Part shown: piece after piece, positions 1 to 64,000 of the stretch
How positions within the stretch are numbered: the first letter of the stretch is position 1
Layout of the letters: the number at the start of each line of letters is the position of its first letter
NCBI GenBank assembly: GCA_964488025.1
Contig: CAZATJ010000002.1
Location: 13,840 to 77,839 of the forward strand
DNA: 64,000 nucleotides
Origin: an uncultured Bdellovibrionales bacterium
GTDB lineage: Bacteria > Patescibacteriota > Minisyncoccia > Moranbacterales > UBA1568
Direction: 5' to 3'
The notes under the pieces: generated by a model
Database searches by the model: none
What the model was told of the DNA's origin: nothing
What the model saw: only the letters and a program-made list of their open reading frames with translations
Position numbers and translations under genes: made by a program

Positions 1-561
1 GAAGATAATGCTAGTTTTGCTCTTTATGAAAATAAAGATTATCTCCCTGTAGCTTCGATGCGAGATATGCGATTTATGAAAGTAAATGATGCTAAATATA
101 TTCTGTCTATTAAAAATTTAAAGAATACAGAGTCCTTATCTTTTTTGCAGAGCTATAATGAGCAGTGGAAACTCTATCTAGAGACGGACTCGAATGATAA
201 GGATTGTGATTCGGTAAAATATTATGAGAATACCCAGACTACCGAGTGTAAGCCAGCAGAAGGTAGGGTGAATCGTGGAGATCTCTCTTATTTGTACAGA
301 AAGACTATTTTTAACGATACACATACGATCTATAACCAATATGCCAATGGTTGGGAAATTGATTCTGATTACATCAAGAAAAATTTTCCGAAAGATGCGT
401 ACACAGTGAATCCTGATGGCAGCATTGATCTTGAGCTGACGCTCTATTTCAATCCCCAATCCTACTTTTATCTTGGCCTTATTGTGTCAGGAATCGCATT
501 GGTAGGGTGTTTGGGATACTTGGGGTATATTGGTATAATAAAGCGGAGAAAGACTGAGTAA
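1..561 (+). CDS. hypothetical protein, C-terminal fragment (reading frame open to window start) ending in a hydrophobic transmembrane anchor
   Basis: Frame 1 has no stop from nt 1 to the TAG at 559-561. The C-terminus YFYLGLIVSGIALVGCLGYLGYIGII is a predicted TM helix. No recognisable catalytic motif. Confidence 0.4.
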   Translation, partial: EDNASFALYENKDYLPVASMRDMRFMKVNDAKYILSIKNLKNTESLSFLQSYNEQWKLYLETDSNDKDCDSVKYYENTQTTECKPAEGRVNRGDLSYLYRKTIFNDTHTIYNQYANGWEIDSDYIKKNFPKDAYTVNPDGSIDLELTLYFNPQSYFYLGLIVSGIALVGCLGYLGYIGIIKRRKTE

Positions 562-605
562 AAAGGGCATTTTGTGTGGTGAGTTGGAAATAATAGTGAA
601 TAAGT

Positions 606-2117
606 ATGGATTTTTTGAAAATATTTGCAAGAATAAAGGTTTTCTTGGGAAAAAACGCTCGTTATATCGGTGTACTTTTATTTTTTGCTATGGTACTTCT
701 GTATGCCATGTCTGTTAATGGAGAAGGAAAAAGAAAAAATGGTTTAAAAAGTATTCCACAAGAGCAGTTAGAGGTTGTTCAAATTCCAGACCTTGATTAT
801 GTCGCACGATCAAAATCGTATTCGGGAGTATTTTCTTCGCAAGCAGGAGAGGCATACCGGGTGATTATTCAGGTGGAAGCGAACAAAGAAACGGATATCC
901 TTGTGTCCGCACGATCTGCCGGTGGCAAAGAGTTGGAGATCGGTTCTTTGAGTCTTCCTGGAAATACATCGACTTTTCGTGAGGCAGTTTTCGTAACCGA
1001 TGGGATGTATCGCGATATTGTCGTGAAGCTGCCGCAGAAGGAAGATGATAGAAGCGCGCAGTGGAACGATACGAGTGTACATATCGAGAAAGTCCTTGTA
1101 ACGCGACTGAATGTCTCTGCCCTCACTCAGGCTAGGGATTTGAAACCGACGGTATTCGGTATGCCTCAGACGGTTGTTTCTTACCTGCCTGCTTTTCGCG
1201 ATGTGGCGAAAGAAGATAGTTTTGCTTTTGCGAAAAATAGGATCGGGCAGTATTTCAAGGCGGATGCCTCGTCGCTTTCGGATGTAAGTTTTCGTGGCAA
1301 TATCATAGGAACAGGAGGGGAGGGGGCATATGAAGTGGAGGTTGGAAAATGCAAGACAGATGTGACGGATTGTGCCATCGGAGATCTTGAAATGGTGAAT
1401 AAAGTCCCATTTACTGCCGTAGATATGGAGCACTATCGGACAGATATATCAAAAAACCTTTATCAGTTTGATATATTTGTGCCACTTGAAGCCGGGGACG
1501 TCTATTATGTCGGCATAAACGCAGCCAATGTCAAGACAGATAAAAAGAATTATCTCGAGCTCAAGCAGTTCGAAGTGGACGGTGTACTGAAAGATTCTTT
1601 CATCGCTATTTCTACCATATTATCTGCTGATAGGGGCAGTGCGGATGGGGCAGAGCAACTGCTTTCTCGTGCGATGATCCAGGATATCGGTGATGCCTAT
1701 TGGTACGAGTATCATATGAGCGGTACGAAAGATGACCTAATCGATGTTCATAGCTCGTTTGGCAAAGTGAAGTTCGATAAGGATTTCGGAGCGCTGACGA
1801 TGCCGCGTGACCGCGATGTGTCGATGACGTTCAAAGTGGATACGTTTTATCCTTTCGAGAGTATGCAGGTCAAGGCTGCCGGATCGGATACCAAGGATAA
1901 CCAGTTCGTTTTGGAATATTCTTTCGATCAGGAGGAGTGGAAGGAGTTATCGTATGTACAACAGGAAAACGGTCCGCAAGTTTTTGATACGAATATTGTT
2001 GCCACACCAGGGAATGAGAAGACTGTTTTCCTCCGGGCGCGATCGACACAAGATGGCAGCAAATCCAAAAATTGGGGATTGAAAGATCTTTCCTTGTCCG
2101 CGTTGTTAAAAAAATAA
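606..2117 (+). CDS. hypothetical exported/membrane-anchored protein (N-terminal signal-anchor helix, large extracytoplasmic domain)
   Basis: 503-aa ORF with N-terminal hydrophobic stretch YIGVLLFFAMVLLYAMS. It is separated by only 6 nt from the next gene (likely co-translated). No family recognised. Confidence 0.45.
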   Translation: MDFLKIFARIKVFLGKNARYIGVLLFFAMVLLYAMSVNGEGKRKNGLKSIPQEQLEVVQIPDLDYVARSKSYSGVFSSQAGEAYRVIIQVEANKETDILVSARSAGGKELEIGSLSLPGNTSTFREAVFVTDGMYRDIVVKLPQKEDDRSAQWNDTSVHIEKVLVTRLNVSALTQARDLKPTVFGMPQTVVSYLPAFRDVAKEDSFAFAKNRIGQYFKADASSLSDVSFRGNIIGTGGEGAYEVEVGKCKTDVTDCAIGDLEMVNKVPFTAVDMEHYRTDISKNLYQFDIFVPLEAGDVYYVGINAANVKTDKKNYLELKQFEVDGVLKDSFIAISTILSADRGSADGAEQLLSRAMIQDIGDAYWYEYHMSGTKDDLIDVHSSFGKVKFDKDFGALTMPRDRDVSMTFKVDTFYPFESMQVKAAGSDTKDNQFVLEYSFDQEEWKELSYVQQENGPQVFDTNIVATPGNEKTVFLRARSTQDGSKSKNWGLKDLSLSALLKK

Positions 2118-2123
2118 GCGCGT

Positions 2124-4322
2124 ATGGAATTTCTGGAACAACAAACGAAAGGGTTTTTTTCTTTTTGGAAATGGGAAATCGGCGGAGTGCTGCTTCTTGG
2201 TTTTGTCGTTGTCATGAACCTTTTCCCGAACGGGTATGTCATCATGGGTGGCGATGTCATGCAGAATATCCATTTGAACGAGAATTATAGCAATCTTTTT
2301 TACGAATGGTTCGGGCGCGTTTCGTTTTTTTATCTCCCGTTTTATCTTTTGGATGTGATGGGCGTTTCCGCAACGGCGCAGCTTTCGTGGTATCTCGGCA
2401 TTTTTTTGGTATCGGCATACGTTTCTTTTTTTGTTTTCGGCCGGCTTTTGTTCTCATATGTCCGGGGAGCGCTTCTGGCTTTCGGTAGTCTTTTCTATGC
2501 CACCAATATCTATACGCTGTATATATTCACTTCGACCTGGGGATTTACGTATTATCAGATACTGTATGTTTTCATTCCGGTACTTACCGGTCTGTATATA
2601 CGATCACTGCAGAGTCGGTCGAGGATTTTCTCTCTCGCATTTCTTCTGGTGGTTTTCTTCGCATCGATGAGTTTCAGCAATCCGGCATTCGCTGTTTCTC
2701 TGGGGATGTATTTTATTCTGTTGACTGCCTTTTTATTTATTTTCCGTTTTGTCGTATGGGATAAGCGAGTACTCGGGAAAATAGCTCTTCTCGGTACTCT
2801 GAGCATCGCACTCAATGCATACTGGATGCTACCGGTACTGCCGCAGATGCGTGCCGGGATCGAGGGTGTCGGATCATCGACTGATATCAATTTGCCTGAA
2901 TCGCTGAGGAAGACTTCGAATGCTATTTTCGATACGCTCCGTCTGGTATCGACGTATGAACACGATATGTTTTATCCCTATAATTTTCCCTATCCGCAAA
3001 TCGAATGGCTGCAAAATCCGATTCTTGCGCTCACGTTCGCTCCTTTCTTTCTGATCCTTATTGGGTTTATGTTCATCAAGAAAAATGAGAATGTTCTGCG
3101 TTCTTGGTATCTGGTCTTTTTTGCGCTTCTGGCTGTTTTCACTGCTCTTGTAGCGCACGTCCGATATCCGTTCGATGTATTCAATAATTTTTTCTTCCAG
3201 CTTCCTGGATTCAACGTATTGCGCGGATGGGATAAGATGGCGATATTTACGCCGTTTCTCATCGTAACGCTTTTTTTCATTATGCTTGTTTCTCAGCAAG
3301 GGAAGAAATATTATCGATATCTTCTGGGGAGTTCTTTCGTGCTTGTTGTTTTGCTGGCATTGCCTTTTTATTTCGGTGGCATTCAGACGAAGATGAGCTA
3401 TATCCTGCAGGGGAATGATGAGAAAGACTATCGCGAGTCGCGCTACAGCGCCTTGGTCAAGATACCGGAACCGTACTATGATATCCAGGAAATTTTGAAA
3501 AAGGATACGGCAGATAACAAGATTTCGACGTTGCCTTTTTCGCCCGGATCGAGCGTGGGGCGCGTCGATCTTCCGAAATGGAAAGTCAATGCGCCGCACG
3601 TGATACCGTTTTTGTATCAGAAGAGCTATGTTGAACCGAACCAGCCGTATATCGGCGACCTGCGGTTTGCCAAAGAATATAGCGATATCCACCTGAATCC
3701 GGAAACGATTATCGACGTCTACGGGCTTTTGGGTGTGAAATATATCGTTTACCAGAAAGATGCTGATTCGGAAAGAGTGCAGAAATTTGGGCGCGCGCGG
3801 GCATTTCTCGAAGAAAAATCGGCGATACAGATGATTGCCGATAGCGAATGGATATCGCTGTATACGGTTGATGACAGCCGCGTGTTTCCTTATATGTATG
3901 TCAGCGATGAAGCATTTTCTTTTGATTCGGATCAGGAAAATATGTCTAGTGGAATACGGGCGTTTCAGGAAACCGTTTCACCGGTATCTTACGAACGGAA
4001 AAATCCGAAAGAGATTGTTATTCAGGTGACGACGGATATTTCCAGGAATTCCTTGGTGTATCTCAATGAAAAATATGATACTCTCTGGCAAGCAGTATAT
4101 GTATCCAAAGATGGTAAGAGAGTTTCTCTTGCAAGAGAGGATACTGTCAATTTCGCAAATGCGTGGAAAACTGATTATGTCGCGGCTGGAGGGAAAATAG
4201 AGATATCGCATCGGTCATTCCGGCTTCTGCGTGTGGGGCTTATGATTTCTGGTATAGTGCTTCTGGCTGTCATCTCTTTTTTGATGTATCGTATATTTAC
4301 AAGAAAATATGGAAAAAACTGA
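2124..4322 (+). CDS. large polytopic GT-C-like membrane protein (YfhO-like candidate lipid-linked sugar transferase)
   Basis: 732 aa with more than 10 predicted TM helices in the N-terminal two thirds, a soluble C-terminal domain and a final C-terminal TM helix. It is adjacent to GtrA-like and GtrB-like genes, the architecture of three-component glycosylation systems. Confidence 0.45.
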   Translation: MEFLEQQTKGFFSFWKWEIGGVLLLGFVVVMNLFPNGYVIMGGDVMQNIHLNENYSNLFYEWFGRVSFFYLPFYLLDVMGVSATAQLSWYLGIFLVSAYVSFFVFGRLLFSYVRGALLAFGSLFYATNIYTLYIFTSTWGFTYYQILYVFIPVLTGLYIRSLQSRSRIFSLAFLLVVFFASMSFSNPAFAVSLGMYFILLTAFLFIFRFVVWDKRVLGKIALLGTLSIALNAYWMLPVLPQMRAGIEGVGSSTDINLPESLRKTSNAIFDTLRLVSTYEHDMFYPYNFPYPQIEWLQNPILALTFAPFFLILIGFMFIKKNENVLRSWYLVFFALLAVFTALVAHVRYPFDVFNNFFFQLPGFNVLRGWDKMAIFTPFLIVTLFFIMLVSQQGKKYYRYLLGSSFVLVVLLALPFYFGGIQTKMSYILQGNDEKDYRESRYSALVKIPEPYYDIQEILKKDTADNKISTLPFSPGSSVGRVDLPKWKVNAPHVIPFLYQKSYVEPNQPYIGDLRFAKEYSDIHLNPETIIDVYGLLGVKYIVYQKDADSERVQKFGRARAFLEEKSAIQMIADSEWISLYTVDDSRVFPYMYVSDEAFSFDSDQENMSSGIRAFQETVSPVSYERKNPKEIVIQVTTDISRNSLVYLNEKYDTLWQAVYVSKDGKRVSLAREDTVNFANAWKTDYVAAGGKIEISHRSFRLLRVGLMISGIVLLAVISFLMYRIFTRKYGKN

Positions 4323-4677
4323 TATGAATCATAGCGATATTGACCAAGTAAGGTATTTCCTCAAGACAAGAAAGAAAGATGTCATTTTTCTTGGTATAGG
4401 GCTCTTCATCGGAATCGTGTTGAATTGGGATCTCGCCGAAATTTTTATATTCGAGGTTTTGATTTGGTCTATCCTGGGGCCGATTTCTAGTCAAATCCTG
4501 GCCGGCATAGCTCTTTTTTTCCTTGCATCGACACCGATACTGCTTTTATTTGGGCGCGACGCCCAGGCAGAACAATATGCTGTGTATGCCTACTATTTCC
4601 TGGTAATGGCCGTCATTCGGGGGATTATTGAGGTGAGAGGAAAGAAAAACGATGGTGTAATGGAAAATGAGCCCTAA
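4309..4677 (+). CDS. small multi-TM membrane protein, GtrA-like candidate (flippase component for polyprenyl-P-sugar)
   Basis: 122 aa with 3-4 hydrophobic helices. It overlaps the upstream gene by 14 nt and precedes a GtrB-like GT2. Size and context fit the GtrA family, but no diagnostic motif was seen. Confidence 0.35.
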   Translation: MEKTDMNHSDIDQVRYFLKTRKKDVIFLGIGLFIGIVLNWDLAEIFIFEVLIWSILGPISSQILAGIALFFLASTPILLLFGRDAQAEQYAVYAYYFLVMAVIRGIIEVRGKKNDGVMENEP

Positions 4678-4730
4678 TTTGCCAGTTTTGGCTCTCTGGA
4701 CTAAAATAAAGATACATAATCAATTTCAGT

Positions 4731-5675
4731 ATGAATGAAAATCAGCCGTATTTGTCGGTCGTTGTTCCGTTGTATAACGAAGAAGGAAACGTGAGGGAGC
4801 TCCATCGGAAAATTCGCGAGGCGGTCGAGAAGATTGGACGGCCGTTTGAAATTATTTTCGTGGATGATGGATCCAAAGACGGGACACTCGAGGCGGCCAA
4901 GGGACTGACTCCGCTCAAGCTCATTGCTTTCCGTAAGAACTTTGGTCAGACCGCCGCTTTTGATGCCGGTTTCAAGGCGGCAACGGGGGAAATCATTATT
5001 ACACTTGACGGTGATTTGCAGAACGACCCGGCTGATATCCCGCTTTTGCTTGAGAAAATGGCCGAAGGGTTTGATGTGGTGTCCGGCTGGCGCCATAAGC
5101 GTCAGGACCCGTGGAGTAAAAAGATTCCGTCGCGTATCGCCAACCTGCTCCGCAAGTTTCTCATTCACGATGATATCCATGACTCCGGATGCAGTCTGAA
5201 GGCCTATAAGCGCGAGTGTTTCAAGGACGTGGACTTGTTTGGTGAGATGCATCGCTTCATCCCGGCTATTTTGCAGCTTGATGGCTACCGGGTAGGTGAG
5301 GTGAAAGTGTCGCATCATCCACGCATCCACGGAGTGACCAAATATAATTGGAAGCGTGGCTTCAAAGGACTGGTGGATATGATTTCCATCTGGTTCTGGC
5401 GCAAGTATTCCAATCGACCGCTGCATCTTTTTGGGGCGAGCGGGGTCATCTTGTCCTTTGTCGGTACGGTTATTTTGGTCTGGATGATGATTGAAAAATT
5501 CTACTTCGGCGCCTCTATTTCCGAGCGCCTGTGGCCTCTGGTGGGTATCTTTTTTGTCCTGGTGGGTGTGCAGCTTTTTATTTCCGGTCTCTTGGCCGAT
5601 ATCATGGTACGCAACTACTACCAGGGTCGGGAGCGTATGAATTACAACATAAAACAAATAACAGAAAACAAATAA
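4731..5675 (+). CDS. GT2 family polyprenyl-phosphate glycosyltransferase (GtrB/DPM1/ArnC-like)
   Basis: Motifs: LSVVVPLYNEEGN, VDDGSKDGT, TLDGDLQNDP (DXD), two C-terminal TM helices. The last 10 codons (NYNIKQITENK) and the stop are encoded by the downstream CAAATAACA repeat. Confidence 0.85.
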   Translation: MNENQPYLSVVVPLYNEEGNVRELHRKIREAVEKIGRPFEIIFVDDGSKDGTLEAAKGLTPLKLIAFRKNFGQTAAFDAGFKAATGEIIITLDGDLQNDPADIPLLLEKMAEGFDVVSGWRHKRQDPWSKKIPSRIANLLRKFLIHDDIHDSGCSLKAYKRECFKDVDLFGEMHRFIPAILQLDGYRVGEVKVSHHPRIHGVTKYNWKRGFKGLVDMISIWFWRKYSNRPLHLFGASGVILSFVGTVILVWMMIEKFYFGASISERLWPLVGIFFVLVGVQLFISGLLADIMVRNYYQGRERMNYNIKQITENK

Positions 5676-5724
5676 CAATCAACGAAGAACGGGGAGCAAA
5701 TAACAGACAGCAAATAGCAATCAA
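5654..5724. repeat. four tandem degenerate 14-15-mers CAAATAACAnnnnnn / CAAATAGCAATCAAC immediately 5' of the four-helix-bundle gene
   Basis: Direct reading: caaataacagaaaa, caaataacaatcaac, caaataacagacag, caaatagcaatcaac. Confidence 0.7.
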
Positions 5725-5729
5725 CAGAA

Positions 5730-6089
5730 ATGTCACAAGATGTCTTGAAGGAAAAGATGGACGAGCTTGCTAAGGGCGTATATACCGTCACCAAGGTTTT
5801 TCCTAAGGAGGAAATATATGGGTTAACCTCACAAATACAGCGAGCATCACTGTCGGTTATCCTAAACTATATTGAAGGCTTTGCACGAACGGGGGATAAA
5901 GAATTTAAAAACTTCCTACAGATTTCCTATGGTTCATTAAAGGAAACCCAATATCTTCTTTTCTTTTGTACTCGTGAAGAATATATTAAAAAGGGAGACT
6001 ATGAGAAACTTATGAAGTTGTCAGACGAAATTGGGGCTATGCTTTGGAAAAGAATCAAAACCGTAAAAGAAAAAATCGCTAATAGTTAG
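5730..6089 (+). CDS. four-helix-bundle protein (23S rRNA intervening-sequence protein family, TIGR02436-like)
   Basis: Strong family match: YGLTSQIQRASLSVILNYIEGFAR and FLQISYGSLKETQYLL, the hallmark block of IVS-encoded four-helix-bundle proteins. 119 aa. Confidence 0.85.
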   Translation: MSQDVLKEKMDELAKGVYTVTKVFPKEEIYGLTSQIQRASLSVILNYIEGFARTGDKEFKNFLQISYGSLKETQYLLFFCTREEYIKKGDYEKLMKLSDEIGAMLWKRIKTVKEKIANS

Positions 6090-6112
6090 TTGCTGGTTGT
6101 TTATTGTTAATT

Positions 6113-6121
6113 GTTGATTGT
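6113..6121. repeat. GTTGATTGT, inverted copy of ACAATCAAC (5675-5683 and 5718-5725) flanking the four-helix-bundle gene
   Basis: Seen directly. The reverse complement of 6090-6124 (cataagacaatcaacaattaacaataaacaaccagcaa) mirrors the 5' flank aacaaataacaatcaacgaag. Confidence 0.6.
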
Positions 6122-6124
6122 CTT

Positions 6125-7435
6125 ATGAAAGTCACTTTTCTGGGGACCGGATACGTTGGTCTGGTGTCGGGTGCTTGTATGGCGGAAATCGGCCATGAGG
6201 TCATTTGTGCCGATATTGATAAGAAGAAGATTGCTCTCCTCAAAAAAGGTGGCATTCCGATTTATGAAATCGGTTTGGAAGAAATCGTGGAGCGTAATGT
6301 CAAAGAAGGACGCCTGACCTTTACCACAGATTTGAAAAAGGCTATCGAAGAGTCGGAAGTGGTTTTTATGGCGGTTGGAACCCCGGAAGACAAGGTGACT
6401 GGTCAGGCTGACCTGCAGTACGTGTTTGCGGCGGCGGAGACGTTTGGCAAACACCTGAACGGCTTTAAAGTTTTCGTTGACAAATCAACCGTGCCGGTCG
6501 GAACCGCTGAGAAGGTGGAGGAGATTATTAAGAAGGCATCAAAGGGGAAGCATCCGTTCGAAGTAGTGTCGAATCCGGAATTTTTGCGCGAAGGAGCGGC
6601 GGTGAAAGATTTTTTGAATCCGGATCGCGTGGTGGTGGGAGCGAAATCGGCCAAGGCTAAGAAGCTCATGGAGCAGGTTTATCGCCCGCTTGCTCGTGCC
6701 GGACGACCGATCATGTTTACCGACGTGCGTAGTGCCGAAATCATCAAGTACGCGGCCAACGCGTTTCTTGCCATGAAGATTACCTTTATGAACGAGGTGG
6801 CAAATTTCTGCGATGTCGCTGGAGGCAACGTCAAGGAAGTGGCCAAGGGCCTTGGTTACGACAACCGTATCGGAGGACGGTTCCTGTATGCCGGTATCGG
6901 GTACGGCGGATCGTGTTTCCCTAAGGACGTGAAGGCTTTCATTGAAACGGGGAATGAGTACAATTCTCATTTTCACATCATTGAGACCGTGAGTGAAGTG
7001 AACGAAGCTCAGCGAATCAAGCCATTCGTGAAATTGAAAGAAACGTTCGGCGGGAAATTAAAGAATAAAACCGTTGCCGTGTGGGGACTGGCTTTCAAGC
7101 CGCGTACCGACGACGTGCGGGAGGCACCGGGAATCGAGAACAGCAAGCTTTTTCTCGAAGAGGGTTGCAAGGTACGTGTCTTTGATCCGGTGGCGATGGA
7201 AAATGCCAAGAAAGTGCTTGCACATAAGAACCTGACCTATGCCAAGAAGGCACTGGATACCCTGAAGGGCGCTGATGCTCTGGTGATTTGCACGGAGTGG
7301 GATGAATTTCGAGTGGCGGATTATAAAGATATGAAGAAACTCATGAAGGGTGATTGTATCTATGATGGGCGTAACGTGCTTGAGCGTTCCGAGGCCGAAG
7401 CGAACGGATTTACTTATTATGGCATCGGAGTTTAA
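6125..7435 (+). CDS. ugd: UDP-glucose 6-dehydrogenase
   Basis: N-terminal Rossmann motif MKVTFLGTGYVGLVSG and catalytic GGSCFPKDV Cys motif. An in-frame upstream ATG at 6104 (MLIVDCLM) is supplied by the repeat module. The start at 6125 is favoured by homology. Confidence 0.9.
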   Translation: MKVTFLGTGYVGLVSGACMAEIGHEVICADIDKKKIALLKKGGIPIYEIGLEEIVERNVKEGRLTFTTDLKKAIEESEVVFMAVGTPEDKVTGQADLQYVFAAAETFGKHLNGFKVFVDKSTVPVGTAEKVEEIIKKASKGKHPFEVVSNPEFLREGAAVKDFLNPDRVVVGAKSAKAKKLMEQVYRPLARAGRPIMFTDVRSAEIIKYAANAFLAMKITFMNEVANFCDVAGGNVKEVAKGLGYDNRIGGRFLYAGIGYGGSCFPKDVKAFIETGNEYNSHFHIIETVSEVNEAQRIKPFVKLKETFGGKLKNKTVAVWGLAFKPRTDDVREAPGIENSKLFLEEGCKVRVFDPVAMENAKKVLAHKNLTYAKKALDTLKGADALVICTEWDEFRVADYKDMKKLMKGDCIYDGRNVLERSEAEANGFTYYGIGV

Positions 7436-7494
7436 GACAATAATCAATCACCAGTCAGCAATCAGTGGTGAGTAAATAGCAAGAGAACAAAAGA

Positions 7495-7983
7495 ATGAAA
7501 ACGGTGGTATATATTGATGGTGCAAATCTTCATCGGGGCACAGTAAATCTTGGCTGGAATTTAGACTATGCCCGTTTTCGAGTTTGGTTAGAAGATAAGT
7601 ATAAGGCGGAAGCGGTGTATCTTTTCATTGGGTTGATATCAAAAAACAAAGGTTTATATACTGCCTTGCAAGAGGCAGGATATATTTTGGTATACAAGGA
7701 AGTAACCTATGACGGAAGCGGAAAAGTGAAAGGGAATTGCGATGCTGAGTTGGTATTGAAAATGACTTCTGATTGCTATGAAAATCGTTATGATCAGGCG
7801 ATTTTGGTATCGAGTGATGGGGACTATGCCGGACTGGTGAGTTTTTTGAAAGAGAAGAGGAAATTTCGAGCACTTATTTCGCCGAGCAATAATTGCTCTT
7901 TTCTTTTGAGAAAATTGAATGTCCCCATTATCTATCTTGATACTAAAAGAGAAAAGTTAATGAAAAGAAAAAGCCCCCAATAG
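7495..7983 (+). CDS. NYN domain (LabA-like, PIN-fold) putative ribonuclease
   Basis: YIDGANL N-terminal acidic motif, CDAELVL and LVSSDGDYAGLV blocks typical of NYN/LabA domains. 162 aa. Confidence 0.65.
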   Translation: MKTVVYIDGANLHRGTVNLGWNLDYARFRVWLEDKYKAEAVYLFIGLISKNKGLYTALQEAGYILVYKEVTYDGSGKVKGNCDAELVLKMTSDCYENRYDQAILVSSDGDYAGLVSFLKEKRKFRALISPSNNCSFLLRKLNVPIIYLDTKREKLMKRKSPQ

Positions 7984-8011
7984 GTACGGATCCTACCAGG
8001 GTCTTTTTCAT
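7976..8011 (+). terminator. candidate intrinsic terminator after the NYN gene
   Basis: cccaatagg..cctaccaggg imperfect stem followed by tcttttt. Confidence 0.4.
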
Positions 8012-8058
8012 AGTGATGTCACCATTATACACCCGTTTTTATAGAAAGTCAATACAGT

Positions 8059-9225
8059 ATGAAAATATTGTTTCTCAATTACGAGTACCCGCCAATCGGG
8101 GGTGGGGCGAGCGTCGCGACCGAAGCGATCTTGCGCGAGTGGGCCAAAACACCGGAAGTAGAGGTGCATCTCGTGACCGCGGGTGTCGGCAGTGTTTTGG
8201 AGCACGTGCACGTCGGGGGCAATGTTTTCGTACATCGGCTGCCGATTGGGAAAAATCCGGAAAAGCTTCATTCGCAGTCATTGCGTGATATTTTTGTCTA
8301 TACTTTCAAGGCCTGGCTGTTTCTTGGGAGTTTTGTGCGTGAAGAGAATAAAAAGCAGAGATTCGATATCACCCTGGCATTCTTCACCGTACCTTGTGGG
8401 TTTCTCGCCTATCTTTTGAAGCTGTTTCGCGGTATTCCCTATGCGGTGTCGCTCCGCGGCGCCGATGTGCCGGGCTTCAGTGAGAAGTATGATACATTCT
8501 ATCTTTTCGCCAAACCGCTGGTGCGCTTTCTCTGGAGACAGGCGGAAAAAGTGATACCAAACAGTGTTGGTATCACGGAACTGGCCAAAAAAACAAATGC
8601 GGCTCAAGCGATGGAGATTATCGAAAACGGTGTCGATACGGAAACCTTTTGTCCAAAAAAAGAGAGTCAATCTGGAGAGCGAGTCCTGTTCCTTTCGACG
8701 TCACGCCTCACGCCGCGCAAGGGGATTCACCATCTGATCGAAGCGTTCGCCATAGCGGTGAAGCATGCGACAGTGTCGATGAAATTGCAACTGATCGGAG
8801 AGGGGGAACAGAAGGAATCTCTTGAGGCACGGGTTAAAGAGCTCGGTATCGAAACTCAGGTGGAATTTCTTGGACGAGTCGAACACCAATTATTGCCGCA
8901 GTTCTATCATCAAGCACATGTCTTCGTCTTGCCTTCCAAGAACGAGGGGATGAGCAATGCGGCACTTGAAGGACTGGCTTCCGGGTTGCCACTGGTTGTT
9001 TCTGGGACTGGTGGGATGCAGGAGTTGGTCACTGATGGGGTGAATGGATATTTCATTGACCCGGAAAACGTGGAATCCTTTGCTTCTACACTTGCCGCCC
9101 TCGCCAGCGATCGGGAACGACTGGCCGCCTTTGGTGCCGAGAGTCGTCGTCGGGCAGAGCTGCGCGGTTGGGATAAGGTCGCTCAGAATTTCCGCCGAAC
9201 ACTCGAACAGAGTATCAAAAAATAG
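8059..9225 (+). CDS. GT4 family glycosyltransferase (retaining, group-1)
   Basis: N-terminal KILFLNYEYPPIGGGAS and C-terminal EGMSNAALEGLASGLPLVVSGTGGMQELV (EX7E motif). Confidence 0.85.
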   Translation: MKILFLNYEYPPIGGGASVATEAILREWAKTPEVEVHLVTAGVGSVLEHVHVGGNVFVHRLPIGKNPEKLHSQSLRDIFVYTFKAWLFLGSFVREENKKQRFDITLAFFTVPCGFLAYLLKLFRGIPYAVSLRGADVPGFSEKYDTFYLFAKPLVRFLWRQAEKVIPNSVGITELAKKTNAAQAMEIIENGVDTETFCPKKESQSGERVLFLSTSRLTPRKGIHHLIEAFAIAVKHATVSMKLQLIGEGEQKESLEARVKELGIETQVEFLGRVEHQLLPQFYHQAHVFVLPSKNEGMSNAALEGLASGLPLVVSGTGGMQELVTDGVNGYFIDPENVESFASTLAALASDRERLAAFGAESRRRAELRGWDKVAQNFRRTLEQSIKK

Positions 9226-9290
9226 TTGTCCACATTTGTAAGTGGTCGTGGTGAAATGTGTACAGAGTGAAAATTTTAGAAAAGTAAAAA

Positions 9291-9347
9291 GCCGGGGAAC
9301 GTAGTTATCGTTCACCGGCTCTTGTTTTACCTGACGCGCTGGTCAGG
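9291..9347. terminator. bidirectional terminator pair between convergent genes
   Basis: gccggggaacgtagttatcgttcaccggc hairpin, preceded by aaaaa and followed by tcttgtttt. Then CCTGACgcgctgGTCAGG, a perfect 6-bp hairpin. Confidence 0.6.
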
Positions 9348-9353
9348 CGGAGT

Positions 9354-10271
9354 TCAGAAGAACTCGGGATGCTGGTAATCCGCCATCACGCCGCCCTTGA
9401 GGAATGACAGTTCCGGATCGGTGTGCTCCGCTTGCGCAAAGTAGCTCTGGCGGATGAACTTGGTGCCCATCTTGTTCACATGCCGCACGTAGCCCTCGGG
9501 GTCCAGCTTTGGATCGGGAGCCTGCCAGATTTTCGTGCCAACGCCACGGGGGAGGATGGGCGCGATACACGGGCCAAAGGTCCGGATGAGCCGGATGAGT
9601 GGCGTGATCTCCTCGACACCCGCGTTGTCGTAGACGTAGAAGAGTTTGCCCTTGTCCCAGGCTTCCGCACGGGACTTGATGGGCGCCTCCTTCTTCGGCT
9701 TGGCACTGCGGAGGTCGAAACCGCCGACCTGCATGAGCGACATGAGGTGCCACATGGCGAAGGTGTTCGCGATGCGGCCTTCCATGATGCTCTTGGTCAG
9801 TTCCGTGATGGCGAGGCCAGTCGCGAGCGCACCGGCTTCGGCGGCTTGGACGAGGTCTTCGGCAGCTTCGGGTGTGAAGTACGCTTCGGCTTCCTTCGAC
9901 AGGATGACACCGTAGTCGCACCCGGCCCGGAGCAGCTTAGCCGTGCCGTAGTTGAGCAGCCCGACGAAGATGTCGCCGTGGCGTACTTCGGACACGTATA
10001 CGTTCTTCCAGCCGGCTGTGGCGATGGCTTCGCGCAGCTGGGCAGCGGTTTCGCCGCAGTCCTTCTCGACGTAGTCCGGGTCCATGGGGACGAGGATCTC
10101 GACGCGTGAGATGAAAGCGCGGTCACCGACGGTCACCGACAGCATCCGTTCGACGCTCGCGAGGGCAAGCGTAACGGCGTTGTCGACGAGTTGCGGTTCG
10201 CGGGCGAAGCAGCGAACGATGGCGCCGATCTTTTTGGAATGCAGCAGTGACGACATGATGAATCTCCGCAT
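9354..10271 (-). CDS. hypothetical protein encoded in a GC-rich island
   Basis: 305-aa ORF at about 60% GC in a 45-48% GC context. No family confidently recognised. Its start lies in a 15-bp tandem duplication. Confidence 0.5.
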   Translation of the reverse strand: MRRFIMSSLLHSKKIGAIVRCFAREPQLVDNAVTLALASVERMLSVTVGDRAFISRVEILVPMDPDYVEKDCGETAAQLREAIATAGWKNVYVSEVRHGDIFVGLLNYGTAKLLRAGCDYGVILSKEAEAYFTPEAAEDLVQAAEAGALATGLAITELTKSIMEGRIANTFAMWHLMSLMQVGGFDLRSAKPKKEAPIKSRAEAWDKGKLFYVYDNAGVEEITPLIRLIRTFGPCIAPILPRGVGTKIWQAPDPKLDPEGYVRHVNKMGTKFIRQSYFAQAEHTDPELSFLKGGVMADYQHPEFF

Positions 10272-10283
10272 GATGAATCTCCA
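10254..10283. repeat. 15-bp tandem duplication covering RBS and start codon (minus-strand GGAGATTCATCATGY x2)
   Basis: Plus strand: catgatgaatctccg catgatgaatctcca. This creates two in-frame ATGs (M1 and M6) with duplicated GGAGA. Confidence 0.7.
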
Positions 10284-10447
10284 GTTGGTAAGCTCTCGGG
10301 GTTCTGTTCCCTTTGAGCATCCCGGTTTTCAAACCCAACCTTGCGGTTGAGGGACATGTCAGGCGTTTTATCCTGACCGACCATTATAGCAGAAAAATAA
10401 TGTATTGTCAATATAAATAAAGAAAAGTGGCTTATATAAAAGAAAGA

Positions 10448-10485
10448 AGCCGACCGTGCGCTATGCGCTTGGTCGGCTCTTGTTT
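10448..10485. terminator. intrinsic terminator (bidirectional)
   Basis: GCCGACCgtgcgctatgcgcttGGTCGGC stem followed by tcttgttt on the plus strand and ttctttctttt on the minus strand. It lies just 3' of the minus-strand stop at 10506. Confidence 0.6.
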
Positions 10486-10505
10486 GGCTCCTTGGGAGCC
10501 GGGGT

Positions 10506-10964
10506 CTAGACGGGAACGATGACGTTCACACCTTGGCGGAAGGGACGGATGTTGTTGTCTCGACACAAGATGACGTGGGTCATCCCCGGGTGTTTGCCCT
10601 GGGCAATCTCGTCAAAGAGTGTCCACTTGTCCCCGCCACCCGGTTCGTAGTCATCCCGTTGCACACTTTCGTGCTTGGCGAAGAGACGGATTCCATCTTC
10701 GAGAGTGAACAGTTCGCCACCGCAGAAGTGCGTGGGCGATTCGTTGACGGGGTCACTCTTGAGGCCGACCATCTTCTGGGTCTCATGGTCCATCACCTGG
10801 GCCACGTACTGGGTGTAGAACCGGAAGGACCAGGCCTTCTCGGGGATCTTCAGATCCTCGGTCGAGCGGTCAGTCGTCAGTCGGTCCCGGTTGTGGCTTT
10901 CGAGATTGCCGTAGAAACGGACATACGTCAACTTTTCGTAGTCGGTCATGTTTGCAAGCATGGT
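10506..10964 (-). CDS. hypothetical protein (GC-rich island)
   Basis: The start at 10964 is chosen because AAGGAG lies 7 nt upstream. The track ORF extends to 11024 without an RBS. No family recognised. Confidence 0.5.
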   Translation of the reverse strand, partial: TMLANMTDYEKLTYVRFYGNLESHNRDRLTTDRSTEDLKIPEKAWSFRFYTQYVAQVMDHETQKMVGLKSDPVNESPTHFCGGELFTLEDGIRLFAKHESVQRDDYEPGGGDKWTLFDEIAQGKHPGMTHVILCRDNNIRPFRQGVNVIVPV

Positions 10965-11022
10965 GCGCTCCTTGTGCGGTTTGGTTGGGGGGAAAGAACT
11001 GGTTGCGGATTGGCAACTGTTC

Positions 11023-11051
11023 ATTGTAGCATAGAATTATGGAAAAGTCAA
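11023..11051 (-). promoter_or_regulatory. sigma70-like promoter (TTGACT-17-TACAAT) for the minus-strand island gene
   Basis: Minus-strand reading: ttgacttttccataattctatgctacaat. Confidence 0.5.
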
Positions 11052-11127
11052 TAGTCATTCGTTGGCTTGAAATAGGAAAAAGGAGGGATTTGTGGTACAG
11101 TAGAGCTGAAATCGAACTTGTTTTACT

Positions 11128-12057
11128 ATGCGGAAAAATCTGTGGACGTTAGGGAAAGTGGTCGTGACCTTAGCGCTAGTTTTTTGGCTGATCGAACGGG
11201 TGGATTGGGCGGGGGTGCGAACGGAATTGGCGGGGGTATCTTGGCTTTTTTTGGTGCTGTATGTGGTTTTCCAATTGACCGGGAACCTCATTTCGGCCAA
11301 AAAATGGCAGATTATCGCCTCATACAAGGAATTGCATTTTACCCTAAAGGAAGGGTTTTTCACCTATATGACGGGGGCGTTTATCAATAACTTCCTGCCT
11401 TCGACTATTGGGGGCGATACCTACCGGGGCTTGTGGCTCGCCAAACGCTCGGGAGCACGCGCTGCAGCCCTTTCCACCGTGGTCTTTGATCGATTCATCG
11501 GTTTGTGGACAACGGCCCTTCTAGCCCTTATTTTGAGCTTTACGCTGTGGGACTCTCTCAGGGAAAGTTTGCCGCTTTTGGTGACGCTACTGGTTCTGTT
11601 TGGGTTCCTTTTGGTTGATCTGGTGATTACCTTTCTGTACTGCCAGACATGGTTTCGGGAGTTCGTTTCACGAATCACTTTTCAGAAAGTGCGCCGATTG
11701 CTTCAAGAGATTATTTTTTACACGAAAAAAGACATGTGGCTTCGTACCAGTCTCTGGTCGAGCCTCTTTATTTTTGTCGGTATCGGTCTGTCTAACTACA
11801 TGTTGTTTCAGGCGCTGGGGAGCGGTGTCGCTTTCCTACCGTTTCTCTCAGCGATACTTTTGGTCGCGGTGGTTTCGAGTCTCCCGATATCGATCAACAA
11901 CATCGGCGTCAAGGAATGGGCCTACGTGGCCTTTTTCGGATTGATCGGGGTAAGCGTCGAGACCGCGGTGACCGCGGCGCTTCTTTCCCGTTTCATTCAG
12001 ATGATTCTTTCCTTTATTGCCGTGCCGCAGTATTTGAGAAAAGAAAGCGGAGAATAG
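11128..12057 (+). CDS. flippase-like / lysylphosphatidylglycerol-synthase TM-region family membrane protein
   Basis: 309 aa, about 8 TM helices, conserved NFLPSTIGGDTYRG block (PxxxGGD/ExxR) typical of PF03706/TIGR00374 proteins. These often accompany glycosyltransferases. Confidence 0.65.
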   Translation: MRKNLWTLGKVVVTLALVFWLIERVDWAGVRTELAGVSWLFLVLYVVFQLTGNLISAKKWQIIASYKELHFTLKEGFFTYMTGAFINNFLPSTIGGDTYRGLWLAKRSGARAAALSTVVFDRFIGLWTTALLALILSFTLWDSLRESLPLLVTLLVLFGFLLVDLVITFLYCQTWFREFVSRITFQKVRRLLQEIIFYTKKDMWLRTSLWSSLFIFVGIGLSNYMLFQALGSGVAFLPFLSAILLVAVVSSLPISINNIGVKEWAYVAFFGLIGVSVETAVTAALLSRFIQMILSFIAVPQYLRKESGE

Positions 12058-12063
12058 ATATTT

Positions 12064-13917
12064 TTACTTTGCTATCTTCACTACCTTTACGAAGTTTTCG
12101 GGACGGTTATCGATAAGGAGTTGCCAGGCAGGATGGGACTCGGTATAGGCGGCTGACATCTGCAGATTTTTTTGTTTCTGCCACCGGCTGTGTTCCGGCC
12201 GATAGAGGTTGCGTCCTCGATGGGAGAGCACGGCGTAGTCAAACGGTTGTCCCGCGGCCGCTTCGTATTCCATGGTGACACATTTCCCTTTGAAGAATTC
12301 GCAGATGCCATAATAGTCGCTCCAGACAAGAAGATTTTGAGCATCGGGTAAGGAATTGAGATATTGAGCCGCTTCGTATCCGCCGTAGCCCCAGGAATGG
12401 TGGATGATTTTTTCTTGAGGGAGCAGGAAGTTCGTGTAGTTGAAATAAAATGGAGCGGCACAGGCGGTACTGGTTATGAGTATGAGAATAGTTCCCAGGA
12501 GGAGCCATTTTTGGAATACTTGGGAAAAACCCGCGAGAGCCGAAGCGGCGAGAATAGCGATAATCGGATAGAGGAGTATGAGGTAGCGCGCCGTCGCGAG
12601 GATTTCCGAGAGAAGTATGGCGATGAGGAAAAAGAAAATAAATAAGAGAAGAGAAAAATTTTCGAAATGCCCGGTGGCGATTTCTTCCTGATTTTGAATC
12701 TTACGTGGGAGGATATTGGAGAGGAGTTGGCCAAGAAAAAGAATAAGAGTCAGGGGAGCGATGGAAAAGACCAGCGGGTTCAATTCGAGGAAGATGGCTT
12801 GGATGATGTTCGGAAAATAGGTTTTATCCGGCTTGTCGCTGCTGTAGAGGTCTTTCAGGTCAAACGGAATCTTCGAAAAAATTTCCCATTCCGGGAAGAG
12901 TATTCTTCCGACGATGAGGGTGATAAAGAGTGTAAGGAGTAAACCGGAGACTATTTTTTCGAGTAACGAGAACGCCTGTATCCTTTCTGTGAATTTCAAG
13001 ATGGTGCCAATGATTTTTTCCTTACAGAAAACGACCCCGAGAGAAAATAAAAGAAAAACAGCGAGCGGAAGAAAAGAGAAATAGGCCTCTCCGCCGGAGA
13101 GGAGATCCCCCAGTATGGAAGGGTTAAGCCAGAGAGCGGGAAGAAAAAGAGTCATAATCAGCATTCCGATTACTATGACAGACAGGAGGAAAATGATATT
13201 TTCTTTCGCCATCTTTCTGATGGTTTCCGGTGTTTGATCCTTTTGGAAAAAAAGATTGGCTATGATAAGAAAGGTAAAGAATGGCAGGAGAAAACTCCCG
13301 ATGTACTTTGAAAGAATTGCAAAACCGAGCAGGGCGCCGGAGAGAAAAATAAATTTTTTCTCACGAAACTTCAAAAGGGCGAGAAACGAAAGGAGGGTAG
13401 CTGTTCCGAATGACCAGAGGAGCGAGTCCGGATTCACGATTTGCGTCATCCCGATGAGAATGGGTGAGAGTGTAATAAAAGAGGTCGCCAAGAGGGCGGT
13501 TCTCGCATCGTACAGTTTTGAAAGAATCCAGAAAATATACAAGAGGAGTAAGGTATTGGCTATCAGCAGGGGTAATCTGAATGCCACGAGTGTTTTTTCA
13601 GATCTTATGACATCGCACTGAACGATTTCGGAATCACTTTTCTTACAGAGAGTTTCTGGGTGAGAATCAGAAAGAAGTCCGATGCCGGAAATGAGCGCGA
13701 GAGAAATACCCGGCTTATCATTGATGAGGGTTTTTTTCCATTTGCCGTCGGCGATGGCATCCCAATACTGTGGAATGCGCTCATAGACCCAGTAGTGTTC
13801 GTCCGCGGTGATGAATTTTCCGAGATGCTGGATACCGAAAAAGAAATGCAAAGAAAGAATGATGACAATCAAAATATGCGAATGATATTTTTTCAAAAAA
13901 CTTGTCATAGAAATCAA
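12064..13917 (-). CDS. PMT_2/ArnT-like GT-C family membrane glycosyltransferase (paralog 1)
   Basis: 617 aa, polytopic. First extracytoplasmic loop carries the FITADEHYW DE-motif characteristic of GT39/GT83. Confidence 0.7.
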   Translation of the reverse strand: MISMTSFLKKYHSHILIVIILSLHFFFGIQHLGKFITADEHYWVYERIPQYWDAIADGKWKKTLINDKPGISLALISGIGLLSDSHPETLCKKSDSEIVQCDVIRSEKTLVAFRLPLLIANTLLLLYIFWILSKLYDARTALLATSFITLSPILIGMTQIVNPDSLLWSFGTATLLSFLALLKFREKKFIFLSGALLGFAILSKYIGSFLLPFFTFLIIANLFFQKDQTPETIRKMAKENIIFLLSVIVIGMLIMTLFLPALWLNPSILGDLLSGGEAYFSFLPLAVFLLFSLGVVFCKEKIIGTILKFTERIQAFSLLEKIVSGLLLTLFITLIVGRILFPEWEIFSKIPFDLKDLYSSDKPDKTYFPNIIQAIFLELNPLVFSIAPLTLILFLGQLLSNILPRKIQNQEEIATGHFENFSLLLFIFFFLIAILLSEILATARYLILLYPIIAILAASALAGFSQVFQKWLLLGTILILITSTACAAPFYFNYTNFLLPQEKIIHHSWGYGGYEAAQYLNSLPDAQNLLVWSDYYGICEFFKGKCVTMEYEAAAGQPFDYAVLSHRGRNLYRPEHSRWQKQKNLQMSAAYTESHPAWQLLIDNRPENFVKVVKIAK

Positions 13918-13922
13918 TGACG

Positions 13923-16193
13923 CTATGGTTTGAAACGGAATATTTTCACGTAGTGCGAGGGACGGTCGTTGATGTCGATTTCAAAGACGGGATTGGTGCG
14001 GTCGTAATAGGAAGCGAAATGAATGAGACCGGGTTTCTGTGACAATACGTCGCTTGCGAACATGTTGGTGGTGCGGTTCTTACGCGCCGCCGAAACCACA
14101 ATATAGTCGAGGCCCTCATCGCGGAGTGAGAGGTAGTTGCGGTTGCTGCTCTTGCAGTGGCCGACAAAGAATTTGCAGACGCCATCCTTGTCTGTCCAGA
14201 TGAGCATGTTTTCCGCATCCGGAAGACGGTTAAGGTACATGGCGGCCTCGTAGCTGCCGGGACCCATATCTTTCACGTCGGTATGATACTTGGCGGGAAG
14301 AAAGGAGCTGGCATAGGAGAGGGGGAAGGGAGTTATGATGAGCGAAAAAACACCGAGGATAATGATAATTGATCCAATCATGACCGGCGTAGGGGTATGG
14401 GCAATTTTCAGCCTGCGATGAGCATAGACCAGGAGGTGTTCGAGCGTGATGCCGGCGATGATGGCAGCGAGCGGGAAAAGGATAATTTGGTAGCGGACGA
14501 TAGCGGCGACGTTGTTGACGGTGGTGCCAAGGAAGTAGAGGAGGATGAAGATGATGAAGTAGAAGGAAGTTCGTAGGGCGACGGATTCGGAAAAATGTTT
14601 TTTAAAGAAAAAGAACGGTGTGATAAAGAGGAGGAGGAAAATAAGTGGGGTGACTCCGAAGATGAAGGGGTAGAAGTTGGTCAGGAAGACGCCGAGAAAA
14701 TCACTCCGATTCGCAATGGTTTTCGGAGAGGCGAGCAGCTCTTGGAATGGATAGACGCTCATTCCGGACCAGGTGTTCCAGACGACGAAAAGTATGGTAG
14801 CAAGGAAAAAGAGACCGATGAGTGTGGCGAGTTTATCACGAAAGGTCGTAAGGAGAGTAAGGAGAGCAGAGGTAATGCGTGCTTTGCCGAGCCATTGGTC
14901 GAGAAGAATGAAAGCGATGAGGATAAGAAAGAGCGGCGCCACTTTTTCAAAGGCCTGACTGAGAAGGGTGGAGGTCAAAAGTTTTTCGGGTTTGACCCAG
15001 GTGGCGGGGAAGAAGACGTAGAAAGTGGTCAGGGCGACAAACGTCAGTACCAAGAGGTCAGAGAGGGATTGTTTCAGATGAATGGCGAAGGAACGGATTG
15101 CTGATTTCTCCTGGTAGATGTATTCCAAGAAAATCAAACCGAGGAAAAAGACAAAAAGAATATTGGCTACATACTTAGTGAGCAGGGCGAGACCGAGCAA
15201 TATGCCGGCGAAGACCAGGTAACGGAAAGAACGGCGTCTCAAGAAAACGAGGTAGGAAATAAGGGAAAGCGGGGTGAAGACCCACAAGAGGGAATCAGGA
15301 TTGATAATTTTAGCCATACCGATGAGTACCGGAGAAAGAGCGATGAAGATGTAGCTCGGTAAGGCATTTCGTCTTCCTATCAGGCGCTCGAGGAGGAAAT
15401 AGAAGAGTGGCAGCATGAGGGTGATGGCGAGGAGGAGCGGAAAGCGGAAGGAAAAATAGAAACTTTCTATTTTGGAAGTGGTGCCGATTTCTTCCGGCAG
15501 GTATCTCATCTTATCGAAGCGTTTGGGATCAAAGGAAAAAAGGCCCGGCCAGGTAGTGAGCGCTACGGTGATACCGGGTTTGTCGCTGATGCGAGTGCCC
15601 TTCCAGTCGTGTTCGGCGATATTGTTCCAATATTTTCCGATACGTCCTTCGTACCAGAGAGCTTCGTCGACGGCGGCGAAGCGGGTGAGGTGGTACAATC
15701 CGAAAAGAAAAAAGAGGGCGGTCACGGTAGCGACCAGAATGAGACTGGGGAGACCCTGAGACTGAATCCATGCTTTGGGGCTCTGCGCTTTGGGATCAGC
15801 TAATCGAAGGGCCTGCTCTTTTTTCATATAACGGGAAGAGAGGAGTACTCCGGTCAGGATGACGTAGGCACCGAGAGCGATAGGGAAAATATAATGAAAG
15901 TTCTTGGACTCTATGAGGCCGTAGGTCATGATAAGGGCTCCCGGGAAGGTGACAAGGAGGAGAGTGGTGAGAAATCTTTGCCAGTCGATCTGAGAAGCAA
16001 AGTAGAGGATGCCTCCAAAAATGAGTACTCCAAAAATAAGGAAAGCGGCATAAAAAAATTGGTTATCAAGATTGGAGTCAAACAGGGCGAGCGACGTGCT
16101 TTGTGGGGCGATAAAGAGGAGCGTGGCGATGGCGAGCGCGACAGAGAGAGCGGCATAGACCTTATTTTCAAGACTCTGGAAAAAATCGTGCAT
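13923..16193 (-). CDS. PMT_2/ArnT-like GT-C family membrane glycosyltransferase (paralog 2)
   Basis: 756 aa, polytopic. AAVDEALWYEGRIGKYW loop parallel to paralog 1. Confidence 0.7.
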   Translation of the reverse strand: MHDFFQSLENKVYAALSVALAIATLLFIAPQSTSLALFDSNLDNQFFYAAFLIFGVLIFGGILYFASQIDWQRFLTTLLLVTFPGALIMTYGLIESKNFHYIFPIALGAYVILTGVLLSSRYMKKEQALRLADPKAQSPKAWIQSQGLPSLILVATVTALFFLFGLYHLTRFAAVDEALWYEGRIGKYWNNIAEHDWKGTRISDKPGITVALTTWPGLFSFDPKRFDKMRYLPEEIGTTSKIESFYFSFRFPLLLAITLMLPLFYFLLERLIGRRNALPSYIFIALSPVLIGMAKIINPDSLLWVFTPLSLISYLVFLRRRSFRYLVFAGILLGLALLTKYVANILFVFFLGLIFLEYIYQEKSAIRSFAIHLKQSLSDLLVLTFVALTTFYVFFPATWVKPEKLLTSTLLSQAFEKVAPLFLILIAFILLDQWLGKARITSALLTLLTTFRDKLATLIGLFFLATILFVVWNTWSGMSVYPFQELLASPKTIANRSDFLGVFLTNFYPFIFGVTPLIFLLLFITPFFFFKKHFSESVALRTSFYFIIFILLYFLGTTVNNVAAIVRYQIILFPLAAIIAGITLEHLLVYAHRRLKIAHTPTPVMIGSIIIILGVFSLIITPFPLSYASSFLPAKYHTDVKDMGPGSYEAAMYLNRLPDAENMLIWTDKDGVCKFFVGHCKSSNRNYLSLRDEGLDYIVVSAARKNRTTNMFASDVLSQKPGLIHFASYYDRTNPVFEIDINDRPSHYVKIFRFKP

Positions 16194-16305
16194 AGAGTTT
16201 GTTTCGTTACCAATCTTTGGAAGTATCAGTTACCTCTCAGGGTAACGGTTTTTAGATTTGTAACGGGTTTGCTTGGCGCTTAAAAGTAGCTTAGAATAGA
16301 AGAAA

Positions 16306-18153
16306 GTGCCTTTTAATCCTAGCGTAAAGGGTGAAAAAAAGGAAGTGGTTCATCTTTCCACCAGACAGCTTTTGGGACTCTCTCTGATAGTCATTGTGGC
16401 TCTCGGTTTTTTTCTTCGTGCTTATCATTTTTCCGATTGGTTACACTTTGAGCTGGATCAGGCGCGCGATGCCCGAGTGGTTGATGCGGCGCTTGAGGGA
16501 GGTCCCGGTGAGTTACCGCTTCTCGGACCCAAAGCCGGGGGAACATTTCTCCGATTAGCTCCGGGGTTTTATTATGTGCAGTATTTGGGTGGACTCGTGT
16601 TTGGGGCAACACCGACTGCTTACGCTTTGGTGGTGATGCTTCTTTCAGTAGCTTCACTGCCGTTGTTTTATCTACTCCTTCGACGATTTTTTGCTGTCTG
16701 GATGGCACTCGGATTGACGCTGCTTTTTTCCACGTCTGCCTTTTTTGTTTTGTATGGCCGTTTTTCCTGGAATCCGAACATTCTGCCCTTTTTTATGATT
16801 CTCGGGATGTATGCTCTGCTTCGTTCGGTTGATGAATATGAAAACCGGAAAGAACGATGGTTTTTGCTGGCGGTTATTTCTTTGGTATTAGCTACTCATG
16901 CTCATTTCCTCGCTTTTTTGGCCGTGCCGGTCATCGTCTTGGTTTTCTTGATTATCAAGCGGCCGCGGTTTTCGCTCCGTGCTTGGGTGATAGCCCTCTC
17001 TTTCGTGACAATTCTTTACTTGCCGATGGCGCTCAATGAAATCGAAACCGGAGGGAGGAATACTCAAGAATTCTTCGGGGCCATTACGGAGAAATCTACG
17101 AAAGAAGACCACATTCTGCCAGATAAATTTTTCCGTAATACCGCCGAACACGCGCTGGGAGCGCTACTCATTACGACCGGATTCGAAGGCGGGACGTTTC
17201 CGAATATCACCTGGAATGAGGAAAATCGTATCTGGTGGGTGTGCGCCGAAAAGTGCGATCAGGGAAAGTGGTATGGGGTAGCCGCCGCTCTGATTTTTGG
17301 AGTCAGTCTATTTCTTTTGGTTTTTTTCTGGTGGCGGGAACATGAGCATAAGAAAAAGGACGTTCTCCTTCTCTCTGGTATCTGGTTTGCCGTGACCTTC
17401 ATCCTTTTTTTACCACTTTCTTATGGCTTTGCTCCGCGATTTTTTCTTCTGTCGGGGCCACTCTTTATCATTTTTCTTGGTTTGTTCTTGCTGGGTGTAA
17501 AACAAGTGTCGGGGAGTGGTCGAATTGGTACGGTTGTCGTGGGGAGCGTCATAGCGCTTTTGGTTTTCTCCAATCTCTTTTTTCTCTTTGGACGTTTTGA
17601 TGAATTGTCACGAGCAGGAACTGAGGTAGTGAAAAATGCTCCTGACCGTATTTTGAAAGAACGCATTCGAGTGACACTGGGACAGCAGGAGCGTATCGTC
17701 GATATGCTGGAAGCACGTTCCCGGGAAAATAATTTTCCTGTCTATATGTTCAGCGAACCCCAGCATCGGCGAGCGCTCAAATACCTCATGGAACGGCGTG
17801 GTATCGAGAATGCTGTCCTGGGATTCGACGGAGTATATCGACAAGGTGTATATTTTTTAGTGCTGCGAGCGCAGTCCGATCTGGAGGATGCTTTGAAGAA
17901 ATACCGTATCAGTTATACGGTCGGCGAGACGACGTCATTCGGAACGCTTTCAGTCATCGAGCTTTTCCCGAAGCCCGAGGCTATTATTGGTGAACGTCAG
18001 GATTTTACTTTGCCGAAGCTAAGTGATTCTCAGGCACCGCCGCGCTATACTTGGAAGGAATTTTTTGATCGTACTACGCAGACTCCGAGCAGCGAACCGG
18101 ATGGCGGAGCGCTCGAACAGATGGAGGATGTCGAAAAGGATCAGGAGAACTAA
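16306..18153 (+). CDS. PMT_2/ArnT-like GT-C family membrane glycosyltransferase (paralog 3)
   Basis: 615 aa, polytopic. FELDQARDA loop. Divergently transcribed from paralog 2. Confidence 0.65.
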   Translation: MPFNPSVKGEKKEVVHLSTRQLLGLSLIVIVALGFFLRAYHFSDWLHFELDQARDARVVDAALEGGPGELPLLGPKAGGTFLRLAPGFYYVQYLGGLVFGATPTAYALVVMLLSVASLPLFYLLLRRFFAVWMALGLTLLFSTSAFFVLYGRFSWNPNILPFFMILGMYALLRSVDEYENRKERWFLLAVISLVLATHAHFLAFLAVPVIVLVFLIIKRPRFSLRAWVIALSFVTILYLPMALNEIETGGRNTQEFFGAITEKSTKEDHILPDKFFRNTAEHALGALLITTGFEGGTFPNITWNEENRIWWVCAEKCDQGKWYGVAAALIFGVSLFLLVFFWWREHEHKKKDVLLLSGIWFAVTFILFLPLSYGFAPRFFLLSGPLFIIFLGLFLLGVKQVSGSGRIGTVVVGSVIALLVFSNLFFLFGRFDELSRAGTEVVKNAPDRILKERIRVTLGQQERIVDMLEARSRENNFPVYMFSEPQHRRALKYLMERRGIENAVLGFDGVYRQGVYFLVLRAQSDLEDALKKYRISYTVGETTSFGTLSVIELFPKPEAIIGERQDFTLPKLSDSQAPPRYTWKEFFDRTTQTPSSEPDGGALEQMEDVEKDQEN

Positions 18154-18171
18154 TTTTTAGAAAAAGCCTCT

Positions 18172-19698
18172 ATGCAACTGACATGGAAAAAAACTTGGAC
18201 GATACTGCTCGTCATCATCGTTCTTGGCACGGCGCTCCGACTGTATGATTTGGGGAATAATTCTTTCGTGGCCGACGAGTTTCTGGATATGAACTCGAGC
18301 TACGGGTATTTTAAGACGGGAGAGTGGAAAGCCTGGGACTTCAATTTCGGCAGAGAATCCGAGACGAATTTCAACGCCGCTCGCGATGAACGTGCTTTTA
18401 TCTACAAGTGGCAGGTAGCAGGACTCTTCCATCTTCTGCCGCCGACCGAGGCGACGGCTCGTTTGGTAAGCGTGTTCTGGGGGATGGTTTCTATTCTAGT
18501 CATGTTTTGGACCGGGTACTTCTATACGCGAAAGAAAACTGTCGGATTGCTTTCGGCATTTCTGTTTGCGGTGAGCGTTTCCGGGATTATCTTCGACCGG
18601 CGGCTCCGCATGTATGCCATGTTTTTTCCCCTTTATCTGTCTTTGACCACGGTTTTATTCGCTTTTTTCGAGTCGGAGTATCGTGGCAGGATCAATTTCT
18701 TACGGAAAATGTGGGAGCGTTTTGGACTGAACGGTCTGTATCTGCTCCCGCTTATCGTGCTTGCTCTTCTGAGCGCCTTGGTTCACGGATTATCACTTTC
18801 GGTCATTCCGGTTTTCGGGGTCTATGTATTGTGGATGGCGTTTGTTTTCTGGAGAAGGGAGGGGACCCTGAAGAATAAATACGCGGTTACGGTAGGTTTC
18901 GGACTGCTTGGCATCGCTGCCGCCGTCATATTCTTCCCCAGGTTTGTGCGATTGGGGCTGGGGAGTCTTGTTTGGTTCGATAATCACTACTCGTATTTTG
19001 GCTACGTCCTGCGTGATTTCGCTCATCCTCTGCTCGGAGTACTGATGGCCGGTTTCGGTAGCTATGTCTTGGGAAAAAAACTTGGCCAACCGAAAGAAGC
19101 ATTGTGGGTGACTCTTTCGGCGGCGGTGCCCTTGATGCTGGCTGTTTGGTTCTGGCGTCGCAATGCCGGACCGCAGTACATATTTTTCATCCAATCTTTT
19201 GTAATCCTTCTTGCCGCTGTCGGTGTCTATGGGATGTTTCGTTTGGTTCGGGAACATTTTCCGGAACATGGCCGGAAGGGTATTTTCGCATTCCTTCTGT
19301 TAGCCGGGCTGCTTCTTCCGAATTACGGCTATTTTTTGGAAGAAAACAATACCTACCATGAAACCTCTACCGGCGGCAATCCGAATTATCGCAAGGTGTT
19401 TGATTATTTCAAGAAGAACCAACAGCCGGGCGAGGTGCTTATTACCCGAAATTTCCGCAATTATTACTTCTCCGGAGCCAAAGTCCCGGTCTATGATTTT
19501 GGCGGTGAACTTTCAACGAAGAAGTTTTCCCTTGCCGAATTAGAGGTCATTATGGCGGAGTATTCCCATGGCTGGGTCATTGTCTCGACGAATGATTACG
19601 ATTATATTTCCCGTGATGCGGAAGTGTATTTCAAGAAAAATATGGAGCAGGTGAGCAATTCGCAGGTGCGTGGCGCGGTAGAAGTATATCGCTGGTGA
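18172..19698 (+). CDS. PMT_2/ArnT-like GT-C family membrane glycosyltransferase (paralog 4)
   Basis: 508 aa, polytopic. SFVADEFLDM DE-motif loop. Confidence 0.7.
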   Translation: MQLTWKKTWTILLVIIVLGTALRLYDLGNNSFVADEFLDMNSSYGYFKTGEWKAWDFNFGRESETNFNAARDERAFIYKWQVAGLFHLLPPTEATARLVSVFWGMVSILVMFWTGYFYTRKKTVGLLSAFLFAVSVSGIIFDRRLRMYAMFFPLYLSLTTVLFAFFESEYRGRINFLRKMWERFGLNGLYLLPLIVLALLSALVHGLSLSVIPVFGVYVLWMAFVFWRREGTLKNKYAVTVGFGLLGIAAAVIFFPRFVRLGLGSLVWFDNHYSYFGYVLRDFAHPLLGVLMAGFGSYVLGKKLGQPKEALWVTLSAAVPLMLAVWFWRRNAGPQYIFFIQSFVILLAAVGVYGMFRLVREHFPEHGRKGIFAFLLLAGLLLPNYGYFLEENNTYHETSTGGNPNYRKVFDYFKKNQQPGEVLITRNFRNYYFSGAKVPVYDFGGELSTKKFSLAELEVIMAEYSHGWVIVSTNDYDYISRDAEVYFKKNMEQVSNSQVRGAVEVYRW

Positions 19699-20128
19699 GA
19701 ACGGACGAGTAGGGAAGAAAAACCCAGGAGTCCGTGTCGGAGTCCCGGGTGGTTTGTGGCTGTACTCTGAGACGTGGCTTCAGAGGCGTTTCGTGAGCGG
19801 TGTGGTGGAGAGGCTCAAGAGGCGCTGGTAGCCGTCGCTCAGCAGTAATTCGGTATGGGTAACCTGCCGCTGTAGCAGAGCACCTTTTTTGAAGCATTGT
19901 GCCCAGAATTCTATCCAGACCGTTATCGCATCCAAAGGAGTGAACAACATGGTGGGGTTTCCTCGTGCGTTGATAGAAAAATCCTGCACTGGTAGCGCGT
20001 TGCGCCATCGGCAGGCACCCTTTGTTCTTGTCTTAAGTGTAGTCCTCGGGAGCAGAAAGTACAATTTTTTGTCAAGTAAGAAAAAGCCCGACGAATGTGA
20101 TACATTGTCGGGTCTGGCTCGTGAGGGA

Positions 20129-20686
20129 TCAGTCTGGATCGGGTATCGCCACCATGGCAGAGAACGCGGCGTCGAGTTCGCACATGAAGGTGCGCCGCCG
20201 TTTGTGTGGCAGCTTGTGGAAGCGTCTGACTCGTGAAAACGAGCGGTCATCGTCTTGGAGCAATTGGCACATCTTGTCACGATGGTGTTGGCTCCAGTTT
20301 TCCATGAGGACCAGATGCCGCTTGGCGAGGAGGTACTCCACATAGTGGAAATTTCGCACAAACGACCTGGCGGCTGGCACACTGATGCCGGTGGTCAGCT
20401 TGCCATAGACCACGTCGAAAGCCGCGGCGTGGTACTCGATCCAGCGCAGGAAGTGCGCATTGTTCCAGCGCTGACTGCGCGTCTTCCGGCAGCCGGCGAC
20501 CTGGCTTTGGAACAGCATCCGCCGCAGCACTTCCGTACTGGCCTTGGCAGCAGCAACTTGTTTTCGGTGTTCTTCCAGGTCGACGCCGAAACACCTCGCC
20601 AACCAGTCAGTGCCGATCCGTAGTGATTCGAGCCACGCAGGCTGCGCGCTGAAGACGAGAGAAGACGGAGGAAAGGTAACTGTCAT
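20129..20686 (-). CDS. hypothetical protein in second GC-rich block, possibly 3'-frameshifted
   Basis: 185-aa ORF at about 57% GC. A second ORF in another frame (19780-20382) has a protein-like C-terminal half, which suggests a frameshifted or decaying gene. Confidence 0.3.
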   Translation of the reverse strand: MTVTFPPSSLVFSAQPAWLESLRIGTDWLARCFGVDLEEHRKQVAAAKASTEVLRRMLFQSQVAGCRKTRSQRWNNAHFLRWIEYHAAAFDVVYGKLTTGISVPAARSFVRNFHYVEYLLAKRHLVLMENWSQHHRDKMCQLLQDDDRSFSRVRRFHKLPHKRRRTFMCELDAAFSAMVAIPDPD

Positions 20687-20721
20687 AGCAGAGGATTCCT
20701 TCCTATGTGTTACACATTGTT

Positions 20722-20757
20722 AAAAAAACCACACCCGAAGCATATTACATCTTCGGT
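20722..20757 (-). terminator. intrinsic terminator after the wzx-like gene
   Basis: Minus strand: accgaagatgtaatatgcttcgggtgtggttttttt. A 6-bp stem CCGAAG/CTTCGG followed by a T-run. Confidence 0.55.
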
Positions 20758-20812
20758 ATAAACTGTTCATAATTGAAAGTGTATTCCTGTGGGATGAAAA
20801 TGGCAAATCTTG

Positions 20813-22282
20813 TCAGCCACGACCAAAAAACTTGTGGAATGGAGCAAGGTCATCATCGGTGAGTTCACCGAAAAGCCAGAGAAGGATGAAATAGAAGGCA
20901 AAGAGAACGGTTCCGGAAGCGAGAAAACTGTATGTTCCCTCTGGAAGGAAGCGGGAAGAGAAGGCGATGAGAAAGGCACTTATTATCGAGAGAACGGCAG
21001 TTTTCCAGGATATATGAACACGGAAATGTATTTTGGTGTAGGCTAGTATGCCAAGCATGAGCACAAAGGCGGTGAGAGTGGCGGCGAGCGCGGCGCCAGC
21101 GATACCGAAAGATGGAATGAAAAGAAAATTAAGCACAACCATGGCGAGAAAACCAAAGAAGGAGAGTTTCATCGGGACACGAACCAGACCGGCGCCGTTT
21201 AAAGCGAAAGCCAGGACATAAAAGACCGTAAGGAAGCCGACGCCGAGAGAAAAGATGCTCATGGCGTTTTCTGCTCCATCGTAACGGGCACCATAGAAGA
21301 AGTGAAGTATCTGCGGGGCATAGACGATCATAAGAGTGATCATCGGAAAAAGAAGCAGTGTCATGAGACGAAGTGCCTTGTTCACGAGAGATGTGGTTTC
21401 AGTCGCATTGCGTTCGGCTGTTGTTTTGGAGATAGCTGGAAGCATGATCATAGCGAGGGCCGCGAAGAGGTAATAGGGAATACGTCCGATGGTGATAGCG
21501 GCATTGTAGAGACCGGTCAGGTGGTCATCTTGAAGGAGTGCTTTGACGAAATAGAGGTCGACAGTGAGGAGAAGTTCGTAGAAGACCAGGAAGAGTGTTA
21601 GTGGTCCGGCGTAGGCGAGAATCGTTTTGGCTGGAAAATCGAAATCGTGACCCAGGGTTTTTGTTCCGAGACCAAGTTTGCGTTTTACGTAGAATTCATC
21701 GATCAAGAGGGCGGCACCAAAGGTGAGGAGTGGGGCCAGGACATAGCCGGCGACGGCACCATTTAATCCAAAGTAAACGGCGGCGAGGGCGATAAAACCG
21801 ACCCGCGCGAAAGAACGGACGATTTTTACGATGGCTTGGAGTTTGAAAAGGTGGAGACCGGTCAAATAGTGGTGATAGAACGAAGCAGCGGCAAAGGCCG
21901 GAATGATAAACGCGGAAAGTCGGAAGAGCGGGGTGAGCGAGGGATCACGGAGCGCCCAGGAAATAACTGGAGCGAGGAGGAAAAAAAGAACCGTGATGCC
22001 ACCAATGAGAACCACTTGCAAGAGAGCGGCCTTTCTTTTGATGGCGGGAATGTTCTTCGGATCTTTTTCGAGGACTTCGCTCAGGTACTTGGACATCGTG
22101 GTGGGGATGCCGTTGCCGATGAGCACGATGACCATCGTAGTCAGGGTGACCACCAAGCCATAACGTCCATAATCTGCCGGTCCCAAAATGCGTCCGGCAA
22201 CCGAGTGCACCACATAGGCAGCAATGTTGAACACTACTTCGGAAAGTGTCAGCCATACGAGCGCTTGGGAGAATTTTTTCAT
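20813..22282 (-). CDS. Wzx-like oligosaccharide flippase (MOP superfamily polysaccharide biosynthesis protein)
   Basis: About 14 TM helices, length and hydropathy typical of Wzx/MATE-like flippases. The start is taken at MKKFSQ (22282). An alternative upstream ATG lies at 22351. Confidence 0.6.
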   Translation of the reverse strand: MKKFSQALVWLTLSEVVFNIAAYVVHSVAGRILGPADYGRYGLVVTLTTMVIVLIGNGIPTTMSKYLSEVLEKDPKNIPAIKRKAALLQVVLIGGITVLFFLLAPVISWALRDPSLTPLFRLSAFIIPAFAAASFYHHYLTGLHLFKLQAIVKIVRSFARVGFIALAAVYFGLNGAVAGYVLAPLLTFGAALLIDEFYVKRKLGLGTKTLGHDFDFPAKTILAYAGPLTLFLVFYELLLTVDLYFVKALLQDDHLTGLYNAAITIGRIPYYLFAALAMIMLPAISKTTAERNATETTSLVNKALRLMTLLLFPMITLMIVYAPQILHFFYGARYDGAENAMSIFSLGVGFLTVFYVLAFALNGAGLVRVPMKLSFFGFLAMVVLNFLFIPSFGIAGAALAATLTAFVLMLGILAYTKIHFRVHISWKTAVLSIISAFLIAFSSRFLPEGTYSFLASGTVLFAFYFILLWLFGELTDDDLAPFHKFFGRG

Positions 22283-22358
22283 GATGGTATTTTTACAATA
22301 TACGTTCTCATCGGAACTCTCCTTTTCCTTCCCTTTCTTTCCGACGAACATCCCTTCT

Positions 22359-22983
22359 TCAAACGTTTAGTTTTCTTAAAATATCCTGAAAAATACTTTC
22401 TTTACTTTTATTTCCATCGATGACAGTCATATTCCAGGGGATGATTTTCGTTTTGAACAATTCCATCTTGGCGCGGAGGTAGTCGATACCCTGTTCGGGG
22501 GCGCGTTCGCGAGCCATGATGGTTTCCGGAGAGAGGTCAAAGTAGAGGGTGACATCGGCTCTGGGGGTATAACGCGAAAGAAAAATTATTCCCCAATGGA
22601 TCGGCCAGGAGCAAAAGCGGATATTTTTTGCCAGATAGGCCAGATTGATGATGGAATCAAAAAAAGAACGGTCAGAAAGAAGGTAGTCGTAGCCTTGTTT
22701 GCGCAGTGAACTTCGGAGAAAACAGAAACGCATCATATCGATGAGAAGAAATTTTTCTCGAAGGACAAGAGAAAGCCAAGAAGCTTTGGTAACGGCCTTT
22801 TCCTTACCGGGCTCGAAGGTGTCCTGCCTTTTGAAAAGCCGGGCAATCTTGTTGGCCAGGGAAAATTCGACCGCGTGAAAAGTGGTGGTTTTTCTTCCTT
22901 CCCGTTCCAGTTTCTCTTGAAGGAGCTTGAGTTGGGTGGATTTTCCACTGCCATCAACCCCTGAAAAAGTGATGAATTTCATG
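22359..22983 (-). CDS. tmk: thymidylate kinase-like P-loop kinase
   Basis: MKFITFSGVDGSGKSTQ P-loop and LLSDRSFFDSIINLAY (DRY/F..S..AY) block. The start is taken at the MKFITF ATG (22981-22983). Confidence 0.65.
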
Positions 22984-23017
22984 GAGAGGTTACTAAAAAT
23001 ACAGAAAAAACTCCCTT

Positions 23018-24412
23018 TTGGAACCTGCTTATAGTATAGCATTTTTCGCTCTTTTTTGTGCTATTCTTGGTTATATGGACTTTTTCAGACTGTTAAAGTA
23101 TTCTTTTTTCACGTTTCTTTTTCTACTGCCGCTGCAGACGGTTTTTTTGCTGCGCGAGCCGTTTGTTTTGGGGGAGAAGTGGCAGTATGGAACTATCGGG
23201 GTGTATGTCACTGATGTATTGTTGGTGGTCATGTTAGGCGTAGCCTTGTGTACCTGGTTGAGGAGTATAAAGTATAAAGTATCGAGTATAAAGTACGGGA
23301 GATCTGAAGCGGTACTGGTACTGTTTCTTTTGTGGGCGGGACTGTCGGTTGTGTGGGCGGGGGATCAAGTGTTGGCCTTCTCCTTTTTCATGAAATCACT
23401 CTTGGCGGCGGGTGTGTTCTTTTTGGCCCGATCGTTCGAGGAGGTGAGCGCGAAGAAAGTTATCCTGGTTCTTATGGCGGCTGGAATAATCCAGAGCGGT
23501 ATCGGAATAGGGCAGTTCTTGTTTCAACAATCAGTCGATTCCTCGATTCTCGGAACAAATGCCCACGAGGCCTGGCAAGCGGGCTCTTCCGTGCTTAAAA
23601 TCGACGGAGGGCCAGCCTCGCCGAGTCTAGGCGGGCGGTTTTTACGGGCTTATGGGACATTTCCTCATCCGAATATGCTGGGGGGATTCTTGGCTGTCAC
23701 ACTGGTATTCGGTATCGCGTACCAGGTATTATGCACGGCACGGCTGAAGAAAAACGAAAGAACACTCCTCCTTATTGGTTCAGTGATAGTCTTGCTTGGA
23801 TTGATCCTTACTTTTTCTCGTGTAGCTTGGTTGGGGTCAGGCTTTGGAATAGGGACATTGTTTGTATGGAGTTTTTTTTCAGGTGATACGCGAAAACTAC
23901 GGCCGTTGTTTTCGGGTATGTTCAGTAAAACCTTTTTAGTATTGATTGTGGCTGGATTAGTGTTTGTCACAGTGCTTCATGAACAAGTTTTCCCTCGTTT
24001 TGATGGAGCGACTATCAAACATGAAGGGTCGGTATCGGAACGGGTGCAATCTTTTCAGGATGCCGGTATGGTTATCGGTGAAGGAAATATACTGCTTGGC
24101 ACTGGTGTCGGAAATTTCACGGCAGAAGTCATGAGGCTGGAGCCGGAGCGTCCAGTATGGAGTATTCAGCCGGCGCACAATGTTTTTGTCCTGGTGTTTT
24201 CCGAGCTCGGTCTGGTAGGATTGCTGTTCTTCGTATTGTTTCTGTGGAGCGTGCTCCGAAACATGAAAAAACAAAGCGCGATATTCATTGTCGCGCTTTT
24301 CTCGTTACTTCCCATCCTTCTTCTCGACCACTGGCTGTGGACCTCTCACTTTGGACTTTTGCTTCTTTTTCTTCTCATCGGTCTTGCGATACGCCGAGAG
24401 AGGCAGTCATAA
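23018..24412 (+). CDS. O-antigen ligase/polymerase-like (Wzy_C-like) polytopic membrane protein
   Basis: 464 aa, about 11 TM helices with a central periplasmic loop. No unambiguous catalytic motif, so this is a family-level call. Confidence 0.4.
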   Translation: MEPAYSIAFFALFCAILGYMDFFRLLKYSFFTFLFLLPLQTVFLLREPFVLGEKWQYGTIGVYVTDVLLVVMLGVALCTWLRSIKYKVSSIKYGRSEAVLVLFLLWAGLSVVWAGDQVLAFSFFMKSLLAAGVFFLARSFEEVSAKKVILVLMAAGIIQSGIGIGQFLFQQSVDSSILGTNAHEAWQAGSSVLKIDGGPASPSLGGRFLRAYGTFPHPNMLGGFLAVTLVFGIAYQVLCTARLKKNERTLLLIGSVIVLLGLILTFSRVAWLGSGFGIGTLFVWSFFSGDTRKLRPLFSGMFSKTFLVLIVAGLVFVTVLHEQVFPRFDGATIKHEGSVSERVQSFQDAGMVIGEGNILLGTGVGNFTAEVMRLEPERPVWSIQPAHNVFVLVFSELGLVGLLFFVLFLWSVLRNMKKQSAIFIVALFSLLPILLLDHWLWTSHFGLLLLFLLIGLAIRRERQS

Positions 24413-24541
24413 CGAGTCTTTCCAGCCAAATTCGCTATAGAAAACCCCATTTATCGAATGCTCAATGGCTTGTATGAGGAATTCTCGGCATGATGTTTAT
24501 CTTATTCTTATCACCTATCACTCATCTCCTATCATGACTCT

Positions 24542-26065
24542 CTAGTACATGATGACGGAAATGGGCTGGAGTTTGATGACCGGTTTGACGACGGAGTTTT
24601 CAATGACGCTTTCGATGACATCTTCGGCACGTTTGTAGTGCGAGGAATCCTGTTCGATGACCTTAGATGAACGGCCATTGTAGAGTTTGACGCCTTTTTC
24701 GGCGAGCTTCTCATCAAGTTCTGATTTGTTCTGAGGAACGACACTTTCAGTGGTTTTGGCGGCCTTGCCGGCGCCGTGATTGCAAGAATAGAAACTGGAA
24801 TCATTGCCATCCTGGCCGACGCACAGGTAGGCTTCGGTACTCATTGAGGTCGGGATGAAAGCCGGTTCGCCGGTGTCTTTGAAGGTAGGGTGGTCAGCCA
24901 TGCGGCTCGGACCATAGGCTCGGCTGGTGCCGTTCCGATGGACCCAGACATTTTTATTGTAGTGTTCTTCCTGAGAGACTAGGATATGGGGCATATCGTA
25001 GAGCAGGTCGGCTTCGACGAAGTGGCCCAGTACTTTTTCGGCTGTCTGGACGAAGTTATGGGTGATGGTGGCACGATTGGCGTGAGCGAAGTTAGAACAG
25101 GCATTGCGAGCGGCCATATAGAGCTTTCCGTCCTCACCGTCCCCGTCGAAAGTGATGAGTGGTTCTTTCTTACCGAAATCAGAAGCCCTGATTTTTTCAG
25201 CGATTTTTTTGATGGTTTTCTTATAGGGGGTGAACCAGAGGAACCGACCGAGATTCATGAGAATGGCCGTGGAGAAGTGCTCACGCTTCTTGGCGGTGAA
25301 CATGTACATGGTGTACTGGCCAAGAATACCCGAGCCGCAGTGAACCATGAGGATGTACTGGCCAAGGCGTAAGTTAAATTTGGCGGCTACTTCGGGGTCG
25401 ACTACCGCGGTCACCTTCATGAGATCGAGGAAGTGGTTGCCGGCGGCGCCGATGATACCGGCGCGGAATTGGGCGAAAAATAAAAAGAGTGGTGGAATAA
25501 TGTTTCGGATACCTTTGCGAGTGGGAGCTTCTTTGAAAAAATTCCCCCTGTCAATACTATTCTCGGCTTCATGCTTGGTTTTGATGTTCAGGTAGTCGAT
25601 GAGCGGCTGGATGCCCTGGGCACAGATATCAATGATGACGCGAAACGGGAGGACGGTACCGACGTATTTTTTGGTTGGAACGGTTCTGGTGGCTTCTTGG
25701 AAAATCCGGTCGATCTGTTCCGGGGTGACGTTCGTGTCGTCTAGGTTGAGACGGACGAGGCGCATACCGCAGGCCGGGTCGGAGTCGTTCACTTGGGGGA
25801 GAATGAATTTTTCGGAAGTGATGGTAGTGCCGGTGGCATTTTTGCGGCCGGGTTTCGAGTGAACATCGGCCATGGCGGCGACGTGATGGAATATGCAACC
25901 ATTTGCGGCAACGCTTTCGAGCTGTTGCATCGTCTCTTCTCCCGGCATGAGTTTTTCTCCGACATGAAAAATGACCGGCACATTCATTTTGTCGGTCCGG
26001 AATTCACTTTTATGATCCGAGAGCTTGGTGATATCGTTTTCGTACATAGAATGTTGGATGAACAT
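24542..26065 (-). CDS. rtcB: RNA-splicing ligase RtcB
   Basis: HVAAMADVHSKPGR (metal-binding), SCNHGAGK (nucleophile His motif), GNDSSFYSCNHGAG. 507 aa. Confidence 0.85.
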   Translation of the reverse strand: MFIQHSMYENDITKLSDHKSEFRTDKMNVPVIFHVGEKLMPGEETMQQLESVAANGCIFHHVAAMADVHSKPGRKNATGTTITSEKFILPQVNDSDPACGMRLVRLNLDDTNVTPEQIDRIFQEATRTVPTKKYVGTVLPFRVIIDICAQGIQPLIDYLNIKTKHEAENSIDRGNFFKEAPTRKGIRNIIPPLFLFFAQFRAGIIGAAGNHFLDLMKVTAVVDPEVAAKFNLRLGQYILMVHCGSGILGQYTMYMFTAKKREHFSTAILMNLGRFLWFTPYKKTIKKIAEKIRASDFGKKEPLITFDGDGEDGKLYMAARNACSNFAHANRATITHNFVQTAEKVLGHFVEADLLYDMPHILVSQEEHYNKNVWVHRNGTSRAYGPSRMADHPTFKDTGEPAFIPTSMSTEAYLCVGQDGNDSSFYSCNHGAGKAAKTTESVVPQNKSELDEKLAEKGVKLYNGRSSKVIEQDSSHYKRAEDVIESVIENSVVKPVIKLQPISVIMY

Positions 26066-26129
26066 TAATGTTACCGGCCGTTACCCGGGAGCACAGAAAA
26101 AATTCTTTTGAAGAAATGCCGAGCGATTA

Positions 26130-27245
26130 TCATAGTGAGCTATAGATCTCTTCGTACTGTTTGGCGGTGTTTTTGAGATCAAAATGATCCTTGACGAAGC
26201 GTCGAGCGTTTTCTCCGAGAAGGGTTCGTTCTCCTTCATTTTCCTTTAAATAAGCCAAAGATTCGACGAGTTGAGCTCCCGAATCCTTGGGAATGGTAAC
26301 ACAGATATCGTCGTTTGCAAATTCGGAAAACTCCGGGAGGTCAGAGAGAATAACTGGCTTGCCGCAAGCATAGGCTTCGATGATGATGAGGGGGACGTCG
26401 AATTTTCCCTTGAGATTGCCAACCGGAAAAATGACGACGTCACTGGCGTTATACAGACCGGCCATGTCGGAGATGGTATCGGAGAAGGCAATGTAATCGA
26501 GTAGTTTGGCTTCGGCGAATCGTTTGTGAATCTCCTGTTTTTTGTCGGCATCGGCCTGGTTTTTGACACGGCAGGCGAAGACAAAGCGGATATCAGTTTG
26601 GGGATGGGCGCGGAAAAAGTCGAAAAAGGTATCGGAGAGCATATCAGTCGCGCCGAGGCGCGTGTATTCGCCGGGGTAGATGACGACAAAGTCCTTCTCG
26701 GCAAGGCCGAGCTCGGTGAGGATAGCCTGATTTTTTGGTTGCGGACTAAAGTGTTCGAGGTCGATGCCGGGATAAATTCTGGTTACATTGTGGAATCCCA
26801 GGCGTTCCAGTTTCTCTTTTGAGCGGTCGGTGTAGACAACGAGATGGTCGGAAAAGAGGAGTTTTTTGAGTTCATGGGGAGAGTAGAGATCGTCACGAAG
26901 AGTCGCGATTGTCTGGATGGTTTTTTTCTCTGGTTTGGCGAACCATCTGATGAGACGGGTATTTTGTTTGGTCGGTGTAAAGAGGTAGTGGGTGATATCG
27001 AATTTATTTCGAGCGGCGCGGAGATAGGAAAAAAGCGTGCGTTTAGCATGGAAATCAAAGTGGCCGTTCTGAAAAATCGGTTTTTGTTCGACACTTTCAG
27101 GAAGTCCTGGGAGCGGTATGCTGGTCGTGAGAAGGGTAAGTGAGTGATCTCGTACTTCCTTCCCCAAGAAGTAGGCAAAGTTTTTGGAGGCTTCATCCCA
27201 GGGCGGGACGAGCGGACGAGTGGCAAGGAGGACTTTTTTAGACAT
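26130..27245 (-). CDS. GT4 family glycosyltransferase
   Basis: C-terminal IIEAYACGKPVILSDLPEFSEF (EX7E-like) and GT-B architecture. Confidence 0.8.
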   Translation of the reverse strand: MSKKVLLATRPLVPPWDEASKNFAYFLGKEVRDHSLTLLTTSIPLPGLPESVEQKPIFQNGHFDFHAKRTLFSYLRAARNKFDITHYLFTPTKQNTRLIRWFAKPEKKTIQTIATLRDDLYSPHELKKLLFSDHLVVYTDRSKEKLERLGFHNVTRIYPGIDLEHFSPQPKNQAILTELGLAEKDFVVIYPGEYTRLGATDMLSDTFFDFFRAHPQTDIRFVFACRVKNQADADKKQEIHKRFAEAKLLDYIAFSDTISDMAGLYNASDVVIFPVGNLKGKFDVPLIIIEAYACGKPVILSDLPEFSEFANDDICVTIPKDSGAQLVESLAYLKENEGERTLLGENARRFVKDHFDLKNTAKQYEEIYSSL

Positions 27246-27253
27246 AAAATTTT

Positions 27254-27634
27254 TTATCTGTATATTTCCTTCTTCTCTGTTCTCGTGGTGACAATGACGG
27301 AAGTGCGGAGGCCTGGTTGGGGAACAATATTCGGGGTAATCATCTTGGTTTCGCCCGGAGCGACCGTTATCGAGTCGCGAACAGAAATAACATTGTCAGG
27401 AGTGACTTCGTAGGTAGCTTCATAGGAAAACTCACTTTGTTTCGTGTGATTTTCTACGATGAAGACGAGGCTGTTTGGATCTCCTGGCGCTTCAAAGGAA
27501 AGCGTCCACCAGTCTTTCCCCTGATTAGGATCGAGTTCACGCTTATTTTGCCAAAAAAGAAACAAGGCACTCACGGAAAAGAGGAGGAAAAAAAAGACGA
27601 CGAGTTTTTTTTCTGAGAGAGGGGGAAGATTCAT
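27254..27634 (-). CDS. small exported protein (signal-anchor + about 90-aa domain)
   Basis: N-terminal LVVFFFLLFSVSALFLF helix. It overlaps the upstream membrane protein gene by 4 nt. Confidence 0.4.
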   Translation of the reverse strand: MNLPPLSEKKLVVFFFLLFSVSALFLFWQNKRELDPNQGKDWWTLSFEAPGDPNSLVFIVENHTKQSEFSYEATYEVTPDNVISVRDSITVAPGETKMITPNIVPQPGLRTSVIVTTRTEKKEIYR

Positions 27635-29607
27635 TTGGTTCGGGCGTAAATATGAATAGTATCGGAGGCGTAGATGCGCGAGAAGTTATCTGATTTTTCG
27701 AAGGGAGTGATATCGAACCGCGGGTTGACGACCACCAGGTTGGTCCCGGTTTCAGTGTAGCATTTTTCACCGCGGGCGGTATTGGGGACGGAAATCATGA
27801 GGAGAGTGCACTGTTCCCGATTGGGATTGTCTTCATAGCGCTTGAAGAATCCTCGGGAAAGCGGATAGCTGTAATCACGGAGAAAAAAGAGTTTCATCCA
27901 GGCATCACCGACGATATAATTATGATCCTTAAGAACGATATCTTCGGCGGTAATACGAGCGGCGAGATATTGGGAGGCGGCAAAGGTTTGCAGAAGTGGG
28001 AGAGCCTTACTTTCCGGAAGAAGTGTCTGGCTATTGTCGTAAGAGCCGCTGCCCATGCCGAATACCAGAGCGGAGAAAGAGAGTAGTAACACAAGAATGC
28101 TCGGAAGAAAAAACTTCTTTTTTCCCTGAGAGAGGAGCGCGATGGACCCGACTAGGGCAAAAGCGGCGAGGAGGCCGAGAGGAAAAGAGAGATAGGCGCC
28201 GATACGATTGGAGGGGATGTTGATGAAGAGAAAACGGGGGAAGAGCGTCATGACGAGGAGGATGCCGCCCCATCCTAAGAGGAAGGCGCTTCCGTAACGG
28301 GTGCGGGTGGGGAGGAGCGCGATAAGGAACAGTCCGGCGAGACCGAGAGCCACCCGGGCTTCACCGGAAGAGAAAGTAATCTGGTAGAAGGAAAGTCCCG
28401 TGCGGGTGGTCTTGGTTGGCGTACCGAGAGCAGTACCGACTGCATGAGTCTCGATATAGGTTGGCATGGCAACGAAAAAAAAGAAGAAACAGGCGAAAAC
28501 TATCATGATGAACGGCTTGGGTTTGAGAAAGAGCGTGCTCCAGGAACGAAAGGTATAACCAAGAGTATCCCAGTGAAAAGCGAGGTATAAAAGGACGGAA
28601 GCTCCGAGAACGAAAAGGAGCATGAGCGTACTTAAGTGGTGGATGTAGGCGAGGGAAAAAGTCAGAAAAAATCCGAGAGCCAGAAAATCCGATCGTTTTT
28701 CCCGGAAGGCGCGGAGATAAGCGAGCAAGATGAGAGGGATAAAGAGGTTTCCGAGCGTGTTGCCGACGACGCCGCCGGAAACGAATTTTACCTGCGGGGA
28801 AGCAAGCGCGTAGAGAGGGCCGAAGAGAAAGAGGGTGGCGAGGGCGATGTTCTGGGGGTTGAAGACGGATTCCGACAAAAAAGAACTTCGAATATTTTCT
28901 GCGAACGAGCGAGCCAGAACAACGAGAGCCAGTAGTGATAAAAGATTCACCAAAAAGAGAAAGAGAATAGGAAAAGCCGAAAAGAAATCAAGACGGGAAA
29001 AAATATTGATGGCGGCGAAGGGGAGGTGTTCACCGATAATGAAATCGGCGATAGGTTCCGGTTCTGAGATGCGGTACGCGCCATTCGAGTCGGTAACGAT
29101 GTCCTCTTTGGCATAGACGGGAAGCTGTCCGCTTTCGGCCGTCAGTTTGGCCCAATACATATGATGCCCCAGGTCGGTTGAAGTCGGGAGAACGGCATGC
29201 GAGAGGTAGATAGTTTTTATGAGGAGCGTGAGGAAGAGGAGCGTAATGAAGAGCAAGCCTTGATTTCTGGAGAATCGCCAGACAGCTTTTGTCGGTTCTG
29301 ATGCTTCGACGGCGGTTTTGTTACGTAATTGTTTATGTAACAAAAGAGAAATGGCTGTGAGAAGAGTGACTGTGCCAAAGAGACCGAGAGCAATGGTCAC
29401 CGCGGTGAAAGGTATGCCCGCTTGACCCAGGAGAATTATGAGGAAGTTGAGCAGTCCCAGTCCGAGAGCGAACGACAGAATGACGGATTCGAAGGCCGAA
29501 AGCGATGTATTTTTTTTCAGGAAGACACGGAGAAAGAGAAACCCGGGTATGAAGAAAAGGACGCTGACGGTTATGAGGAAAACGATGGTATCGAGAAAAA
29601 ATGACAT
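27631..29607 (-). CDS. polytopic GT-C-like membrane protein (candidate lipid-linked sugar transferase)
   Basis: 658 aa with more than 12 TM helices and extracytoplasmic loops with DLGHHMYW. It sits next to a GT4 and a DPM1-like GT2. Confidence 0.4.
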   Translation of the reverse strand: MSFFLDTIVFLITVSVLFFIPGFLFLRVFLKKNTSLSAFESVILSFALGLGLLNFLIILLGQAGIPFTAVTIALGLFGTVTLLTAISLLLHKQLRNKTAVEASEPTKAVWRFSRNQGLLFITLLFLTLLIKTIYLSHAVLPTSTDLGHHMYWAKLTAESGQLPVYAKEDIVTDSNGAYRISEPEPIADFIIGEHLPFAAINIFSRLDFFSAFPILFLFLVNLLSLLALVVLARSFAENIRSSFLSESVFNPQNIALATLFLFGPLYALASPQVKFVSGGVVGNTLGNLFIPLILLAYLRAFREKRSDFLALGFFLTFSLAYIHHLSTLMLLFVLGASVLLYLAFHWDTLGYTFRSWSTLFLKPKPFIMIVFACFFFFFVAMPTYIETHAVGTALGTPTKTTRTGLSFYQITFSSGEARVALGLAGLFLIALLPTRTRYGSAFLLGWGGILLVMTLFPRFLFINIPSNRIGAYLSFPLGLLAAFALVGSIALLSQGKKKFFLPSILVLLLSFSALVFGMGSGSYDNSQTLLPESKALPLLQTFAASQYLAARITAEDIVLKDHNYIVGDAWMKLFFLRDYSYPLSRGFFKRYEDNPNREQCTLLMISVPNTARGEKCYTETGTNLVVVNPRFDITPFEKSDNFSRIYASDTIHIYARTK

Positions 29608-29608
29608 G

Positions 29609-30709
29609 CTATTTTTTCATGAAAGTTTCCAGAGCTTTGGCATATTGCTTCGAAACGACTTCCCAATGGAAGTGCTCTTTGGTGTATACTCGTGCTCGCT
29701 TTGCTAGCTCATCACGTCTCTGGTCATCAGTGAGGAGCGCGGTGATAACCTGATTAAAAACCATGGAATTTTCTGATTCTACCAGAAGACCATTTTCATT
29801 GTTTATGATAGCATCCTTCAGACCTTCCAGTTCTGATGCCACGACGGGACGACCACAGGCAGCCGCTTCGATGACCGCGATGCCGAAGCCTTCCATATCT
29901 CCAGGAACGCTGATGTTGGGCTGGATGAAGATATCGGCCGTGTTCAGAAGCAGATTACGATCCTCATCGGAGATACGGCCGAGCATCTTGACCCGAGATG
30001 TCGCGCTGGTTTCCTGTATGGCGGCTCTGATGTTCTCTTCTTCTGGTCCGGCGCCGGCAAGGACATAGAGGACGGTTGGCGGCAGCTGCGGTAGTACTTC
30101 GCGGATAAACCAGACCGCTCCTTTGCGCTTCACCAATCGCCCGGCGGTCAACAGTACATACTTTCCGGCGAGATTCTCACCGAGGAGTTGTTCTAGGTCT
30201 GTTCTTGTATAGTTTCCTTGCAAAGCTTCGATATCGATGCCGTTGGGGATCACCATGATGTTCGCTTCGGGGATATTTTTCGCAATGGCAGCGGCACGAG
30301 TCTCCTTGCTGACAGCGATCAGTCCATCAAGTGATGGAAGGAATCGCTTCACCCAGAATGCCTGATAGAAATCATTCTTATAGAGGATATCGAGGCCGTG
30401 GATGATCGATACCACGGACTTTTTCGGATAAAAAAACTTGACGAGAGATCCGGTCAGAGAAAGGACTCCGTCACCCAAAAGGATGACGTCATAGCGGTGC
30501 GCGACAAAAAGTGTCCGTATGGTGACATATGGGATAAAATATAACAGCGCTTTCTTGCCGTGATGATTAGCAATCGTCGTGATCGAAGCAAAGCGTCCGA
30601 GCCAAATGGAAAGCGCGTAGTTCTGATTCTCAATGCCGCCGGTCACCGGAGGATACGCGCGGGAGATGAAGAGGATTTTCATTGATTCTGTCATTGTAAG
30701 ATCTTTCAT
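29609..30709 (-). CDS. GT4 family glycosyltransferase
   Basis: MKILFISRAYPPVTGGIE N-terminus and VIEAAACGRPVVASELEGLKDAI EX7E motif. Confidence 0.85.
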   Translation of the reverse strand: MKDLTMTESMKILFISRAYPPVTGGIENQNYALSIWLGRFASITTIANHHGKKALLYFIPYVTIRTLFVAHRYDVILLGDGVLSLTGSLVKFFYPKKSVVSIIHGLDILYKNDFYQAFWVKRFLPSLDGLIAVSKETRAAAIAKNIPEANIMVIPNGIDIEALQGNYTRTDLEQLLGENLAGKYVLLTAGRLVKRKGAVWFIREVLPQLPPTVLYVLAGAGPEEENIRAAIQETSATSRVKMLGRISDEDRNLLLNTADIFIQPNISVPGDMEGFGIAVIEAAACGRPVVASELEGLKDAIINNENGLLVESENSMVFNQVITALLTDDQRRDELAKRARVYTKEHFHWEVVSKQYAKALETFMKK

Positions 30710-30734
30710 CGAAGCTAAGGAAAGTGCTCGGATG

Positions 30735-31685
30735 TTATTTCTTGTATTTTTCGACTCGCATACGGTAGAGAATCTCTTCGTTGAGTGTCCTCGCTCCTTT
30801 CACCATATCCGCGATCAGGCCGAAAATGACCAGCTGGAGTCCGATCAGGAAGAGTATCGCTGAGGAAAGAAGGTAGTTTTTATACGGGGTGACCTTCATA
30901 TCCGGAAAATACAGACTGAAGAAAACGACTACCAATACCGCGGCGATAAGGACGAGTATTATTCCAGGAGTGGCGAAAAACTTCATCGGACGGATGTCTC
31001 GGAACGCTTTGATGATGATGCGCGCGCTGTTATTCACGTATTTCCAGATCGTTTTTACGACACGCGACTTGCGGCCTTCGAAATAGGTGACTTTTACCGG
31101 AACCCAGGTAAGTTTCAGATTTTTTCCGATAGCATCAATGATGGTTTCCTGGGTATAGGTGAAACCAGCAGGATCGTTCAGCCTGAGGAGTGTTTCACGA
31201 TTGTGACCGCGAAATCCGCATGTGAGGTCGACGACCGGCTTGCCCAAGGCACGACCAACAAGCCATGCTCCCAATCTATTGAGCTTGTCTTTTAGGAAGG
31301 GGATATTTTCGGCGGTGCTTTTAGAAAAACGATCCGCGATGACCATATCCGCCTGGTGAGCGAGAATCGGATCGATGATTTTCTGGATATCGTTCGGGTC
31401 GAATTGTCCATCCGCGTCGATATTGACGAGGATGTCAGCACCATTTTCCAAGGCGCTTTCGCGAGCTGTCCGAAACATCACGCCGAGACCGCGATTGCCG
31501 TCATGGGAAACAATGATATCGGCACCGCCTGTACGAGCTTCTTCCACTGTACGATCCACTGACCCGTCATCAATGATCTGCACGAGCACCTCGTCTATAC
31601 CGTTGAAGGTACGTGGAATCCTGCTGATGGTATTCCGTATCTTGGCTTCTTCATTGAAGGCTGGGAGATTGACGATGAGACGCAT
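30735..31685 (-). CDS. GT2 polyprenyl-phosphate glycosyltransferase (DPM1/GtrB-like) with C-terminal TM helices
   Basis: LIVNLPAFNEE, IIDDGSVDRT, NIDADGQFDP (DXD), C-terminal double TM. Confidence 0.85.
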   Translation of the reverse strand: MRLIVNLPAFNEEAKIRNTISRIPRTFNGIDEVLVQIIDDGSVDRTVEEARTGGADIIVSHDGNRGLGVMFRTARESALENGADILVNIDADGQFDPNDIQKIIDPILAHQADMVIADRFSKSTAENIPFLKDKLNRLGAWLVGRALGKPVVDLTCGFRGHNRETLLRLNDPAGFTYTQETIIDAIGKNLKLTWVPVKVTYFEGRKSRVVKTIWKYVNNSARIIIKAFRDIRPMKFFATPGIILVLIAAVLVVVFFSLYFPDMKVTPYKNYLLSSAILFLIGLQLVIFGLIADMVKGARTLNEEILYRMRVEKYKK

Positions 31686-31813
31686 AATATAATTAGGTAT
31701 TCAAAATTATTTAAAGTTCGCGGGGATTCTTTCGGATCTTTGTCGGGAAGGCAGGAAAGAAGGAGACCCACAAGGCAAAGAATCATTTTTTACTACATAT
31801 ATCTTATTTGAAA

Positions 31814-32095
31814 TCAATTATTCTTCCCCGTCTCGGTGTCCATTGTACCATCTTTTTCCTGTTTCTCGATAATCAGCTTCGGATCGACGCATTTCCAGTC
31901 GCAGGTCTCCTTCGCGCCATCGAGCCCGTTTTTGAGGAGATCTTTGCGGCACGCCGTGAGTTGTTCCTGGCAGACCGCCTTGCGTTCATCGAAGTAGTTC
32001 AGGTTTATCGCGTAACCGAAATGGGGCAGCGCGAAATAAGCGATGACCGTCACGCCGGCAAGCCAGATGATGATTTTGAGGAGGGAAAAAATCAT
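31814..32095 (-). CDS. small membrane-anchored Cys-containing protein
   Basis: 93 aa, N-terminal TM helix and 4 Cys in the soluble part. No family. Confidence 0.3.
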   Translation of the reverse strand: MIFSLLKIIIWLAGVTVIAYFALPHFGYAINLNYFDERKAVCQEQLTACRKDLLKNGLDGAKETCDWKCVDPKLIIEKQEKDGTMDTETGKNN

Positions 32096-32169
32096 ATCAG
32101 CGAACAGTTAACGATTGACGTTTGACGAAAAACGGCCGGTAATCTATATATTGCCGACTATCGGTTTGG

Positions 32170-33456
32170 TTATCGTCCGATACCCCTGTAAATGATTCCA
32201 GATCTGAAGAAGGATTCTTTGTCGAGGCAGTTTTTTCCGTCGACGACGGCCTTAATCCCGTGTTTTTTGAGGAGTGCCGGCGTGAGAACTTCTTTGAATT
32301 CCTTGTGATCCGTAGCGATGACCAGTGCCTGGGATTTTTTGAGTATGGCCTCGAGAGACTTCATCGTGGAGAGTCTTTTGACGTGGGGATCGAATGTTTC
32401 GACTTTGCATCCGTGATCTTTGAGGTGTTCGATGATGATCAGTGCCGGCGATTCACGCAGGTCGTCGATGTTGGCTTTATACGAAAGGCCGAGTACGCCG
32501 ACGACAGTATCTTTCATAGCCATCCGTTTCTCATTGAGCGCGTCCTGAAGACGTTCTACGGTGTACGCGGGCATCGCTTCATTGGTTTCGATGGCGTGCT
32601 TCAGGAAACCATGGTTGAATCCTGATTCTTTGGCTCGCTCGATAAGGTAGTGTGGATCGACGGGAATACAGTGCCCACCGACACCGCAGGACGGATAGTG
32701 TTTCATAAAGGCGAACGGCTTGGTGCCGGCTCCATCGATGACGTCCTTCACGTCGATACCGAGCCTGTCGAACGACATCGCGATTTCATTGATGAAAGCG
32801 ATGTTGATATTACGGAATGAATTCTCGAGAATCTTGGTCGCTTCCGCCTCGCGTATCGATTTCATCGGCCGAATCTCGGCATCGATGACGGAACGATAGA
32901 ACTGGAGGGACATATCGAGACCTTTTTTCTCAAATGATCCGACGACGCGGGGGATGTTAGTGACGTTCCATTTCGGATCGCCGGGGTTGATGCGCTCCGG
33001 ACAGTGCGAGATGAAGATGTCTTTGCCGATGACGAATCCGTGCTTTTCGAATATCGGACGGACGATCTCTTCGGAAACATACGGATTGACCGTGGATTCA
33101 AGGATAATGAGCGAGCCTTTTTTGCAATTCTGCGCGACAATCGTCGAAGCGTCGATGACGGGTACGAGGTCGGGGTGGTGCAGTCGATCGACCGGTGTCG
33201 GTACGCAGATGATGTGGATATCGGCAGGTGTGATGTCTTTCGGATCGTTCGTCACCTTGAACGGATATTTCAGAAGGTTTTCCTTGAGAAAATCATCCTT
33301 AAAGATATGATCGCCTCTTTTCAGCAGAGCCACCTTTTCCTTGTCGATATCGAAACCGATGACGTCATAACCTCTCTCTTTGGCACGTACCGCGAGCGGG
33401 AGTCCGACATATCCGAGTCCGATAACTGATACTGTCTTGAAGTCGTATTTGACCAT
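32170..33456 (-). CDS. nucleotide-sugar 6-dehydrogenase (WecC/TviB-like UDP-N-acetyl-hexosamine dehydrogenase family)
   Basis: VIGLGYVGLPLAV Rossmann motif, CPERINPGD, GVGGHCIPVDP catalytic Cys block. Confidence 0.85.
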   Translation of the reverse strand: MVKYDFKTVSVIGLGYVGLPLAVRAKERGYDVIGFDIDKEKVALLKRGDHIFKDDFLKENLLKYPFKVTNDPKDITPADIHIICVPTPVDRLHHPDLVPVIDASTIVAQNCKKGSLIILESTVNPYVSEEIVRPIFEKHGFVIGKDIFISHCPERINPGDPKWNVTNIPRVVGSFEKKGLDMSLQFYRSVIDAEIRPMKSIREAEATKILENSFRNINIAFINEIAMSFDRLGIDVKDVIDGAGTKPFAFMKHYPSCGVGGHCIPVDPHYLIERAKESGFNHGFLKHAIETNEAMPAYTVERLQDALNEKRMAMKDTVVGVLGLSYKANIDDLRESPALIIIEHLKDHGCKVETFDPHVKRLSTMKSLEAILKKSQALVIATDHKEFKEVLTPALLKKHGIKAVVDGKNCLDKESFFRSGIIYRGIGR

Positions 33457-33533
33457 AGCAAAGCCTTATACTAAGTAATTAACAATTGTTTCTATTGTAG
33501 AGAAAATCGCTGTTTTTGGCAAACATCTGCTAT

Positions 33534-33646
33534 TGACTTTATCTATTTTTTATGCTATCATATGCAGTCAGTATAGATTTTACTGATATAGGTACGTAGT
33601 CCTTGAACAATTTATTTTTTGGTCTAGTGACCAGAAGGAGTAAATC
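33534..33646 (+). promoter_or_regulatory. promoter (TTGACT-16-TATCAT) plus conserved 5' leader, copy 1
   Basis: About 75 nt is near-identical to 34496-34570. The hairpin TCAGTAtagatttTACTGA starts about 7 nt after the -10 box. Confidence 0.55.
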
Positions 33647-34372
33647 ATGACAAACGCTTTTGAAAGACAGGTCCGTTCACTCTATTCATTAGGAGCGACG
33701 ATTCGTCCAGAACACAGCGCCTGGCTAAGCCCACCTTGCAAAAGTCATTTCGTGACCGTGGTGGGCGGAGACGGTGACTTCGCGTATTCAATCATCGAAT
33801 GGCTGATCGAGTATGTGGGCGTGCCAGCCGAACAGATTGTTTTTGTCAGTCATCTCAGCGCTTATCCGAGTTTGAGCGAGGGATATTTTCAAGGCCACTT
33901 CATTGGTGAGAATGCTGACGATGAAGGGAGAGTGGTACGGCAACAAAAGTACGAGAATGTCACTCGACTCAATTCTCTGGGTGGATACTGTATCAATTAT
34001 TACACCGATGACTTGCAGTATCAGCCGGTTCGGGGTACCCATCTGGCTATTATCGCTCTTTCGAAAGGGATCAATTCGATCGATCGTGTGACGTCACCGG
34101 AACCAATTCCAAATTTGGAGAGTGATGATCCGGTCTTCCAACAGCAATACAAGGAGTGGGAAGACAAGATGAAGACGCGTTTTCTTTTGGCGGGCGCCCA
34201 TGACGCCAATGCCAGAATGGATCTGATGCGAGTGCAAGGCGAGCTTACTTCACTGGGTGTTACTACGACAACAGTCGTGGACACGGAGAACTGGCTTCCG
34301 CAGCAGATTTGGCTGAAAGCGCTGTTTGAATGCTACGCATCTCTTTGGAAGCCGGTTTTGCTAGACAAATGA
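33647..34372 (+). CDS. hypothetical protein
   Basis: 241-aa ORF with AAGGAG RBS. No family recognised. Confidence 0.45.
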   Translation: MTNAFERQVRSLYSLGATIRPEHSAWLSPPCKSHFVTVVGGDGDFAYSIIEWLIEYVGVPAEQIVFVSHLSAYPSLSEGYFQGHFIGENADDEGRVVRQQKYENVTRLNSLGGYCINYYTDDLQYQPVRGTHLAIIALSKGINSIDRVTSPEPIPNLESDDPVFQQQYKEWEDKMKTRFLLAGAHDANARMDLMRVQGELTSLGVTTTTVVDTENWLPQQIWLKALFECYASLWKPVLLDK

Positions 34373-34484
34373 AGGGTCGGGACTGACTCTATGGATTGTC
34401 GCCTGGGAACTCACGGGTTCTCAGGCTTTTTTTATGCTTTTTTACAATCATATCCCTTATTTAAGCCAATATCAGTAAAATACC

Positions 34485-34598
34485 CTTGACCATAACTCTT
34501 TTTTATGCTATCATATACAGTCAGCATAGATTTTGCTGATACGGGTACGTAGTCCTTGAACAATTTATTACCCCTTTTGAAGGGGAGAGAGGCAGAAA
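34485..34598 (+). promoter_or_regulatory. promoter (TTGACC-18-TATCAT) plus conserved 5' leader, copy 2
   Basis: Hairpin TCAGCAtagatttTGCTGA shows a compensatory U-A to C-G change versus copy 1. A second hairpin CCCCTTttgAAGGGG abuts the RBS. Confidence 0.55.
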
Positions 34599-35372
34599 AT
34601 GAAGATCAATATGTTTTCCCCCGTATACAACGTGGTAAAACCGGTCGCTCATCTCATCGAAGAATTTGCAGACGTGGCGCTGATGCTTTTGGCGCGTGGT
34701 CATGAATTGAGCGTCTTGCTCATCAATGACAATTCGACTGACGGCACCGCTGAGGTGATTGATGCAGCCAGCAAGAAATATGACTGGCTCGAAGTTCGGC
34801 ACAATGAAAAGAATCTTGGCAATGCCGGCAATATCCTCGCCGGCTATCTCTGGGGTGCGAACTCTAATGCTGACATCGTTGGTTGTATGGATGCTGATGG
34901 TGAGCATTCACCATACGCTTTGATCCGCCACCTCGGCATGATCGAACGCGGTGAATGCGATGGCGTGGCAGGTAGTATTATTTTTCCTGATCACGACGCC
35001 AACCACCACGACCGTAACATGATGCGTTTCTGGGGTGGCATGCAAGCCGCCATGGCCGGCGTCGACGGAATGTTCTATATCCAGTCACCCGGCTATAACC
35101 TCCATCAGCGTCACCGTGTGGCTCAAGCGTTGGAACTCTTCGAGAAATATCAGCAGTTTTTCGCTGAAAATACATCGGAGGCGTTTCCTCGGTGGGGATT
35201 GCACGGCGTGATGATTCATCTCCTCGCTGTCGGAACGGGCGCTCATATCAAGGCCGTTTATCTGGAATGTTTCGGTCATTCGCCGAATCGTACGCCGGAC
35301 AAGCTGCTCTTGCAGGCGAACGCGGCCAATATCCACACCGTGATGCTGGGCAAATTTCTGCCGAAGAAGTAA
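34599..35372 (+). CDS. soluble GT2 family glycosyltransferase
   Basis: FSPVYNVV, LINDNSTDGT, MDADGEH (DXD). No TM segment. Confidence 0.6.
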   Translation: MKINMFSPVYNVVKPVAHLIEEFADVALMLLARGHELSVLLINDNSTDGTAEVIDAASKKYDWLEVRHNEKNLGNAGNILAGYLWGANSNADIVGCMDADGEHSPYALIRHLGMIERGECDGVAGSIIFPDHDANHHDRNMMRFWGGMQAAMAGVDGMFYIQSPGYNLHQRHRVAQALELFEKYQQFFAENTSEAFPRWGLHGVMIHLLAVGTGAHIKAVYLECFGHSPNRTPDKLLLQANAANIHTVMLGKFLPKK

Positions 35373-35378
35373 ACAAGT

Positions 35379-35393
35379 CCTTACAGCGTAAGG
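35379..35393 (+). repeat. stop-proximal hairpin CCTTACagcGTAAGG within the AAGTCCTT family motif
   Basis: 8 nt after the stop of 34599-35372. A paralogous hairpin lies at 35721-35735. Confidence 0.5.
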
Positions 35394-35421
35394 TAATCCA
35401 ACACAGAGAAGGAGTCATGAA

Positions 35422-35712
35422 ATGACCAATAGCAGGATTTCGTTGACTGAAATGGGAAGAATTGACCTCAATCATCGATTTGGGCAGATCATGCTCTTTG
35501 CAGGATTCCTGGTGATGTTCTTCCTCGGAGCCTTCGGTCTGATTGCCTTGATCTGGAGTCATTGCGTAGGCAATCCGATGGAAAGCTGGGTAACACAATG
35601 TACCTGGGGTTTCGCCCTCTTGATCGCATTGGATGCGCGCTTTGAAGAGTACTGGTACCAAAAAGTCTTGACAGGTTACAGAGAAGGGGTGATACCTTTC
35701 GAGTTCGATTGA
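35422..35712 (+). CDS. small two-TM membrane protein
   Basis: 96 aa with two hydrophobic helices. Confidence 0.4.
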   Translation: MTNSRISLTEMGRIDLNHRFGQIMLFAGFLVMFFLGAFGLIALIWSHCVGNPMESWVTQCTWGFALLIALDARFEEYWYQKVLTGYREGVIPFEFD

Positions 35713-35720
35713 TAGCAAGT

Positions 35721-35735
35721 CCTTGCATCGCAAGG
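35721..35735 (+). repeat. stop-proximal hairpin CCTTGCatcGCAAGG (AAGTCCTT family)
   Basis: 8 nt after the stop at 35712. Same architecture as 35379-35393. Confidence 0.5.
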
Positions 35736-36000
35736 CAACAGCAGGGAAGGGATGTAAAAATCCCGACCCTGTTTTTTCTTTGCTTGAAAATAAGTGTACA
35801 ATGAAAAGGTAAACCTTTGATGAAAAAATATAGAAATTGCTTTCGAGAATCCTGCCCGATCTATAGAAAAAAAGAGTCACGAACAACAGGAACAGAAAAC
35901 GAAAATTGTCGTGATGCTCGGCGCGCGTTTTTTTCAAGAAGGAAAAGGTGATGGTCGTTCTCCTAGATTTCCTCTTATCCTCGACTCTCAAAAGGAGGGT

Positions 36001-36705
36001 ATGGCGAAAGAAGTGGTGGGTGGCGACTCGCGGATGCGCGCTCTGCAGCAGCTGTATGAAGAGTATCTCAAAGAGAATCGCAGCTCAGAACAGAATTTCA
36101 AGATATTCACGACAGGTGGGATCGAGAAGATCCAGACTGATTTTGAGGTCTTGGAACTCTCCCGTGCGGAAGAGGCCAAGAAAAAACTTTCTGAAAAATA
36201 CGGACTTCCAGAAGAAATAGTACAGGCGCTTCCCTCGAGTGGTTCAACACTGGGAAATGCCGCAGCCTTGGCAAAATGGATCAATCAGCACCTTGAAACA
36301 ATCGGTGATGTGCACGATATCGAGATCATCACCAATGAGTTTCATATCACGAGAGCGTGGGTTATGTTTGCAACCGCGTTTTATAAGAATGAGTATGGGA
36401 GAAATCTTGAATTAGACCCTGAAGATGTGAGAAGTATAGAGGCTATACTTGATAGCACGCTCGCAGACACAAAGAACGGCGATAAAAATGCCCTCCATCA
36501 AATTCAGGAAATCTACGAAAAATATTTAAAAAATCTCTCTATCAAAGTAAACCCTCTTATCGTAGAAGACATTCTTGCGCGAAGAGGGGAGTCCGGTGAG
36601 AAATATGCCGAACGTATCCGAGGAAATAAATTTGTTTTGGCTACACGGGAGATGGAACGAAATGGGATAAAAGATCTGATACATGGACGATACCAGGTGA
36701 AATAG
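36001..36705 (+). CDS. DUF218/YdcF-like (SanA/ElyC family) protein
   Basis: GSTLGNAAALAKWI and IITNEFHITRAWVMF (YH..RA-like) blocks. AAGGAGG lies immediately upstream of the 36001 ATG. Confidence 0.5.
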   Translation: MAKEVVGGDSRMRALQQLYEEYLKENRSSEQNFKIFTTGGIEKIQTDFEVLELSRAEEAKKKLSEKYGLPEEIVQALPSSGSTLGNAAALAKWINQHLETIGDVHDIEIITNEFHITRAWVMFATAFYKNEYGRNLELDPEDVRSIEAILDSTLADTKNGDKNALHQIQEIYEKYLKNLSIKVNPLIVEDILARRGESGEKYAERIRGNKFVLATREMERNGIKDLIHGRYQVK

Positions 36706-36760
36706 TGCTGGTATAAGCGGTTTTTACTACGTTTCCTCGTCAATACCTTTGCATCACTTG

Positions 36761-36789
36761 AGAGGGTGTATTGACATAGCTACTTATCT
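36761..36789 (+). promoter_or_regulatory. sigma70-like promoter TTGACA-17-TATGAT
   Basis: ttgacatagctacttatctgtgctatgat, about 65 nt upstream of the EamA-like gene. Confidence 0.5.
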
Positions 36790-36853
36790 GTGCTATGATT
36801 CAATGTCAAAATAAAAGGATATACTGTGTACATTACCAACTGAGGAGAAAGCT

Positions 36854-37756
36854 ATGAACTGGATATTACTCGCTGTTCTTGGCGCATTTGCACAGGCACT
36901 TGGTGCGGCGGTCAAGAAAAAGGCATTGCAGACGCCGGGGATGAATAACGTCATCGGCTTCATGTCGTTCGTGGCAGCCGGGATATTTTTCTTGGTACTG
37001 ATGTTTGTCACGGGGTCGACGTGGCCAGAGGATCTGTCTCCTTCATTTTTGCAGGCGATGTTCTGGTACGCAGGACTCAATATCATCGCGGTATGGTTTT
37101 TGTATAAGGCGCTCGATATCGCCGAGCTCAATTATCTGATGCCGTTTATGGTACTGACGAGTCTGTCAATGATTGTTCCGCCGATGATCATACTGGGGGA
37201 GATCCCTTCGCCGGGAAGTTTCCTTGGTATCATCATCATCGTGATCGGGGTTTTGTGGATGAATTATTCCCCGAAGAAAGACCTTTCTCTCGAGGATGAG
37301 AGACGCAAGCGCGACAATCGTCGAGGACTGCTGTATTTCCTGGCGACAGCGGCATGTTTTACAGTAGCGCCGACGGCAGCAAAGATCACCGTGCAAGAAA
37401 CTTCGGTGTTATTCGCATCAATGGTCGTACACCTATTGATCGGGTGCGGCTTCTTGGTCATAGCACTTATCGCCGGAGAACTCAAAAAAGTTTCGGCGGT
37501 CGTAAGAGGTGGGAAATTCGCCGGACTACGAAATGGTATCCTGCTCGCGGGAGTGGCGATTGTCATCGAGAATGGGAGTATCAATGCCGCACTTGAGATG
37601 GCGCCAGTCGCGTCGGTAATGGCGATCAAACGGCTTATGCCATTCTTCGCCTTTCTCATTGGTTACTTCTATTTCAAGGAGCAGACCGATGTGAGGAAAA
37701 AACTCCTGGCGACAGCACTACTCATCGCTGGGGCCGTATTGGTCACGATATTTTAA
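36854..37756 (+). CDS. EamA/DMT family transporter
   Basis: 300 aa, 10 TM helices in two 5-TM halves. Confidence 0.55.
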   Translation: MNWILLAVLGAFAQALGAAVKKKALQTPGMNNVIGFMSFVAAGIFFLVLMFVTGSTWPEDLSPSFLQAMFWYAGLNIIAVWFLYKALDIAELNYLMPFMVLTSLSMIVPPMIILGEIPSPGSFLGIIIIVIGVLWMNYSPKKDLSLEDERRKRDNRRGLLYFLATAACFTVAPTAAKITVQETSVLFASMVVHLLIGCGFLVIALIAGELKKVSAVVRGGKFAGLRNGILLAGVAIVIENGSINAALEMAPVASVMAIKRLMPFFAFLIGYFYFKEQTDVRKKLLATALLIAGAVLVTIF

Positions 37757-37772
37757 CCAGTGGAGGTGTCCC

Positions 37773-38057
37773 ATGAACTTGAAAGCCGTCAAAAAAAATA
37801 GTATTCTCTCGGCCCAGCAGTTTGATCATCTAGTCGCCTATACAGGCGCCTATGATGTGTCTGTTGTAACGGTCATCGAGAAACTCACTGAAATGCGTGC
37901 GGTGGTATGTGCAAGCATCGGTAGCGTTTCTACGGCTATCGAAATGGACGGTATCGATGAATGTACCAGCGCATACGACAAGCTAATACAGGCCTTGAAG
38001 AACAAGGAAGTTTCAGCACAGGACTTGGCAACGCTCAAGACCTTACTACAAAACTAA
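37773..38057 (+). CDS. hypothetical small protein
   Basis: 94-aa ORF with no recognisable family. Confidence 0.3.
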   Translation: MNLKAVKKNSILSAQQFDHLVAYTGAYDVSVVTVIEKLTEMRAVVCASIGSVSTAIEMDGIDECTSAYDKLIQALKNKEVSAQDLATLKTLLQN

Positions 38058-38083
38058 TCTTTCACGTCGATGCTTGTATTGAA

Positions 38084-38124
38084 CTGGGTTCCAACTGTTA
38101 AGTATTGGACCCAGCTTTTTTTTT
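38084..38124 (+). terminator. intrinsic terminator
   Basis: ctgggttccaa..ttggacccag stem followed by ctttttttttt. Confidence 0.7.
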
Positions 38125-38157
38125 ACTTAAATATTGCTGTGATATACTGAAAACACT

Positions 38158-39288
38158 ATGAACATCGGTATCAATGCTTCATTTTTACGGAAGCCTGGCA
38201 CGGGGATTGGTCAGGTAACTTTCAGTTTTTTGGAAAAATTGAAAGAGCTTCCGACGTCTGATGAGTTCTTCATCTATACGGAAGAGGAATATCCGGAAAT
38301 AGGGTATCCCAAGCATTTTCATTTTAGGAACTTTCTTCCGTTTTGGAAACGGGACGATTTGATTCGTAAGTGGCTTTGGGAGCGACAAGTAGCAAGAGAA
38401 GCGAAAAAAGACGGGTGCGATGTATTTCTCAGTCTGTACCAAACAACCACGATTTTTCCGGCGGCTTTTCATCACGTCATGGTGGTACACGATATCATTC
38501 CGAGACTTTTTCCTGAGTATCGTGGAAACATGCGCCAAAAATGGTACTGGCAGGTGGTGGAGCGGGGAATTCGTCAGGCTAACCACATTATTACCATTTC
38601 TGAGGCGACCAAGAAAGATTTGCTTGGGTTCGGTATCGTTCCCGAAAGGATAACCGTTGCGTATCCGGATACCGCTTCGATATTCAAACGGATACCTTCC
38701 AAAGAAGAAGAACAGCGAGTTTTGGAAAAATATTCTCTTAAGCCGGGCTATATCTATCATGGCGGGGGACTTGAGATTCGGAAAAATACGGCTGGACTCC
38801 TCCACGCTTATAAGCAATTAGTGGATCATAATCAGACTGTTCCGCCACTCGTTATTTCCGGAAAGATTTTTTCGGAACAAAATCCGCTCGCAACGCCAGT
38901 AAGAAAAATGGTGCGGGAACTTGGACTGGAGAAGCAAGTACAGCTTCTTGATTTCGTCCCGGAAACGGATTTGCCGACCCTCTATAAAAACGCACTCTTT
39001 TTTATTTACCCGTCTTTTTATGAGGGGTTCGGTTTACCGGTACTCGAGGCGATTTGTATGGGCACACCGGTGCTCGTTTCTGATACCTCTTCGCTTCGGG
39101 AAGTGGCGGGGGAAGCAGCGCTTTACATCGATCCGCACAGCATCGATTCCATAGCATCCGGCATGTCGCGAGTCATAGCTGATGCTTCTCTCTTGGAACC
39201 TTTGCGGAGGGCGACGCAGGGCGGACAGGAACGCTTTAGTTGGCAGAGGTTTGTAGAAGCTGTGATCCATTCTTTGAAGGAAAGATAA
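38158..39288 (+). CDS. GT4 family glycosyltransferase
   Basis: EGFGLPVLEAICMGTPVLVSDTSSLREVAG EX7E block. Confidence 0.85.
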   Translation: MNIGINASFLRKPGTGIGQVTFSFLEKLKELPTSDEFFIYTEEEYPEIGYPKHFHFRNFLPFWKRDDLIRKWLWERQVAREAKKDGCDVFLSLYQTTTIFPAAFHHVMVVHDIIPRLFPEYRGNMRQKWYWQVVERGIRQANHIITISEATKKDLLGFGIVPERITVAYPDTASIFKRIPSKEEEQRVLEKYSLKPGYIYHGGGLEIRKNTAGLLHAYKQLVDHNQTVPPLVISGKIFSEQNPLATPVRKMVRELGLEKQVQLLDFVPETDLPTLYKNALFFIYPSFYEGFGLPVLEAICMGTPVLVSDTSSLREVAGEAALYIDPHSIDSIASGMSRVIADASLLEPLRRATQGGQERFSWQRFVEAVIHSLKER

Positions 39289-39292
39289 GCAT

Positions 39293-40927
39293 ATGTCTCT
39301 TTTTTTCTCTCTGTTCTCTCATTTTCGTCTCAATCGGTTTCTACTTCTTCTGGGAAGCGGAACCGCTTCGGTCGTTTTCATCATTCTCAAGAATATCGGA
39401 GCGTTACCCCTTGATAGCGTCACGTTCTTCTTTTTTTCTTTCATCCTTTTTCTTTTTTCCTTGTACCGACCCGGATGGGTCTTTCTTCTTTTCATCGGAG
39501 TTTTGCCGCTCGAAAGTGTCAACCTTGCTCCAGCGGCGTTTGGCGGGTTGATGCTGCGACCATATCAGTGGCTGACAGGCGTGCTTCTTTTGGCAGTCGG
39601 TATTCGCTTTATTTCAGGAAGACTTCCTTTTCGGATGTTTCAACCTCGGTTTTTTGATGCGTTTCCTCTCGTGATGACTCTGGGAGCCTTTCTTGGCCTT
39701 TTTTGGGCACCGATTCCGACATTGGCTCTGAAGCAGGCTTTGGTGGTAATGTCTTTTGCCTCGGTGTATTTTTTGGGACGGATATTTCTCCGTACCCTCT
39801 ATGACGTGCGCCAAACTATCCCATTTTTTCTGGTTTCGAGTAGTATCGTTTTCGGCTATGCACTTTGGCAGAACGTGCGCTTTCTTTTTGGTCAGGTCAG
39901 CTTTCAGGTAATGGCCGGGCGGCCCAATGGTACGTTCGAAGAAGCGGATTGGTTGGGAATGTTTACTCTGCTCGCTTTTGGAGTGGCTCTGGCACTGCTT
40001 GCTCGGACGCTTCATTTCTTGAGAGAGACAACTGAAAAGACTAAGGCGGTTATTCAACTTACCGGAACCGTTTTCTTCCTGACGCTGACCTTTGTGGTGC
40101 TGATCATTACGGTGGCTCGGAGTGCTTGGCTTGGGGCTGTCGTTCTTATGCTGGTCTTCGTTTCCGGGTTACTTTTCCGACGAGGAATTTCATCGTTCCG
40201 AAAATCTTTTCGTAAGATGTTTTCTTTCTTTTTTCTGATGACCCTTTCGTTTCTTCTTGCTTCAGGAGCGGTGTGGGGCTTTCACCTGAGTCCGTTTCAG
40301 TTTCTGAATCGTATCCAAAGTACGGGAAGTGGCTGGCAAAAAATAACCGTTTCCTGTTTCAGTGCTGATACGGCATTGCCGCAAAAACTGAGCGATATGT
40401 CAGAGCTCGCGCTGAATGGTTGTCGGCACATTCTTTTGGAAGAAATCGGACAAGAAGAACGGGCAGGAAGATTCGTTCAGGAAGTCTATCGTCCCGATCC
40501 TAACGTTTCGATTCGGCAGGAGATTTATGGGAAGGTATGGAGCATTGGGAAAAAACATCCTTTTGCCGGTATCGGTTTTGGAAGCATTTCTTCATTTCTG
40601 GGAACCGATGAGCGTGGAATGGGTCTCAATGCGAGTAATATCTTTTTTGAGGTGTGGCTCGGTAGCGGCCTGATGGGACTGCTTGCCTTGAGCATCTTTC
40701 TCTGTCTTCTGGTGTTCCGATCTTGGCAGTGGTATCGTGAAGCGACAGAGGTCTTGGAGTATCAGTTCGCCCTATTCTTGTTGGCGACACTGTTCGGTCT
40801 CACGGTTTTCAATCTTTTTAATTCTGGTTTGTTGCTTGGGTTTTTCTTCGCTTTTCTTTCCTTCGGGGCGCTGGCGCTTGAGAGGAAGACGGGAGCTCAG
40901 TCCCGCAAAGAAGTATTCTATGAATGA
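39293..40927 (+). CDS. O-antigen ligase/polymerase-like polytopic membrane protein
   Basis: 544 aa with more than 10 TM helices and a large external loop. Family-level inference only. Confidence 0.4.
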   Translation: MSLFFSLFSHFRLNRFLLLLGSGTASVVFIILKNIGALPLDSVTFFFFSFILFLFSLYRPGWVFLLFIGVLPLESVNLAPAAFGGLMLRPYQWLTGVLLLAVGIRFISGRLPFRMFQPRFFDAFPLVMTLGAFLGLFWAPIPTLALKQALVVMSFASVYFLGRIFLRTLYDVRQTIPFFLVSSSIVFGYALWQNVRFLFGQVSFQVMAGRPNGTFEEADWLGMFTLLAFGVALALLARTLHFLRETTEKTKAVIQLTGTVFFLTLTFVVLIITVARSAWLGAVVLMLVFVSGLLFRRGISSFRKSFRKMFSFFFLMTLSFLLASGAVWGFHLSPFQFLNRIQSTGSGWQKITVSCFSADTALPQKLSDMSELALNGCRHILLEEIGQEERAGRFVQEVYRPDPNVSIRQEIYGKVWSIGKKHPFAGIGFGSISSFLGTDERGMGLNASNIFFEVWLGSGLMGLLALSIFLCLLVFRSWQWYREATEVLEYQFALFLLATLFGLTVFNLFNSGLLLGFFFAFLSFGALALERKTGAQSRKEVFYE

Positions 40928-42059
40928 AATACGGGCTATCGATATACGGATTCTTGGAAAAAAGCGTACCGGTGATGAGGCGGTGTTTTTCAATCTGACC
41001 AAGGAGCTTTTGGCACTTGATCAGGAGCATACCTATCTGCTTCTGACTGACGAGCGTGACCCACAGAAGATTGCCTTGCTTCAGGGGCGACTCGGATGTG
41101 TCGGACAAAAAAATGTGCGTTTCGTGCCACTTTTTGGAAAAAATCGTTTTGTCTGGAACCTTGTGACCCTGCCATGGTTTCTTCTGAAACATCGGGTTGA
41201 TACCTATCATACGCAGTACATTCTTCCTTTTTTTGTCCCGAAACGTACTGCCGTGTTGCTTCACATTCATGATGTTTCTTTTCGCGCGTTCCCGTCGCTT
41301 ATCGGGTGGAAAGACCGCCTCTTCCTTTCTCTATTTATTCCGCGATCACTTTCGCGAGCTGACCGCATTCTTGTACCATCACAGTTTACGAAAGACGAAA
41401 TAAAGCGCTATTACGGTACTGCTTTGGAAAAGATCGTCGTTATCCAAAATGCCTTCAGCAAGGATTTTCTCGTTCAGGAGGGAGACTTACCGGCTGTGCG
41501 GAAAAAATATGGTCTTCCGGAGCACTTTATTTTGTATGTCGGGACGCTCCAGCCCCGAAAAAATATCGCCTTCCTTGTTCGAGCTTTTGCCGAGGTAAAA
41601 AAACGTCTTCCTCGTTTTCATCTGGTGCTGGTTGGGGATCGGAAAGGACACCATTTCGACAATGAAATAGAAAACGCCATTCGTGAGCTTGATTTGTCGG
41701 CCAGTGTCTTTTTTCCGGGATACGTCGATCAACGCGACTTGCCGACATTCATCCGTGCCTCGTCAGCTTTCGTTTTTCCGTCATTGTATGAAGGATTTGG
41801 GATCCCGCTTCTTGAGGCAATGAGTCAGGGTGTGCCAGTGGCAGCATCGGACATCCCTTGTTTCCGGGAGGTGGCTGGAGACGCGGCCCTCTACTTCAAT
41901 CCTTTGAGTATTGCCTCATGTGAGGAAAAACTGTATACTCTTCTTACTGATATGAGCCTGAGAGACAACGGTATTTTCCTGGGGAGAAGCCGTCTTTCTC
42001 TTTTTTCTTGGGAAAAAAGCGCGGCATCGCTTAACTCTCTCTACGAGACGCTCGAGTAA
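40920..42059 (+). CDS. GT4 family glycosyltransferase
   Basis: Start MNEIRAID overlaps the upstream stop by 8 nt. EGFGIPLLEAMSQGVPVAASDIPCFREVAG motif. Confidence 0.8.
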   Translation: MNEIRAIDIRILGKKRTGDEAVFFNLTKELLALDQEHTYLLLTDERDPQKIALLQGRLGCVGQKNVRFVPLFGKNRFVWNLVTLPWFLLKHRVDTYHTQYILPFFVPKRTAVLLHIHDVSFRAFPSLIGWKDRLFLSLFIPRSLSRADRILVPSQFTKDEIKRYYGTALEKIVVIQNAFSKDFLVQEGDLPAVRKKYGLPEHFILYVGTLQPRKNIAFLVRAFAEVKKRLPRFHLVLVGDRKGHHFDNEIENAIRELDLSASVFFPGYVDQRDLPTFIRASSAFVFPSLYEGFGIPLLEAMSQGVPVAASDIPCFREVAGDAALYFNPLSIASCEEKLYTLLTDMSLRDNGIFLGRSRLSLFSWEKSAASLNSLYETLE

Positions 42060-42080
42060 ATAAAATAAGCTTAATACTCT

Positions 42081-43301
42081 ATGGATTTCTTCCATAAAAC
42101 CGACCCGGATTCCTTGGGGCAGGGGAAAACAGTCAAAAAGAGGCGTTGGCTGAGAATCGTGCTTTTTTTCTTGGCACTCATTTTTATTGGGGGCGCTGTT
42201 TTTGCCTGGAAAACAGGAATAACCCTCGATAAGGTTTCGCAGGGCAATGCCAATATTTTCAAGAGTCTGGTGAAGTCTTTGCCTGGAGTGGAAAAGACAC
42301 TGAAGGGCGAAAAAGAGGGTCGGGTAAACATTCTTCTCTTGGGTATGCGTGGCGAAGGCGTTGGAGGCGGCAGTCTTTTAGCTGATACTATCATGTTGCT
42401 TTCTATCCATCCGAAAAATGGCGAGACCGACATGAGTAAGGCATCACTTATTTCCATTCCGCGCGATCTGTATGTCAAAGTACCTGGCCGTGACGAGCAT
42501 CGCAAAATCAATGCGGTGTATGCTTTGGGTGAAGAACGTTCTCATGGCGGCGGCATAGAGGATATGCGCACCATCGTTTCCGAGGTGACAGGGCTCGATA
42601 TTCCCTATGGAGTCACCATCAATTTTCAGGGTTTTAAGGATTTGGTCAATGCTATCGGTGGCATCACAGTACATCTTGATCAGCCGTTTGAGGAAGGGAT
42701 GCAATTTCGGGGACTGGAGAAGCGGTGTGATGGCCTCAAGTACACGATTTTTTCAGGAAACTACGAGGAAAAGAGAATCAAGAGAAAAAACGGTACTTAC
42801 TACGCCAATCCGAAGCGGTACCCGCTTTGTTTTGAAAAGATGACACCGGAAACTACGGCAGCGCTGGAGTGTGGCGGCGACTTTAAGATTCCGGCCGGGG
42901 ACAATCTTCTTGATGGCGACAAGGCACTCTGTTATGCGCGGGCTCGTTATACTTCCAGCGACTTTGATCGGGCTCGCCGTCAGCAGGAAGTCATCAAGCT
43001 CATCAAGGAAAAGTCGCTCTCTTTAGGGACACTGACTGATTTTTCCAAAGTGAGCGCCATGCTGGAGAGTTTAGGAAACAATGTCAGTACCAATTTGGAA
43101 GCCTGGGAGATGAAGCAGCTACTGGATCTCTATCAGAAAGCTGGCGATGCGGGGACGATCAATCAGAAGGTGCTCGAAAATTCTGAGGAGGGGTTGCTCT
43201 ATAATCCGCCCCAGACCAAAGAGACCGGCTATATCCTTCTTCCGATTGGGGATAATTATGATCGTATTCATGATTTGTTCAAAAGTTCTCTCAACTATTA
43301 A
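42081..43301 (+). CDS. LytR-CpsA-Psr (LCP) family phosphotransferase
   Basis: N-terminal TM anchor, NILLLGMRGEG...ADTIMLLS and LISIPRDLYV blocks. Confidence 0.8.
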   Translation: MDFFHKTDPDSLGQGKTVKKRRWLRIVLFFLALIFIGGAVFAWKTGITLDKVSQGNANIFKSLVKSLPGVEKTLKGEKEGRVNILLLGMRGEGVGGGSLLADTIMLLSIHPKNGETDMSKASLISIPRDLYVKVPGRDEHRKINAVYALGEERSHGGGIEDMRTIVSEVTGLDIPYGVTINFQGFKDLVNAIGGITVHLDQPFEEGMQFRGLEKRCDGLKYTIFSGNYEEKRIKRKNGTYYANPKRYPLCFEKMTPETTAALECGGDFKIPAGDNLLDGDKALCYARARYTSSDFDRARRQQEVIKLIKEKSLSLGTLTDFSKVSAMLESLGNNVSTNLEAWEMKQLLDLYQKAGDAGTINQKVLENSEEGLLYNPPQTKETGYILLPIGDNYDRIHDLFKSSLNY

Positions 43302-43319
43302 AACTGCTGAACAATCCTG

Positions 43320-44147
43320 GTGATGGAAACGAAAGAGCTTACTATTGCTGTCAATAGCTATAGAAATCCAGAGATTCTCCGTCTCTGCCTTCAGTCTATA
43401 CGGAAAGAGATGTCCCAGACAGCTATTGATTACGAGGTATTGGTGGCCGATAGCGCTACTGAGGAGGACACGGAAATGATGATGCGGGAAGAATTTCCGG
43501 AGATCCGTTTTTTCCCTTTTGTTTCCAATGTCGGATTCAAAACACTGGTCAACACTTCTCTTGATGAAGCTTGGGGAGAATATGTTTTTCTTATCAACAG
43601 TGATATCATACTCAGTCCCGGTGCCGTTCCGGCCATGCTTGATTATCTCAAACAACATCCCGAAGCGGGTGTTTTAGGACCAAAGCAGTTCAATTTCAAC
43701 GGCACTCTTCAGCGGAGCTGTTTTCACTTTTATCGTCCGCAGACGATTCTTTATCGTCGGACATGGCTCGGAAAACTTCCCTTTGCCAAAAAACATCTGG
43801 CCTGGTTCACCCTGGCAGATCAGGATCTTTCCGTACCGATTGCCGTAGACTGGATTATCGGTTCCGCGCTTCTGGTTTCACGAGAAAAGGCGAAACTGGT
43901 TGGACCCATGGATGACCGCTTTTTTATGTATATGGAAGATGTCGATTGGTGCCGTCGTTTTTGGGAAAAAGGATTCAAGGTGATACATTTTCCAGGTGCC
44001 TTTGTGTACCATTATCATGGGAAAGGAAGTGCTAAGGGTGGATTTTTCGGCTCACTTCTCTTTAATCGTCTTACTTGGTATCATATTGAAAGCGCGCTCA
44101 AATATTTTTGGAAGTATTATCGTGAACCATTGCCACCGGTAAGGTAA
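43320..44147 (+). CDS. GT2 family glycosyltransferase (soluble, rhamnosyltransferase-like)
   Basis: ELTIAVNSYRN, VADSATEED, INSDII (DXD-like), DVDWCRRF. Confidence 0.75.
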   Translation: MMETKELTIAVNSYRNPEILRLCLQSIRKEMSQTAIDYEVLVADSATEEDTEMMMREEFPEIRFFPFVSNVGFKTLVNTSLDEAWGEYVFLINSDIILSPGAVPAMLDYLKQHPEAGVLGPKQFNFNGTLQRSCFHFYRPQTILYRRTWLGKLPFAKKHLAWFTLADQDLSVPIAVDWIIGSALLVSREKAKLVGPMDDRFFMYMEDVDWCRRFWEKGFKVIHFPGAFVYHYHGKGSAKGGFFGSLLFNRLTWYHIESALKYFWKYYREPLPPVR

Positions 44148-44154
44148 AATAATT

Positions 44155-45435
44155 ATGTCTCTTATGACTGAAAATCAAGTAGAAGAACAGAATCGTGGAC
44201 ACAAACTCTTCAAACGAGCTTCCCTTTTCTTTTTCATGATATTCCTTTTTTCGGGAGTGTACTGGTTCGGCTATTTGGAGGGGCAGGGGACGAGTAGCGA
44301 AACTTCATCGGAAGTCCTGTCTCCGGACGATGCCATTATCGTCAATAAGAAAGGTGGCGACAGCACGATAGATTTCTCCCTCTTTTGGAAGGTTTGGGAA
44401 ATCCTAAAAGACAAGTATGTCGATAAATCGAAGCTTGACGCGAAGGAGCTTTTTTATGGTGCCATAGATGGTATGCTGGCGGCAACTGGAGATCCCTATA
44501 CGACGTTTTTTAGCCCCAAAGAAAATAAGGAGTTTAATGAAGATATATCAGGCACGTTTGAAGGTATTGGCGCCGAAATGGGCATGAAAGACGACATCAT
44601 CACGGTCATCGCGCCGATTGAGGGAATGCCGGCAGAAAAAGCTGGAATCATGGCTGGTGACAAGATTGTAAAAATTGATGATGTCATCTCCAGTAACTAC
44701 TCTCTTGATGAGGCCGTCAAACACATACGTGGCAAAAAGGGTACTGAAGTGAAACTCACTATTTTCCGCGAAGGCGAGGAAGAGACGCGGGATATTCTTG
44801 TCACTCGGGATGTCATCCTGGTCAAAAGCGTTCGCTTCGAGATAAAGGATGATGGTATTGCCTATATCCGGGTCACTCGTTTCGGTGATGATACCGAAAC
44901 AGAATTCAAGAATGCGGTCAGGGAGACGCTTCAGAAAAAATCAAGAGGGGTAGTCATTGATCTCCGTAATAATCCAGGAGGATTTCTCGAAACTGCTGTT
45001 AATATGGCAAGCCTGATGCTTCCTGCCGGAAAGGTGGTAGTGATAGAAGAGGATGGTTCAGGGAATCGCCGAGAGCTTACGGCGCGTGGCGGCAACATTC
45101 TTGATACTCTCCCGACGGTACTTCTCATCAATCAGGGAAGTGCCAGCGCATCGGAAATTCTTGCTGGAGCACTTCGTGATAATCGCGAAGACGTCGTCTT
45201 AGTAGGGAAAAAATCATTCGGTAAGGGATCGGTTCAGGAACTTATCTCGGTGAGCAAGGAAACAGCAGTCAAGATTACCGTTGCTCGCTGGCTTACTCCT
45301 TCCGGAAAACAGATTCACAATGTCGGTATTTCTCCGGACGTCGAAGTCGGTCTCTCAAGCGATGACGTGAAGGAAAAGCGCGACCCGCAGCTTGAAAAAG
45401 CCATCGAAGAAATAAAGAAGCTTTTGGCAAAATAA
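44155..45435 (+). CDS. ctpA: C-terminal processing peptidase S41 with PDZ domain
   Basis: PDZ GMPAEKAGIMAGDKIVKIDD, S41 blocks VIDLRNNPGGFL and INQGSASASEILAG. Confidence 0.85.
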   Translation: MSLMTENQVEEQNRGHKLFKRASLFFFMIFLFSGVYWFGYLEGQGTSSETSSEVLSPDDAIIVNKKGGDSTIDFSLFWKVWEILKDKYVDKSKLDAKELFYGAIDGMLAATGDPYTTFFSPKENKEFNEDISGTFEGIGAEMGMKDDIITVIAPIEGMPAEKAGIMAGDKIVKIDDVISSNYSLDEAVKHIRGKKGTEVKLTIFREGEEETRDILVTRDVILVKSVRFEIKDDGIAYIRVTRFGDDTETEFKNAVRETLQKKSRGVVIDLRNNPGGFLETAVNMASLMLPAGKVVVIEEDGSGNRRELTARGGNILDTLPTVLLINQGSASASEILAGALRDNREDVVLVGKKSFGKGSVQELISVSKETAVKITVARWLTPSGKQIHNVGISPDVEVGLSSDDVKEKRDPQLEKAIEEIKKLLAK

Positions 45436-45514
45436 CCCATTTTTTGGACTTGCTCAGTAGCCTGACACTCGCTATAATAGAAGCTGCTCGTAATCATTAA
45501 AAGACATACCTGTT

Positions 45515-45796
45515 ATGAAAAAGACACAGATACGACCGTTGGGTGAGAATATTTTGGTACAACCTGAAAGGCCAGAACAGAAAACAGAGGCCGGAATTTA
45601 CCTCCCGGAAACAGCCAAGGAAGAGCGTTCTCAGTTCGGGAAGGTAGTGGCGATAGGGGAAAGCGACAAGATTAAAGTTAAAGCTGGAGACACGGTCATT
45701 TTTCGCCTGTACGGAGGTGAAGAAATAACCGTCTTCGGTGAGAAATACCTTCTTACCAGCTACAAGGATATCCTCGCGGTTATCAATCGGAAGTAG
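45515..45796 (+). CDS. groES: co-chaperonin GroES
   Basis: IRPLGENILVQ...EAGIYLPE...GKVVAIGE. No groEL downstream (a convergent gene follows). Confidence 0.9.
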   Translation: MKKTQIRPLGENILVQPERPEQKTEAGIYLPETAKEERSQFGKVVAIGESDKIKVKAGDTVIFRLYGGEEITVFGEKYLLTSYKDILAVINRK

Positions 45797-45816
45797 GTGA
45801 AAAAGCTGATTTCTGT

Positions 45817-46629
45817 CTATGGTTCGAGAAGGAATATAGATTCCGGTGTCAGGTGGTTATTTCCGCTGAGCGCTTTCGCTGAGAAGATGTTGAGGTCGTA
45901 AAGTCTCACAGCGCCCCGGAAGGATACATATTCGGATTCTCCATAGACGATGACAATGGTAGCGGGAGGAATTTCTTCAAAGCGTTTTTCCAACTGATCA
46001 AGAGGGATGTTCTTTGATCCCTTGATATGTTTTTTCTGATAATTTTGTTCCGATTGAACATCAAGCAAAAAGACGTCTTCTTGAATGTTCAAAAACTCGG
46101 ATTGGGAGATGTAAGTAACCTTTGATTGGTCGATGAACGATTTCGGATCGCCGATAGAAATCGTTTGATTGCCTCCTTTTTTCCATCCCTCGAATCCTCC
46201 TTCGAGGAGGAATATTCGTGCTGATGATTTCTGTTTGAGTGAGTTCTCCACTATTTCGAGCATTTTTGTATCCTGAGAAGAGAAAATAACAACAACCAGC
46301 TCATCCTGTTCCGGAAGGAATGAATCGAGTGCCGAAGGTGAAAGAGAGAAGGAACGCGGGATGTGCTCGATTTTGAAGCTTTCCTGGTCTCTGACATCAA
46401 GAAGACGTATTTTCTCCCGATTGATTATTTTTTGACGAACAGCTTCAGCGGTTATCATGGGCACTTTCCCTGTTTCTTCCTTAGCCGCCTCAGAGGAAGC
46501 TCCGTCAGAACTTTGATTTTTCAAACTATTGTTCCAGAATTTCTGGAACAGGAAAACACCTCCCACTAAGAGGATGCATATTCCGCCAATAAGGACGGCT
46601 TTCGTGTCGCTGTTTCTTTTCGAAAACAT
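45817..46629 (-). CDS. membrane-anchored tandem rhodanese-like domain protein lacking catalytic Cys
   Basis: N-terminal TM helix. Two rhodanese-like modules (HIPRSF, HIKGSKNIP). The active-site positions hold Ser/Gly rather than Cys. Confidence 0.5.
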   Translation of the reverse strand: MFSKRNSDTKAVLIGGICILLVGGVFLFQKFWNNSLKNQSSDGASSEAAKEETGKVPMITAEAVRQKIINREKIRLLDVRDQESFKIEHIPRSFSLSPSALDSFLPEQDELVVVIFSSQDTKMLEIVENSLKQKSSARIFLLEGGFEGWKKGGNQTISIGDPKSFIDQSKVTYISQSEFLNIQEDVFLLDVQSEQNYQKKHIKGSKNIPLDQLEKRFEEIPPATIVIVYGESEYVSFRGAVRLYDLNIFSAKALSGNNHLTPESIFLLEP

Positions 46630-46656
46630 ACCCGCGCTTTTTAATGGAATAGCTCT

Positions 46657-47637
46657 TTACTCGAGGAAACTTCCAATCAGGCTGCTATTGCCGCGGAGAA
46701 ACTCATCGATAGGCATGGGTGATTTCCCTTCGAGTTGGATTTCTTCGAGGAATATGATTCCGGTAGTTGTCTGAACTCCGATTTTTTCCCCGATTTCGAA
46801 TACTTTCCCCAGTGGTTGACTTACCCGGGTGTTATATTTCTGACAGGAAAGAGTGATGAGTTTCATGCGGATCAGTTCACCATTTTTTCTCCAGTAGGTA
46901 AAAACACCTGGCCAGGGCGAGAGTGCCCGATAGCGGTTGTAGATGCTTTCGGCATCATCGGTCCAGATGATATGACCATCCTGCCGTTCTATCATTTGGC
47001 AGAGCGTCGCTTCTTTTTCTTCTTGTTTGATAGGAGTAATCTGACGCTTCACCCAGAGCGGTAAAGTTTCGAGGAGGAGCGTGGTCCCGGTCGCGACGAG
47101 TTTTTCCGTCAGTGTCAGGGTAGTGTCATCAGGAGCGATAGGTACGGGCACTTGCTTTAATATGTCACCCGTATCCATACCTTGGTCCATAAGCATGATG
47201 GTAACACCGCTCATTTTTTCTCCTGCCAGAATAGCATTTTGGATGGGGGCGGCTCCGCGCCACTTCGGAAGGAGTGAGGGGTGAAAGTTGACGCAGCCGA
47301 AGCCGGGGATGTCGAGAACGGCCTGAGGAAGAATCTTCCCATAAGCAGCGACTACGATCAGATCCGGTTTCCAGGCACGAATGTGTTCTATGGCGAATGA
47401 GTCGATTTTTTCCGGCTGTATGATCGGGAGTTTCTGTTCCAGCGCGGCCGTTTTGACGGGATTTTCCGCAATCTCTTTTTTGCGTCCAGCCGGACTGTCT
47501 CTTTTGGTCACAACGCCGACGATATTATACTGCCGCGTGATCAGAGCGGAAAGCAAAGTGGCGGCGAGTGATGGTGTTCCCATGAAGACGACACGAATCT
47601 TCGGGGTTTCATTCGATAGCGGATTGATCGGTGACAT
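46657..47637 (-). CDS. fmt: methionyl-tRNA formyltransferase
   Basis: RVVFMGTP, NFHPSLLPKWRGAAPI blocks. Confidence 0.9.
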   Translation of the reverse strand: MSPINPLSNETPKIRVVFMGTPSLAATLLSALITRQYNIVGVVTKRDSPAGRKKEIAENPVKTAALEQKLPIIQPEKIDSFAIEHIRAWKPDLIVVAAYGKILPQAVLDIPGFGCVNFHPSLLPKWRGAAPIQNAILAGEKMSGVTIMLMDQGMDTGDILKQVPVPIAPDDTTLTLTEKLVATGTTLLLETLPLWVKRQITPIKQEEKEATLCQMIERQDGHIIWTDDAESIYNRYRALSPWPGVFTYWRKNGELIRMKLITLSCQKYNTRVSQPLGKVFEIGEKIGVQTTTGIIFLEEIQLEGKSPMPIDEFLRGNSSLIGSFLE

Positions 47638-47659
47638 AGTTTTTTTGGTGTTTTCGTTA

Positions 47660-48130
47660 TCAGACCATTTTACTCTGCTTGCGAAAACGGTTGATGATAA
47701 GGATACCGTCGAGATGATCTACTTCGTGCTGAATCACGGTGGCGAGAAATCCGGTCGCTCGGAGTTTTTTGGGAAGACCCTTCTCATTGATATAGCGCAC
47801 GGTGACTGTTTCGGAGCGAAGAATGGGAAGAAATTCTCCTGGCAAGCTGAGACAGCCTTCTTCTGAGATAATTTTTTCTTGGGAGGATGAAGTGATACTC
47901 GGGTTAATAAGATAATATATCTGGTTATCCACTTCGGCAACAGCCAGACGCAAGGAAATGCCGATTTGTGGAGCTGCTAATCCGACGCCTCGTTCTTTGT
48001 GCATCGTTTTGACCATCTTCGGCAAAAGAGTTTGTATTTCCGAAGAGAGCGGGTCCGTGACGAGGGCAGTTTTAGTGAGGAGAATTTCTTTCATTTCTCC
48101 GATGACAAGCGGTAACATACGAAAAATCAC
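47660..48130 (-). CDS. def: peptide deformylase
   Basis: GVGLAAPQIG, EGCLSLPG, HEVDHLDG motifs. Confidence 0.9.
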   Translation of the reverse strand: MIFRMLPLVIGEMKEILLTKTALVTDPLSSEIQTLLPKMVKTMHKERGVGLAAPQIGISLRLAVAEVDNQIYYLINPSITSSSQEKIISEEGCLSLPGEFLPILRSETVTVRYINEKGLPKKLRATGFLATVIQHEVDHLDGILIINRFRKQSKMV

Positions 48131-48133
48131 TTA

Positions 48134-50101
48134 CTATTTCAGAGTTATAGGATCGACATCAATGATACAATCTTTTCCGTTTTTTATCAGAATGGAAACA
48201 ATTTCTTCTGAAAGTAATAGGTCAGAAGCTGGCAGACGAATCAGGAGATCGCATTCGAAGAGGGACTGCTTCTTCAGGAGACGGATCGCGCCCGGGGGTC
48301 GTAAACGACAGGTATTCGGAATTACTTCTTTGAGGGCAGCGTACCTCTCCGTTGCTTTTTTTATGACTTCCTTTTCTGTTTTTCCCTGACAAGTAAATGT
48401 GATGAGACGCGCGAAAGGAGGATAAAAAAGTTCCTTTCTCTCCGCCAAGATAGAGGCCAGGAGTTCCGCGCTTCCCATGGTGGAGATTCTTTGGAAGAAG
48501 GCGCTTTCTGGATGAAAGGTCTGAAGCAGGACCTGCCCAAATCGGCCCCTTTTCTTTACCTGACGCGCTGCCCGAGAAAGGTCTTGGAAAAGCCTTTCGT
48601 CGGCTCTGAAATCAGGGAAAAGAAGAAGGCTGTCTGCGTCAATCATAGCAATGAGCGACAGTTTGGGCAAGGGAGGATCCTTAAGAGCCATCTGCGTCCC
48701 GACCAGAACATCAATCTCTCCCGCAAGCCCTTTGAGGGAGAGTATTTCTGCTGTTTTCACGGTACGGAGGGTAGTACTGTCCAGTCGAGATATTTTTTTC
48801 TCGGGGAAAAGTCGAAGTACTTCTCGCTCTACCTTTTCTGTACCGAATCCGATATGACGGAAGGCAAGGTGTCCGCAATTGGGGCAGTTCGGAAAAAGTG
48901 AGGTCTTATAACCGCACGCGGAGCAGCGGAAATATCCTTCCCGAGTCGTTCCAAGCGGGTGCTGACAATTTTTGCAGCGGATGGTATTTTTACAAGCATC
49001 GCAGACGGAAAAGGCGTTCATGCCCTGGCGGTTAATATAGAGGAGCGCTTGATTACCCTCTGTAAGCGTTTCTCGGATAGCTTGGACAAGTGCCTCGGAA
49101 AGCGGTGAAAAATTTTTCCGGTAGCGTTCAAGCTTGAGATTGATGATCGTAAGGGCATTTCCGAGAGGGAGATGCTTCACGATAGGCCTGAGGGGAAGTA
49201 GCTTTTTCTCCTTAATAAGGAAAAGGCTTTCCGTGCTCGGTGTGCCAGAAGAGAGAATGAGTTTGGCTTGGTGAAGCGATGCCAGCATCGAAGCGACGCG
49301 TTTTCCATGGTAACGAGGGCTCATGTCCCATTGTTTGTAGCTTTCATCTTGTTCCTCGGTGACGATAATGGCTCCGAGATTGTAAAACGGAGCGAAGAGC
49401 CCCTGACGAGTAGCAATGATGACAGATGCCTCACCTCCGCGAATGCGTTCCCAAGCGCTAAAGAACGCCCCAGAGGAGAGCTTGCTGTGGAGTATGGCTA
49501 GTTTCTTTTTTTCGAAGAAAGACCCGAGGTACGCCTCCAGGGAGAAAACAAGGGTGATTTCTGGGACAATGATAAGTATCTGCTGTTTTCCTCGGAGACA
49601 TTGCTGCGCGACGAGGTTCCAAAGTTTTTTGGGATCATCAAGGAGCGAGGTGTCGATATAGGTAGGAATTTTTGCCTGAATGAGAATTTCGAGCATTTTC
49701 TGTTCGTCCTCGGTGGCTCGTGGGAAAGGCTTCTTTTTCTTTGAAGACCCCGTTTCTTTTTTCAACCGTTCGTTGGAAGCTTTTGGAAGGAAATGTTTCA
49801 GTGTCTTGCCGAGCGGCGTGAAGTATTCACGACTCACCGTTTCCGCCAGAGCGCACTGCTTTTCGGTCAGAAAACTTTCCCTTACGACGTGAGAAATAAG
49901 TTTCATCCAAGATGGTTTGTTTCCAGGAAGCGCTTGACAGTCAAAAACGACCCCTTCCACCGTCTGTTTTCCGAAGGAAATAGAAACCAGCGAGCCCTTT
50001 CGTACCGAGATGGAGCTGGCGTAGGTAAAATAGGGTGATCGGCTGAGGGGTATGATGACGAGCGGAGCCACCTCAAGACGATAGAGTTGCTTGTTTCCCA
50101 T
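48134..50101 (-). CDS. priA: primosomal protein N' (PriA) homolog with degenerate ATPase motifs
   Basis: Collinear with PriA (3'-DNA-binding N-terminus, Cys4 zinc region CDACKNTIRCKNC...CSACGY...CPNCGH, VLVGTQM, VLLQTFHPE). Walker A GSGKT is replaced by DDPKKL and DEEHD by TEEQD. Confidence 0.7.
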   Translation of the reverse strand: MGNKQLYRLEVAPLVIIPLSRSPYFTYASSISVRKGSLVSISFGKQTVEGVVFDCQALPGNKPSWMKLISHVVRESFLTEKQCALAETVSREYFTPLGKTLKHFLPKASNERLKKETGSSKKKKPFPRATEDEQKMLEILIQAKIPTYIDTSLLDDPKKLWNLVAQQCLRGKQQILIIVPEITLVFSLEAYLGSFFEKKKLAILHSKLSSGAFFSAWERIRGGEASVIIATRQGLFAPFYNLGAIIVTEEQDESYKQWDMSPRYHGKRVASMLASLHQAKLILSSGTPSTESLFLIKEKKLLPLRPIVKHLPLGNALTIINLKLERYRKNFSPLSEALVQAIRETLTEGNQALLYINRQGMNAFSVCDACKNTIRCKNCQHPLGTTREGYFRCSACGYKTSLFPNCPNCGHLAFRHIGFGTEKVEREVLRLFPEKKISRLDSTTLRTVKTAEILSLKGLAGEIDVLVGTQMALKDPPLPKLSLIAMIDADSLLLFPDFRADERLFQDLSRAARQVKKRGRFGQVLLQTFHPESAFFQRISTMGSAELLASILAERKELFYPPFARLITFTCQGKTEKEVIKKATERYAALKEVIPNTCRLRPPGAIRLLKKQSLFECDLLIRLPASDLLLSEEIVSILIKNGKDCIIDVDPITLK

Positions 50102-50159
50102 ATACCCTCATTCTAGCAAGAAATTGATTTTTTGGCTCTTTTCAGCTACGCTTCACAGT

Positions 50160-50708
50160 ATGAACAAAACCAGACGACTTTTTATCGGTTTGCCGCTTTC
50201 TGACGCTTTGCGCAAGCGGCTTGCCTTGGAAATGGAGGCGCTTCCGGGAAGCGCTGTGCTTCCTGTTGCCAAGGATAATCTGCAGGTCACGCTCATGTTT
50301 CTTGGATTCGTCCATGATGAGGATGTTCCGGAAATCTGCGAGCGAGTCAGGGAAGTTGCTGAGGCAACAGACTCTTTTGAGTTGTCTTTTACTGGGATGA
50401 AATTGGTAGAAAGCAAAGAAAATCCGAAGATGATCTCTTTGATAGGGGAGGCGAGCGATGGACTTCGGCACTTACGTGAGGAAATGGAAAAGGCATTTTC
50501 AGCTTTTGTGACGGAAAGAAAAGCTTATAGTCCCAACGTGACTCTGGCAAAAATAAAAAAGAACCAGTGGCTAGCGCTCGATCCGGAGCCAGTGCTCAAG
50601 GAAAAACTTTCTATTTTGGAGGGAATCGATACGGTCGTCGTTTACGAAAGTCTATCTCTGGAAGGAAAGCGCCGCTACGAACCAATTACGACATTTTCGC
50701 TCCTTTAA
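50160..50708 (+). CDS. LigT/ThpR-like 2H phosphoesterase fold protein with both HxT/S histidines substituted
   Basis: RRLFIGLPL...DNLQVTLMFLG and PNVTLAKIK align with the two H-x-T/S motifs of 2',5' RNA ligase, but His is replaced by Gln and Asn. Confidence 0.5.
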   Translation: MNKTRRLFIGLPLSDALRKRLALEMEALPGSAVLPVAKDNLQVTLMFLGFVHDEDVPEICERVREVAEATDSFELSFTGMKLVESKENPKMISLIGEASDGLRHLREEMEKAFSAFVTERKAYSPNVTLAKIKKNQWLALDPEPVLKEKLSILEGIDTVVVYESLSLEGKRRYEPITTFSLL

Positions 50709-50745
50709 ACATCACTGGAGCAGAACATTTCAACGATACTTTACT

Positions 50746-51474
50746 ATGGAATTGTTTGGTGTCACTATCAGTCAATCCTCTCCCGACGAAGTTTTGGCAC
50801 AAGTCGGGAGTTTTTTAAATGAACCGAAGTTTCATCGTATCGCGACGGTCAATCCGGAATTTCTCGTGTTAGCTGAAAAGAATCCGGAATTCAAACAGGC
50901 GCTCCTTGCTGCTGATCTGTGCGTGGCCGACGGGATTGGTATCGTGCTCGCTGGATGCTTTCAAAGGAAAAGAATCACTCGTTTTCCCGGTGTTGATCTG
51001 CTTCACGAAATTCTCACTCTGGCCGAGCGCGATGGTTACGAGGTGTCCCTTGCTATTCGTAAAGATGGCCTGTCTTCGTACGAAGAGATTCGAGCGGCTC
51101 TTTTGAAAAAATATCCACGCCTTGTAGTCACGGGTAAAGACTATACTGTGCAATCTATCACTTCGCCGTCACTTATCCCTTATCCTGCATCACCTATCAT
51201 TATTTGTAATTTCGGTGCGCCCGATCAAGAACTCTTTCTCGAAAGTATCAGGAATAATTCCGGTGAGGTGCGGTTAGTTCTGGGTGTCGGCGGAGCATTC
51301 GACTACCTGACTGGCAAACAAAAACGCGCCCCCAAGTGGCTGCGTGCGATAGGCCTCGAATGGCTCTGGCGTCTCACCCTCCAGCCCAGACGATGGAAGC
51401 GCATCTGGAACGCAGTGGTTGTTTTTCCTTGGCTCGTCTTTCGTTCTTGGCAGAATGCTAGAAAAAGGTTATAA
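50746..51474 (+). CDS. WecG/TagA/CpsF family (GT26) glycosyltransferase
   Basis: IATVNPEFLV, CVADGIGIV, FLGAPDQE-like NFGAPDQELF, GVGGAFDYLTGKQKRAPKWLR blocks. Confidence 0.8.
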   Translation: MELFGVTISQSSPDEVLAQVGSFLNEPKFHRIATVNPEFLVLAEKNPEFKQALLAADLCVADGIGIVLAGCFQRKRITRFPGVDLLHEILTLAERDGYEVSLAIRKDGLSSYEEIRAALLKKYPRLVVTGKDYTVQSITSPSLIPYPASPIIICNFGAPDQELFLESIRNNSGEVRLVLGVGGAFDYLTGKQKRAPKWLRAIGLEWLWRLTLQPRRWKRIWNAVVVFPWLVFRSWQNARKRL

Positions 51475-51489
51475 TTAAGCCACAATTTT

Positions 51490-51519
51490 CGCTAATTGCT
51501 ATTTGTTGATTGTTTTATG
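51490..51519 (+). repeat. solo copy of the right-end motif of the four-helix-bundle module (CGCTAAT...TTGTTGATTGTTTTATG)
   Basis: cgctaattgctatttgttgattgttttatg matches 6085-6127 cgctaat...ttgttgattgtcttatg. It again creates an upstream in-frame ATG (MLFVDCFM) before gltX. Confidence 0.6.
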
Positions 51520-53049
51520 TCAGAAAACGTTCGTGCCCGTTTTGCGCCATCACCGACGGGGTATATGCATGTCGGGAACTTCCGCACGGCGCTGTATACC
51601 TATCTTTTTGCGCACAAGCAAAAGGGGACGTTTATTCTCCGGATTGAGGATACCGATCAAAAACGGTACGTTCAGGATGCCTTGGAGAAATTGATTGGTA
51701 TTTTGGACTGGGCTGGTTTTAAGTATTCCGAAGGGGTCTTTATCGAAAACGGAACGGTCATCCAGAGGGGTGATGTCGGGCCATATATCCAGTCAGAACG
51801 CCTGGATATCTATAAAAAATATGCTCACCAGGCCATTGCCGATGGATGGGCGTATCACTGTTTCTGTACGCCAGAACGCCTGGAAGCAATGCGCAATGAA
51901 CAAACGAAAGCAAAACAAGCACCGATGTATGACCGCCTGTGTTTGCAATTATCTCAGGAAAAACAGGAAAAAAAAATTTCTGCCGGTGAATCATTTGTCA
52001 TACGACAAAAAATCGATACTGAAGGCTCGACCCAGTATGAAGATCTCGTTCGTGGGACAGTGGAAATTAAAAATAGCCTGCTCGATGATCAAGTGCTCAT
52101 GAAATCGGATGGCTATCCGACGTATAACTTTGCCAATGTTATCGATGATCATTTGATGGGCATCACGCATGTGACTCGTGGTGAGGAGTATATATCGAGC
52201 ACCCCGAAATATGTGCAATTGTATCAAAATTTTGGTTGGGAAGTTCCAAAGTTCGCGCATCTGCCACTTTTGCTCAATCCCGATAAATCAAAACTCTCGA
52301 AGCGCCAAGGTGATGTCGCCGTAGAAGATTATATTGCCAAGGGATATCTCAAGGAAGCAATCATTAATTTCGTCATGCTTCTTGGTTGGAACCCCGGGAA
52401 GGGGAGTACCCAAGAGATTTTCTCTTTGGATGAATTAGCGAAAGTGTTCGATTTCGCCCAGATTCACAAAGGCGGGGCGGTGTTTGACCTGAAAAAATTG
52501 GATTGGATGAATGCTGAATATATCAAAAAATTATCCGTCGACGAACTCTATGAGAGGGCGCTCTCCCTCGGCGTGTTCGAGAACGAATTTTTCGCTGCGG
52601 TGCCGGCAGCCAAAAAAGAGGCTTCGTTCATGAAGAGGGTGCTTTCCGTGGAACATGACCGTCTGGTGCGACTCTCCGATATCGGCGTGCAGAACCCTTT
52701 CTTTTTCTCGGATGAGCTTTCGTACGATGGGAAGCTCCTCAGCTGGAAAGAGAATGACGCTGCGCTCACCAGGGCCTCTCTGGAGCAGGCAGAGAAACTA
52801 CTCGGCGCATTCGATGCTGCCACTTGGGAGAATCTCAAAATAATCGAAGAAAAATTATTGGCAGAGGCAGACAGGCGGCCCGACCACAGCCCGGAGGGCA
52901 GTGTGACGGGTAAAGGCGACTTCCTTTGGCCGCTGCGGGCGGCGTTGACGGGTGCTGAGCGTTCCCCGTCACCGGCTCAGGTGGTTTGGGTACTTGGGAA
53001 GAAGGAAAGTCTGATGAGGCTTGAAAATGCGCTTAAAAAGCTTTTATAG
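51517..53049 (+). CDS. gltX: glutamyl-tRNA synthetase
   Basis: HIGH motif PSPTGYMHVGN, KMSKS-like KLSKRQG. Confidence 0.9.
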   Translation: MSENVRARFAPSPTGYMHVGNFRTALYTYLFAHKQKGTFILRIEDTDQKRYVQDALEKLIGILDWAGFKYSEGVFIENGTVIQRGDVGPYIQSERLDIYKKYAHQAIADGWAYHCFCTPERLEAMRNEQTKAKQAPMYDRLCLQLSQEKQEKKISAGESFVIRQKIDTEGSTQYEDLVRGTVEIKNSLLDDQVLMKSDGYPTYNFANVIDDHLMGITHVTRGEEYISSTPKYVQLYQNFGWEVPKFAHLPLLLNPDKSKLSKRQGDVAVEDYIAKGYLKEAIINFVMLLGWNPGKGSTQEIFSLDELAKVFDFAQIHKGGAVFDLKKLDWMNAEYIKKLSVDELYERALSLGVFENEFFAAVPAAKKEASFMKRVLSVEHDRLVRLSDIGVQNPFFFSDELSYDGKLLSWKENDAALTRASLEQAEKLLGAFDAATWENLKIIEEKLLAEADRRPDHSPEGSVTGKGDFLWPLRAALTGAERSPSPAQVVWVLGKKESLMRLENALKKLL

Positions 53050-53082
53050 AAGCCAAAGCAGAATAAATACAGCTATGGTATA

Positions 53083-54339
53083 ATGAAAGATATCATGCTG
53101 AAAATCAACAAAAATTTCAACACATTTTTTCTTTTTGCGATACTTCTTTCCGGGACTATCGCGTCTTCTTTATTGGTTCAAGCGGCTTACACGACCGAAT
53201 CTGACCAAAAAAAGGCGGATGATTTGAAGGATGAGCTCGAAACTATTGATGCTAAGATTAAGGCCTACAATCAGATTATCAACCTCAAGCAACGCCAAGG
53301 AGCCACACTGGCTGATCAGATTGAAGGGCTGCAGGCTCAGACTGACAAACTTGAACTTGAGATAGCTACTACGACCAAACAAATCAGTGAACTTGAAGAA
53401 CAGGTTCAAGGTCTGTCTGTTCGGATCGTGGAAAAGACCAACCTTATTGATCGGCAAAGGACAATCTTATCTGAACTCATGCGAGTGTACTATACTGATT
53501 ATTCAGAAGAAAGTACCCCGACGTTTCTGACTTCAGCAGAGAGTCTCCTGTATTTTAAGAAAGAGAGTTGGACAGCAAATATAAGCGATAAGGTGAGTGA
53601 TCTTTTAGAATCAGTTAAGGCGCTCCGCGACGGTTTAGCAAAGGAACAGAAACTTCTGACTGAAAAAAAGAATGCTGTCGACCTTCTGTATCGTGATCTT
53701 GCTGAACAAAGTAAGAGTCTTGATGCTGCGAGAGCAAGTAAAGCATCACTGCTCGCCAAAACACAGGCAGAAGCGAATCGTTATTCCGGTCTTGTTGATG
53801 ATCTGCAGAAGCAGCGCGATGACATTGAAAACGAAATCCAGGACTTGGAATCCGGATTGTCAACCGAAGGATTGCCGAGCTACTCACATGGTCTGCTCGA
53901 ATATCCGGTCAAAAAAGTGATCTTGACCCAGGGGTACGGCAAGACCAGTTTTTCCAAGAAAGCCTACGCTTCTGGAAAGCATAACGGTCTGGATTTGGGC
54001 GGCGCCTATGGGACATCGATTTATGCTGCCGCTTCCGGTAAGGTTATTGGTACGGGCAATCTCGGAAAATACGCCTATGGGAAATGGATTGCTATCGACC
54101 ATGGAAATGGCATCGTCACATTGTACGGCCATCTCAGTTCTATTGGTGTGAGCAGGGGAGACAAAGTTGATGGAGGAGAAAAGATTGGTAACATGGGCAG
54201 CACCGGATATTCCACCGGTAACCATGTCCACTTCACCGTCTTTTCTGCCCGATCCTACGATGTTGTCCAGTCAAGAGCGGTGAAAGGACTCTACATTCCT
54301 ATCGGTGCAACCGTCAATCCTTCAGTCTACTTGCCATAA
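53083..54339 (+). CDS. M23 family metallopeptidase with N-terminal coiled-coil region (EnvC-like)
   Basis: Signal anchor, long heptad-rich region, C-terminal HxxxD...GNMGSTGYSTGNHVHF M23 motifs. Confidence 0.8.
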   Translation: MKDIMLKINKNFNTFFLFAILLSGTIASSLLVQAAYTTESDQKKADDLKDELETIDAKIKAYNQIINLKQRQGATLADQIEGLQAQTDKLELEIATTTKQISELEEQVQGLSVRIVEKTNLIDRQRTILSELMRVYYTDYSEESTPTFLTSAESLLYFKKESWTANISDKVSDLLESVKALRDGLAKEQKLLTEKKNAVDLLYRDLAEQSKSLDAARASKASLLAKTQAEANRYSGLVDDLQKQRDDIENEIQDLESGLSTEGLPSYSHGLLEYPVKKVILTQGYGKTSFSKKAYASGKHNGLDLGGAYGTSIYAAASGKVIGTGNLGKYAYGKWIAIDHGNGIVTLYGHLSSIGVSRGDKVDGGEKIGNMGSTGYSTGNHVHFTVFSARSYDVVQSRAVKGLYIPIGATVNPSVYLP

Positions 54340-54384
54340 GGGAGGGTTTTGGGTACAGTGGCTGAGGTTAAGAAATGAGCCAGT

Positions 54385-55152
54385 ATGAGAATGAAGAAAC
54401 AAATACATTCTATACGGACGCGGTTTGCCAAAGATATCGTGGCGGAAATTTTTTTTCCGGAGAAGCAGACTGGTAAGGTAGCAGTACTTGCTATCGGAGC
54501 GCCGTCTGGATCGTCCAAAAAAGAACGATTGCAATTCCTGACAGCTCACGGATATGTGGCTGTTCTTCCGCGTTATCGGGGAACCTGGGAAAGTGATGGG
54601 TGGTTTCTTGAACGGTCACCGGCACAGGATATCCGTGACGTTGTCTCTGAATTGGAAAAGAAAAAGTCTGTCATTGATACTTTGACCGGTAAAAAATTTC
54701 CCGTGAAAGTTTCGGCGGTACATTTGTTCGGTGGATCATTTGGCGGTCCGGCAGTGCTTCTAAATACCGATCTGGCAATCGTGAAGAAAGTGGTTACTCT
54801 TTCCCCTGTCATCGATTGGAGTGTAGAGGGGGAGGATGAACCGATTCACGAGTGGATTCGATATTCTCTCTTGGGATATGGTGGCGCGTATCGTACCAAA
54901 CATACGAGAGATTGGCAGAAACCGGTCAAGACTGATTTTTATAACCCTATCGCACATGTGAATAAAATTGATGGCAAGAAAGTGTTCATTCTTCACGCCA
55001 AAGATGATACCAACGTACCGTGTGACCCGGTCATTCCATTTGCCACAGCAACCGGTGCTTCATACTATCTGAAACCACATGGCGGTCACCGTATCAATTT
55101 TGAGCACGGATTTCTTTGGAAAAAAATTGAGGCGTTTTTGAAAAAGAAGTAG
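54385..55152 (+). CDS. alpha/beta-hydrolase fold protein (peptidase S9/dienelactone-hydrolase-like)
   Basis: HLFGGSFGG nucleophile elbow, Asp/His positions near the C-terminus (HAKDD, HGGH). Confidence 0.6.
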   Translation: MRMKKQIHSIRTRFAKDIVAEIFFPEKQTGKVAVLAIGAPSGSSKKERLQFLTAHGYVAVLPRYRGTWESDGWFLERSPAQDIRDVVSELEKKKSVIDTLTGKKFPVKVSAVHLFGGSFGGPAVLLNTDLAIVKKVVTLSPVIDWSVEGEDEPIHEWIRYSLLGYGGAYRTKHTRDWQKPVKTDFYNPIAHVNKIDGKKVFILHAKDDTNVPCDPVIPFATATGASYYLKPHGGHRINFEHGFLWKKIEAFLKKK

Positions 55153-55179
55153 CTACGTACAGATAGGAAAAAATCTCAT

Positions 55180-55220
55180 GAGACTCCCCTGGCGCTTTTT
55201 ATAAAAAAGAGGGGAGTCTC
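55180..55220 (+). terminator. terminator-like long inverted repeat
   Basis: GAGACTCCCCT ggcgctttttataaaaaag AGGGGAGTCTC (11-bp perfect arms). The inner cccctggcgcttttt resembles a rho-independent terminator. Confidence 0.5.
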
Positions 55221-55764
55221 TCTTCTTATAGAATCAATATAGGCGCATCGGGTATGACCATGGGTATTTTTCTCTAAAATACTACTGGGAGAAATTAAGC
55301 GTACGAATCAACAAATCGGGGAGGCATAGACGTATACCCTTTTTATTCAAATGCCTCAGAAACGATTATAAGCATTCGTTTTTGAAAGAAAAGTGATAAT
55401 CGGTGGAGTCCAAGGTTCATTATCCTAGATTCCTTTCTTTAAGCTCTTTCTTTCTATTCAATGTCTCATAAGTTACATTATGAGACATACGGTAAAATAC
55501 TTCTCTCAAACAAAGCCACGAAATCAGAAGATTTCTCATTGCCAATGTAGAGAGAAACAGATCCGCCCTTCCCTTGTTGTTGGTGACTGCAATATTGGTG
55601 GTCCGATTCTTTTTTGAAAATAAAGAAAGAATATAAAAAAATAAATCAGGATTCATACCCGGAACTTTTCCAGCTCCCCTACTAAAATTCGAATCCGGCA
55701 GTGGATTGGAAAAGAAAAAACAGGTGGGGTTGGATAACCCTCACCTGTCGGTGTCGTTCAAGGC

Positions 55765-56727
55765 CTATTGGCATGGTGGTTTGGGCCTGGGAATGACCTG
55801 AATAGCCCGGGTCGCTCGTGCTTCATCGCCACGCGGATAGTAGGACTGCGCCAGGATGCTGTGGTGACATTCTTTCTCCACTGGACAACGTCCGCAACTT
55901 CGCTGATAGCGTCGTAGCGTTTTGGCGTCATTCCAGTCTTCCGGTTCTTCCTTGATAGACCTGGCACAGCCTTCGCGTGAAAGCATGAAGAGCAGGTCGG
56001 AAAATTCCACGGGATGGACGCCGTAGCGATATCTCAGGTACTGTTCAGCTAATTTGTAACCAGCGACTGAGAGCGGGCGTGGACGCCGGAATGATTCGCT
56101 GGCCAGAATCATTTCCGTACTAAGCATGACTCGCAGGTGATGAAAGTCAACCGGTGGCGAAATGTGAATCAGCGGAATCAGCTGGGCATCCATCAGGAAA
56201 TAAGCGAGCATGGCGCATACTTTTTCCTGGAACATGAAAAATCCTTGCTCCTTGAGTGGTAGCTGATAGTCTTTCTTGTTCACGACCCGTTGGCGAAGTA
56301 TGTCGGCTGTAAGCCGACCCCGGAAGACGTTGAGGATGTCACCACCCCAAGCCATCAGGATTTCGGAGTTACGAAACCAGGCTTCACCGTAGCGTTGTGA
56401 TTTCGGCAGCTTCCCGAAAAGCTTCCCGAGCTTCTCTTCCATGATTTCCGGAGAGAGCGTCACGACGTGGCGGGGATCAAAAAGCTTAGGCTCTTCCCGA
56501 TACAGTTTGACCATCTGGGCCACCGCGTACTCGCTTTTGATCCGTCCCCGCATGAAGTGGCAGAGGTAGAAATAAAAGTTTGGCTTTCGGCGGAGTTCTT
56601 TCGGAATACGTCGTTGCGGCAGTCTGTCCAAATTGGCTTGGGTATAGGGAAATTCCCGCGCCCGGTAGGCCGAAATCAGACGCTCAAAGACCCGATAGGC
56701 CTGAGTAGAGTTGGTAAGGATCGTCAT
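55765..56727 (-). CDS. hypothetical protein with C-terminal Cys cluster (C-x2-C-x5-C plus an upstream Cys)
   Basis: 320 aa. RSCGRCPVEKEC resembles the Fe-S loop of HhH-GPD-type glycosylases, but no HhH motif was found. Low-confidence family. Confidence 0.35.
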   Translation of the reverse strand: MTILTNSTQAYRVFERLISAYRAREFPYTQANLDRLPQRRIPKELRRKPNFYFYLCHFMRGRIKSEYAVAQMVKLYREEPKLFDPRHVVTLSPEIMEEKLGKLFGKLPKSQRYGEAWFRNSEILMAWGGDILNVFRGRLTADILRQRVVNKKDYQLPLKEQGFFMFQEKVCAMLAYFLMDAQLIPLIHISPPVDFHHLRVMLSTEMILASESFRRPRPLSVAGYKLAEQYLRYRYGVHPVEFSDLLFMLSREGCARSIKEEPEDWNDAKTLRRYQRSCGRCPVEKECHHSILAQSYYPRGDEARATRAIQVIPRPKPPCQ

Positions 56728-56888
56728 GAAACTCCCCTTTCGGAAGTGGTTTGATTGCCTTCGAGTATACAGGAAACTAGGCTTTTAGCAAGTGTTTACT
56801 TATATTCGAACATGAAAAAACCGGAAGAGCGCGTGGCGCTTACTTCCGGTTCAAAGGATGTCCAACAACCGACCGTAGACCGGAATCG

Positions 56889-57728
56889 CTACTGGAGCGA
56901 CACCTGGTCTTTGGCGATAGCCACTGTGTTGCGGCCGGCAGCCTTGGCCCCGTACATGGCCATGTCGCTCCGGGTACGCGCCTCCTCGATGGCCTGGTTC
57001 GGATCGTCGGGAAATTGGTCCATGTGGACTCGTGCTACCCCGATGCTCACGGTGACGGTGAGGCCTTTGATGTGAAAATCGTGAGCTTCGACACTGCGTC
57101 TGATCCGTTCGGCCGTCGTCTCCGCTTCTTTGGTCGAAGCATTACTCAGGACGACGACAAATTCATCGCCACCGAAGCGAGCCGGGATGTCATCCTCACG
57201 AACCGCCCCCTTGATGATCTGGGCAATCACGGTGAGTACATTGTCGCCGACGGCATGTCCGTATCTATCGTTCACCGATTTGAACCGGTCTACGTCGATG
57301 AAGAGGATGCTGGTTTCTGGCCAGGCGATCTTCGGGCTGTGAGTCTCCTCACGAACCCGGGCGATGGTTCGGCCCACTTCGTGGGCGTGGCGATGAAAGG
57401 CCCGCTTCAAAGTATTCGGTCGGAGGAGCCCGGTCAGGTCATCGCGCCCCAGTTCCTCGCGGAGTTTTTCCAACTCCTCACTGTGGATTTTTTTGAGCGC
57501 GACCATCCATTCCATCACGTTTGTGGCCTGTTCCTGCAGAAACTGCATCGACTGAGCCATTGACTGAACTATCTCTTCGGATGCCGTAAGCATCTCAAAA
57601 AGATCCTTGTTTCTGGCGCGGAGCAATTGGAGCTCTAGCTCTTTCGGGCAGAGCTCCGGCCAGAGCTTCTCAACGAGTTGTTGCACCGCTTGGCCAATCT
57701 TCTGGCGCAGTGAGACTACTTTCTTCAT
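56889..57728 (-). CDS. GGDEF-domain diguanylate cyclase with N-terminal coiled coil
   Basis: RFGGDEF active-site motif, DVDRFKSVND, RIRRSV inhibitory-site-like RxxD. The start is taken at MKKVVSL (AAAGGGGA RBS). Confidence 0.8.
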   Translation of the reverse strand: MKKVVSLRQKIGQAVQQLVEKLWPELCPKELELQLLRARNKDLFEMLTASEEIVQSMAQSMQFLQEQATNVMEWMVALKKIHSEELEKLREELGRDDLTGLLRPNTLKRAFHRHAHEVGRTIARVREETHSPKIAWPETSILFIDVDRFKSVNDRYGHAVGDNVLTVIAQIIKGAVREDDIPARFGGDEFVVVLSNASTKEAETTAERIRRSVEAHDFHIKGLTVTVSIGVARVHMDQFPDDPNQAIEEARTRSDMAMYGAKAAGRNTVAIAKDQVSLQ

Positions 57729-57957
57729 GGAAATCCCCTTTCTTGGGAGGTTGGATTTTGGACAAGTATTTTCAAGGTACGCTGTCCATGATAGCACAAA
57801 ATATACTTTTTGTCAACCCTGCTTGGCAGGGAATTCTCTGCTACAATGAAAACATGATGAGTGATGCTAGATAGAGAAACAGCATGACTTGCCTCGATTT
57901 TTCTTAGGTATTTCATATCATTTATCCTGTATCACTTATCTCTTATTATCTTCGAAT

Positions 57958-59115
57958 ATGCGCATCTCTTATTCCAGTGTCGGGACGTACCAGACATGTC
58001 CGCTCAAGTATAAATATCAGCACGTTGACCGTATTCCGGAACCAAAATCCAAGGAGGCGGTATTTGGGACGCTCATTCATGCGGTCATGAAGTATATCCA
58101 CACCCCGAGCCTTCTCTCCCCTTCTGTTGATCAAGCGCTCGACTATTTCGCTAAGGGCTGGAACAGTGAAGTGTACGAGGACGAGATGGAAGAGCGCGCC
58201 GCTTTCTCGCAGGGCGTGACCATCATCCAGAATTACCTGGCGCGCAACAAACCCAATGATTTCACTATCGTCGACCTGGAAAGTCGCTTCGCGATCGAAA
58301 TCGGTGATGAGGAGCATGGCAAGCACATCGTCTCTGGTATTATCGACCGAATTGACAAGACAGCCGATGGTTATGAGATTATTGATTACAAGACGACCCG
58401 CAAAATGCCGTCGCAGGACAAAGTCGATAATGATCTCCAGCTTTCCATTTATCTCAAGGCATTTCTCGCTCGCTATCCCAAGGAAGTTGAGCATCTCGAT
58501 AAGATCACGGTCAGTCTCTACTACCTGAAGCATGGCGTGAAACTTTCAAGCGCGCGCACCTTGGAGCAGTTGGAGCGGGTCGATCAGACCTTTCTCGACG
58601 TCATCAAATCGATTGAAGAGGCAAAATTCGAACCCATCCTCTCGCCACTGTGCGATTGGTGCGGGTATCAGAAAATTTGCCCTCTGTGGAAGCATAAATT
58701 TACCGAGACTCACCGGCTCGAAACCGAAGAGGTTAAGACTGCCATCAGCGAATATCTCGATCTGAAAGGTAAGATGAGCGAAGAAAAACAGCACTTGGGA
58801 AAATTGCAGGCACTGATTCTCGAGTATATGGAGCAGGAGGGCGTGGACCGGGTCTTTGACGAACAGGGCATCATCGGAAAGTCGCTTCGCAAGACCTACA
58901 AATACGATGAAGAAAAATTACGAGCTATCCTGGAACCGCTTGATAAGTGGGAATCGATTTTGAAAGTAGACGGCATCGCGCTTCGCACCATCCTCGCTAC
59001 TCTCCCCTCCTCCCTTCAGGAATCGGCTGAAAAAGCGAAAATGCTCGACAAAGAAAGCGTCAGCCTTTCGGTCAAGAAAAACAAAATCGAAGTGGATGAT
59101 GACTTGTCACTTTAA
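57958..59115 (+). CDS. PD-(D/E)XK nuclease superfamily protein, Cas4/RecB-like with Cys4 cluster
   Basis: N-terminal YQTCPLKY Cys, IVDLE / IDRID / EIIDYKT nuclease motifs, C-terminal CDWCGYQKICP (three Cys). Confidence 0.65.
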   Translation: MRISYSSVGTYQTCPLKYKYQHVDRIPEPKSKEAVFGTLIHAVMKYIHTPSLLSPSVDQALDYFAKGWNSEVYEDEMEERAAFSQGVTIIQNYLARNKPNDFTIVDLESRFAIEIGDEEHGKHIVSGIIDRIDKTADGYEIIDYKTTRKMPSQDKVDNDLQLSIYLKAFLARYPKEVEHLDKITVSLYYLKHGVKLSSARTLEQLERVDQTFLDVIKSIEEAKFEPILSPLCDWCGYQKICPLWKHKFTETHRLETEEVKTAISEYLDLKGKMSEEKQHLGKLQALILEYMEQEGVDRVFDEQGIIGKSLRKTYKYDEEKLRAILEPLDKWESILKVDGIALRTILATLPSSLQESAEKAKMLDKESVSLSVKKNKIEVDDDLSL

Positions 59116-59127
59116 CGCACGGAAAGA

Positions 59128-59589
59128 TCAGCGATCGAGTTCGGAACTGTCTGGACAAGGGGCAAATGCGCATGTGGGACCGGTTCTGCCGACAAAGCTA
59201 CCGTCGGGGCAAAGCTTCACCTCTTGGGTGCAGAGTACTTTCTTGTTCGTTTTTTCAACCAGCGCCTCTTTCTGCGTAGGCTTGGTAGGAACTTTTTCTA
59301 TCGGTACTTCAAATGGTTCTTCGGTAATGCCTGGCCTATTAGGAAGATTATCGTGAGGACAAGGAGCAAACGCGCACTGCGGACCGGTTCGTGTCACCGC
59401 GCTCCCGTCGGGACATATTCTGGCTTCTTGTGTACAGGCCCTCATTCCTTGTCCCAAGGAAAAATCTTTGGAGTAAACGGAAAAAAAAGCAATCAGAAGT
59501 GAGAAAAAAACAACGAGCGCCGCAACAAGAGCGGTATCGGGGTGGAGAGGATATTTTTGCATAACGTTTTCTTTTTCTTCAGTATACAC
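59128..59589 (-). CDS. secreted Cys-rich protein with two 27-aa repeats (C-x5-CPDGS-x-V-x-RTGP-x-CAFAPCP)
   Basis: N-terminal TM/signal. Repeats CTQEARICPDGSAVTRTGPQCAFAPCP and CTQEVKLCPDGSFVGRTGPTCAFAPCP. Confidence 0.5.
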   Translation of the reverse strand: MYTEEKENVMQKYPLHPDTALVAALVVFFSLLIAFFSVYSKDFSLGQGMRACTQEARICPDGSAVTRTGPQCAFAPCPHDNLPNRPGITEEPFEVPIEKVPTKPTQKEALVEKTNKKVLCTQEVKLCPDGSFVGRTGPTCAFAPCPDSSELDR

Positions 59590-59618
59590 CCTACCCGAAG
59601 GGCTGTAAATTTTTAACG

Positions 59619-59645
59619 GCTGAGGACATGGGACGAAGTTGGAAC
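59619..59645. repeat. 27-bp array repeat, copy A (GCTGAGGACATGGGACGAAGTTGGAAC)
   Basis: Matches the consensus GCTGAGGCTCTGGGACGAAGTTGGAAC at 24 of 27 positions. Confidence 0.75.
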
Positions 59646-59650
59646 TTTTA

Positions 59651-60193
59651 TTACCTCAGGTTTTTGAAGCAATTCAACCAAGTTGGCCACCAAGGAATTG
59701 AAACAAAAGCAATTATTAAGCTTGTTAAGCTTGTGATGATGAGAATATGTTTTTTTATGTATTCTAATGTTTTATTAGAAGTCTTGTTTTGAATATTTCT
59801 TCCCTCTTCTTTTTGAATACTATTGATTTTTAGGTTTTCAAGCGTTATTGAGTGCCCACTAATTTCTTTGATTTTTCCTGATATCTTAATTTTTGTTTTT
59901 TGGTGTAATGTTTTTAATTCAGGGTTTTCTTCCAGACTGATCGAGCCATAGATGGAAGGGTAAACACCATTGAGATCAACCATAGTCACCCAAAAGAGTT
60001 CATCTTCAGGAGAGGGGTCTTTGTCATACGGAAAGGAGGGATGGTTTTCTTTATATGGATTATACAAACTTCGAAAGAGAACTGTCCATTCACATTGAAG
60101 ACCAATATATCCTTTTTCAGCTTCCTTTTGGAGATATACTGGCATTTTAGAGACAGCATTGATAATCTCAATTGGGTTGGGTTTTATATTCAT
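59651..60193 (-). CDS. hypothetical protein with C-terminal TM helix
   Basis: 180-aa ORF at low GC. No family. Confidence 0.4.
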   Translation of the reverse strand: MNIKPNPIEIINAVSKMPVYLQKEAEKGYIGLQCEWTVLFRSLYNPYKENHPSFPYDKDPSPEDELFWVTMVDLNGVYPSIYGSISLEENPELKTLHQKTKIKISGKIKEISGHSITLENLKINSIQKEEGRNIQNKTSNKTLEYIKKHILIITSLTSLIIAFVSIPWWPTWLNCFKNLR

Positions 60194-60453
60194 AAAAAAA
60201 TACGGCGAAAATATTATGTGCTGGGAAAGAAGGGAGGTCTCGCTGCTCTCCGCCGGTTGGCGGATGCGCTCTATAGGGCTTCCCTGCCCGAAGTGCTACA
60301 TCGTTGCAGGCGGGCGCCCTCTAGCCCGGCAAAGCCGGTCACCTCAAACGGACAAACGGGTGTTTTCCCGACCCCTCTTCTCGTTCGATCCCTTTACCTC
60401 TACAGAATAAAAGAAAATCACCATACCCACAAGGGGCATAGCGATTTTTCTTA

Positions 60454-60480
60454 GCTGAGGCTCTGGGACGAAGTTGGAAC
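60454..60480. repeat. 27-bp array repeat, copy B (consensus)
   Basis: gctgaggctctgggacgaagttggaac. Confidence 0.8.
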
Positions 60481-60503
60481 GTATTTACGGAATCAAGCGG
60501 TTT

Positions 60504-61544
60504 TTAAAAGTTGATGATTACATCCTTATTCTTTGTGTTTATTTGAACGGGCATGCCGTAGGGTATGGGAATTTGTGGGTCCGTATGGCCAAAATCTAAA
60601 TTTTGTACAATGGGTGCGGTCTTATTATACTGCCGTATGATTTGTAGAGTAGTTTCTCTTTGTCTTTTTCGATATTCTTCTTTTTCTTCGCTACTTTTTT
60701 GATTATCGAATTCCCATGCCTTGGGCCGCCCAACAAGAAAACCCTTGATCCTTTCTAAGATCCCCCGTTCCCCCATGGCTCTATAAATACGCCTAACATA
60801 ATCCGGCGAAGGTATTTCCTCAGATGTTTCCGTTAGTAAAATGATATTTTCAAAATCTTCAAGTGACGGCATAGGAATAGCATGGCGGAGCAATTCATCA
60901 ATTGATTCAAGGCAACCTCCCCAAGTTACGCCCTCTGCATTTTGGTTACCATCCCAAAACCAACCAGCATTGGGCTCGTAGGACTTATTCTTTCTCAGGT
61001 TTTCTGGGTCATCCCAACTTAAACCTTGATCGCAGTATGCATCGCTGGCTTGAATCTTTACTTCACCTTGCTGAAAGAGTGCGAGTTCTAAATACTTGGC
61101 CGTATATTTGTTTATTTTTCCTGACTCGGCAAACTGGGTAAAGAGTGCCCCTCCGTAGTAGGAGGGAATTCCATTGAGCCACAGGAAATTCATAAAGTGA
61201 GTATTATCACTATACCCGAAAAACGGCTTTGGATTGTCTATGAATGGCTTCGAGGGAAGATCTTTTATATATGTTACTTGGTCGTCACCACCCAGAGAAG
61301 AGATGATTGCTTGTATGTTCTTATCTTCAAATGCAGCTATCAAGTCTTGAGCCCTCTCATTTTTAGAGGCACCTATCTTTTTTGTTGTTGGAAATTCTAC
61401 AGGCTCTAATTGAAAATTTTCTCTCAGTCTTTTTAGTCCAAGTTCGTAAACATGAGGCCATTTTCCGGGAGCAGCAAATGATGGCGACAAAATGGCAACC
61501 TTGTCACCTCCTGTTAACTTTTTAAGTTGAGTGAAATTTTGCAT
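60504..61544 (-). CDS. S66 family LD-carboxypeptidase (LdcA/MccF-like)
   Basis: GDKVAILSPS, GYSDNT (Ser nucleophile), FGHTD (His). 346 aa. Confidence 0.75.
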   Translation of the reverse strand: MQNFTQLKKLTGGDKVAILSPSFAAPGKWPHVYELGLKRLRENFQLEPVEFPTTKKIGASKNERAQDLIAAFEDKNIQAIISSLGGDDQVTYIKDLPSKPFIDNPKPFFGYSDNTHFMNFLWLNGIPSYYGGALFTQFAESGKINKYTAKYLELALFQQGEVKIQASDAYCDQGLSWDDPENLRKNKSYEPNAGWFWDGNQNAEGVTWGGCLESIDELLRHAIPMPSLEDFENIILLTETSEEIPSPDYVRRIYRAMGERGILERIKGFLVGRPKAWEFDNQKSSEEKEEYRKRQRETTLQIIRQYNKTAPIVQNLDFGHTDPQIPIPYGMPVQINTKNKDVIINF

Positions 61545-61554
61545 AAAACTATGT

Positions 61555-61581
61555 GCTGGGGCTGTGGGACGCTGTTGGAAC
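61555..61581. repeat. 27-bp array repeat, copy C (gctggggctgtgggacgctgttggaac)
   Basis: 23 of 27 match to the consensus. Confidence 0.7.
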
Positions 61582-61595
61582 TTATTTGTCTTATT

Positions 61596-61874
61596 CTAAA
61601 GCTTTATAGTTGCTATAATCTTTTCAAAAATATCCACGTTATCTTGGTTATCACCAGGGTAAGAGGCTACAATTGTATTAAATCCATTACTTATCAATGT
61701 GTCAACCCACAACTCTCCCGCATACGCTCCCCTATAGGATGTTTGTGTGGCTACAAGATTACCAACTTTTACTGTTTTTTGAGTGAAATTTTCATGGTTA
61801 TCTGTCTTTTGCTTATTGGTAATACTGCTAATATCTTCTTGTTTTGAATAGATTATGAGTTGGTTCATTATCAT
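61596..61874 (-). CDS. hypothetical small protein
   Basis: 92-aa ORF. Confidence 0.35.
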   Translation of the reverse strand: MIMNQLIIYSKQEDISSITNKQKTDNHENFTQKTVKVGNLVATQTSYRGAYAGELWVDTLISNGFNTIVASYPGDNQDNVDIFEKIIATIKL

Positions 61875-61955
61875 TGCGTCTGGGATACCATTAGGACTAA
61901 TTGTATACAGTCCTAAGATGATATCTTGGCAAGAAGAAATAGCTCCGGGGGTATT

Positions 61956-62759
61956 TTAGTCTAATCCCACTTTTCTTTTTTTCCAATGTTCAATGTTACT
62001 GCTAACCTTAATAATTTTAGGTAGTTTGTTATCATTTATTAGCGATGAGTCTAGGACAGGAACCGGAAGAAATTTGAAACTATTGAGCACAGCTTCAACT
62101 TGTTTTCTCTCCGTTTTATTTATAGTGCCTTTATACGAGATGCTATCTTCATAGTAATTACACTGAGAAAGATCAATTTCTTGATCCTTACGTGTGCAAA
62201 TAGTTTGTTTATTGAACACCATATTGCTTCCGAAGAGAAACCCTGACTCATTCCATACACCGCTAGGATAATTTTCAAAATTCGTTATAGTGGCCCATGT
62301 TGATCTGTTTATAAGAGGATAATCAAAAGAAGCCCTTATTTTTTCAGAAAACTTTACGGTTGAAGGTAATGTTACTCCAGGAATGCCTTCTGTTGATATG
62401 CCCTGGGGAGCAATAAGTACAAATGTCCCCTGGGTAAAGTGGCTAGCCCCATTGGCGTTATCAAAAGGATTGTCAGGGCTATTCTTATAGAAAATGATTA
62501 CCGGGTCGGAACCCCTATCAAATTCTTTGTATGTCCAACCATTTGGAAGGACTACTTGAAAATAATATTTTGTATTTGTATATATGTTATTTTCAAAACG
62601 ACTTATAACTTCTTTTTTTGAAGTTTCGGCGGGCGTTATTGTTAAATTTACATGGTCCTTTTTAGGAGTTGATATTTGTAGAGAAAAAAGAGCAACTATT
62701 GTTGCTAAGATTAAAATTATAAAAATGGCTAAAGATGAATTTATTTTTCTGTAAAACAT
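61956..62759 (-). CDS. hypothetical secreted protein (signal anchor)
   Basis: 267 aa, N-terminal LAIFIILILATIVALFSL helix. Confidence 0.4.
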   Translation of the reverse strand: MFYRKINSSLAIFIILILATIVALFSLQISTPKKDHVNLTITPAETSKKEVISRFENNIYTNTKYYFQVVLPNGWTYKEFDRGSDPVIIFYKNSPDNPFDNANGASHFTQGTFVLIAPQGISTEGIPGVTLPSTVKFSEKIRASFDYPLINRSTWATITNFENYPSGVWNESGFLFGSNMVFNKQTICTRKDQEIDLSQCNYYEDSISYKGTINKTERKQVEAVLNSFKFLPVPVLDSSLINDNKLPKIIKVSSNIEHWKKRKVGLD

Positions 62760-62811
62760 ATTTTTTTATATCATAACACAAAAGCACCATTTTAGGTGCT
62801 TAAAAGTCTTA

Positions 62812-62838
62812 GCTGAGGCTCTGGGACGATGTTGGAAC
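62812..62838. repeat. 27-bp array repeat, copy D (gctgaggctctgggacgatgttggaac)
   Basis: 26 of 27 match. Confidence 0.8.
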
Positions 62839-62871
62839 CTATTTATTGCAAGAATTACCCTAATTAAAGCC

Positions 62872-63654
62872 TTATTCTGTAAATTTGTCTATCCAATTGA
62901 GAAATAGGCTTCTTATCTCCCCTAAATGTTCCTTTTCTCTGAAGGTATGTGGTGCGTTTTTGATAACATGAAACTCTTTTTCTCCTGGCAAAGCATTAAA
63001 CAGGATCCCTACTTGGTCTGGTGGAGTAGCAGTGTCATTCTCCCCAACAATGAGGAGGACGGGCATGGTAAGTTTTGAAGCCTTTGGAAGCAAATCGTAT
63101 TGTAATCTATCGATAATATGTGTCCACGGGAGTCTTTTGATAACCCCTGGTCTGGAAACGCTTTGCTCTTCTTTCCATCCTGTCTTCTCCCATCTCATGA
63201 AGTCATCTGGCTTAAAACGTTTGTGAGCCTCAACGCTCAGTTGACCAGATACAACAGGAGAAATCGGCGCGAGCGCTAAAACTTTTTCAGGATATCTTTC
63301 TGCAAAGAGTGCTGTGCAGATACCGCCTAAACTATGACCAGAAAGGGCAAAGAGCTCTTGATACCACACCTGATCTTTCGCCCAAGAAATCACATCCTCC
63401 AGATCCTCGTAGTAGTTCGTAATAGTGGCATCTTCGTATTTTCCGTCACTCTCACCGAAGGTATTGGTTGTATCAAAGCGTACAACAGTAAATCCTCGTT
63501 CCTGGAAGGCGTTTGCAATAGTGATAATATGATTTTGTTCCTTGAAACCACCAAGTCCGTGCATGACAAAGGCCAATCCGTTCTGATTCTCAGTTTGTTC
63601 AACAATCACAGAAACATTCTGTTCTTTGCGATTTTTGATAAAAAGTTTTTGCAT
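62872..63654 (-). CDS. alpha/beta hydrolase
   Basis: HGLGG oxyanion region and GHSLGG nucleophile elbow. 260 aa. Confidence 0.75.
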   Translation of the reverse strand: MQKLFIKNRKEQNVSVIVEQTENQNGLAFVMHGLGGFKEQNHIITIANAFQERGFTVVRFDTTNTFGESDGKYEDATITNYYEDLEDVISWAKDQVWYQELFALSGHSLGGICTALFAERYPEKVLALAPISPVVSGQLSVEAHKRFKPDDFMRWEKTGWKEEQSVSRPGVIKRLPWTHIIDRLQYDLLPKASKLTMPVLLIVGENDTATPPDQVGILFNALPGEKEFHVIKNAPHTFREKEHLGEIRSLFLNWIDKFTE

Positions 63655-63664
63655 AGATTTTCGT

Positions 63665-63737
63665 GCTGAGGCTCTGGGATTTATCCGCCTCGGGAGGACG
63701 AAGCCCGCCTGAACGATTCATTCGGGCAAGTTGGAAC
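63665..63737. repeat. array repeat, copy E, long form with about 48-bp internal insertion
   Basis: gctgaggctctggga + tttatccgcctcgggaggacgaagcccgcctgaacgattcattcgggca + agttggaac. The insert contains a GCCCG...CGGGC hairpin. Confidence 0.7.
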
Positions 63738-64000
63738 CTATTTTAAGTCCATTAACCAGATTTGACCCTTTTCTCCGTCTGGAGCGATTGCTACCCCAAC
63801 CCTCCTAAATTCGGAGTTGTCATGAAACCCCCAAGAGTCTTGGTGGGTGACTCCACTGAAAAACACCGCTTCTTGGTATCCTTCTTTTTTTGCCTCATCA
63901 ACTTGTAAGTTTCGTAACGCAGTCCCAATTCCTTTTCCTTGATATTTCGCTGCTACCACGTAGAATTCGATGACCTTGTCGGTTTTTGTATACTGCTTCA
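63738..64000 (-). CDS. GNAT family N-acetyltransferase, C-terminal part (N-terminus beyond window end)
   Basis: QGKGIGTAL acetyl-CoA binding motif A. The ORF is open to the window edge. Confidence 0.6.
   Translation of the reverse strand, partial: KQYTKTDKVIEFYVVAAKYQGKGIGTALRNLQVDEAKKEGYQEAVFFSGVTHQDSWGFHDNSEFRRVGVAIAPDGEKGQIWLMDLK

Follow-up and report, generated by a model that had tools for sequence, protein, structure and literature searches.

A PriA ortholog of Moraniibacteriota without helicase ATPase motifs, a likely ATP-independent scaffold for replication restart

Results

The 64-kb stretch of DNA analysed here, referred to as the window, carries on its minus strand an open reading frame of 655 codons with an ATG start (priA, 48134..50101), which encodes an ortholog of PriA lacking the ATPase motifs; all features described below lie on the same strand. 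Just 3 nt downstream of priA begins def, the gene for peptide deformylase (47660..48130; PF01327, E=1.8e-42), which is followed by fmt, the gene for methionyl-tRNA formyltransferase (46657..47637; PF00551 and PF02911), and by a gene for a rhodanese-domain protein (45817..46629; PF00581, E=5.9e-21), the last of a conserved same-strand cluster. A prior reading of this DNA, made from its letters alone and called the sequence-only reading here, had placed the gene in a conserved def-fmt-priA operon; the conservation was borne out, but along this strand priA comes first and is followed by def, fmt, and the rhodanese gene. Direct inspection of two related loci (L005 and L082) showed def adjoining priA, an arrangement that is conserved in most related loci, while fmt is found downstream of priA in loci with intact and degenerate motifs alike and the rhodanese gene in nearly all loci. 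Genes for DnaB, DciA, SSB, and PriB were sought in the window and none was found, and an Rfam scan of the whole window yielded zero gathering-level matches, so no RNA element appears to be involved.

The assignment of the protein to PriA is based on both sequence and fold. The open reading frame scores 344 bits against TIGR00595 (PriA / primosomal protein N'), whose curated cutoff is 230.35, with a match that begins at profile position 18 and bypasses the Walker A segment, and PriA chains in the PDB match it at E~1e-65. The AF2 model is of high confidence (pLDDT 90.7, pTM 0.90) and retains the RecA fold, and Foldseek matches it to E. coli PriA (8fak_H, TM 0.74); matches to PriA structures over the full length give 0.71-0.74, and PriA chains as a group score 0.62-0.74 versus 0.44 or less for the next-best folds (Mfd). 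The N-terminal part is the 3' DNA-binding domain, 3'BD (residues 7-106, 49784..50083), recognized by PF17764 over residues 15-106 (E=1.7e-13, 50.6 bits against a cutoff of 22.7). RecA-like helicase lobe 1 (residues 147-310, 49172..49663) shows alternating β-strands and α-helices (strand 147-150, helix 157-170, strand 174-178, and so on to strand 280-285) and aligns to HD1 of PriA, and lobe 2 (residues 311-561, 48419..49171), delimited from its secondary structure, aligns to HD2 and includes a cysteine-rich region, CRR (48851..49012). The C-terminal domain, CTD (residues 562-655, 48137..48418), matches PF18074 below the cutoff (E=2e-4, 22.6 bits against 26.9), and is confidently modelled as a β-α-β unit inside the full-length structural match to PriA.

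The protein had been described as collinear with PriA, which is correct as to its identity, its CRR, and its fold, but not as to the winged-helix (WH) domain, which is absent. Where E. coli PriA has this domain of ~75 residues, which Klebsiella PriA has too, there is a short linker with one helix (residues 107-146, 49664..49783), which includes the block of lowest pLDDT in the model (residues 111-120). In the alignment, a gap opposite E. coli residues ~110-190 is found in all Moranbacteria PriAs, including the motif-intact ones, and the loss of the WH domain is therefore older than the loss of the ATPase motifs. The WH-less form is a trait of the lineage, separate from the pseudo-helicase change.

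The SF2 motifs I (GxxxxGKT), II (DExH), and VI (QxxGRxxR) are not found in this PriA. The former Walker A or motif I, DTSLLDDPKKLW (residues 150-161, 49619..49654), contains neither Gly nor an in-register Lys or Thr, and the Walker A position reads DTSLLDDPKK, which pairs with G224-Y234 of E. coli PriA without an indel. In the former Walker B, which was delimited together with the adjacent aromatic-rich loop (ARL) YKQWDMSPRY (49298..49366), TEEQD (residues 248-252) stands opposite E. coli DEEHD, again indel-free, with T248 in place of Asp and EEQD kept. The former motif VI, RAARQVKKRGR (48542..48574), no longer has the Gly of QxxGRxxR or either of its arginine fingers (R for G583, Q for R584, and K for R587 of E. 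coli), and SRAARQ (residues 509-514) aligns without indels to AGRAGR. The strings that the sequence-only reading had quoted for Walker A (LLDDPKKLWNLV, residues 153-164, opposite GVTGSGKTEVYL of E. coli PriA from NC_000913), DEAH, and motif VI are all present, every one aligned to E. coli PriA without an indel, and its remark that the glycine-rich P-loop is gone agrees with a search for G....GK[ST] in all frames of 48100-50150, which found none; the two in-frame GKT tripeptides fall outside motif I. In the model, the former P-loop is a loop (residues 151-156) between the strand 147-150 and the helix 157-170 with pLDDT >90, and thus the β1-loop-α1 arrangement is preserved. From these replacements we infer that ATP binding and hydrolysis have been lost, and hence translocation and unwinding.

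The two errors that might have mimicked such lesions were both rejected. A hidden P-loop or a frameshift is excluded because a three-frame scan revealed no P-loop and the identical protein is encoded on 6 contigs (NCBI, ENA, and Logan), and a misalignment is excluded because motifs I, II, and VI are replaced without indels and ~115 relatives carry the same lesions.

The lost positions vary widely in the clade: entropy is 1.9-3.5 bits in motif I and 2.3-3.6 bits, with many gaps, in motif VI, versus a protein mean of 1.60, and the position of E. coli D320 is occupied by T in 50% of the clade (1.81 bits). EEQD of the former motif II is 96-98% conserved among 116 degenerate homologs, which is odd, as the catalytic function that it canonically serves should no longer be needed; lying beside the ARL, it may have acquired a new role, in structure or in interactions.

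Motifs Ia, Ib, IV, and V, together with EEQD and the ARL, are near-invariant (0-0.5 bits versus the mean of 1.60). In the DNA-contacting motif Ia, VPEITLV (49547..49567), V, P, and E are conserved at 98-100% in the 116 degenerate homologs, and in motif Ib, ATRQGLF (49394..49414), T-R-Q-G-L-F are conserved at 93-100%. Motif IV, YINRQGM (49019..49039; R358 95%, Q359 91%, G360 100%), and motif V, GTQMALKDPPLP (48665..48700; G468 and T469 100%, Q 94%, M 93%, K474 98%, L478 100%), are likewise retained, and the motif III region, SSGTPSTE (49229..49252; GSATPALE in E. coli), is partly so (S285 94%, T287 83%, P288 91%). Within the ARL, which in E. coli PriA crosslinks to the fork junction (PMC5175346), Y255, K256, Q257, P262, and Y264 are invariant in the clade. 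In the 3'BD, G44 and K67 align to G37 and K61 of the E. coli 3'-end pocket; K67 and Y27 are invariant in the clade and G44 and F25 at least 90% conserved. The counterparts of E. coli D17/Y18 can be placed to within 1-2 positions: HMMER and MAFFT pair D17 with Y24, but the alignment can be read just as plausibly in an F-T-Y to F-D-Y register. The region described in the sequence-only reading as a Cys4 zinc-binding region does keep its zinc cysteines, but there are eight of them (367, 370, 376, 379, 393, 396, 406, and 409; spacing 3,6,3,14,3,10,3 versus 3,6,3,15,3,10,3 in E. coli), which make up two zinc sites and not one, and seven of them do not vary in the clade. The former ATP-binding positions are thus under relaxed constraint, and constraint is near-absolute at the DNA-contacting motifs, the ARL, the zinc cysteines, and the G37/K61 equivalents.

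The gene is under strong purifying selection and is not a pseudogene. Pairs of degenerate priA genes give dN/dS of 0.06-0.18, versus 0.115 in one intact pair, and the open reading frame is full-length in 79 of the 80 species genomes, the exception being L076, in which PriA is split into two ORFs. Alignment with related lineages, which the sequence-only reading had proposed as a check, showed the loss to be clade-wide: degenerate motifs were found in ~115 of the 119 nearest homologs, and a degenerate PriA occupies the same priA-def-fmt-rhodanese locus in 75 of the 80 Moraniibacteriota species genomes. The P-loop survives in five basal orthologs, of which four retain motifs I, II, and VI alike, and because the intact and degenerate forms share one syntenic slot they are orthologs. 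A second PriA, for which a search had also been proposed, was found neither in the window nor in the ±10-kb flanks of 80 loci, nor as a second locus in 80 assemblies scanned with YKQW[DN]MSP and TRQ[GA]LFAPF, the two most conserved stretches, a pair of patterns to which a classical GTRSALF-type PriA would be invisible.

The trees behind our conclusions were built after removal of the motif I, II, and VI columns. In them the degenerate forms are monophyletic and the intact forms basal, requiring 1 parsimony change (23 of 30 bootstraps), although these, like all our trees, are neighbor-joining trees on Kimura distances, which are no substitute for maximum likelihood with site-heterogeneous models; a first, broad tree, with ~9 changes, still had the trait columns in its alignment and served as a lead only. 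The topology is consistent with an old, clade-wide loss that occurred once in an ancestor, and the syntenic motif-intact orthologs, which branch as a grade below the degenerate clade, indicate descent from an active PriA helicase. Comparison beyond Moranbacteria suggests separate losses in Parcubacteria-labelled lineages, further Patescibacteria groups, 'Ca. Azambacteria', and the insect endosymbiont 'Ca. Dasytiphilus', the taxon assignment of these groups being based on few source labels.

Discussion

The gene at 48134..50101 encodes a PriA ortholog, probably the only PriA that the organism has, which in our view quite likely works without ATP and is kept as a scaffold that recognizes forks and D-loops for reloading of the replicative helicase. 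The pseudo-helicase proposed in the sequence-only reading gains support from the clade-wide loss, the preserved fold, the dN/dS of ~0.1, and the searches for a second PriA. From the parts retained, the protein would still bind DNA and recruit a partner. [quoted passage not shown] In E. coli PriA, a single-stranded lagging arm alone flips the CRR and permits docking of the partner, and a duplex arm needs to be unwound (PMC10175261, PMC13594977); a motorless PriA should be confined to forks in which the lagging-strand arm is single-stranded from the outset.

The protein might instead have been neofunctionalised, retaining the fold and DNA binding of PriA with no role in restart, for example as a binder of forks or D-loops in recombination or repair, or in a role tied to def and fmt. 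The strong conservation of EEQD for no obvious reason, the missing WH domain, and the lack of any known primosome partner visible in the 64-kb window would be in keeping with this, but all of the fork-recognition elements of the E. coli type (3'BD, ARL, motifs Ia/Ib/IV/V, CRR, and CTD) are kept and are the most constrained parts of the protein, the def/fmt linkage is common to motif-intact orthologs and so not specific to the degenerate ones, and the WH domain was lost before the ATPase, the intact orthologs also being WH-less. We therefore regard neofunctionalisation as unlikely. It is less probable still that a second, motif-intact PriA elsewhere supplies the helicase and that the gene described here is a specialised or regulatory paralog. 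The visible genome amounts to 64 kb and the scan patterns are blind to the GTRSALF type; on the other hand, the same patterns caught intact GPASSGKT-type as well as degenerate PriAs, on contigs of 486-826 kb among others, each of the 80 loci belongs to an assembly of its own and no assembly has two, neither the window nor the ±10-kb flanks hold another copy, and both forms occupy the same priA-def-fmt-rhodanese slot, as orthologs do.

That the protein is still an active ATPase or helicase through a non-canonical nucleotide site seems very improbable. A Lys (K158/K159) does lie near the old P-loop position, EEQD is conserved, and the literature on E. coli PriA contains a proposal of a second, weak site for nucleotide (review PMC5778457), but the loop is free of Gly, Walker A has lost its Lys and Thr, Walker B its Asp, and motif VI both of its Arg residues, and K230R alone already abolishes the activity of E. 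coli PriA; the lost positions, moreover, vary above the protein average in the clade, a poor fit to a conserved alternative active site. The split gene of L076 is what a decaying pseudogene, or a sequencing, assembly, or alignment artefact, would produce, but the full-length frame in 79 of the 80 genomes, the dN/dS of ~0.1, the identical protein on 6 independent contigs, the absence of a P-loop from every frame, and the high-confidence model leave this hardly any probability, and we consider it refuted by the selection and conservation data.

To our knowledge, PriA pseudo-helicases were previously known from Deinococcus only. The idea itself is not new, having its precedent in the 2015 work on D. 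radiodurans (PMC4504706); what is added here is a second, apparently independent and more complete loss of the motifs across most of a large Patescibacteria lineage with tiny genomes. Whether PriA has been turned repeatedly and convergently into an ATP-independent adaptor for fork recognition in bacteria with reduced genomes, and not as a peculiarity of Deinococcus, with one ancient loss in most Moraniibacteriota and separate losses elsewhere, is a question on which we see the balance as even. If it is so, helicase-free restart, possibly by direct recruitment of DnaB by PriA, would be a common bacterial mode, and the natural variants would define the minimal parts of PriA as the 3'BD, motifs Ia/Ib/IV/V, ARL, CRR, and CTD. 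The loss described here supports the view that the indispensable functions of PriA are fork recognition and primosome nucleation, not unwinding, and the clade can be read as a natural mutational scan in which ATP-site residues are free to drift and DNA-contact and scaffold residues are frozen. The protein is a PriA ortholog in both sequence and fold, yet it should not be catalogued among the PriA helicases, and the pipeline names "replication restart helicase PriA" and "primosomal protein N'" overstate the likely activity of such proteins.

Of the known systems, D. radiodurans PriA, a pseudohelicase that has no ATPase or helicase activity and binds single-stranded DNA, forks, and DnaB (Lopper, Boone & Morrow 2015; PMC4504706), belongs to the same functional category as that proposed here, being a retained PriA ortholog with degenerate Walker A and B motifs. 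The lesion in Deinococcus-Thermus is, however, mainly GKT to GRT with a poor Walker B match (PMC4504706), whereas here, as far as the two can be compared by description, replacement extends to the whole P-loop (all Gly, Lys, and Thr), the Asp of Walker B, and the two Arg residues of motif VI, and the WH domain is missing in addition. The loss seems to be independent of that in Deinococcus, an argument built on the intact syntenic orthologs within Moraniibacteriota rather than on a tree of both lineages.

The K230 alleles of E. coli serve as the laboratory proof of principle for such a mechanism. PriA K230R (priA300) is dead as an ATPase and helicase yet supports restart, and K230R, K230A, and K230D, which are ATPase-, helicase-, and translocase-dead, still assemble primosomes, with restart through the PriA-PriB route (PMC5778457). 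These are engineered single substitutions in a protein that has its WH domain and the partners PriB, DnaT, and DnaC, and with them the PriA-PriC pathway and Mu transposition are impaired, whereas the natural protein has had a long time to adapt. Canonical PriA from E. coli and Klebsiella pneumoniae (4NL4, 6DGD, and 8FAK) has the same order of 3'BD, HD1, HD2 with the two-zinc CRR, and CTD, superposes with TM 0.70-0.74 over ~650-750 aligned columns, and shares motifs Ia, Ib, IV, and V and the ARL, but identity is just 22-26%, and the Moranbacteria protein is without the WH domain and without functional motifs I, II (its Asp), and VI. Among the best structural matches is 6DCR (TM 0.71/0.73), a WH-deletion construct of E. 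coli PriA that is engineered and ATPase-proficient; the natural architecture of Moranbacteria PriA is equivalent, the helicase core following the 3'BD almost immediately. The motif-intact short PriAs of basal Moraniibacteriota and related Patescibacteria (P0114, P0115, L038, L040, L058, and L077), which are WH-less proteins of ~670 aa from the same locus, show 34-39% identity to the PriA described here; they keep FGPASSGKTEVY, VDEEQD, and QxxGRxxR and are presumably active helicases.

Results

The ORF at 48134..50101 on the minus strand, which has the same coordinates as in the sequence-only reading, starts with ATG and encodes 655 amino acids. The PriA equivalog model TIGR00595 matched it with 344 bits (cutoff, 230.35), in an alignment opening at profile position 18, right past the Walker A segment. 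The PriA 3′ DNA-binding domain (3′BD) scored above the Pfam threshold, and the C-terminal domain (CTD), zinc ribbons, and DEAD helicase domain scored below it. Among PDB sequences searched with phmmer, PriA chains alone were found at E~1e-65, with alignments beginning at about residue 165.

Alignment of the protein with 119 homologs and with E. coli K-12 PriA from NC_000913 confirmed that the Walker A, DEAH, and arginine-finger motifs are degenerate, as had been proposed from the sequence, and every degenerate string quoted there was recovered: column for column and without indels, GVTGSGKTEVY of motif I in E. coli is replaced by TSLLDDPKKLW, DEEHD of motif II by TEEQD, and QVAGRAGR of motif VI by RAARQVKK. 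The pattern G....GK[ST] was absent from every reading frame of 48100-50150. The protein contains two GKT tripeptides, one in the 3′BD and the other in the CTD. In NCBI, ENA, and Logan assemblies, six contigs encode the identical protein with unchanged neighbors. A frameshift hiding the P-loop and an alignment error were ruled out by the three-frame scan, the indel-free alignment, and the six identical contigs. Judged by its sequence, the protein is very probably ATPase-dead.

An AlphaFold2 model based on an 86-sequence alignment (pLDDT 90.7, pTM 0.90) bears out the expected retention of the RecA fold. The top matches in a Foldseek search against the PDB were exclusively PriA structures, i.e., 8fak_H (TM 0.74), the E. 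coli winged-helix (WH)-deletion PriA 6dcr_A (0.71/0.73), and 4nl4 (0.71), followed by non-PriA folds such as Mfd with TM ≤0.44. At the P-loop site, the model confidently places loop 151-156 after the first lobe 1 strand (147-150) and before helix 157-170, and therefore the RecA topology is kept despite the glycine-free loop. The earlier claim of collinearity with PriA, including a Cys4 region, stood in part: the PriA match and the cysteine-rich region (CRR) are there, but the WH domain of E. coli PriA (~75 residues, ~110-190) is missing, with a 40-residue linker (49664-49783) joining the 3′BD to the helicase core, and the CRR has eight cysteines at nearly the E. coli spacing, which indicates two zinc sites rather than one Cys4 site. 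The WH domain is absent from every Moranbacteria PriA (loci L002-L081), including the motif-intact orthologs, and its loss is therefore older than that of the motifs. In this respect the Moranbacteria proteins are built much like the E. coli PriA that was engineered to lack the WH domain (PDB 6DCR).

The closest relatives of the protein are labeled Candidatus Moranbacteria or Moraniibacteriota, and the motif loss proved to be clade-wide. About 115 of the 119 best matches, at identities from 66% down to ~40%, share the degenerate motifs, while P0114, P0115, P0117, and P0118 (38-39% identity) retain FGPASSGKTEVY, VDEEQD, and QAAGRMAR. A scan of GTDB species-representative genomes with YKQW[DN]MSP and TRQ[GA]LFAPF, patterns from the most conserved stretches of the alignment, yielded 80 loci from 80 different assemblies, each with a single PriA; 75 are degenerate, falling into several recognizable sub-types, and the P-loop is kept in L038, L040, L043, L058, and L077. 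From its sequence L043 looks transitional, having a P-loop and an already decayed motif VI. Degenerate and P-loop-bearing PriAs share the priA-def-fmt-rhodanese locus and are therefore orthologs, not paralogs. In a neighbor-joining tree excluding the columns of motifs I, II, and VI, the P-loop-bearing PriAs form a basal grade and the degenerate ones are all in one clade, with one parsimony change for the motif loss in 23 of 30 bootstraps. PriA is split in L076 alone among the 80 loci (9974-11909 of JBBCGM010000007.1, Ca. Moraniibacteriota isolate CoA_maxb_bin.113), into overlapping ORFs at 9974-11131 and 11064-11909, which reflects either a frameshift introduced by long-read assembly or a genuine pseudogene. 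Moranbacteria-type priA-def-fmt-rhodanese loci with 34-62% identity to the protein also occur in dozens of GTDB representative records under the title “uncultured Bdellovibrionales bacterium” (accessions CAY*/CAZ*; L004-L007, L009-L013, L019, L020, L027, L035, L037-L039, and many more), and these titles look like mislabels.

Ten close pairs of degenerate PriAs gave dN/dS of 0.06-0.18 by the Nei-Gojobori method, except for 0.43 in a pair with dS=0.03, and the intact pair L038/L040 gave 0.115. Constraint across 116 degenerate sequences is highly uneven. Against a protein-wide mean of 1.60 bits, positional entropy is 1.9-3.5 bits at the former motif I, 1.8 at the Walker B Asp position, and 2.3-3.6, with gaps, at the former motif VI, but 0-0.5 at motifs Ia (VPE), Ib (TRQGLF), EEQD, the aromatic-rich loop (ARL, YKQW..SPRY), IV, and V (GTQM..K). 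No variation occurs in the clade at K67, which aligns to E. coli K61, or at seven of the eight CRR cysteines, and G44, aligned to E. coli G37, and the nearby aromatics F25 and Y27 are at least 90% conserved. The ARL of E. coli PriA crosslinks to the fork junction (PMC5175346). The entropy pattern therefore indicates that selection has relaxed at the nucleotide site and persists on the surfaces for DNA binding and scaffolding. E249-E250-Q251-D252 (49343-49354) is 96-98% conserved in the degenerate clade despite loss of the Walker B Asp just before it and of the remaining ATP site, which may reflect a structural link to the adjoining ARL.

On the minus strand, priA is followed by def (PF01327), fmt (PF00551/PF02911), and a rhodanese-domain gene, so that its reported placement with def and fmt holds. 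Genes for a LigT-like phosphoesterase, a WecG-family glycosyltransferase, and gltX lie divergently upstream. The longest LigT-like ORF (50091-50708, plus strand), which begins with TTG, shares 11 nt with the oppositely oriented priA at the priA start codon, but the overlap is probably not real because a later start, giving 182 aa, is used in the gene call for L082, the identical ENA contig. The 64-kb window has no dnaB, dciA, ssb, or further primosome genes, and no Rfam family reached the gathering threshold in 1-64000, which leaves the window without tRNAs, rRNAs, or riboswitches. The remaining window is mostly envelope and glycan genes. The very long region of such genes at 6104-44147 includes two UDP-glucose/GDP-mannose dehydrogenases, at least eight GT1/GT2/GT4 glycosyltransferases, two Wzy_C O-antigen-ligase-like proteins, a MurJ/Wzx-like flippase, and a LytR-CpsA-Psr protein; three PMT-like membrane mannosyltransferase homologs are found in series at 12064-18153. 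Large ORFs at 606-2117 (503 aa), 2124-4322 (732 aa), 18172-19698 (508 aa), and 27631-29607 (658 aa) have no Pfam match at E≤1e-5. Among the plausible genes of the window, Walker A is present only in ORF 22359-23042 (minus strand, 227 aa), whose thymidylate kinase match is limited to the N-terminal P-loop part (residues 27-78, GVDGSGKS); the other match, 50531-50815, is in an overlapping alternative-frame ORF. An RtcB RNA ligase (24542-26065, minus), a GGDEF diguanylate cyclase (56889-57797, minus), and a stand-alone PD-(D/E)XK nuclease of 408 aa (57889-59115, plus; PF12705, E=9e-39) have no obvious link with priA. GC skew is positive to ~58 kb and falls to values near or slightly below zero over 60-64 kb, a stretch in which GC content drops to ~0.40.

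Degenerate PriAs also exist in other lineages. Walker A was absent in ~70 of 161 aligned full-length proteins (150 best 50%-identity cluster representatives), and wider searches were seeded with two Walker A-less proteins. One degenerate group, labeled Parcubacteria or Patescibacteria (P0282, P0292, P0300, P0304), has nearest intact relatives of the classical GVTGSGKT/DEEHD/QVAGRAGR flavor, and another, P0157-like, adjoins intact proteins of the GPASSGKT type. A combined tree without the trait columns needed 5-9 state changes in 50 of 50 bootstrap replicates, and in each of them intact PriAs too descend from the ancestor shared by the Moranbacteria and Parcubacteria degenerate groups; long-branch attraction would work against the separation of these groups. 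Motor loss may thus be recurrent in reduced genomes. Short PriA homologs that lost both Walker A and motif VI include, under Parcubacteria/Patescibacteria labels, P0183, P0278-P0283, P0286, P0288-P0293, P0297, P0298, P0300, P0303, and P0304, the “Ca. Azambacteria” protein P0465, and, elsewhere outside the clade studied here, P0157, P0394-P0398, P0419, P0422, P0424, and P0427-P0431; the short ones outside the clade neighbor motif-intact relatives of differing motif flavors. P0483, labeled as a protein of the insect endosymbiont “Candidatus Dasytiphilus stammeri” (contig of 464 kb), has LLTYFTKLEKTEVYL at the P-loop and QVARYVSFKK at motif VI, retains DEEHD, and by these motifs looks like another pseudo-helicase in a reduced genome.

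Discussion

The view that this PriA is a scaffold that has become a pseudo-helicase is supported by the fold retention, the clade-wide motif loss, and the conserved DNA-binding surfaces. That the gene is a pseudogene or an artefact is refuted by the lack of a hidden P-loop in any frame, the full-length ORF in 79 of 80 genomes, the dN/dS of 0.06-0.18, and the identical protein on six contigs. A second, motif-intact priA elsewhere in the genome, which would make the degenerate gene a paralog, is unlikely: of the 447 stop-to-stop ORFs in the 64-kb window, the PriA HMM matched this one alone, and patterns that detect both intact and degenerate types found a single locus per assembly in 80, large contigs among them, with orthologous synteny of the two forms, although these patterns would miss a PriA of the classical type. 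Neofunctionalization away from restart is disfavored because the elements for fork recognition are, without exception, the most strongly conserved segments of the protein. The variability of the nucleotide-site positions in the clade is inconsistent with a cryptic, non-canonical ATP site.

The scaffold reading has support from known PriAs. [quoted passage not shown] Cryo-EM showed that, on a fork whose lagging arm is single-stranded, the CRR pivots, encircles the ssDNA, and exposes a partner-docking surface, whereas a duplex lagging arm must be unwound first (PMC10175261; PMC13594977). Moranbacteria PriA is therefore proposed to be an ATP-independent sensor of forks or D-loops that nucleates helicase reloading, and it would act only where the lagging-strand template is single-stranded. 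The most economical guess for its partner is DnaB, with or without DciA. We consider this full scaffold model probable. The finding would gain in interest if recurrent motor loss and a direct PriA-DnaB route were established.

The category of PriA pseudohelicase is already known from Deinococcus-Thermus (PMC4504706), which a 2017 review regarded as the single exception (PMC5778457), and our full-text literature search found no report of degenerate PriA in Moranbacteria, Parcubacteria, Patescibacteria, or the candidate phyla radiation. D. radiodurans PriA, which has GKT with a K-to-R change and a poor Walker B and is devoid of ATPase and helicase activity, directly binds DnaB and has an affinity for ssDNA and forks close to that of E. 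coli PriA (PMC4504706). The Moranbacteria pseudo-helicase is new and evolved independently of the Deinococcus-Thermus one, in comparison with which its nucleotide site is more completely erased, on a chassis lacking the WH domain.

Follow-up and report, generated by a model that had tools for sequence, protein, structure and literature searches.

The gltX gene follows a WecG/TagA gene in the window, by which we mean the whole stretch of DNA that was analysed (64,000 nucleotides), and 42 nt separate the two genes. The features of this locus are as follows:

51447 to 51475, + strand: sigma-70-type promoter of gltX (TTGGCA, 17-nt spacer, TATAAT)
51482 to 51516, + strand: predicted 5′ UTR of gltX, about 35 nt, U-rich, unstructured and without a Shine–Dalgarno (SD) motif
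51489 to 51516, + strand: solo heptad array, four tandem 7-nt units, abutting the gltX ATG with zero gap
51517 to 53049, + strand: gltX, glutamate–tRNA ligase, 510 aa, Pfam PF00749 (E = 1.7e-108) and PF19269

The identities of gltX, WecG and the ugd, NYN and GT2 genes discussed below are backed by Pfam. The gltX promoter agrees with the consensus at 11 of 12 positions and is the sole match between 51300 and 51600, where 0.3 would be expected. It is embedded in the 3′-terminal part of the WecG/TagA gene; its −10 box overlaps the WecG/TagA stop codon and precedes the array by 13 nt. The related loci L088, L090, L092, L093, and L176 keep the block aaaaagg(c/t)TATAAT(c/t)aagcca, and L175 carries TACAAT. 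Given this conserved promoter, transcription should start near 51482, approximately 7 nt past the −10 box, and the array would make up 28 of the ~35 leader nucleotides, that is, ~80% of the predicted gltX leader.

The fold of 51482–51560 is weaker than that of shuffled sequences (z = +1.17), and none of the motifs GGAG, GAGG, AGGA, and AAGG occurs within the 18 nt before the gltX ATG. An SD-like motif precedes just 12 of the window's 58 genes, so that initiation without SD is normal for this organism. A search against Rfam at gathering thresholds returned zero RNA families across the window, neither a T-box or other aminoacyl-tRNA synthetase leader nor an rRNA. Differing small minus-strand ORFs without a Pfam match occupy the WecG–gltX spacer in the relatives L090 (2521–3000), L175 (816–1500), and L177 (907–1500). 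One database protein (P0141, 731 aa) corresponds to a WecG–GltX fusion or read-through.

The gltX array and the arms of a PF05635 module belong to one heptad-repeat family

The units of the gltX array read, in order, TCGCTAA, TTGCTAT, TTGTTGA, and TTGTTTT, followed by the ATG, and TTG recurs at a 7-nt spacing at positions 51496, 51503, and 51510. The sequence cgctaattgctatttgttgattgttttATG (51490–51519) thus stands directly 5′ of gltX. Its reference copy is found upstream of ugd, where two repeat arms enclose a small gene:

5646 to 5729, + strand: A-rich left arm, ~12 CAANNAA heptads, overlapping the last GT2 codons and abutting the ATG of the four-helix-bundle gene
5730 to 6089, + strand: four-helix-bundle gene, 119 aa, PF05635 (E = 7.5e-31), 23S rRNA intervening-sequence protein family, bAvd-like
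6083 to 6124, + strand: T-rich right arm, six heptads, abutting the ugd ATG at 6125; reference copy for the gltX array

The PF05635 gene is present as a single copy in the window (tblastn), and homologues of its product are named Candidatus Moranbacteria. The right arm consists of the units TAGTTAG, TTGCTGG, TTGTTTA, TTGTTAA, TTGTTGA, and TTGTCTT, again followed directly by ATG, and the sequence cgctaat...ttgttgattgtcttATG before ugd spans 6077–6127. Units of the left arm include CAAATAA, CAATCAA, and CAAATAG. Tandem Repeats Finder reported periods of 7, 14, and 21 across the flanks of the four-helix-bundle gene, and of 7 and 14 for the left arm, which forms an inverted repeat with 6082–6115. 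When the segment 5636–6135 was folded, the arms paired in both the minimum-energy and the centroid structure, with the ugd AUG within the stem.

The preliminary description of this DNA had noted that the leader of gltX resembles the right end of the module. This likeness was borne out. With up to two mismatches, TTGTTGATTGTYTTATG occurs in the 64-kb window only at 6111, before ugd, and at 51503, before gltX; shuffled sequences gave a mean of 0.02 matches compared with the two observed. The same two sites are the only ones in the window with at least three consecutive TTG heptads (TTGNNNN). We also scored the window with a position matrix trained on the module arms only, the gltX leader being kept out of the training. 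The leader reached 24.6 bits over three units, near the arms' own scores (23.7–26.4 bits overall, and 23.7–26.2 bits for the left arm on the minus strand). It exceeded the best score of every one of 30 shuffles (median 14.6 bits, top 22.9 bits). In addition, TTGATTG and CTATTTG of the gltX array are identical to module-arm units. We conclude that the gltX array is of the same heptad-repeat family as the module arms, reading like the T-rich right arm and like the reverse complement of the A-rich left arm. The 7-nt periodicity is the key to the nature of the motif; the preliminary description had matched the sequences correctly and overlooked their tandem structure.

A chance match in AT-rich DNA was considered and rejected. 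The motif is T-rich and of low complexity, and the element CGCTAAT alone, with four copies in the window against 6.9 expected, is not over-represented. The expectation of 0.02 versus two sites for TTGTTGATTGTYTTATG, a matrix score above all shuffles and the conservation in the orthologous leaders of other species leave this explanation a virtually negligible probability. CGCTAAT, no rarer than chance predicts, had been taken for a retained 3′ end of the four-helix-bundle gene. It is not conserved at the gene end in L008 or L009, and TTGCTAA occurs as a unit in the L008 arm. CGCTAAT is best read as a degenerate outer heptad.

Translation starts of gltX and ugd

An in-frame ATG seven codons upstream of the expected start had been claimed for both genes. 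The codon in question proved to be TTG at both sites (6104 for ugd and 51496 for gltX). The array could, in principle, be coding and supply seven-residue extensions, MLFVDCF to GltX and MLIVDCL to Ugd: the TTG codons at 51496 and 6104 are in frame with no stop between, and the frame is also kept in L088 and L090. Gene callers and homologues, however, begin at the ATG. In public annotations of identical contigs, ugd begins at ATG 6125 and gltX at ATG 51517, and GltX homologues have N-termini of the form MS..VRVRFAPSPTGY. Relatives that lack the array begin at the same conserved MS..VRVRF. The upstream peptide owes its conservation solely to that of the underlying DNA repeat, and a coding role of the array is exceedingly improbable.

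Other repeats in the window

Besides the two module arms and the one strong solo set of heptads (gltX), the 64 kb of the window contain a single weak set and another heptad family. The weak set precedes the NYN gene:

7438 to 7494, + strand: A-rich NYN leader with left-arm-like heptads (CAATAAT CAATCAC CAGTCAG CAATCAG ... TAAATAG) and a small hairpin

The preliminary description had listed this leader as a weaker relative of the motif. The likeness of its units to the left arm is real, as CAATCAC, CAGTCAG, and TAAATAG are one-mismatch variants of left-arm units. Its score is another matter: the segment 7438–7465 reached 17.1 bits, which lies inside the upper range of the shuffle maxima and is not significant alone. 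The NYN gene (7495–7983) and its heptad-like leader (7437–8058 of the window) form an insertion relative to L008 (8046–) and L009 (11711–), where a GT4 gene comes directly after ugd and the NYN gene is absent. In L010 (11732–11900), all that is left is a segment that matches the 3′ end and terminator hairpin of NYN (aaaagaaaaagcccccaatagg...). In L055, an NYN gene (8682–9329) is bracketed by CTTGAAA-type arrays.

The second family has the unit TATCAYY. One of its arrays (57916–57946) is separated by 11 nt from the downstream ATG (57958) of a PD-(D/E)XK nuclease gene, and another (24509–24534) lies in the convergent spacer between a Wzy_C-type gene and rtcB. The segment 61791–61818 (ttcatggttatctgtcttttgcttattg) scored 19.9 bits by the arm-derived matrix, above the 95th percentile of the shuffle maxima, in a region of small overlapping ORFs. 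An 84-nt direct repeat beginning with TTGAC (33533–33616 and 34486–34569, 89% identical) is positioned ~30 nt upstream of the neighbouring genes at 33647 and 34599 (GT2) and looks like a duplicated promoter plus leader. A 39-nt repeat is present in four copies with 72–95% identity (59614–59652, 60449–60487, 61550–61588, and 62807–62845) in spacers between tandem minus-strand genes, ending ~5–10 nt upstream of a minus-strand ATG in the two cases read. Finally, (AGTATAA) ×4.6 at 23262–23295 lies in a stop-free frame within the Wzy_C (O-antigen ligase-like) coding region.

Distribution of the array at gltX in relatives

Three species have the array at their orthologous gltX leaders, namely that of the window, its sister L088, and L090. 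The host and these two relatives are Moranbacteria-like species. The units are GTGTTAA, TTGCTTT, TTTTTGA, and TTGTTTT in L088 and TCGCTAA, TTGTTGT, TTGTTGA, and TTGCCTT in L090; the unit number is four in all three leaders. Read from the alignment, the arrays are 84–88% identical among the three species, despite the saturation of the fourfold-degenerate sites of gltX in the same genomes (42–52% identical). The leaders of ugd and gltX, each from three species, form a gap-free alignment of six sequences over ~30 nt up to the ATG. The last two units and the start codon, TTGATTG-YYTT-ATG, are invariant in all of them.

The array is missing in five interleaved relatives (L092, L093, L175, L176, and L177). 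L092 is 94% identical to L090 in GltX and yet array-less, and so are L175 and L176, the sister branch of the window and L088. The array-less leaders of the five relatives are ~25 nt long and have little in common beyond the promoter. They differ in length from the array-bearing ones by 17, 20, and 26 nt; none of these values is a multiple of 7, so that a simple unit-wise expansion is not evident. The patchy distribution indicates either that a nearly identical sequence was gained at least twice or that the array was lost several times, and it implies that the array is dispensable. In the species that have it, the array is under constraint or was copied from a conserved template.

Heptad arrays and PF05635 genes in other genomes

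We compared 80 genome loci of the Candidate Phyla Radiation (CPR; L008–L087) around relatives of the four-helix-bundle protein. In most of them, the PF05635 gene is flanked by complementary heptad arrays whose unit varies by lineage, for example CATGAAA/TTTCATG or TAACAGT/ACTGTTA. The gene order GT2, four-helix bundle, ugd is kept in 13 of the 80 loci. Period-7 arrays on both sides were found for 38 of 87 PF05635 genes, compared with 18 of 661 other ORFs, and four of these 18 are divergent PF05635 genes. The arrays also bracket genes for ribosomal protein L11, NusG, ribosome recycling factor (RRF), NifU, an NYN protein, and RNase III; double-flanked genes among those for RNase III, NusG, L11, RRF, and NifU lie at L063:17670–18356, L040:7248–8348, L035:14019–14573, and L059:9159–9608. 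The arms form more stable duplexes within a locus than between loci (median −60.9 vs. −49.0 kcal/mol). Selection on a sense-RNA stem between the arms gave no signal, as transition mismatches were G·U-compatible in 72 cases and A·C in 96 (p = 0.08).

In total, the CPR loci hold 237 period-7 arrays in 1.22 Mb, 149 of them not beside a detected PF05635 gene. Compared with control positions, arrays of the 80 loci more often abut an ATG-initiated ORF (38% vs. 16%) and are more often mostly non-coding (53% vs. 16%). Their orientation to the downstream genes shows no strong bias (52 A-rich vs. 38 T-rich). By the arm-derived matrix, solo T-rich arrays of the same family stand 8–10 nt before the asnB ATG in L009 and L012. 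L010 has a solo array ~16 nt before asnB, and in L029 a solo T-rich array lies 8–10 nt before the ATG of a small membrane ORF. The preliminary description had offered a recurring 5′-UTR or translation-initiation element as one reading. Its anatomical part holds, for the element sits between promoter and ATG and recurs at gltX and asnB; the functional part is put forward here on inference.

The architecture extends to cyanobacterial plasmids, where five of six loci (L178–L183) have a PF05635 gene between complementary heptad arrays. At the Nostoc edaphicum plasmid locus, GTAGGGA is repeated seven times on one side and TCCCTAC five times on the other. In L182 (Anabaena sp. 90 plasmid pANA02, 42771–46103), the PF05635 gene, with long GGTGACA/TGTCACC arrays, sits between cas6 and cas4 in a type I-D CRISPR locus. 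It is our speculation that such arrays might explain the listing of “23S rRNA IVP” as CRISPR-array-associated (PMC10910872). Our literature searches, which took in the TAACTGA article and the Nostoc preprint compared below, found no published description of PF05635 genes flanked by heptad repeats, and their bracketing by complementary heptad arrays thus appears to be undescribed in the literature searched.

Two further ideas about the relation between solo arrays and arms were dropped. The gltX array of the window has nine 9-mers in common with its own module arms and zero to four with the arms of other genomes. Genome-specific concerted evolution of solo arrays and arms was nevertheless rejected, as the highest sharing was with the own genome for the window and L012, and not for L009, L010, and L029. 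Pairing in trans between the gltX leader and the left arm would give a 31-bp imperfect duplex of −24.9 kcal/mol, a value reached by 0.3% of shuffles. Several unrelated coding segments of the window pair equally well or better, and the idea was abandoned because the pairing is non-specific.

Interpretation

The array is built of tandem heptads akin to the module arms, lies between promoter and ATG, and is conserved in three species. From its position and conservation we infer that it is probably functional and that its function may be translational. Most likely, although at somewhat less than an even chance, the gltX array is an SD-independent translation-initiation or regulatory leader of gltX. 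The conserved promoter of gltX would transcribe the array as most of a short U-rich leader, ribosomes would load onto this open leader without an SD motif, and a heptad-binding factor could help or regulate initiation. A similar role has been proposed for the TAACTGA repeats of Beggiatoaceae (PMC4679880) and for Nostoc heptamers (bioRxiv 10.1101/2022.06.06.494920). Several points count against a leader function. The array is patchily distributed at gltX and dispensable, and a recent copy of a conserved template, without any constraint, could account for its high similarity between species. The CPR arrays also lack a strong orientation bias towards downstream genes. Furthermore, any insertion into a 42-nt spacer of a compact genome abuts the next start, which makes adjacency alone weak evidence.

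The array might instead be neutral or selfish repeat DNA devoid of a function of its own. It would have arisen in a short spacer permissive to such sequence, either through replication slippage or because the module arms or other arrays were copied there or acted as donors in conversion. Its tolerance would follow from the fact that an SD-less leader in this organism has no requirement other than to be unstructured. This explanation is a serious one, though on balance rather unlikely. The abundance of period-7 arrays in the CPR loci agrees with it, as does the patchy occurrence at gltX with its repeated gains or losses. The excess of 9-mers that the window array has in common with its own arms fits intragenomic copying, but an own-genome excess was seen in the window and L012 and not in L009, L010, and L029. 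Neutrality is also difficult to reconcile with an interspecies identity of the array that persists where synonymous sites are saturated, and with four units being stable in three species, unlike a slippage-prone microsatellite. An improbable alternative is that the four-helix-bundle protein of the PF05635 family, or a different factor recognising heptads, uses the array as a cis site. The PF05635 gene would then be autoregulated via its bracketing repeats, with gltX, ugd, and asnB in a post-transcriptional regulon. The strong enrichment of double flanking arrays at PF05635 genes and the same architecture on cyanobacterial plasmids speak for such a link, and a heptamer-binding protein has been postulated both by MacGregor (PMC4679880) and in the Nostoc preprint. 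However, the heptad units vary widely by lineage while the protein is fairly conserved, the arrays flank many unrelated genes too, and the association could reflect how the PF05635 gene inserts.

The preliminary description had also suggested that the array is a footprint of an excised or decayed copy of the module. In this case, a PF05635 module would once have lain between promoter and gltX, leaving its right arm behind. The array does resemble the right arm and ends at the ATG exactly as that arm does at ugd, and ORF-less complementary arm pairs exist in other CPR loci (e.g., L054, 10788–10905). Yet eight related WecG–gltX junctions (L088, L090/L091, L092, L093, L175, L176, and L177) contain no PF05635 gene, and neither do the surroundings of gltX in 80 more distant metagenome loci. 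The 42-nt spacer contains neither a left-arm remnant nor an ORF remnant, relatives do not conserve CGCTAAT where the PF05635 gene ends, and no complementary partner arm was found 3′ of gltX, the pairing of this flank being no better than that of shuffles (−11.8 vs. a shuffle mean of −13.7 kcal/mol). As all gltX junctions examined are devoid of a PF05635 gene, the excision reading is unsupported, and we consider it very unlikely.

Taken as an SD-independent leader, the gltX array is a small feature: a repeat-built SD-less leader on an essential gene, which adds a CPR example to the poorly understood heptamer repeats at start codons. The PF05635 context outweighs the gltX motif itself in importance. 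We know of no function for PF05635 genes outside diversity-generating retroelements. The repeat families that bracket these genes also stand alone before housekeeping genes, which provides a concrete candidate for a protein–repeat link. A functional tie of the PF05635 protein to heptad repeats in CPR bacteria and cyanobacteria, either as a heptamer-binding factor or as cargo inserting into heptad hairpins, is a long shot. If true, the solo arrays in front of gltX, ugd, and asnB would serve a post-transcriptional network as its cis sites, the protein's own gene being bracketed by such repeats too, and two old puzzles would be joined, namely the function of the PF05635 protein and that of the bacterial heptamer (STRR/TAACTGA) repeats. 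For annotation, caution is advisable, as heptad arrays may be mistaken for CRISPR arrays or coding extensions.

Comparison with known systems

RNase III excises 23S rRNA intervening sequences, some of which contain a PF05635 ORF. The module at 5646–6124 resembles them in layout: its complementary flanks form a long stem, and the loop contains the PF05635 ORF. Unlike them, it resides between protein-coding genes in a window without rRNA, and its sense-RNA stem shows no sign of selection. The gltX array differs from the module in having neither an adjacent PF05635 ORF nor a partner arm. Bacterial A/U-rich, unstructured, SD-less leaders rely on ribosomal protein S1 for translation and are not normally made of periodic repeats. 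The gltX leader is likewise U-rich, unstructured, and directly 5′ of the AUG, in an organism where most genes are SD-less, but it consists of a periodic repeat common to other loci.

The heptamer repeats of heterocystous cyanobacteria are the STRR sequences reportedly described by Mazel and coworkers in 1990. As in these and the Nostoc repeats, the units of the CPR arrays are contiguous, 7 nt long and close to promoters and start codons; phylum and unit sequences are different. In the study of Nostoc recF/recO, contiguous heptamer repeats near start codons altered reporter expression, and a binding partner of the repeats was postulated (bioRxiv 10.1101/2022.06.06.494920). Deletion of the Nostoc repeats changes reporter output.

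The closest known analogue of the gltX array is the TAACTGA heptamer direct repeat found upstream of start codons in Beggiatoaceae, Cyanobacteria, and Bacteroidetes (MacGregor, 2015; PMC4679880). These repeats come in two to six copies within short intergenic spacers, ~90% of which have no SD motif, and they mostly face the start codon and end a few nucleotides from it. It has been suggested that a post-transcriptional regulator acts at them, with a postulated binding protein, and the idea that a repeat-binding protein might be the mobile element was raised as well (PMC4679880). The terms “S23” and “four helix” have zero occurrences in that article. The gltX array agrees with the TAACTGA repeats in having at least two tandem 7-nt units (four), in being intergenic and oriented to the start codon (its end at 51516 adjoins the ATG at 51517), in the lack of an SD motif in the spacer and in the functionally unrelated genes downstream. 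It differs in its degenerate unit, TTGYTNA, and in its host, a Moranbacteria-like CPR bacterium; the units TAACTGT and TAATTGT of close relatives are one or two positions off TAACTGA. The heptad family described here also forms complementary arms around a PF05635 gene, an arrangement that the TAACTGA article does not report.

Follow-up and report, generated by a model that had tools for sequence, protein, structure and literature searches.

The divergent gene pair studied here, which encodes a GGDEF diguanylate cyclase and a Cas4/RecB-like nuclease, is probably best understood as two independently transcribed chromosomal genes of the Moraniibacteriota (Parcubacteria/CPR), namely a housekeeping nuclease and a sensor-less cyclase that are neighbours by descent, with a lineage-specific hairpin in the nuclease leader. 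There is no evidence for a functional signalling-effector unit at the locus. Both genes lie in the window, the stretch of 64,000 nucleotides that was analysed as a whole, and are arranged head to head around a spacer of 229 bp (57729-57957), which bears out the shared region of about 230 bp described in an earlier note on this DNA. The strain is represented in the samples ERZ27247828 and ERR3094294. The genes and their predicted promoter elements are the following:

56889..57728, minus strand: GGDEF diguanylate cyclase gene, 279 aa (open reading frame and profile searches)
57771..57782, minus strand: conserved GTACCTTRAAA motif where the GGDEF transcript is predicted to begin (21 intergenic regions aligned)
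57788..57816, minus strand: predicted GGDEF-gene promoter, TTGACA, 17 nt, TATCAT, with an upstream TG (11/12 consensus matches)
57839..57847, plus strand: TGcTACAAT, predicted to serve the nuclease gene as an extended -10 promoter (shared across the aligned loci)
57958..59115, plus strand: stand-alone Fe-S PD-(D/E)XK nuclease gene, 385 aa (profile searches and predicted structure)

The full open reading frame of the cyclase gene extends over 56889-57797 on the minus strand, and the ATG at 57728, which is preceded by the Shine-Dalgarno-like aaagggga, is its likely start codon. The protein is matched by the Pfam GGDEF profile (PF00990; 5.7e-35, 120.9 bits vs a cut-off of 23.8) and by TIGR00254 (1e-39, 136 bits vs a cut-off of 37.4), with the GGDEF domain occupying residues ~96-272. 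The N-terminal ~95 residues are helical, without a recognised domain, rich in E, K, Q and L, and plausibly form a coiled coil. The absence of a sensor domain that had been claimed for this protein holds, as residues 1-120 contain no other recognised domain. The A-site and the I-site, proposed earlier as a check on the GGDEF domain, are both intact: the A-site GGDEF is found at residues 186-190, and the I-site REDD at 177-180 (R177-E-D-D180) is followed by IPARF and then GGDEF, which places the RxxD five residues upstream of GGDEF. The metal site DVD is located at residues 145-147 and the guanine contacts N153/D162 lie within NDRYGHAVGD. Of the 35 positional orthologues, nearly all retain the active-site, metal and guanine motifs; those of loci L017, L033 and L034 do not.

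The GGDEF protein evolves very fast, with ~33% identity between genera, and its gene sits within a hypervariable segment. The gene is indeed GC-rich (0.567 vs 0.472 for the window), as had been pointed out before. Recent horizontal gain as the source of this high GC content was considered and rejected, since in 34 of 36 genomes the GGDEF orthologue exceeds its own locus in GC content, and since its promoter is conserved. As judged from its motifs, the protein would be a sensor-less, helix-stalked diguanylate cyclase that probably works as a dimer in making c-di-GMP and would be controlled mainly via its well-conserved promoter.

The position of the predicted GGDEF promoter is conserved in the 21 aligned loci, and transcription of the nuclease gene is predicted to start near 57854. 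The two genes thus appear to possess separate, conserved promoters that are placed back to back, and do not form an operon. A search for a c-di-GMP riboswitch (GEMM-I/II) gave no match to any Rfam family at the gathering score in the window, and the region 57600-58100, when searched at E <= 10, yielded three weak matches to unrelated Rfam families, none of them a c-di-GMP riboswitch. A c-di-GMP riboswitch or another known RNA in the leaders was rejected on these grounds.

The nuclease conforms to its earlier description as a Cas4/RecB-like protein of 385 aa with four cysteines. Residues 2-242 are matched by PDDEXK_1 (7.6e-39), the RecB motifs IDRID, IIDYK and QLSIY (QxxxY) are present, and the cysteines are arranged as C14 and C232-x2-C235-x5-C241. 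The IDRID/DYK/QxxxY motifs and all four cysteines are invariant in 42 homologues. Foldseek searches with the predicted model (pLDDT 74.6) retrieved AdnA (E = 1.4e-9) and ACE1 (8e-9), followed by AddAB, RecB, Dna2, MGME1 and Cas4, with a probability of 1.0 and E up to 6e-6. Curated Cas4 cut-offs are missed by the protein (PF01930, 22.2 vs 22.7 bits; TIGR00372, 42.2 vs 65 bits), and PADLOC reports weak Cas4 model matches (2e-11). Outside Pfam PDDEXK_1, the best profile match is phrog_69 (6.7e-31), and DUF2800 matches residues 3-270 (7e-7).

The protein is composed of an AdnA/AddB/Cas4-type domain (residues 1-245) and a clade-specific C-terminal domain (residues 250-385), with no superfamily-1 helicase domain. 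The C-terminal domain, 135 aa in length, occurs only in this nuclease family; neither a structural relative nor a receptor-fold match was found for it, and it may have a ligand-binding role. Profile and fold searches of the nuclease detected no nucleotide-sensing domain (SAVED, CARF, STING, PilZ, MshEN and similar). No cas genes were found among the neighbours here, in related loci clustered by gene order or in further gene tables, and tandem-repeat and repeat scans revealed no CRISPR array. Most likely, the nuclease would serve a housekeeping role, either in the processing of DNA ends and single-stranded DNA during recombination and repair, or in the handling of imported DNA.

In Moraniibacteriota and Parcubacteria the nuclease gene belongs to the core and is present in a single copy; its family reaches Portnoybacteria and other Parcubacteria. 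A homologue search returned 197 genome matches, and among the best 80 species loci identity over the full length is 63-93%. Relative to the window copy, the nuclease is 64-93% identical and its neighbours are less conserved: GltX shows 48-78% identity, the M23 peptidase 43-77% and the alpha/beta hydrolase 51-77%. At 4-fold third positions of the nuclease gene identity is only 0.37-0.46, so that synonymous sites are near saturation and the conservation of the protein is attributed to purifying selection; recent transfer or gene conversion was rejected for the same reason. Few proteins of these reduced genomes are as constrained as this stand-alone Cas4/AddB-type nuclease, which exceeds GltX in conservation.

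In the Moraniibacteriota, the nuclease anchors two hypervariable segments, one of which is a cassette array. The variable array that had been noticed beside the pair is real, its genes being without homologues in the 80 related loci, and it is a more unusual feature than the gene pair itself. The genes of the array are separated by a conserved box of ~33 nt, present in five copies between 59614 and 63745:

59614..59652, minus strand: first cassette-box copy, where the variable array begins, 500 bp past the stop codon of the nuclease gene (repeat scan)
60449-60487, 61550-61588, 62807-62845 and ~63665-63745: further cassette-box copies (repeat scan)

When metagenomes were scanned for the cassette box with an exact 17-mer, the matches were mostly due to chance, and ~14 proved genuine after filtering. 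T-arm-like GGATCGAAC strings occur downstream of some of the boxes. The idea that the array contains tRNA genes, or attachment sites derived from them, was rejected, as ARAGORN finds none there. Together with the nuclease, its C-terminal domain and its Xer neighbour (see below), the cassette array may be of use to specialists in the candidate phyla.

The spacer between the two genes had also been described as rich in TTATC boxes, with similar runs at two other places. In all three places the runs were recovered by a search with the pattern TATCNNNTATCNNNTATC, allowing at most 1 mismatch. The 8 matches (0.24 expected) fall into three clusters, all on the plus strand (24509-24533, 51174-51198 and 57909-57947), and a chance AT-rich pattern does not explain them, as none of 100 shuffles reached 8 matches. 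The box string quoted in the earlier note is placed at 57921-57950. The boxes belong to arrays of heptads:

57856..57876, plus strand: inverted heptads GATGAGT, GATGCTA and GATAGAG, three in all, which make up the 5' arm of the hairpin in the leader (folding)
57909..57950, plus strand: direct array of five to six TATC heptads with a period of 7, TATTTCA, TATCATT, TATCCTG, TATCACT, TATCTCT and TATTATC
24495..24534, plus strand: second TATC heptad array, in the convergent intergenic region between a membrane-protein gene and a gene that, from a reading of its translation, we take to be RtcB-like; no inverted partner
51167..51200, plus strand: third TATC heptad array, in a hypervariable loop of the coding sequence of a WecG-family glycosyltransferase (box search)

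A strict tandem-repeat scan (>=75% self-match) misses these arrays, which indicates that only a 4-nt core is kept between units. The likeness of TTATCC/TATCAC to a DnaA box, a Fur box or a lambda operator was dropped upon inspection by eye, as the units are direct, have a period of 7 and lack 9-mer or 7-1-7 symmetry.

The array at 57909-57950 is positioned ~55-95 nt downstream of the conserved -10 element of the nuclease gene, downstream of both promoters and inside the predicted nuclease 5' UTR, which is unusually long (~104 nt) and has no Shine-Dalgarno sequence. Here, the direct and inverted heptads form an imperfect hairpin of ~85 nt that is specific to the sense strand, with the boxes at 57923-57940 constituting its 3' arm. 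The minimum free energy of the sense-strand hairpin is -29.3 kcal/mol (z = -4.6), and the antisense of a longer, 124-nt leader stretch gives z = +0.5. The hairpin would affect mRNA stability or translation of the nuclease in this lineage.

Relatives whose nucleases are 91-93% identical lack this leader and have leaders of 5-35 nt. A homologous inverted GATA/TATC arrangement is present at the same place in locus L023, with a 78% identical nuclease, and this version of the hairpin is not significantly stable (z = -0.9). The heptad leader is confined to two species, the window lineage and one other, and a leader structure conserved across the orthologues was not found, with only the window copy standing out. 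The possibility of the leader being a multicopy MITE was rejected, as neither the window nor ~0.9 Mb of related loci contains a further copy, and so was that of short-period repeats peculiar to nuclease leaders, as such repeats are also found upstream of other genes. No inverted partner heptads were found in the window for the second and third arrays. An RNA structure suits these two arrays less well than does a DNA-binding motif or a mutational process.

According to the first of these two options, the heptads would be operators for a ribbon-helix-helix (RHH)-type protein that binds 7-bp repeats cooperatively, like omega, and represses or roadblocks transcription of the nuclease gene. Omega recognises the consensus WATCACW and binds 7-10 contiguous heptads in either orientation (PMC3074150; PMC9499535). 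At least four contiguous 7-bp repeats are present at 57909-57950, where five contiguous direct heptads, complemented by the three inverted ones, keep a period of exactly 7, and units such as TATCACT fit the omega consensus. Three TATC arrays occur within 64 kb, and 7 of 13 TATC-type clusters in other loci lie within ~130 nt upstream of the nuclease start. However, each array has just one or two units with an exact ATCAC, the remainder reading TATCAT, TATCCT or TATCTC, and some of the clusters in clade B are promoter-like TTGATAC/TATACT sequences. In addition, the array does not overlap a promoter, no RHH-like gene is evident upon inspection of the window ORFs, and the closest relatives do not have the array. 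We regard such an operator as unlikely. The operator that had been suggested earlier for the region shared by both genes is likewise unsupported, given the location of the boxes in the predicted nuclease 5' UTR and their absence from the closest relatives.

The second option, to which we assign an equally low probability, is that the TATC arrays have no function and are decaying products of duplication or slippage in pyrimidine-rich sequence, with the hairpin being incidental. The three contexts of the arrays are unrelated (a 5' UTR, a convergent intergenic region and a coding loop), and related genomes contain many other short arrays that are poor in G, repeat every 7-9 nt and are built from units peculiar to each species; the lack of the array in the closest relatives would also agree with this. 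Nevertheless, the restriction of conservation to the TATC core differs from fresh slippage repeats, and all three arrays are found on the same strand with a common core of ~20 nt, TTATC-N4-ATCAC-N-YATC. The homologous arms at the same place in L023, in spite of a nuclease of only 78% identity, and the strong, strand-specific fold also speak against this option.

The favoured reading of two separate genes, one of them with a lineage-specific leader, also has to account for their adjacency. The neighbourhood analysis that had been proposed shows that the homologues do co-occur: the GGDEF gene is found divergent to the nuclease orthologue, 130-390 bp upstream of it, in 38 of the 80 species loci and in L086. 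In another clade, Rrf2-IscS occupies the position of the GGDEF gene, and other genes are found there elsewhere. None of six distant Parcubacteria orthologue loci has a GGDEF neighbour, and in four of these six a 313-aa Xer-like recombinase gene lies 1-5 nt upstream of the nuclease gene on the same strand. The GGDEF-nuclease pairing is inherited within one large clade.

A coupling of the pair outside of defence would tie DNA processing to the signalling state, and we consider it improbable. In such a coupling, c-di-GMP from the neighbouring cyclase would control the nuclease through the orphan C-terminal domain, or else the 229 bp between the genes would be the target of a regulator that responds to c-di-GMP. 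The divergent adjacency in the 38 species loci is accompanied by a constant gap of ~150-200 bp and a conserved promoter architecture. Moreover, the adjacency is retained in L051, L079 and L086 despite their differing upstream context, and although the intervening segment is otherwise hypervariable, so that there may be some selection for adjacency or co-regulation. The C-terminal domain, with no known fold match, would offer a place for a receptor. Against this, over half of the species, and all six distant loci examined, have the nuclease with the same C-terminal domain but no GGDEF gene beside it, the searches detected no known receptor family or fold such as PilZ or MshEN, and no riboswitch was found. 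Because the neighbouring genes are generally syntenic, the adjacency is explained by descent. Still less probable is a more specific version, in which the hyper-conserved nuclease and the fast-diversifying cyclase together make up a unit for DNA processing that is gated by c-di-GMP and specific to one Moraniibacteriota clade, with the C-terminal domain as a new c-di-GMP receptor; if true, the receptor would switch the nuclease, for example from a repair mode to one that degrades imported DNA or back.

The pair had been likened to signalling-nuclease defence modules, and a cyclic-nucleotide module with the cyclase as sensor and the nuclease as effector would be a new class of second-messenger defence system, yet the idea is barely credible: cyclases of the GGDEF/mCpol fold do take part in defence of the type III CRISPR and Panoptes kinds (bioRxiv 10.64898/2026.08.10.743927), the nuclease has its weak Cas4 model matches and the genes lie between variable regions, but the proposal fails on every feature open to testing, as the nuclease is core, vertically inherited and hyper-conserved and has no detected sensor domain, the cyclase carries a canonical housekeeping-type I-site and has no match in PADLOC, the genes are divergent with separate promoters, no riboswitch match was obtained, and neither cas genes nor a CRISPR array were seen in the window. 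Since the evidence points to two ordinary kinds of genes that are neighbours by descent, the pair is not to be pursued as a defence module.

When compared with known systems, the locus resembles CBASS, type III CRISPR, Pycsar and Panoptes in that a nucleotide cyclase gene adjoins a nuclease gene, but differs from them in lacking an operon, a sensor domain in the nuclease, a patchy distribution and a defence match for the cyclase. The heptad array is reminiscent of the iterons (5'-WATCACW-3') bound by omega (ParB-pSM) of plasmid pSM19035, which are contiguous direct or inverted 7-bp repeats, with ATCAC found also in several units here (PMC3074150). In contrast to these iterons, the units here are fewer and more degenerate, the array is located downstream of the promoter, and the setting is chromosomal instead of a plasmid partition or copy-control locus.

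The cyclase shares its A-, I-, DxD metal and N/D guanine sites with the catalytic domains of the PleD, WspR and DgcZ type (stand-alone, with a helical stalk and an RxxD I-site). Unlike these relatives, it has no receiver, PAS, GAF or other sensor domain, and the segment after DxLTGL, the wide turn, is altered (LLRPNTLKRAF vs LxNRRxF). The nuclease has its fold, its RecB motifs and the C...CX2CX5C iron-staple cysteines in common with AdnA/AdnB, AddB, Cas4 and the Argonaute-associated Cas4-family protein ACE1, but is a stand-alone protein without a helicase domain and without cas or Argonaute neighbours, extended by the additional 135-aa C-terminal domain. Its best profile likeness outside Pfam is to phage Cas4-like exonucleases (PHROG 69, DUF2800), from which it differs by being chromosomal, syntenic and core in Parcubacteria, lying beside gltX here and beside L27 and L9 elsewhere.

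The best explanation of the locus is a core, putatively repair-type nuclease beside a fast-evolving stand-alone diguanylate cyclase, the two probably being neighbours by descent in one clade, with the TATC boxes between them as a likely leader element of the nuclease mRNA that is restricted to this lineage. The description of both genes and of their divergent layout in the earlier note is correct: a 279-aa GGDEF protein and a 385-aa nuclease with four cysteines are encoded from start codons lying 229 bp apart.

The nuclease reading frame begins with an ATG at 57958 on the plus strand. Residues 2-242 of the product match PDDEXK_1 at 7.6e-39, with Cas4 models scoring below curated cut-offs, and its RecB motifs (IDRID, DYK, QxxxY) and cysteines (C14, C232-x2-C235-x5-C241) are invariant in 42 homologues. 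The closest folds to the AlphaFold model (pLDDT 74.6) are the nuclease domains of AdnA (1.4e-9), then ACE1, AddAB, RecB, Dna2, MGME1 and Cas4, and in PHROGs the protein groups with phage exonucleases (phrog_69, 6.7e-31). The 135-aa C-terminal domain, for which no structural relative was found, occurs in only 114 of 1.84 billion representative proteins and is limited to this family; full-length matches (proteins of about 370-490 aa) always carry it C-terminally, and the shorter matches look like fragments.

A scan of species-representative genomes yields 197 nuclease relatives, with record titles mostly naming Moraniibacteriota/Moranbacteria or Parcubacteria; the family reaches Portnoybacteria and other Parcubacteria. 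The neighbourhood and conservation comparisons take in the best 80 of the 197, which have full-length identities of 63-93%. Many records of the same locus (L003-L011, L014, L017, L020 and others) are titled 'uncultured Bdellovibrionales', labels that are probably wrong since gene content and order are those of Moraniibacteriota. Identities to the window copies at the same loci are as follows.

Nuclease, 64-93%
GltX, 48-78%
M23 peptidase, 43-77%
Alpha/beta hydrolase, 51-77%

The nuclease is thus conserved above GltX across the same genomes (93% versus 59% in L001, for example). Its fourfold-degenerate third positions are only 0.37-0.46 identical, synonymous sites being near saturation, which argues that the high protein identity reflects purifying selection and leads to the rejection of recent transfer as its cause.

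The GGDEF reading frame spans 56889-57797 on the minus strand and gives the 279-aa product if the ATG at 57728 is used, most plausibly the start, as an aaagggga Shine-Dalgarno-like sequence precedes it. The protein's only Pfam and NCBIfam matches are to GGDEF (Pfam, 5.7e-35) and TIGR00254 (1e-39). Direct reading locates the residues below, so that the A-site and I-site, whose integrity the earlier note had proposed to check, are both intact.

Residues 186-190, A-site GGDEF
Residues 177-180, I-site R177-E-D-D180, exactly five residues before the A-site
Residues 145-147, metal site DVD
Residues N153 and D162, guanine contacts

With these residues present, the protein looks like a canonical GTP-specific cyclase. 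Residues 1-~95 are helical, rich in E, K, Q and L and without a recognisable domain, and a putative coiled coil is a reasonable assignment. Positional orthologues retain the catalytic residues, GG(D/E)EF and RxxD included, almost everywhere; their N-terminal parts differ, bearing a helical stalk and in some cases a transmembrane helix. At the loci of the nuclease comparison the cyclases are 27-45% identical to the window copy. Identity between cyclases drops fast as loci diverge: it is ~86% where the nuclease is 94% identical, ~44% where the nuclease is 93% and M23 90% identical, and reaches a plateau near 33% at greater divergence. The gene has a GC content of 0.567 (GC3 0.69) in a window of 0.472; this high GC recurs in 34 of 36 genomes as a family trait, and recent import is rejected on that ground.

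Alignment of L032 with L033, two loci with flanks 78-82% identical in DNA, shows a segment running from the hydrolase 3' end to 4 bases before the nuclease ATG that hardly aligns.

L032 3317-5540 versus L033 3597-5997, corresponding to window ~55150-57957, hypervariable segment

This indicates that the GGDEF gene lies within a hypervariable segment whose sharp conservation boundary is the nuclease start codon. The region 3' of the nuclease is likewise variable. Between the hydrolase and GGDEF genes lies a 320-aa orphan reading frame (55765-56727, minus strand, GC 0.53, C-terminal CX2CX5C), found solely in contigs of the window's strain. It is without homologues in the 80 related loci, and Pfam, NCBIfam, PADLOC, PHROG and PDB gave no match for it.

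Gene-order clustering of reading frames from the window and the 80 loci reveals one large clade with the order gltX, M23, hydrolase, 0-3 variable genes, GGDEF (minus), nuclease (plus) and further variable genes. The GGDEF gene adjoins the nuclease in 38 of the 80 loci, divergently every time and usually across 150-200 bp, and the pair is kept in differing upstream contexts in L051, L079 and the metagenomic contig L086. In a second clade Rrf2 and cysteine desulfurase genes occupy the GGDEF position, taken in other loci by hemerythrin, MsrAB or asparagine-synthase genes. None of six distant nuclease orthologues has a GGDEF neighbour. In four of these six (L208-L211, ~3050-5150 each) just 1-5 nt separate the nuclease start from a preceding same-strand gene for a 313-aa Xer-like tyrosine recombinase, with gltX upstream in three of the four and L27 and L9 genes downstream in all four; recombinase and nuclease probably form an operon there. 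No Xer homologue was found in the window or the Moraniibacteriota loci. This distribution argues that the co-occurrence raised in the earlier note is real but clade-limited, the nuclease apparently being older than the pairing and working without a GGDEF neighbour.

In the Rrf2-IscS clade (L046-L080) the Fe-S nuclease is divergent from an operon of an Rrf2 (IscR-like) regulator and cysteine desulfurase, flanked on both sides, nuclease leader included, by AACTTTAT octamer arrays, for example:

L069, 3543-3584 and ~5950-5995, AACTTTAT octamer arrays
L078, 3753-3798 and ~5955-5995, AACTTTAT octamer arrays

Moraniibacteriota intergenic regions commonly contain G-poor, species-specific arrays of period 7-9 nt.

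The more unusual items at the locus are the orphan C-terminal domain of the nuclease and a box in the variable region beside it, which is a genuine array. This conserved ~33-nt box reads AAATA(R)GTTCCAAC(W)TCGTCCCAGAGCCTCAGC in the sense (minus-strand) orientation and stands between every consecutive pair of minus-strand genes from 59614 to about 63745.

59614-59652, minus strand, box copy
60449-60487, minus strand, box copy
61550-61588, minus strand, box copy
62807-62845, minus strand, box copy
~63665-63745, minus strand, box copy

Two further copies lie just past the window end. The box recurs in the nuclease-downstream variable region of six other Moraniibacteriota loci (L013, L014, L024, L027, L029, L035) and in about a dozen metagenomic contigs (including L094, L115, L118, L127, L158, L165, L183, L185, L186 and L195); copies are also seen at L081 14275 and 14800. 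The array is AT-rich and co-oriented (hyp180, LD-carboxypeptidase, 90-aa ORF, hyp267, hydrolase, GNAT acetyltransferase, NUDIX hydrolase, HAD hydrolase), with transcription towards the nuclease 3' end; nothing seen points to its dependence on the nuclease. Many copies have a TATACT -10 element 13-22 nt 5' of the box and, 3' of it, either an ATG at 10-30 nt without a Shine-Dalgarno sequence or first a terminator-like hairpin, for which reason the box could be a shared 5' leader or small-RNA module; alternatively, it could be a recombination site. One copy has a 45-nt GC-rich hairpin insertion, and the box has no Rfam match.

Elsewhere in the window, a 119-aa four-helix-bundle gene (5730-6089) matches the diversity-generating retroelement protein Avd (phrog_3206, 2.4e-12) and lies between inverted G-poor/C-poor heptad arrays (AACAAAT... 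left, 5646-5716; TTGTTTA... right, 6085-6126). A near-perfect heptamer repeat, AGTATAA x 4.6 (23261-23298), is the sole pass in a strict self-match scan (0 passes in 20 Markov controls) and lies inside a membrane-protein reading frame whose translation resembles an O-antigen ligase. Cumulative GC skew (1-64000) rises steadily to about 56 kb and reaches a plateau where the minus-strand AT-rich array begins, which may reflect gene orientation, foreign DNA or closeness to a replication terminus.

The TATC boxes are not a chance AT-rich pattern, the case that the earlier note had named as refuting its idea: allowing at most one mismatch, TATCNNNTATCNNNTATC has 8 matches against 0.24 expected, 0 of 100 shuffles reached 8, and the clusters coincide with the three that the note had picked out. 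TRF also detects arrays of period 7, at 24509-24534 and 57916-57946.

57909-57947, plus strand, TATC cluster directly 5' of the nuclease start codon
24509-24533, plus strand, TATC cluster between the 3' ends of two convergent genes
51174-51198, plus strand, TATC cluster in the hypervariable loop of a WecG-family glycosyltransferase
57856-57876, three inverted heptads (GATGAGT GATGCTA GATAGAG) in the nuclease leader

The pairing partners of the inverted heptads are direct-array boxes 2-4 (57923-57940), the two arms being 78% complementary as DNA and more so as RNA counting G-U pairs. The sense RNA of the leader has a predicted fold of -29.3 kcal/mol (z = -4.6), the strongest sense-strand structure of 78 orthologous upstream regions; the antisense of a longer 124-nt stretch gives z = +0.5. 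L023, with a nuclease 78% identical, has a homologous inverted arrangement at the same place, with an arm (GATAAGTGATGCAAGATAAAT) two bases off the reverse complement of the window's 3' arm and an insignificant leader fold (z = -0.9). In ~0.9 Mb of other loci, 7 of 13 TATC-type heptad clusters fall in the ~130 nt that precede the nuclease start, several of these in the Rrf2 clade being accounted for by promoter-like TTGATAC/TATACT strings. The preferred reading is that the boxes would form part of a lineage-restricted, structured nuclease 5' UTR without a Shine-Dalgarno sequence.

This RNA reading does not account for two of the TATC arrays, which are without inverted partners. The heptads may instead be DNA sites for a ribbon-helix-helix (RHH) repressor, by analogy with the pSM19035 repressor omega, whose targets are runs of 7-10 contiguous WATCACW heptads in either orientation (PMC3074150; PMC9499535). 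However, they sit downstream of the promoter, the units are degenerate and no RHH gene is evident, all of which makes this the less likely reading.

The operator arrangement that the earlier note also offered is not supported as one common to both genes. An alignment of 21 intergenic regions predicts two conserved back-to-back promoters.

57816-57788, minus strand, predicted GGDEF promoter (TTGACA, 17 nt, TATCAT with upstream TG; 11 of 12 consensus matches)
57839-57847, plus strand, extended -10 (TGnTACAAT) of the predicted nuclease promoter

Between the nuclease -10 and the ATG lie about 5 nt in L002 and L034, which suggests a leaderless mRNA there, and at the other extreme about 104 nt in the window, the longest such distance. 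The heptads lie wholly inside this extra leader and are missing from the closest relatives L001 and L002 (nucleases 93% and 91% identical), and a conserved shared operator is therefore rejected. Five same-strain contigs are identical across the region and uninformative. A conserved GTACCTTRAAA (57771-57782, and aligned positions in 20 loci), just 3' of the -10 at the predicted GGDEF transcript 5' end, is a candidate operator or RNA 5'-end element.

The suggestion of a signalling-nuclease defence module is not supported, with a core nuclease under apparent purifying selection, of a conservation and spread unlike the behaviour of defence effectors, no PADLOC match for the cyclase (for the nuclease only weak Cas4 (2e-11) and DruK matches), no Rfam match in the window at gathering score and no c-di-GMP riboswitch among weak-match Rfam scans of 57600-58100 and the cassette array. 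The observation in the earlier note is thus confirmed and its interpretation only partly supported, co-occurrence and boxes being real. A literature search found no system of GGDEF protein and Cas4-like nuclease; among known systems, GGDEF/mCpol-fold cyclases occur in type III CRISPR and Panoptes defence (literature), and for the heptads omega would be the closest known DNA-level analogue.
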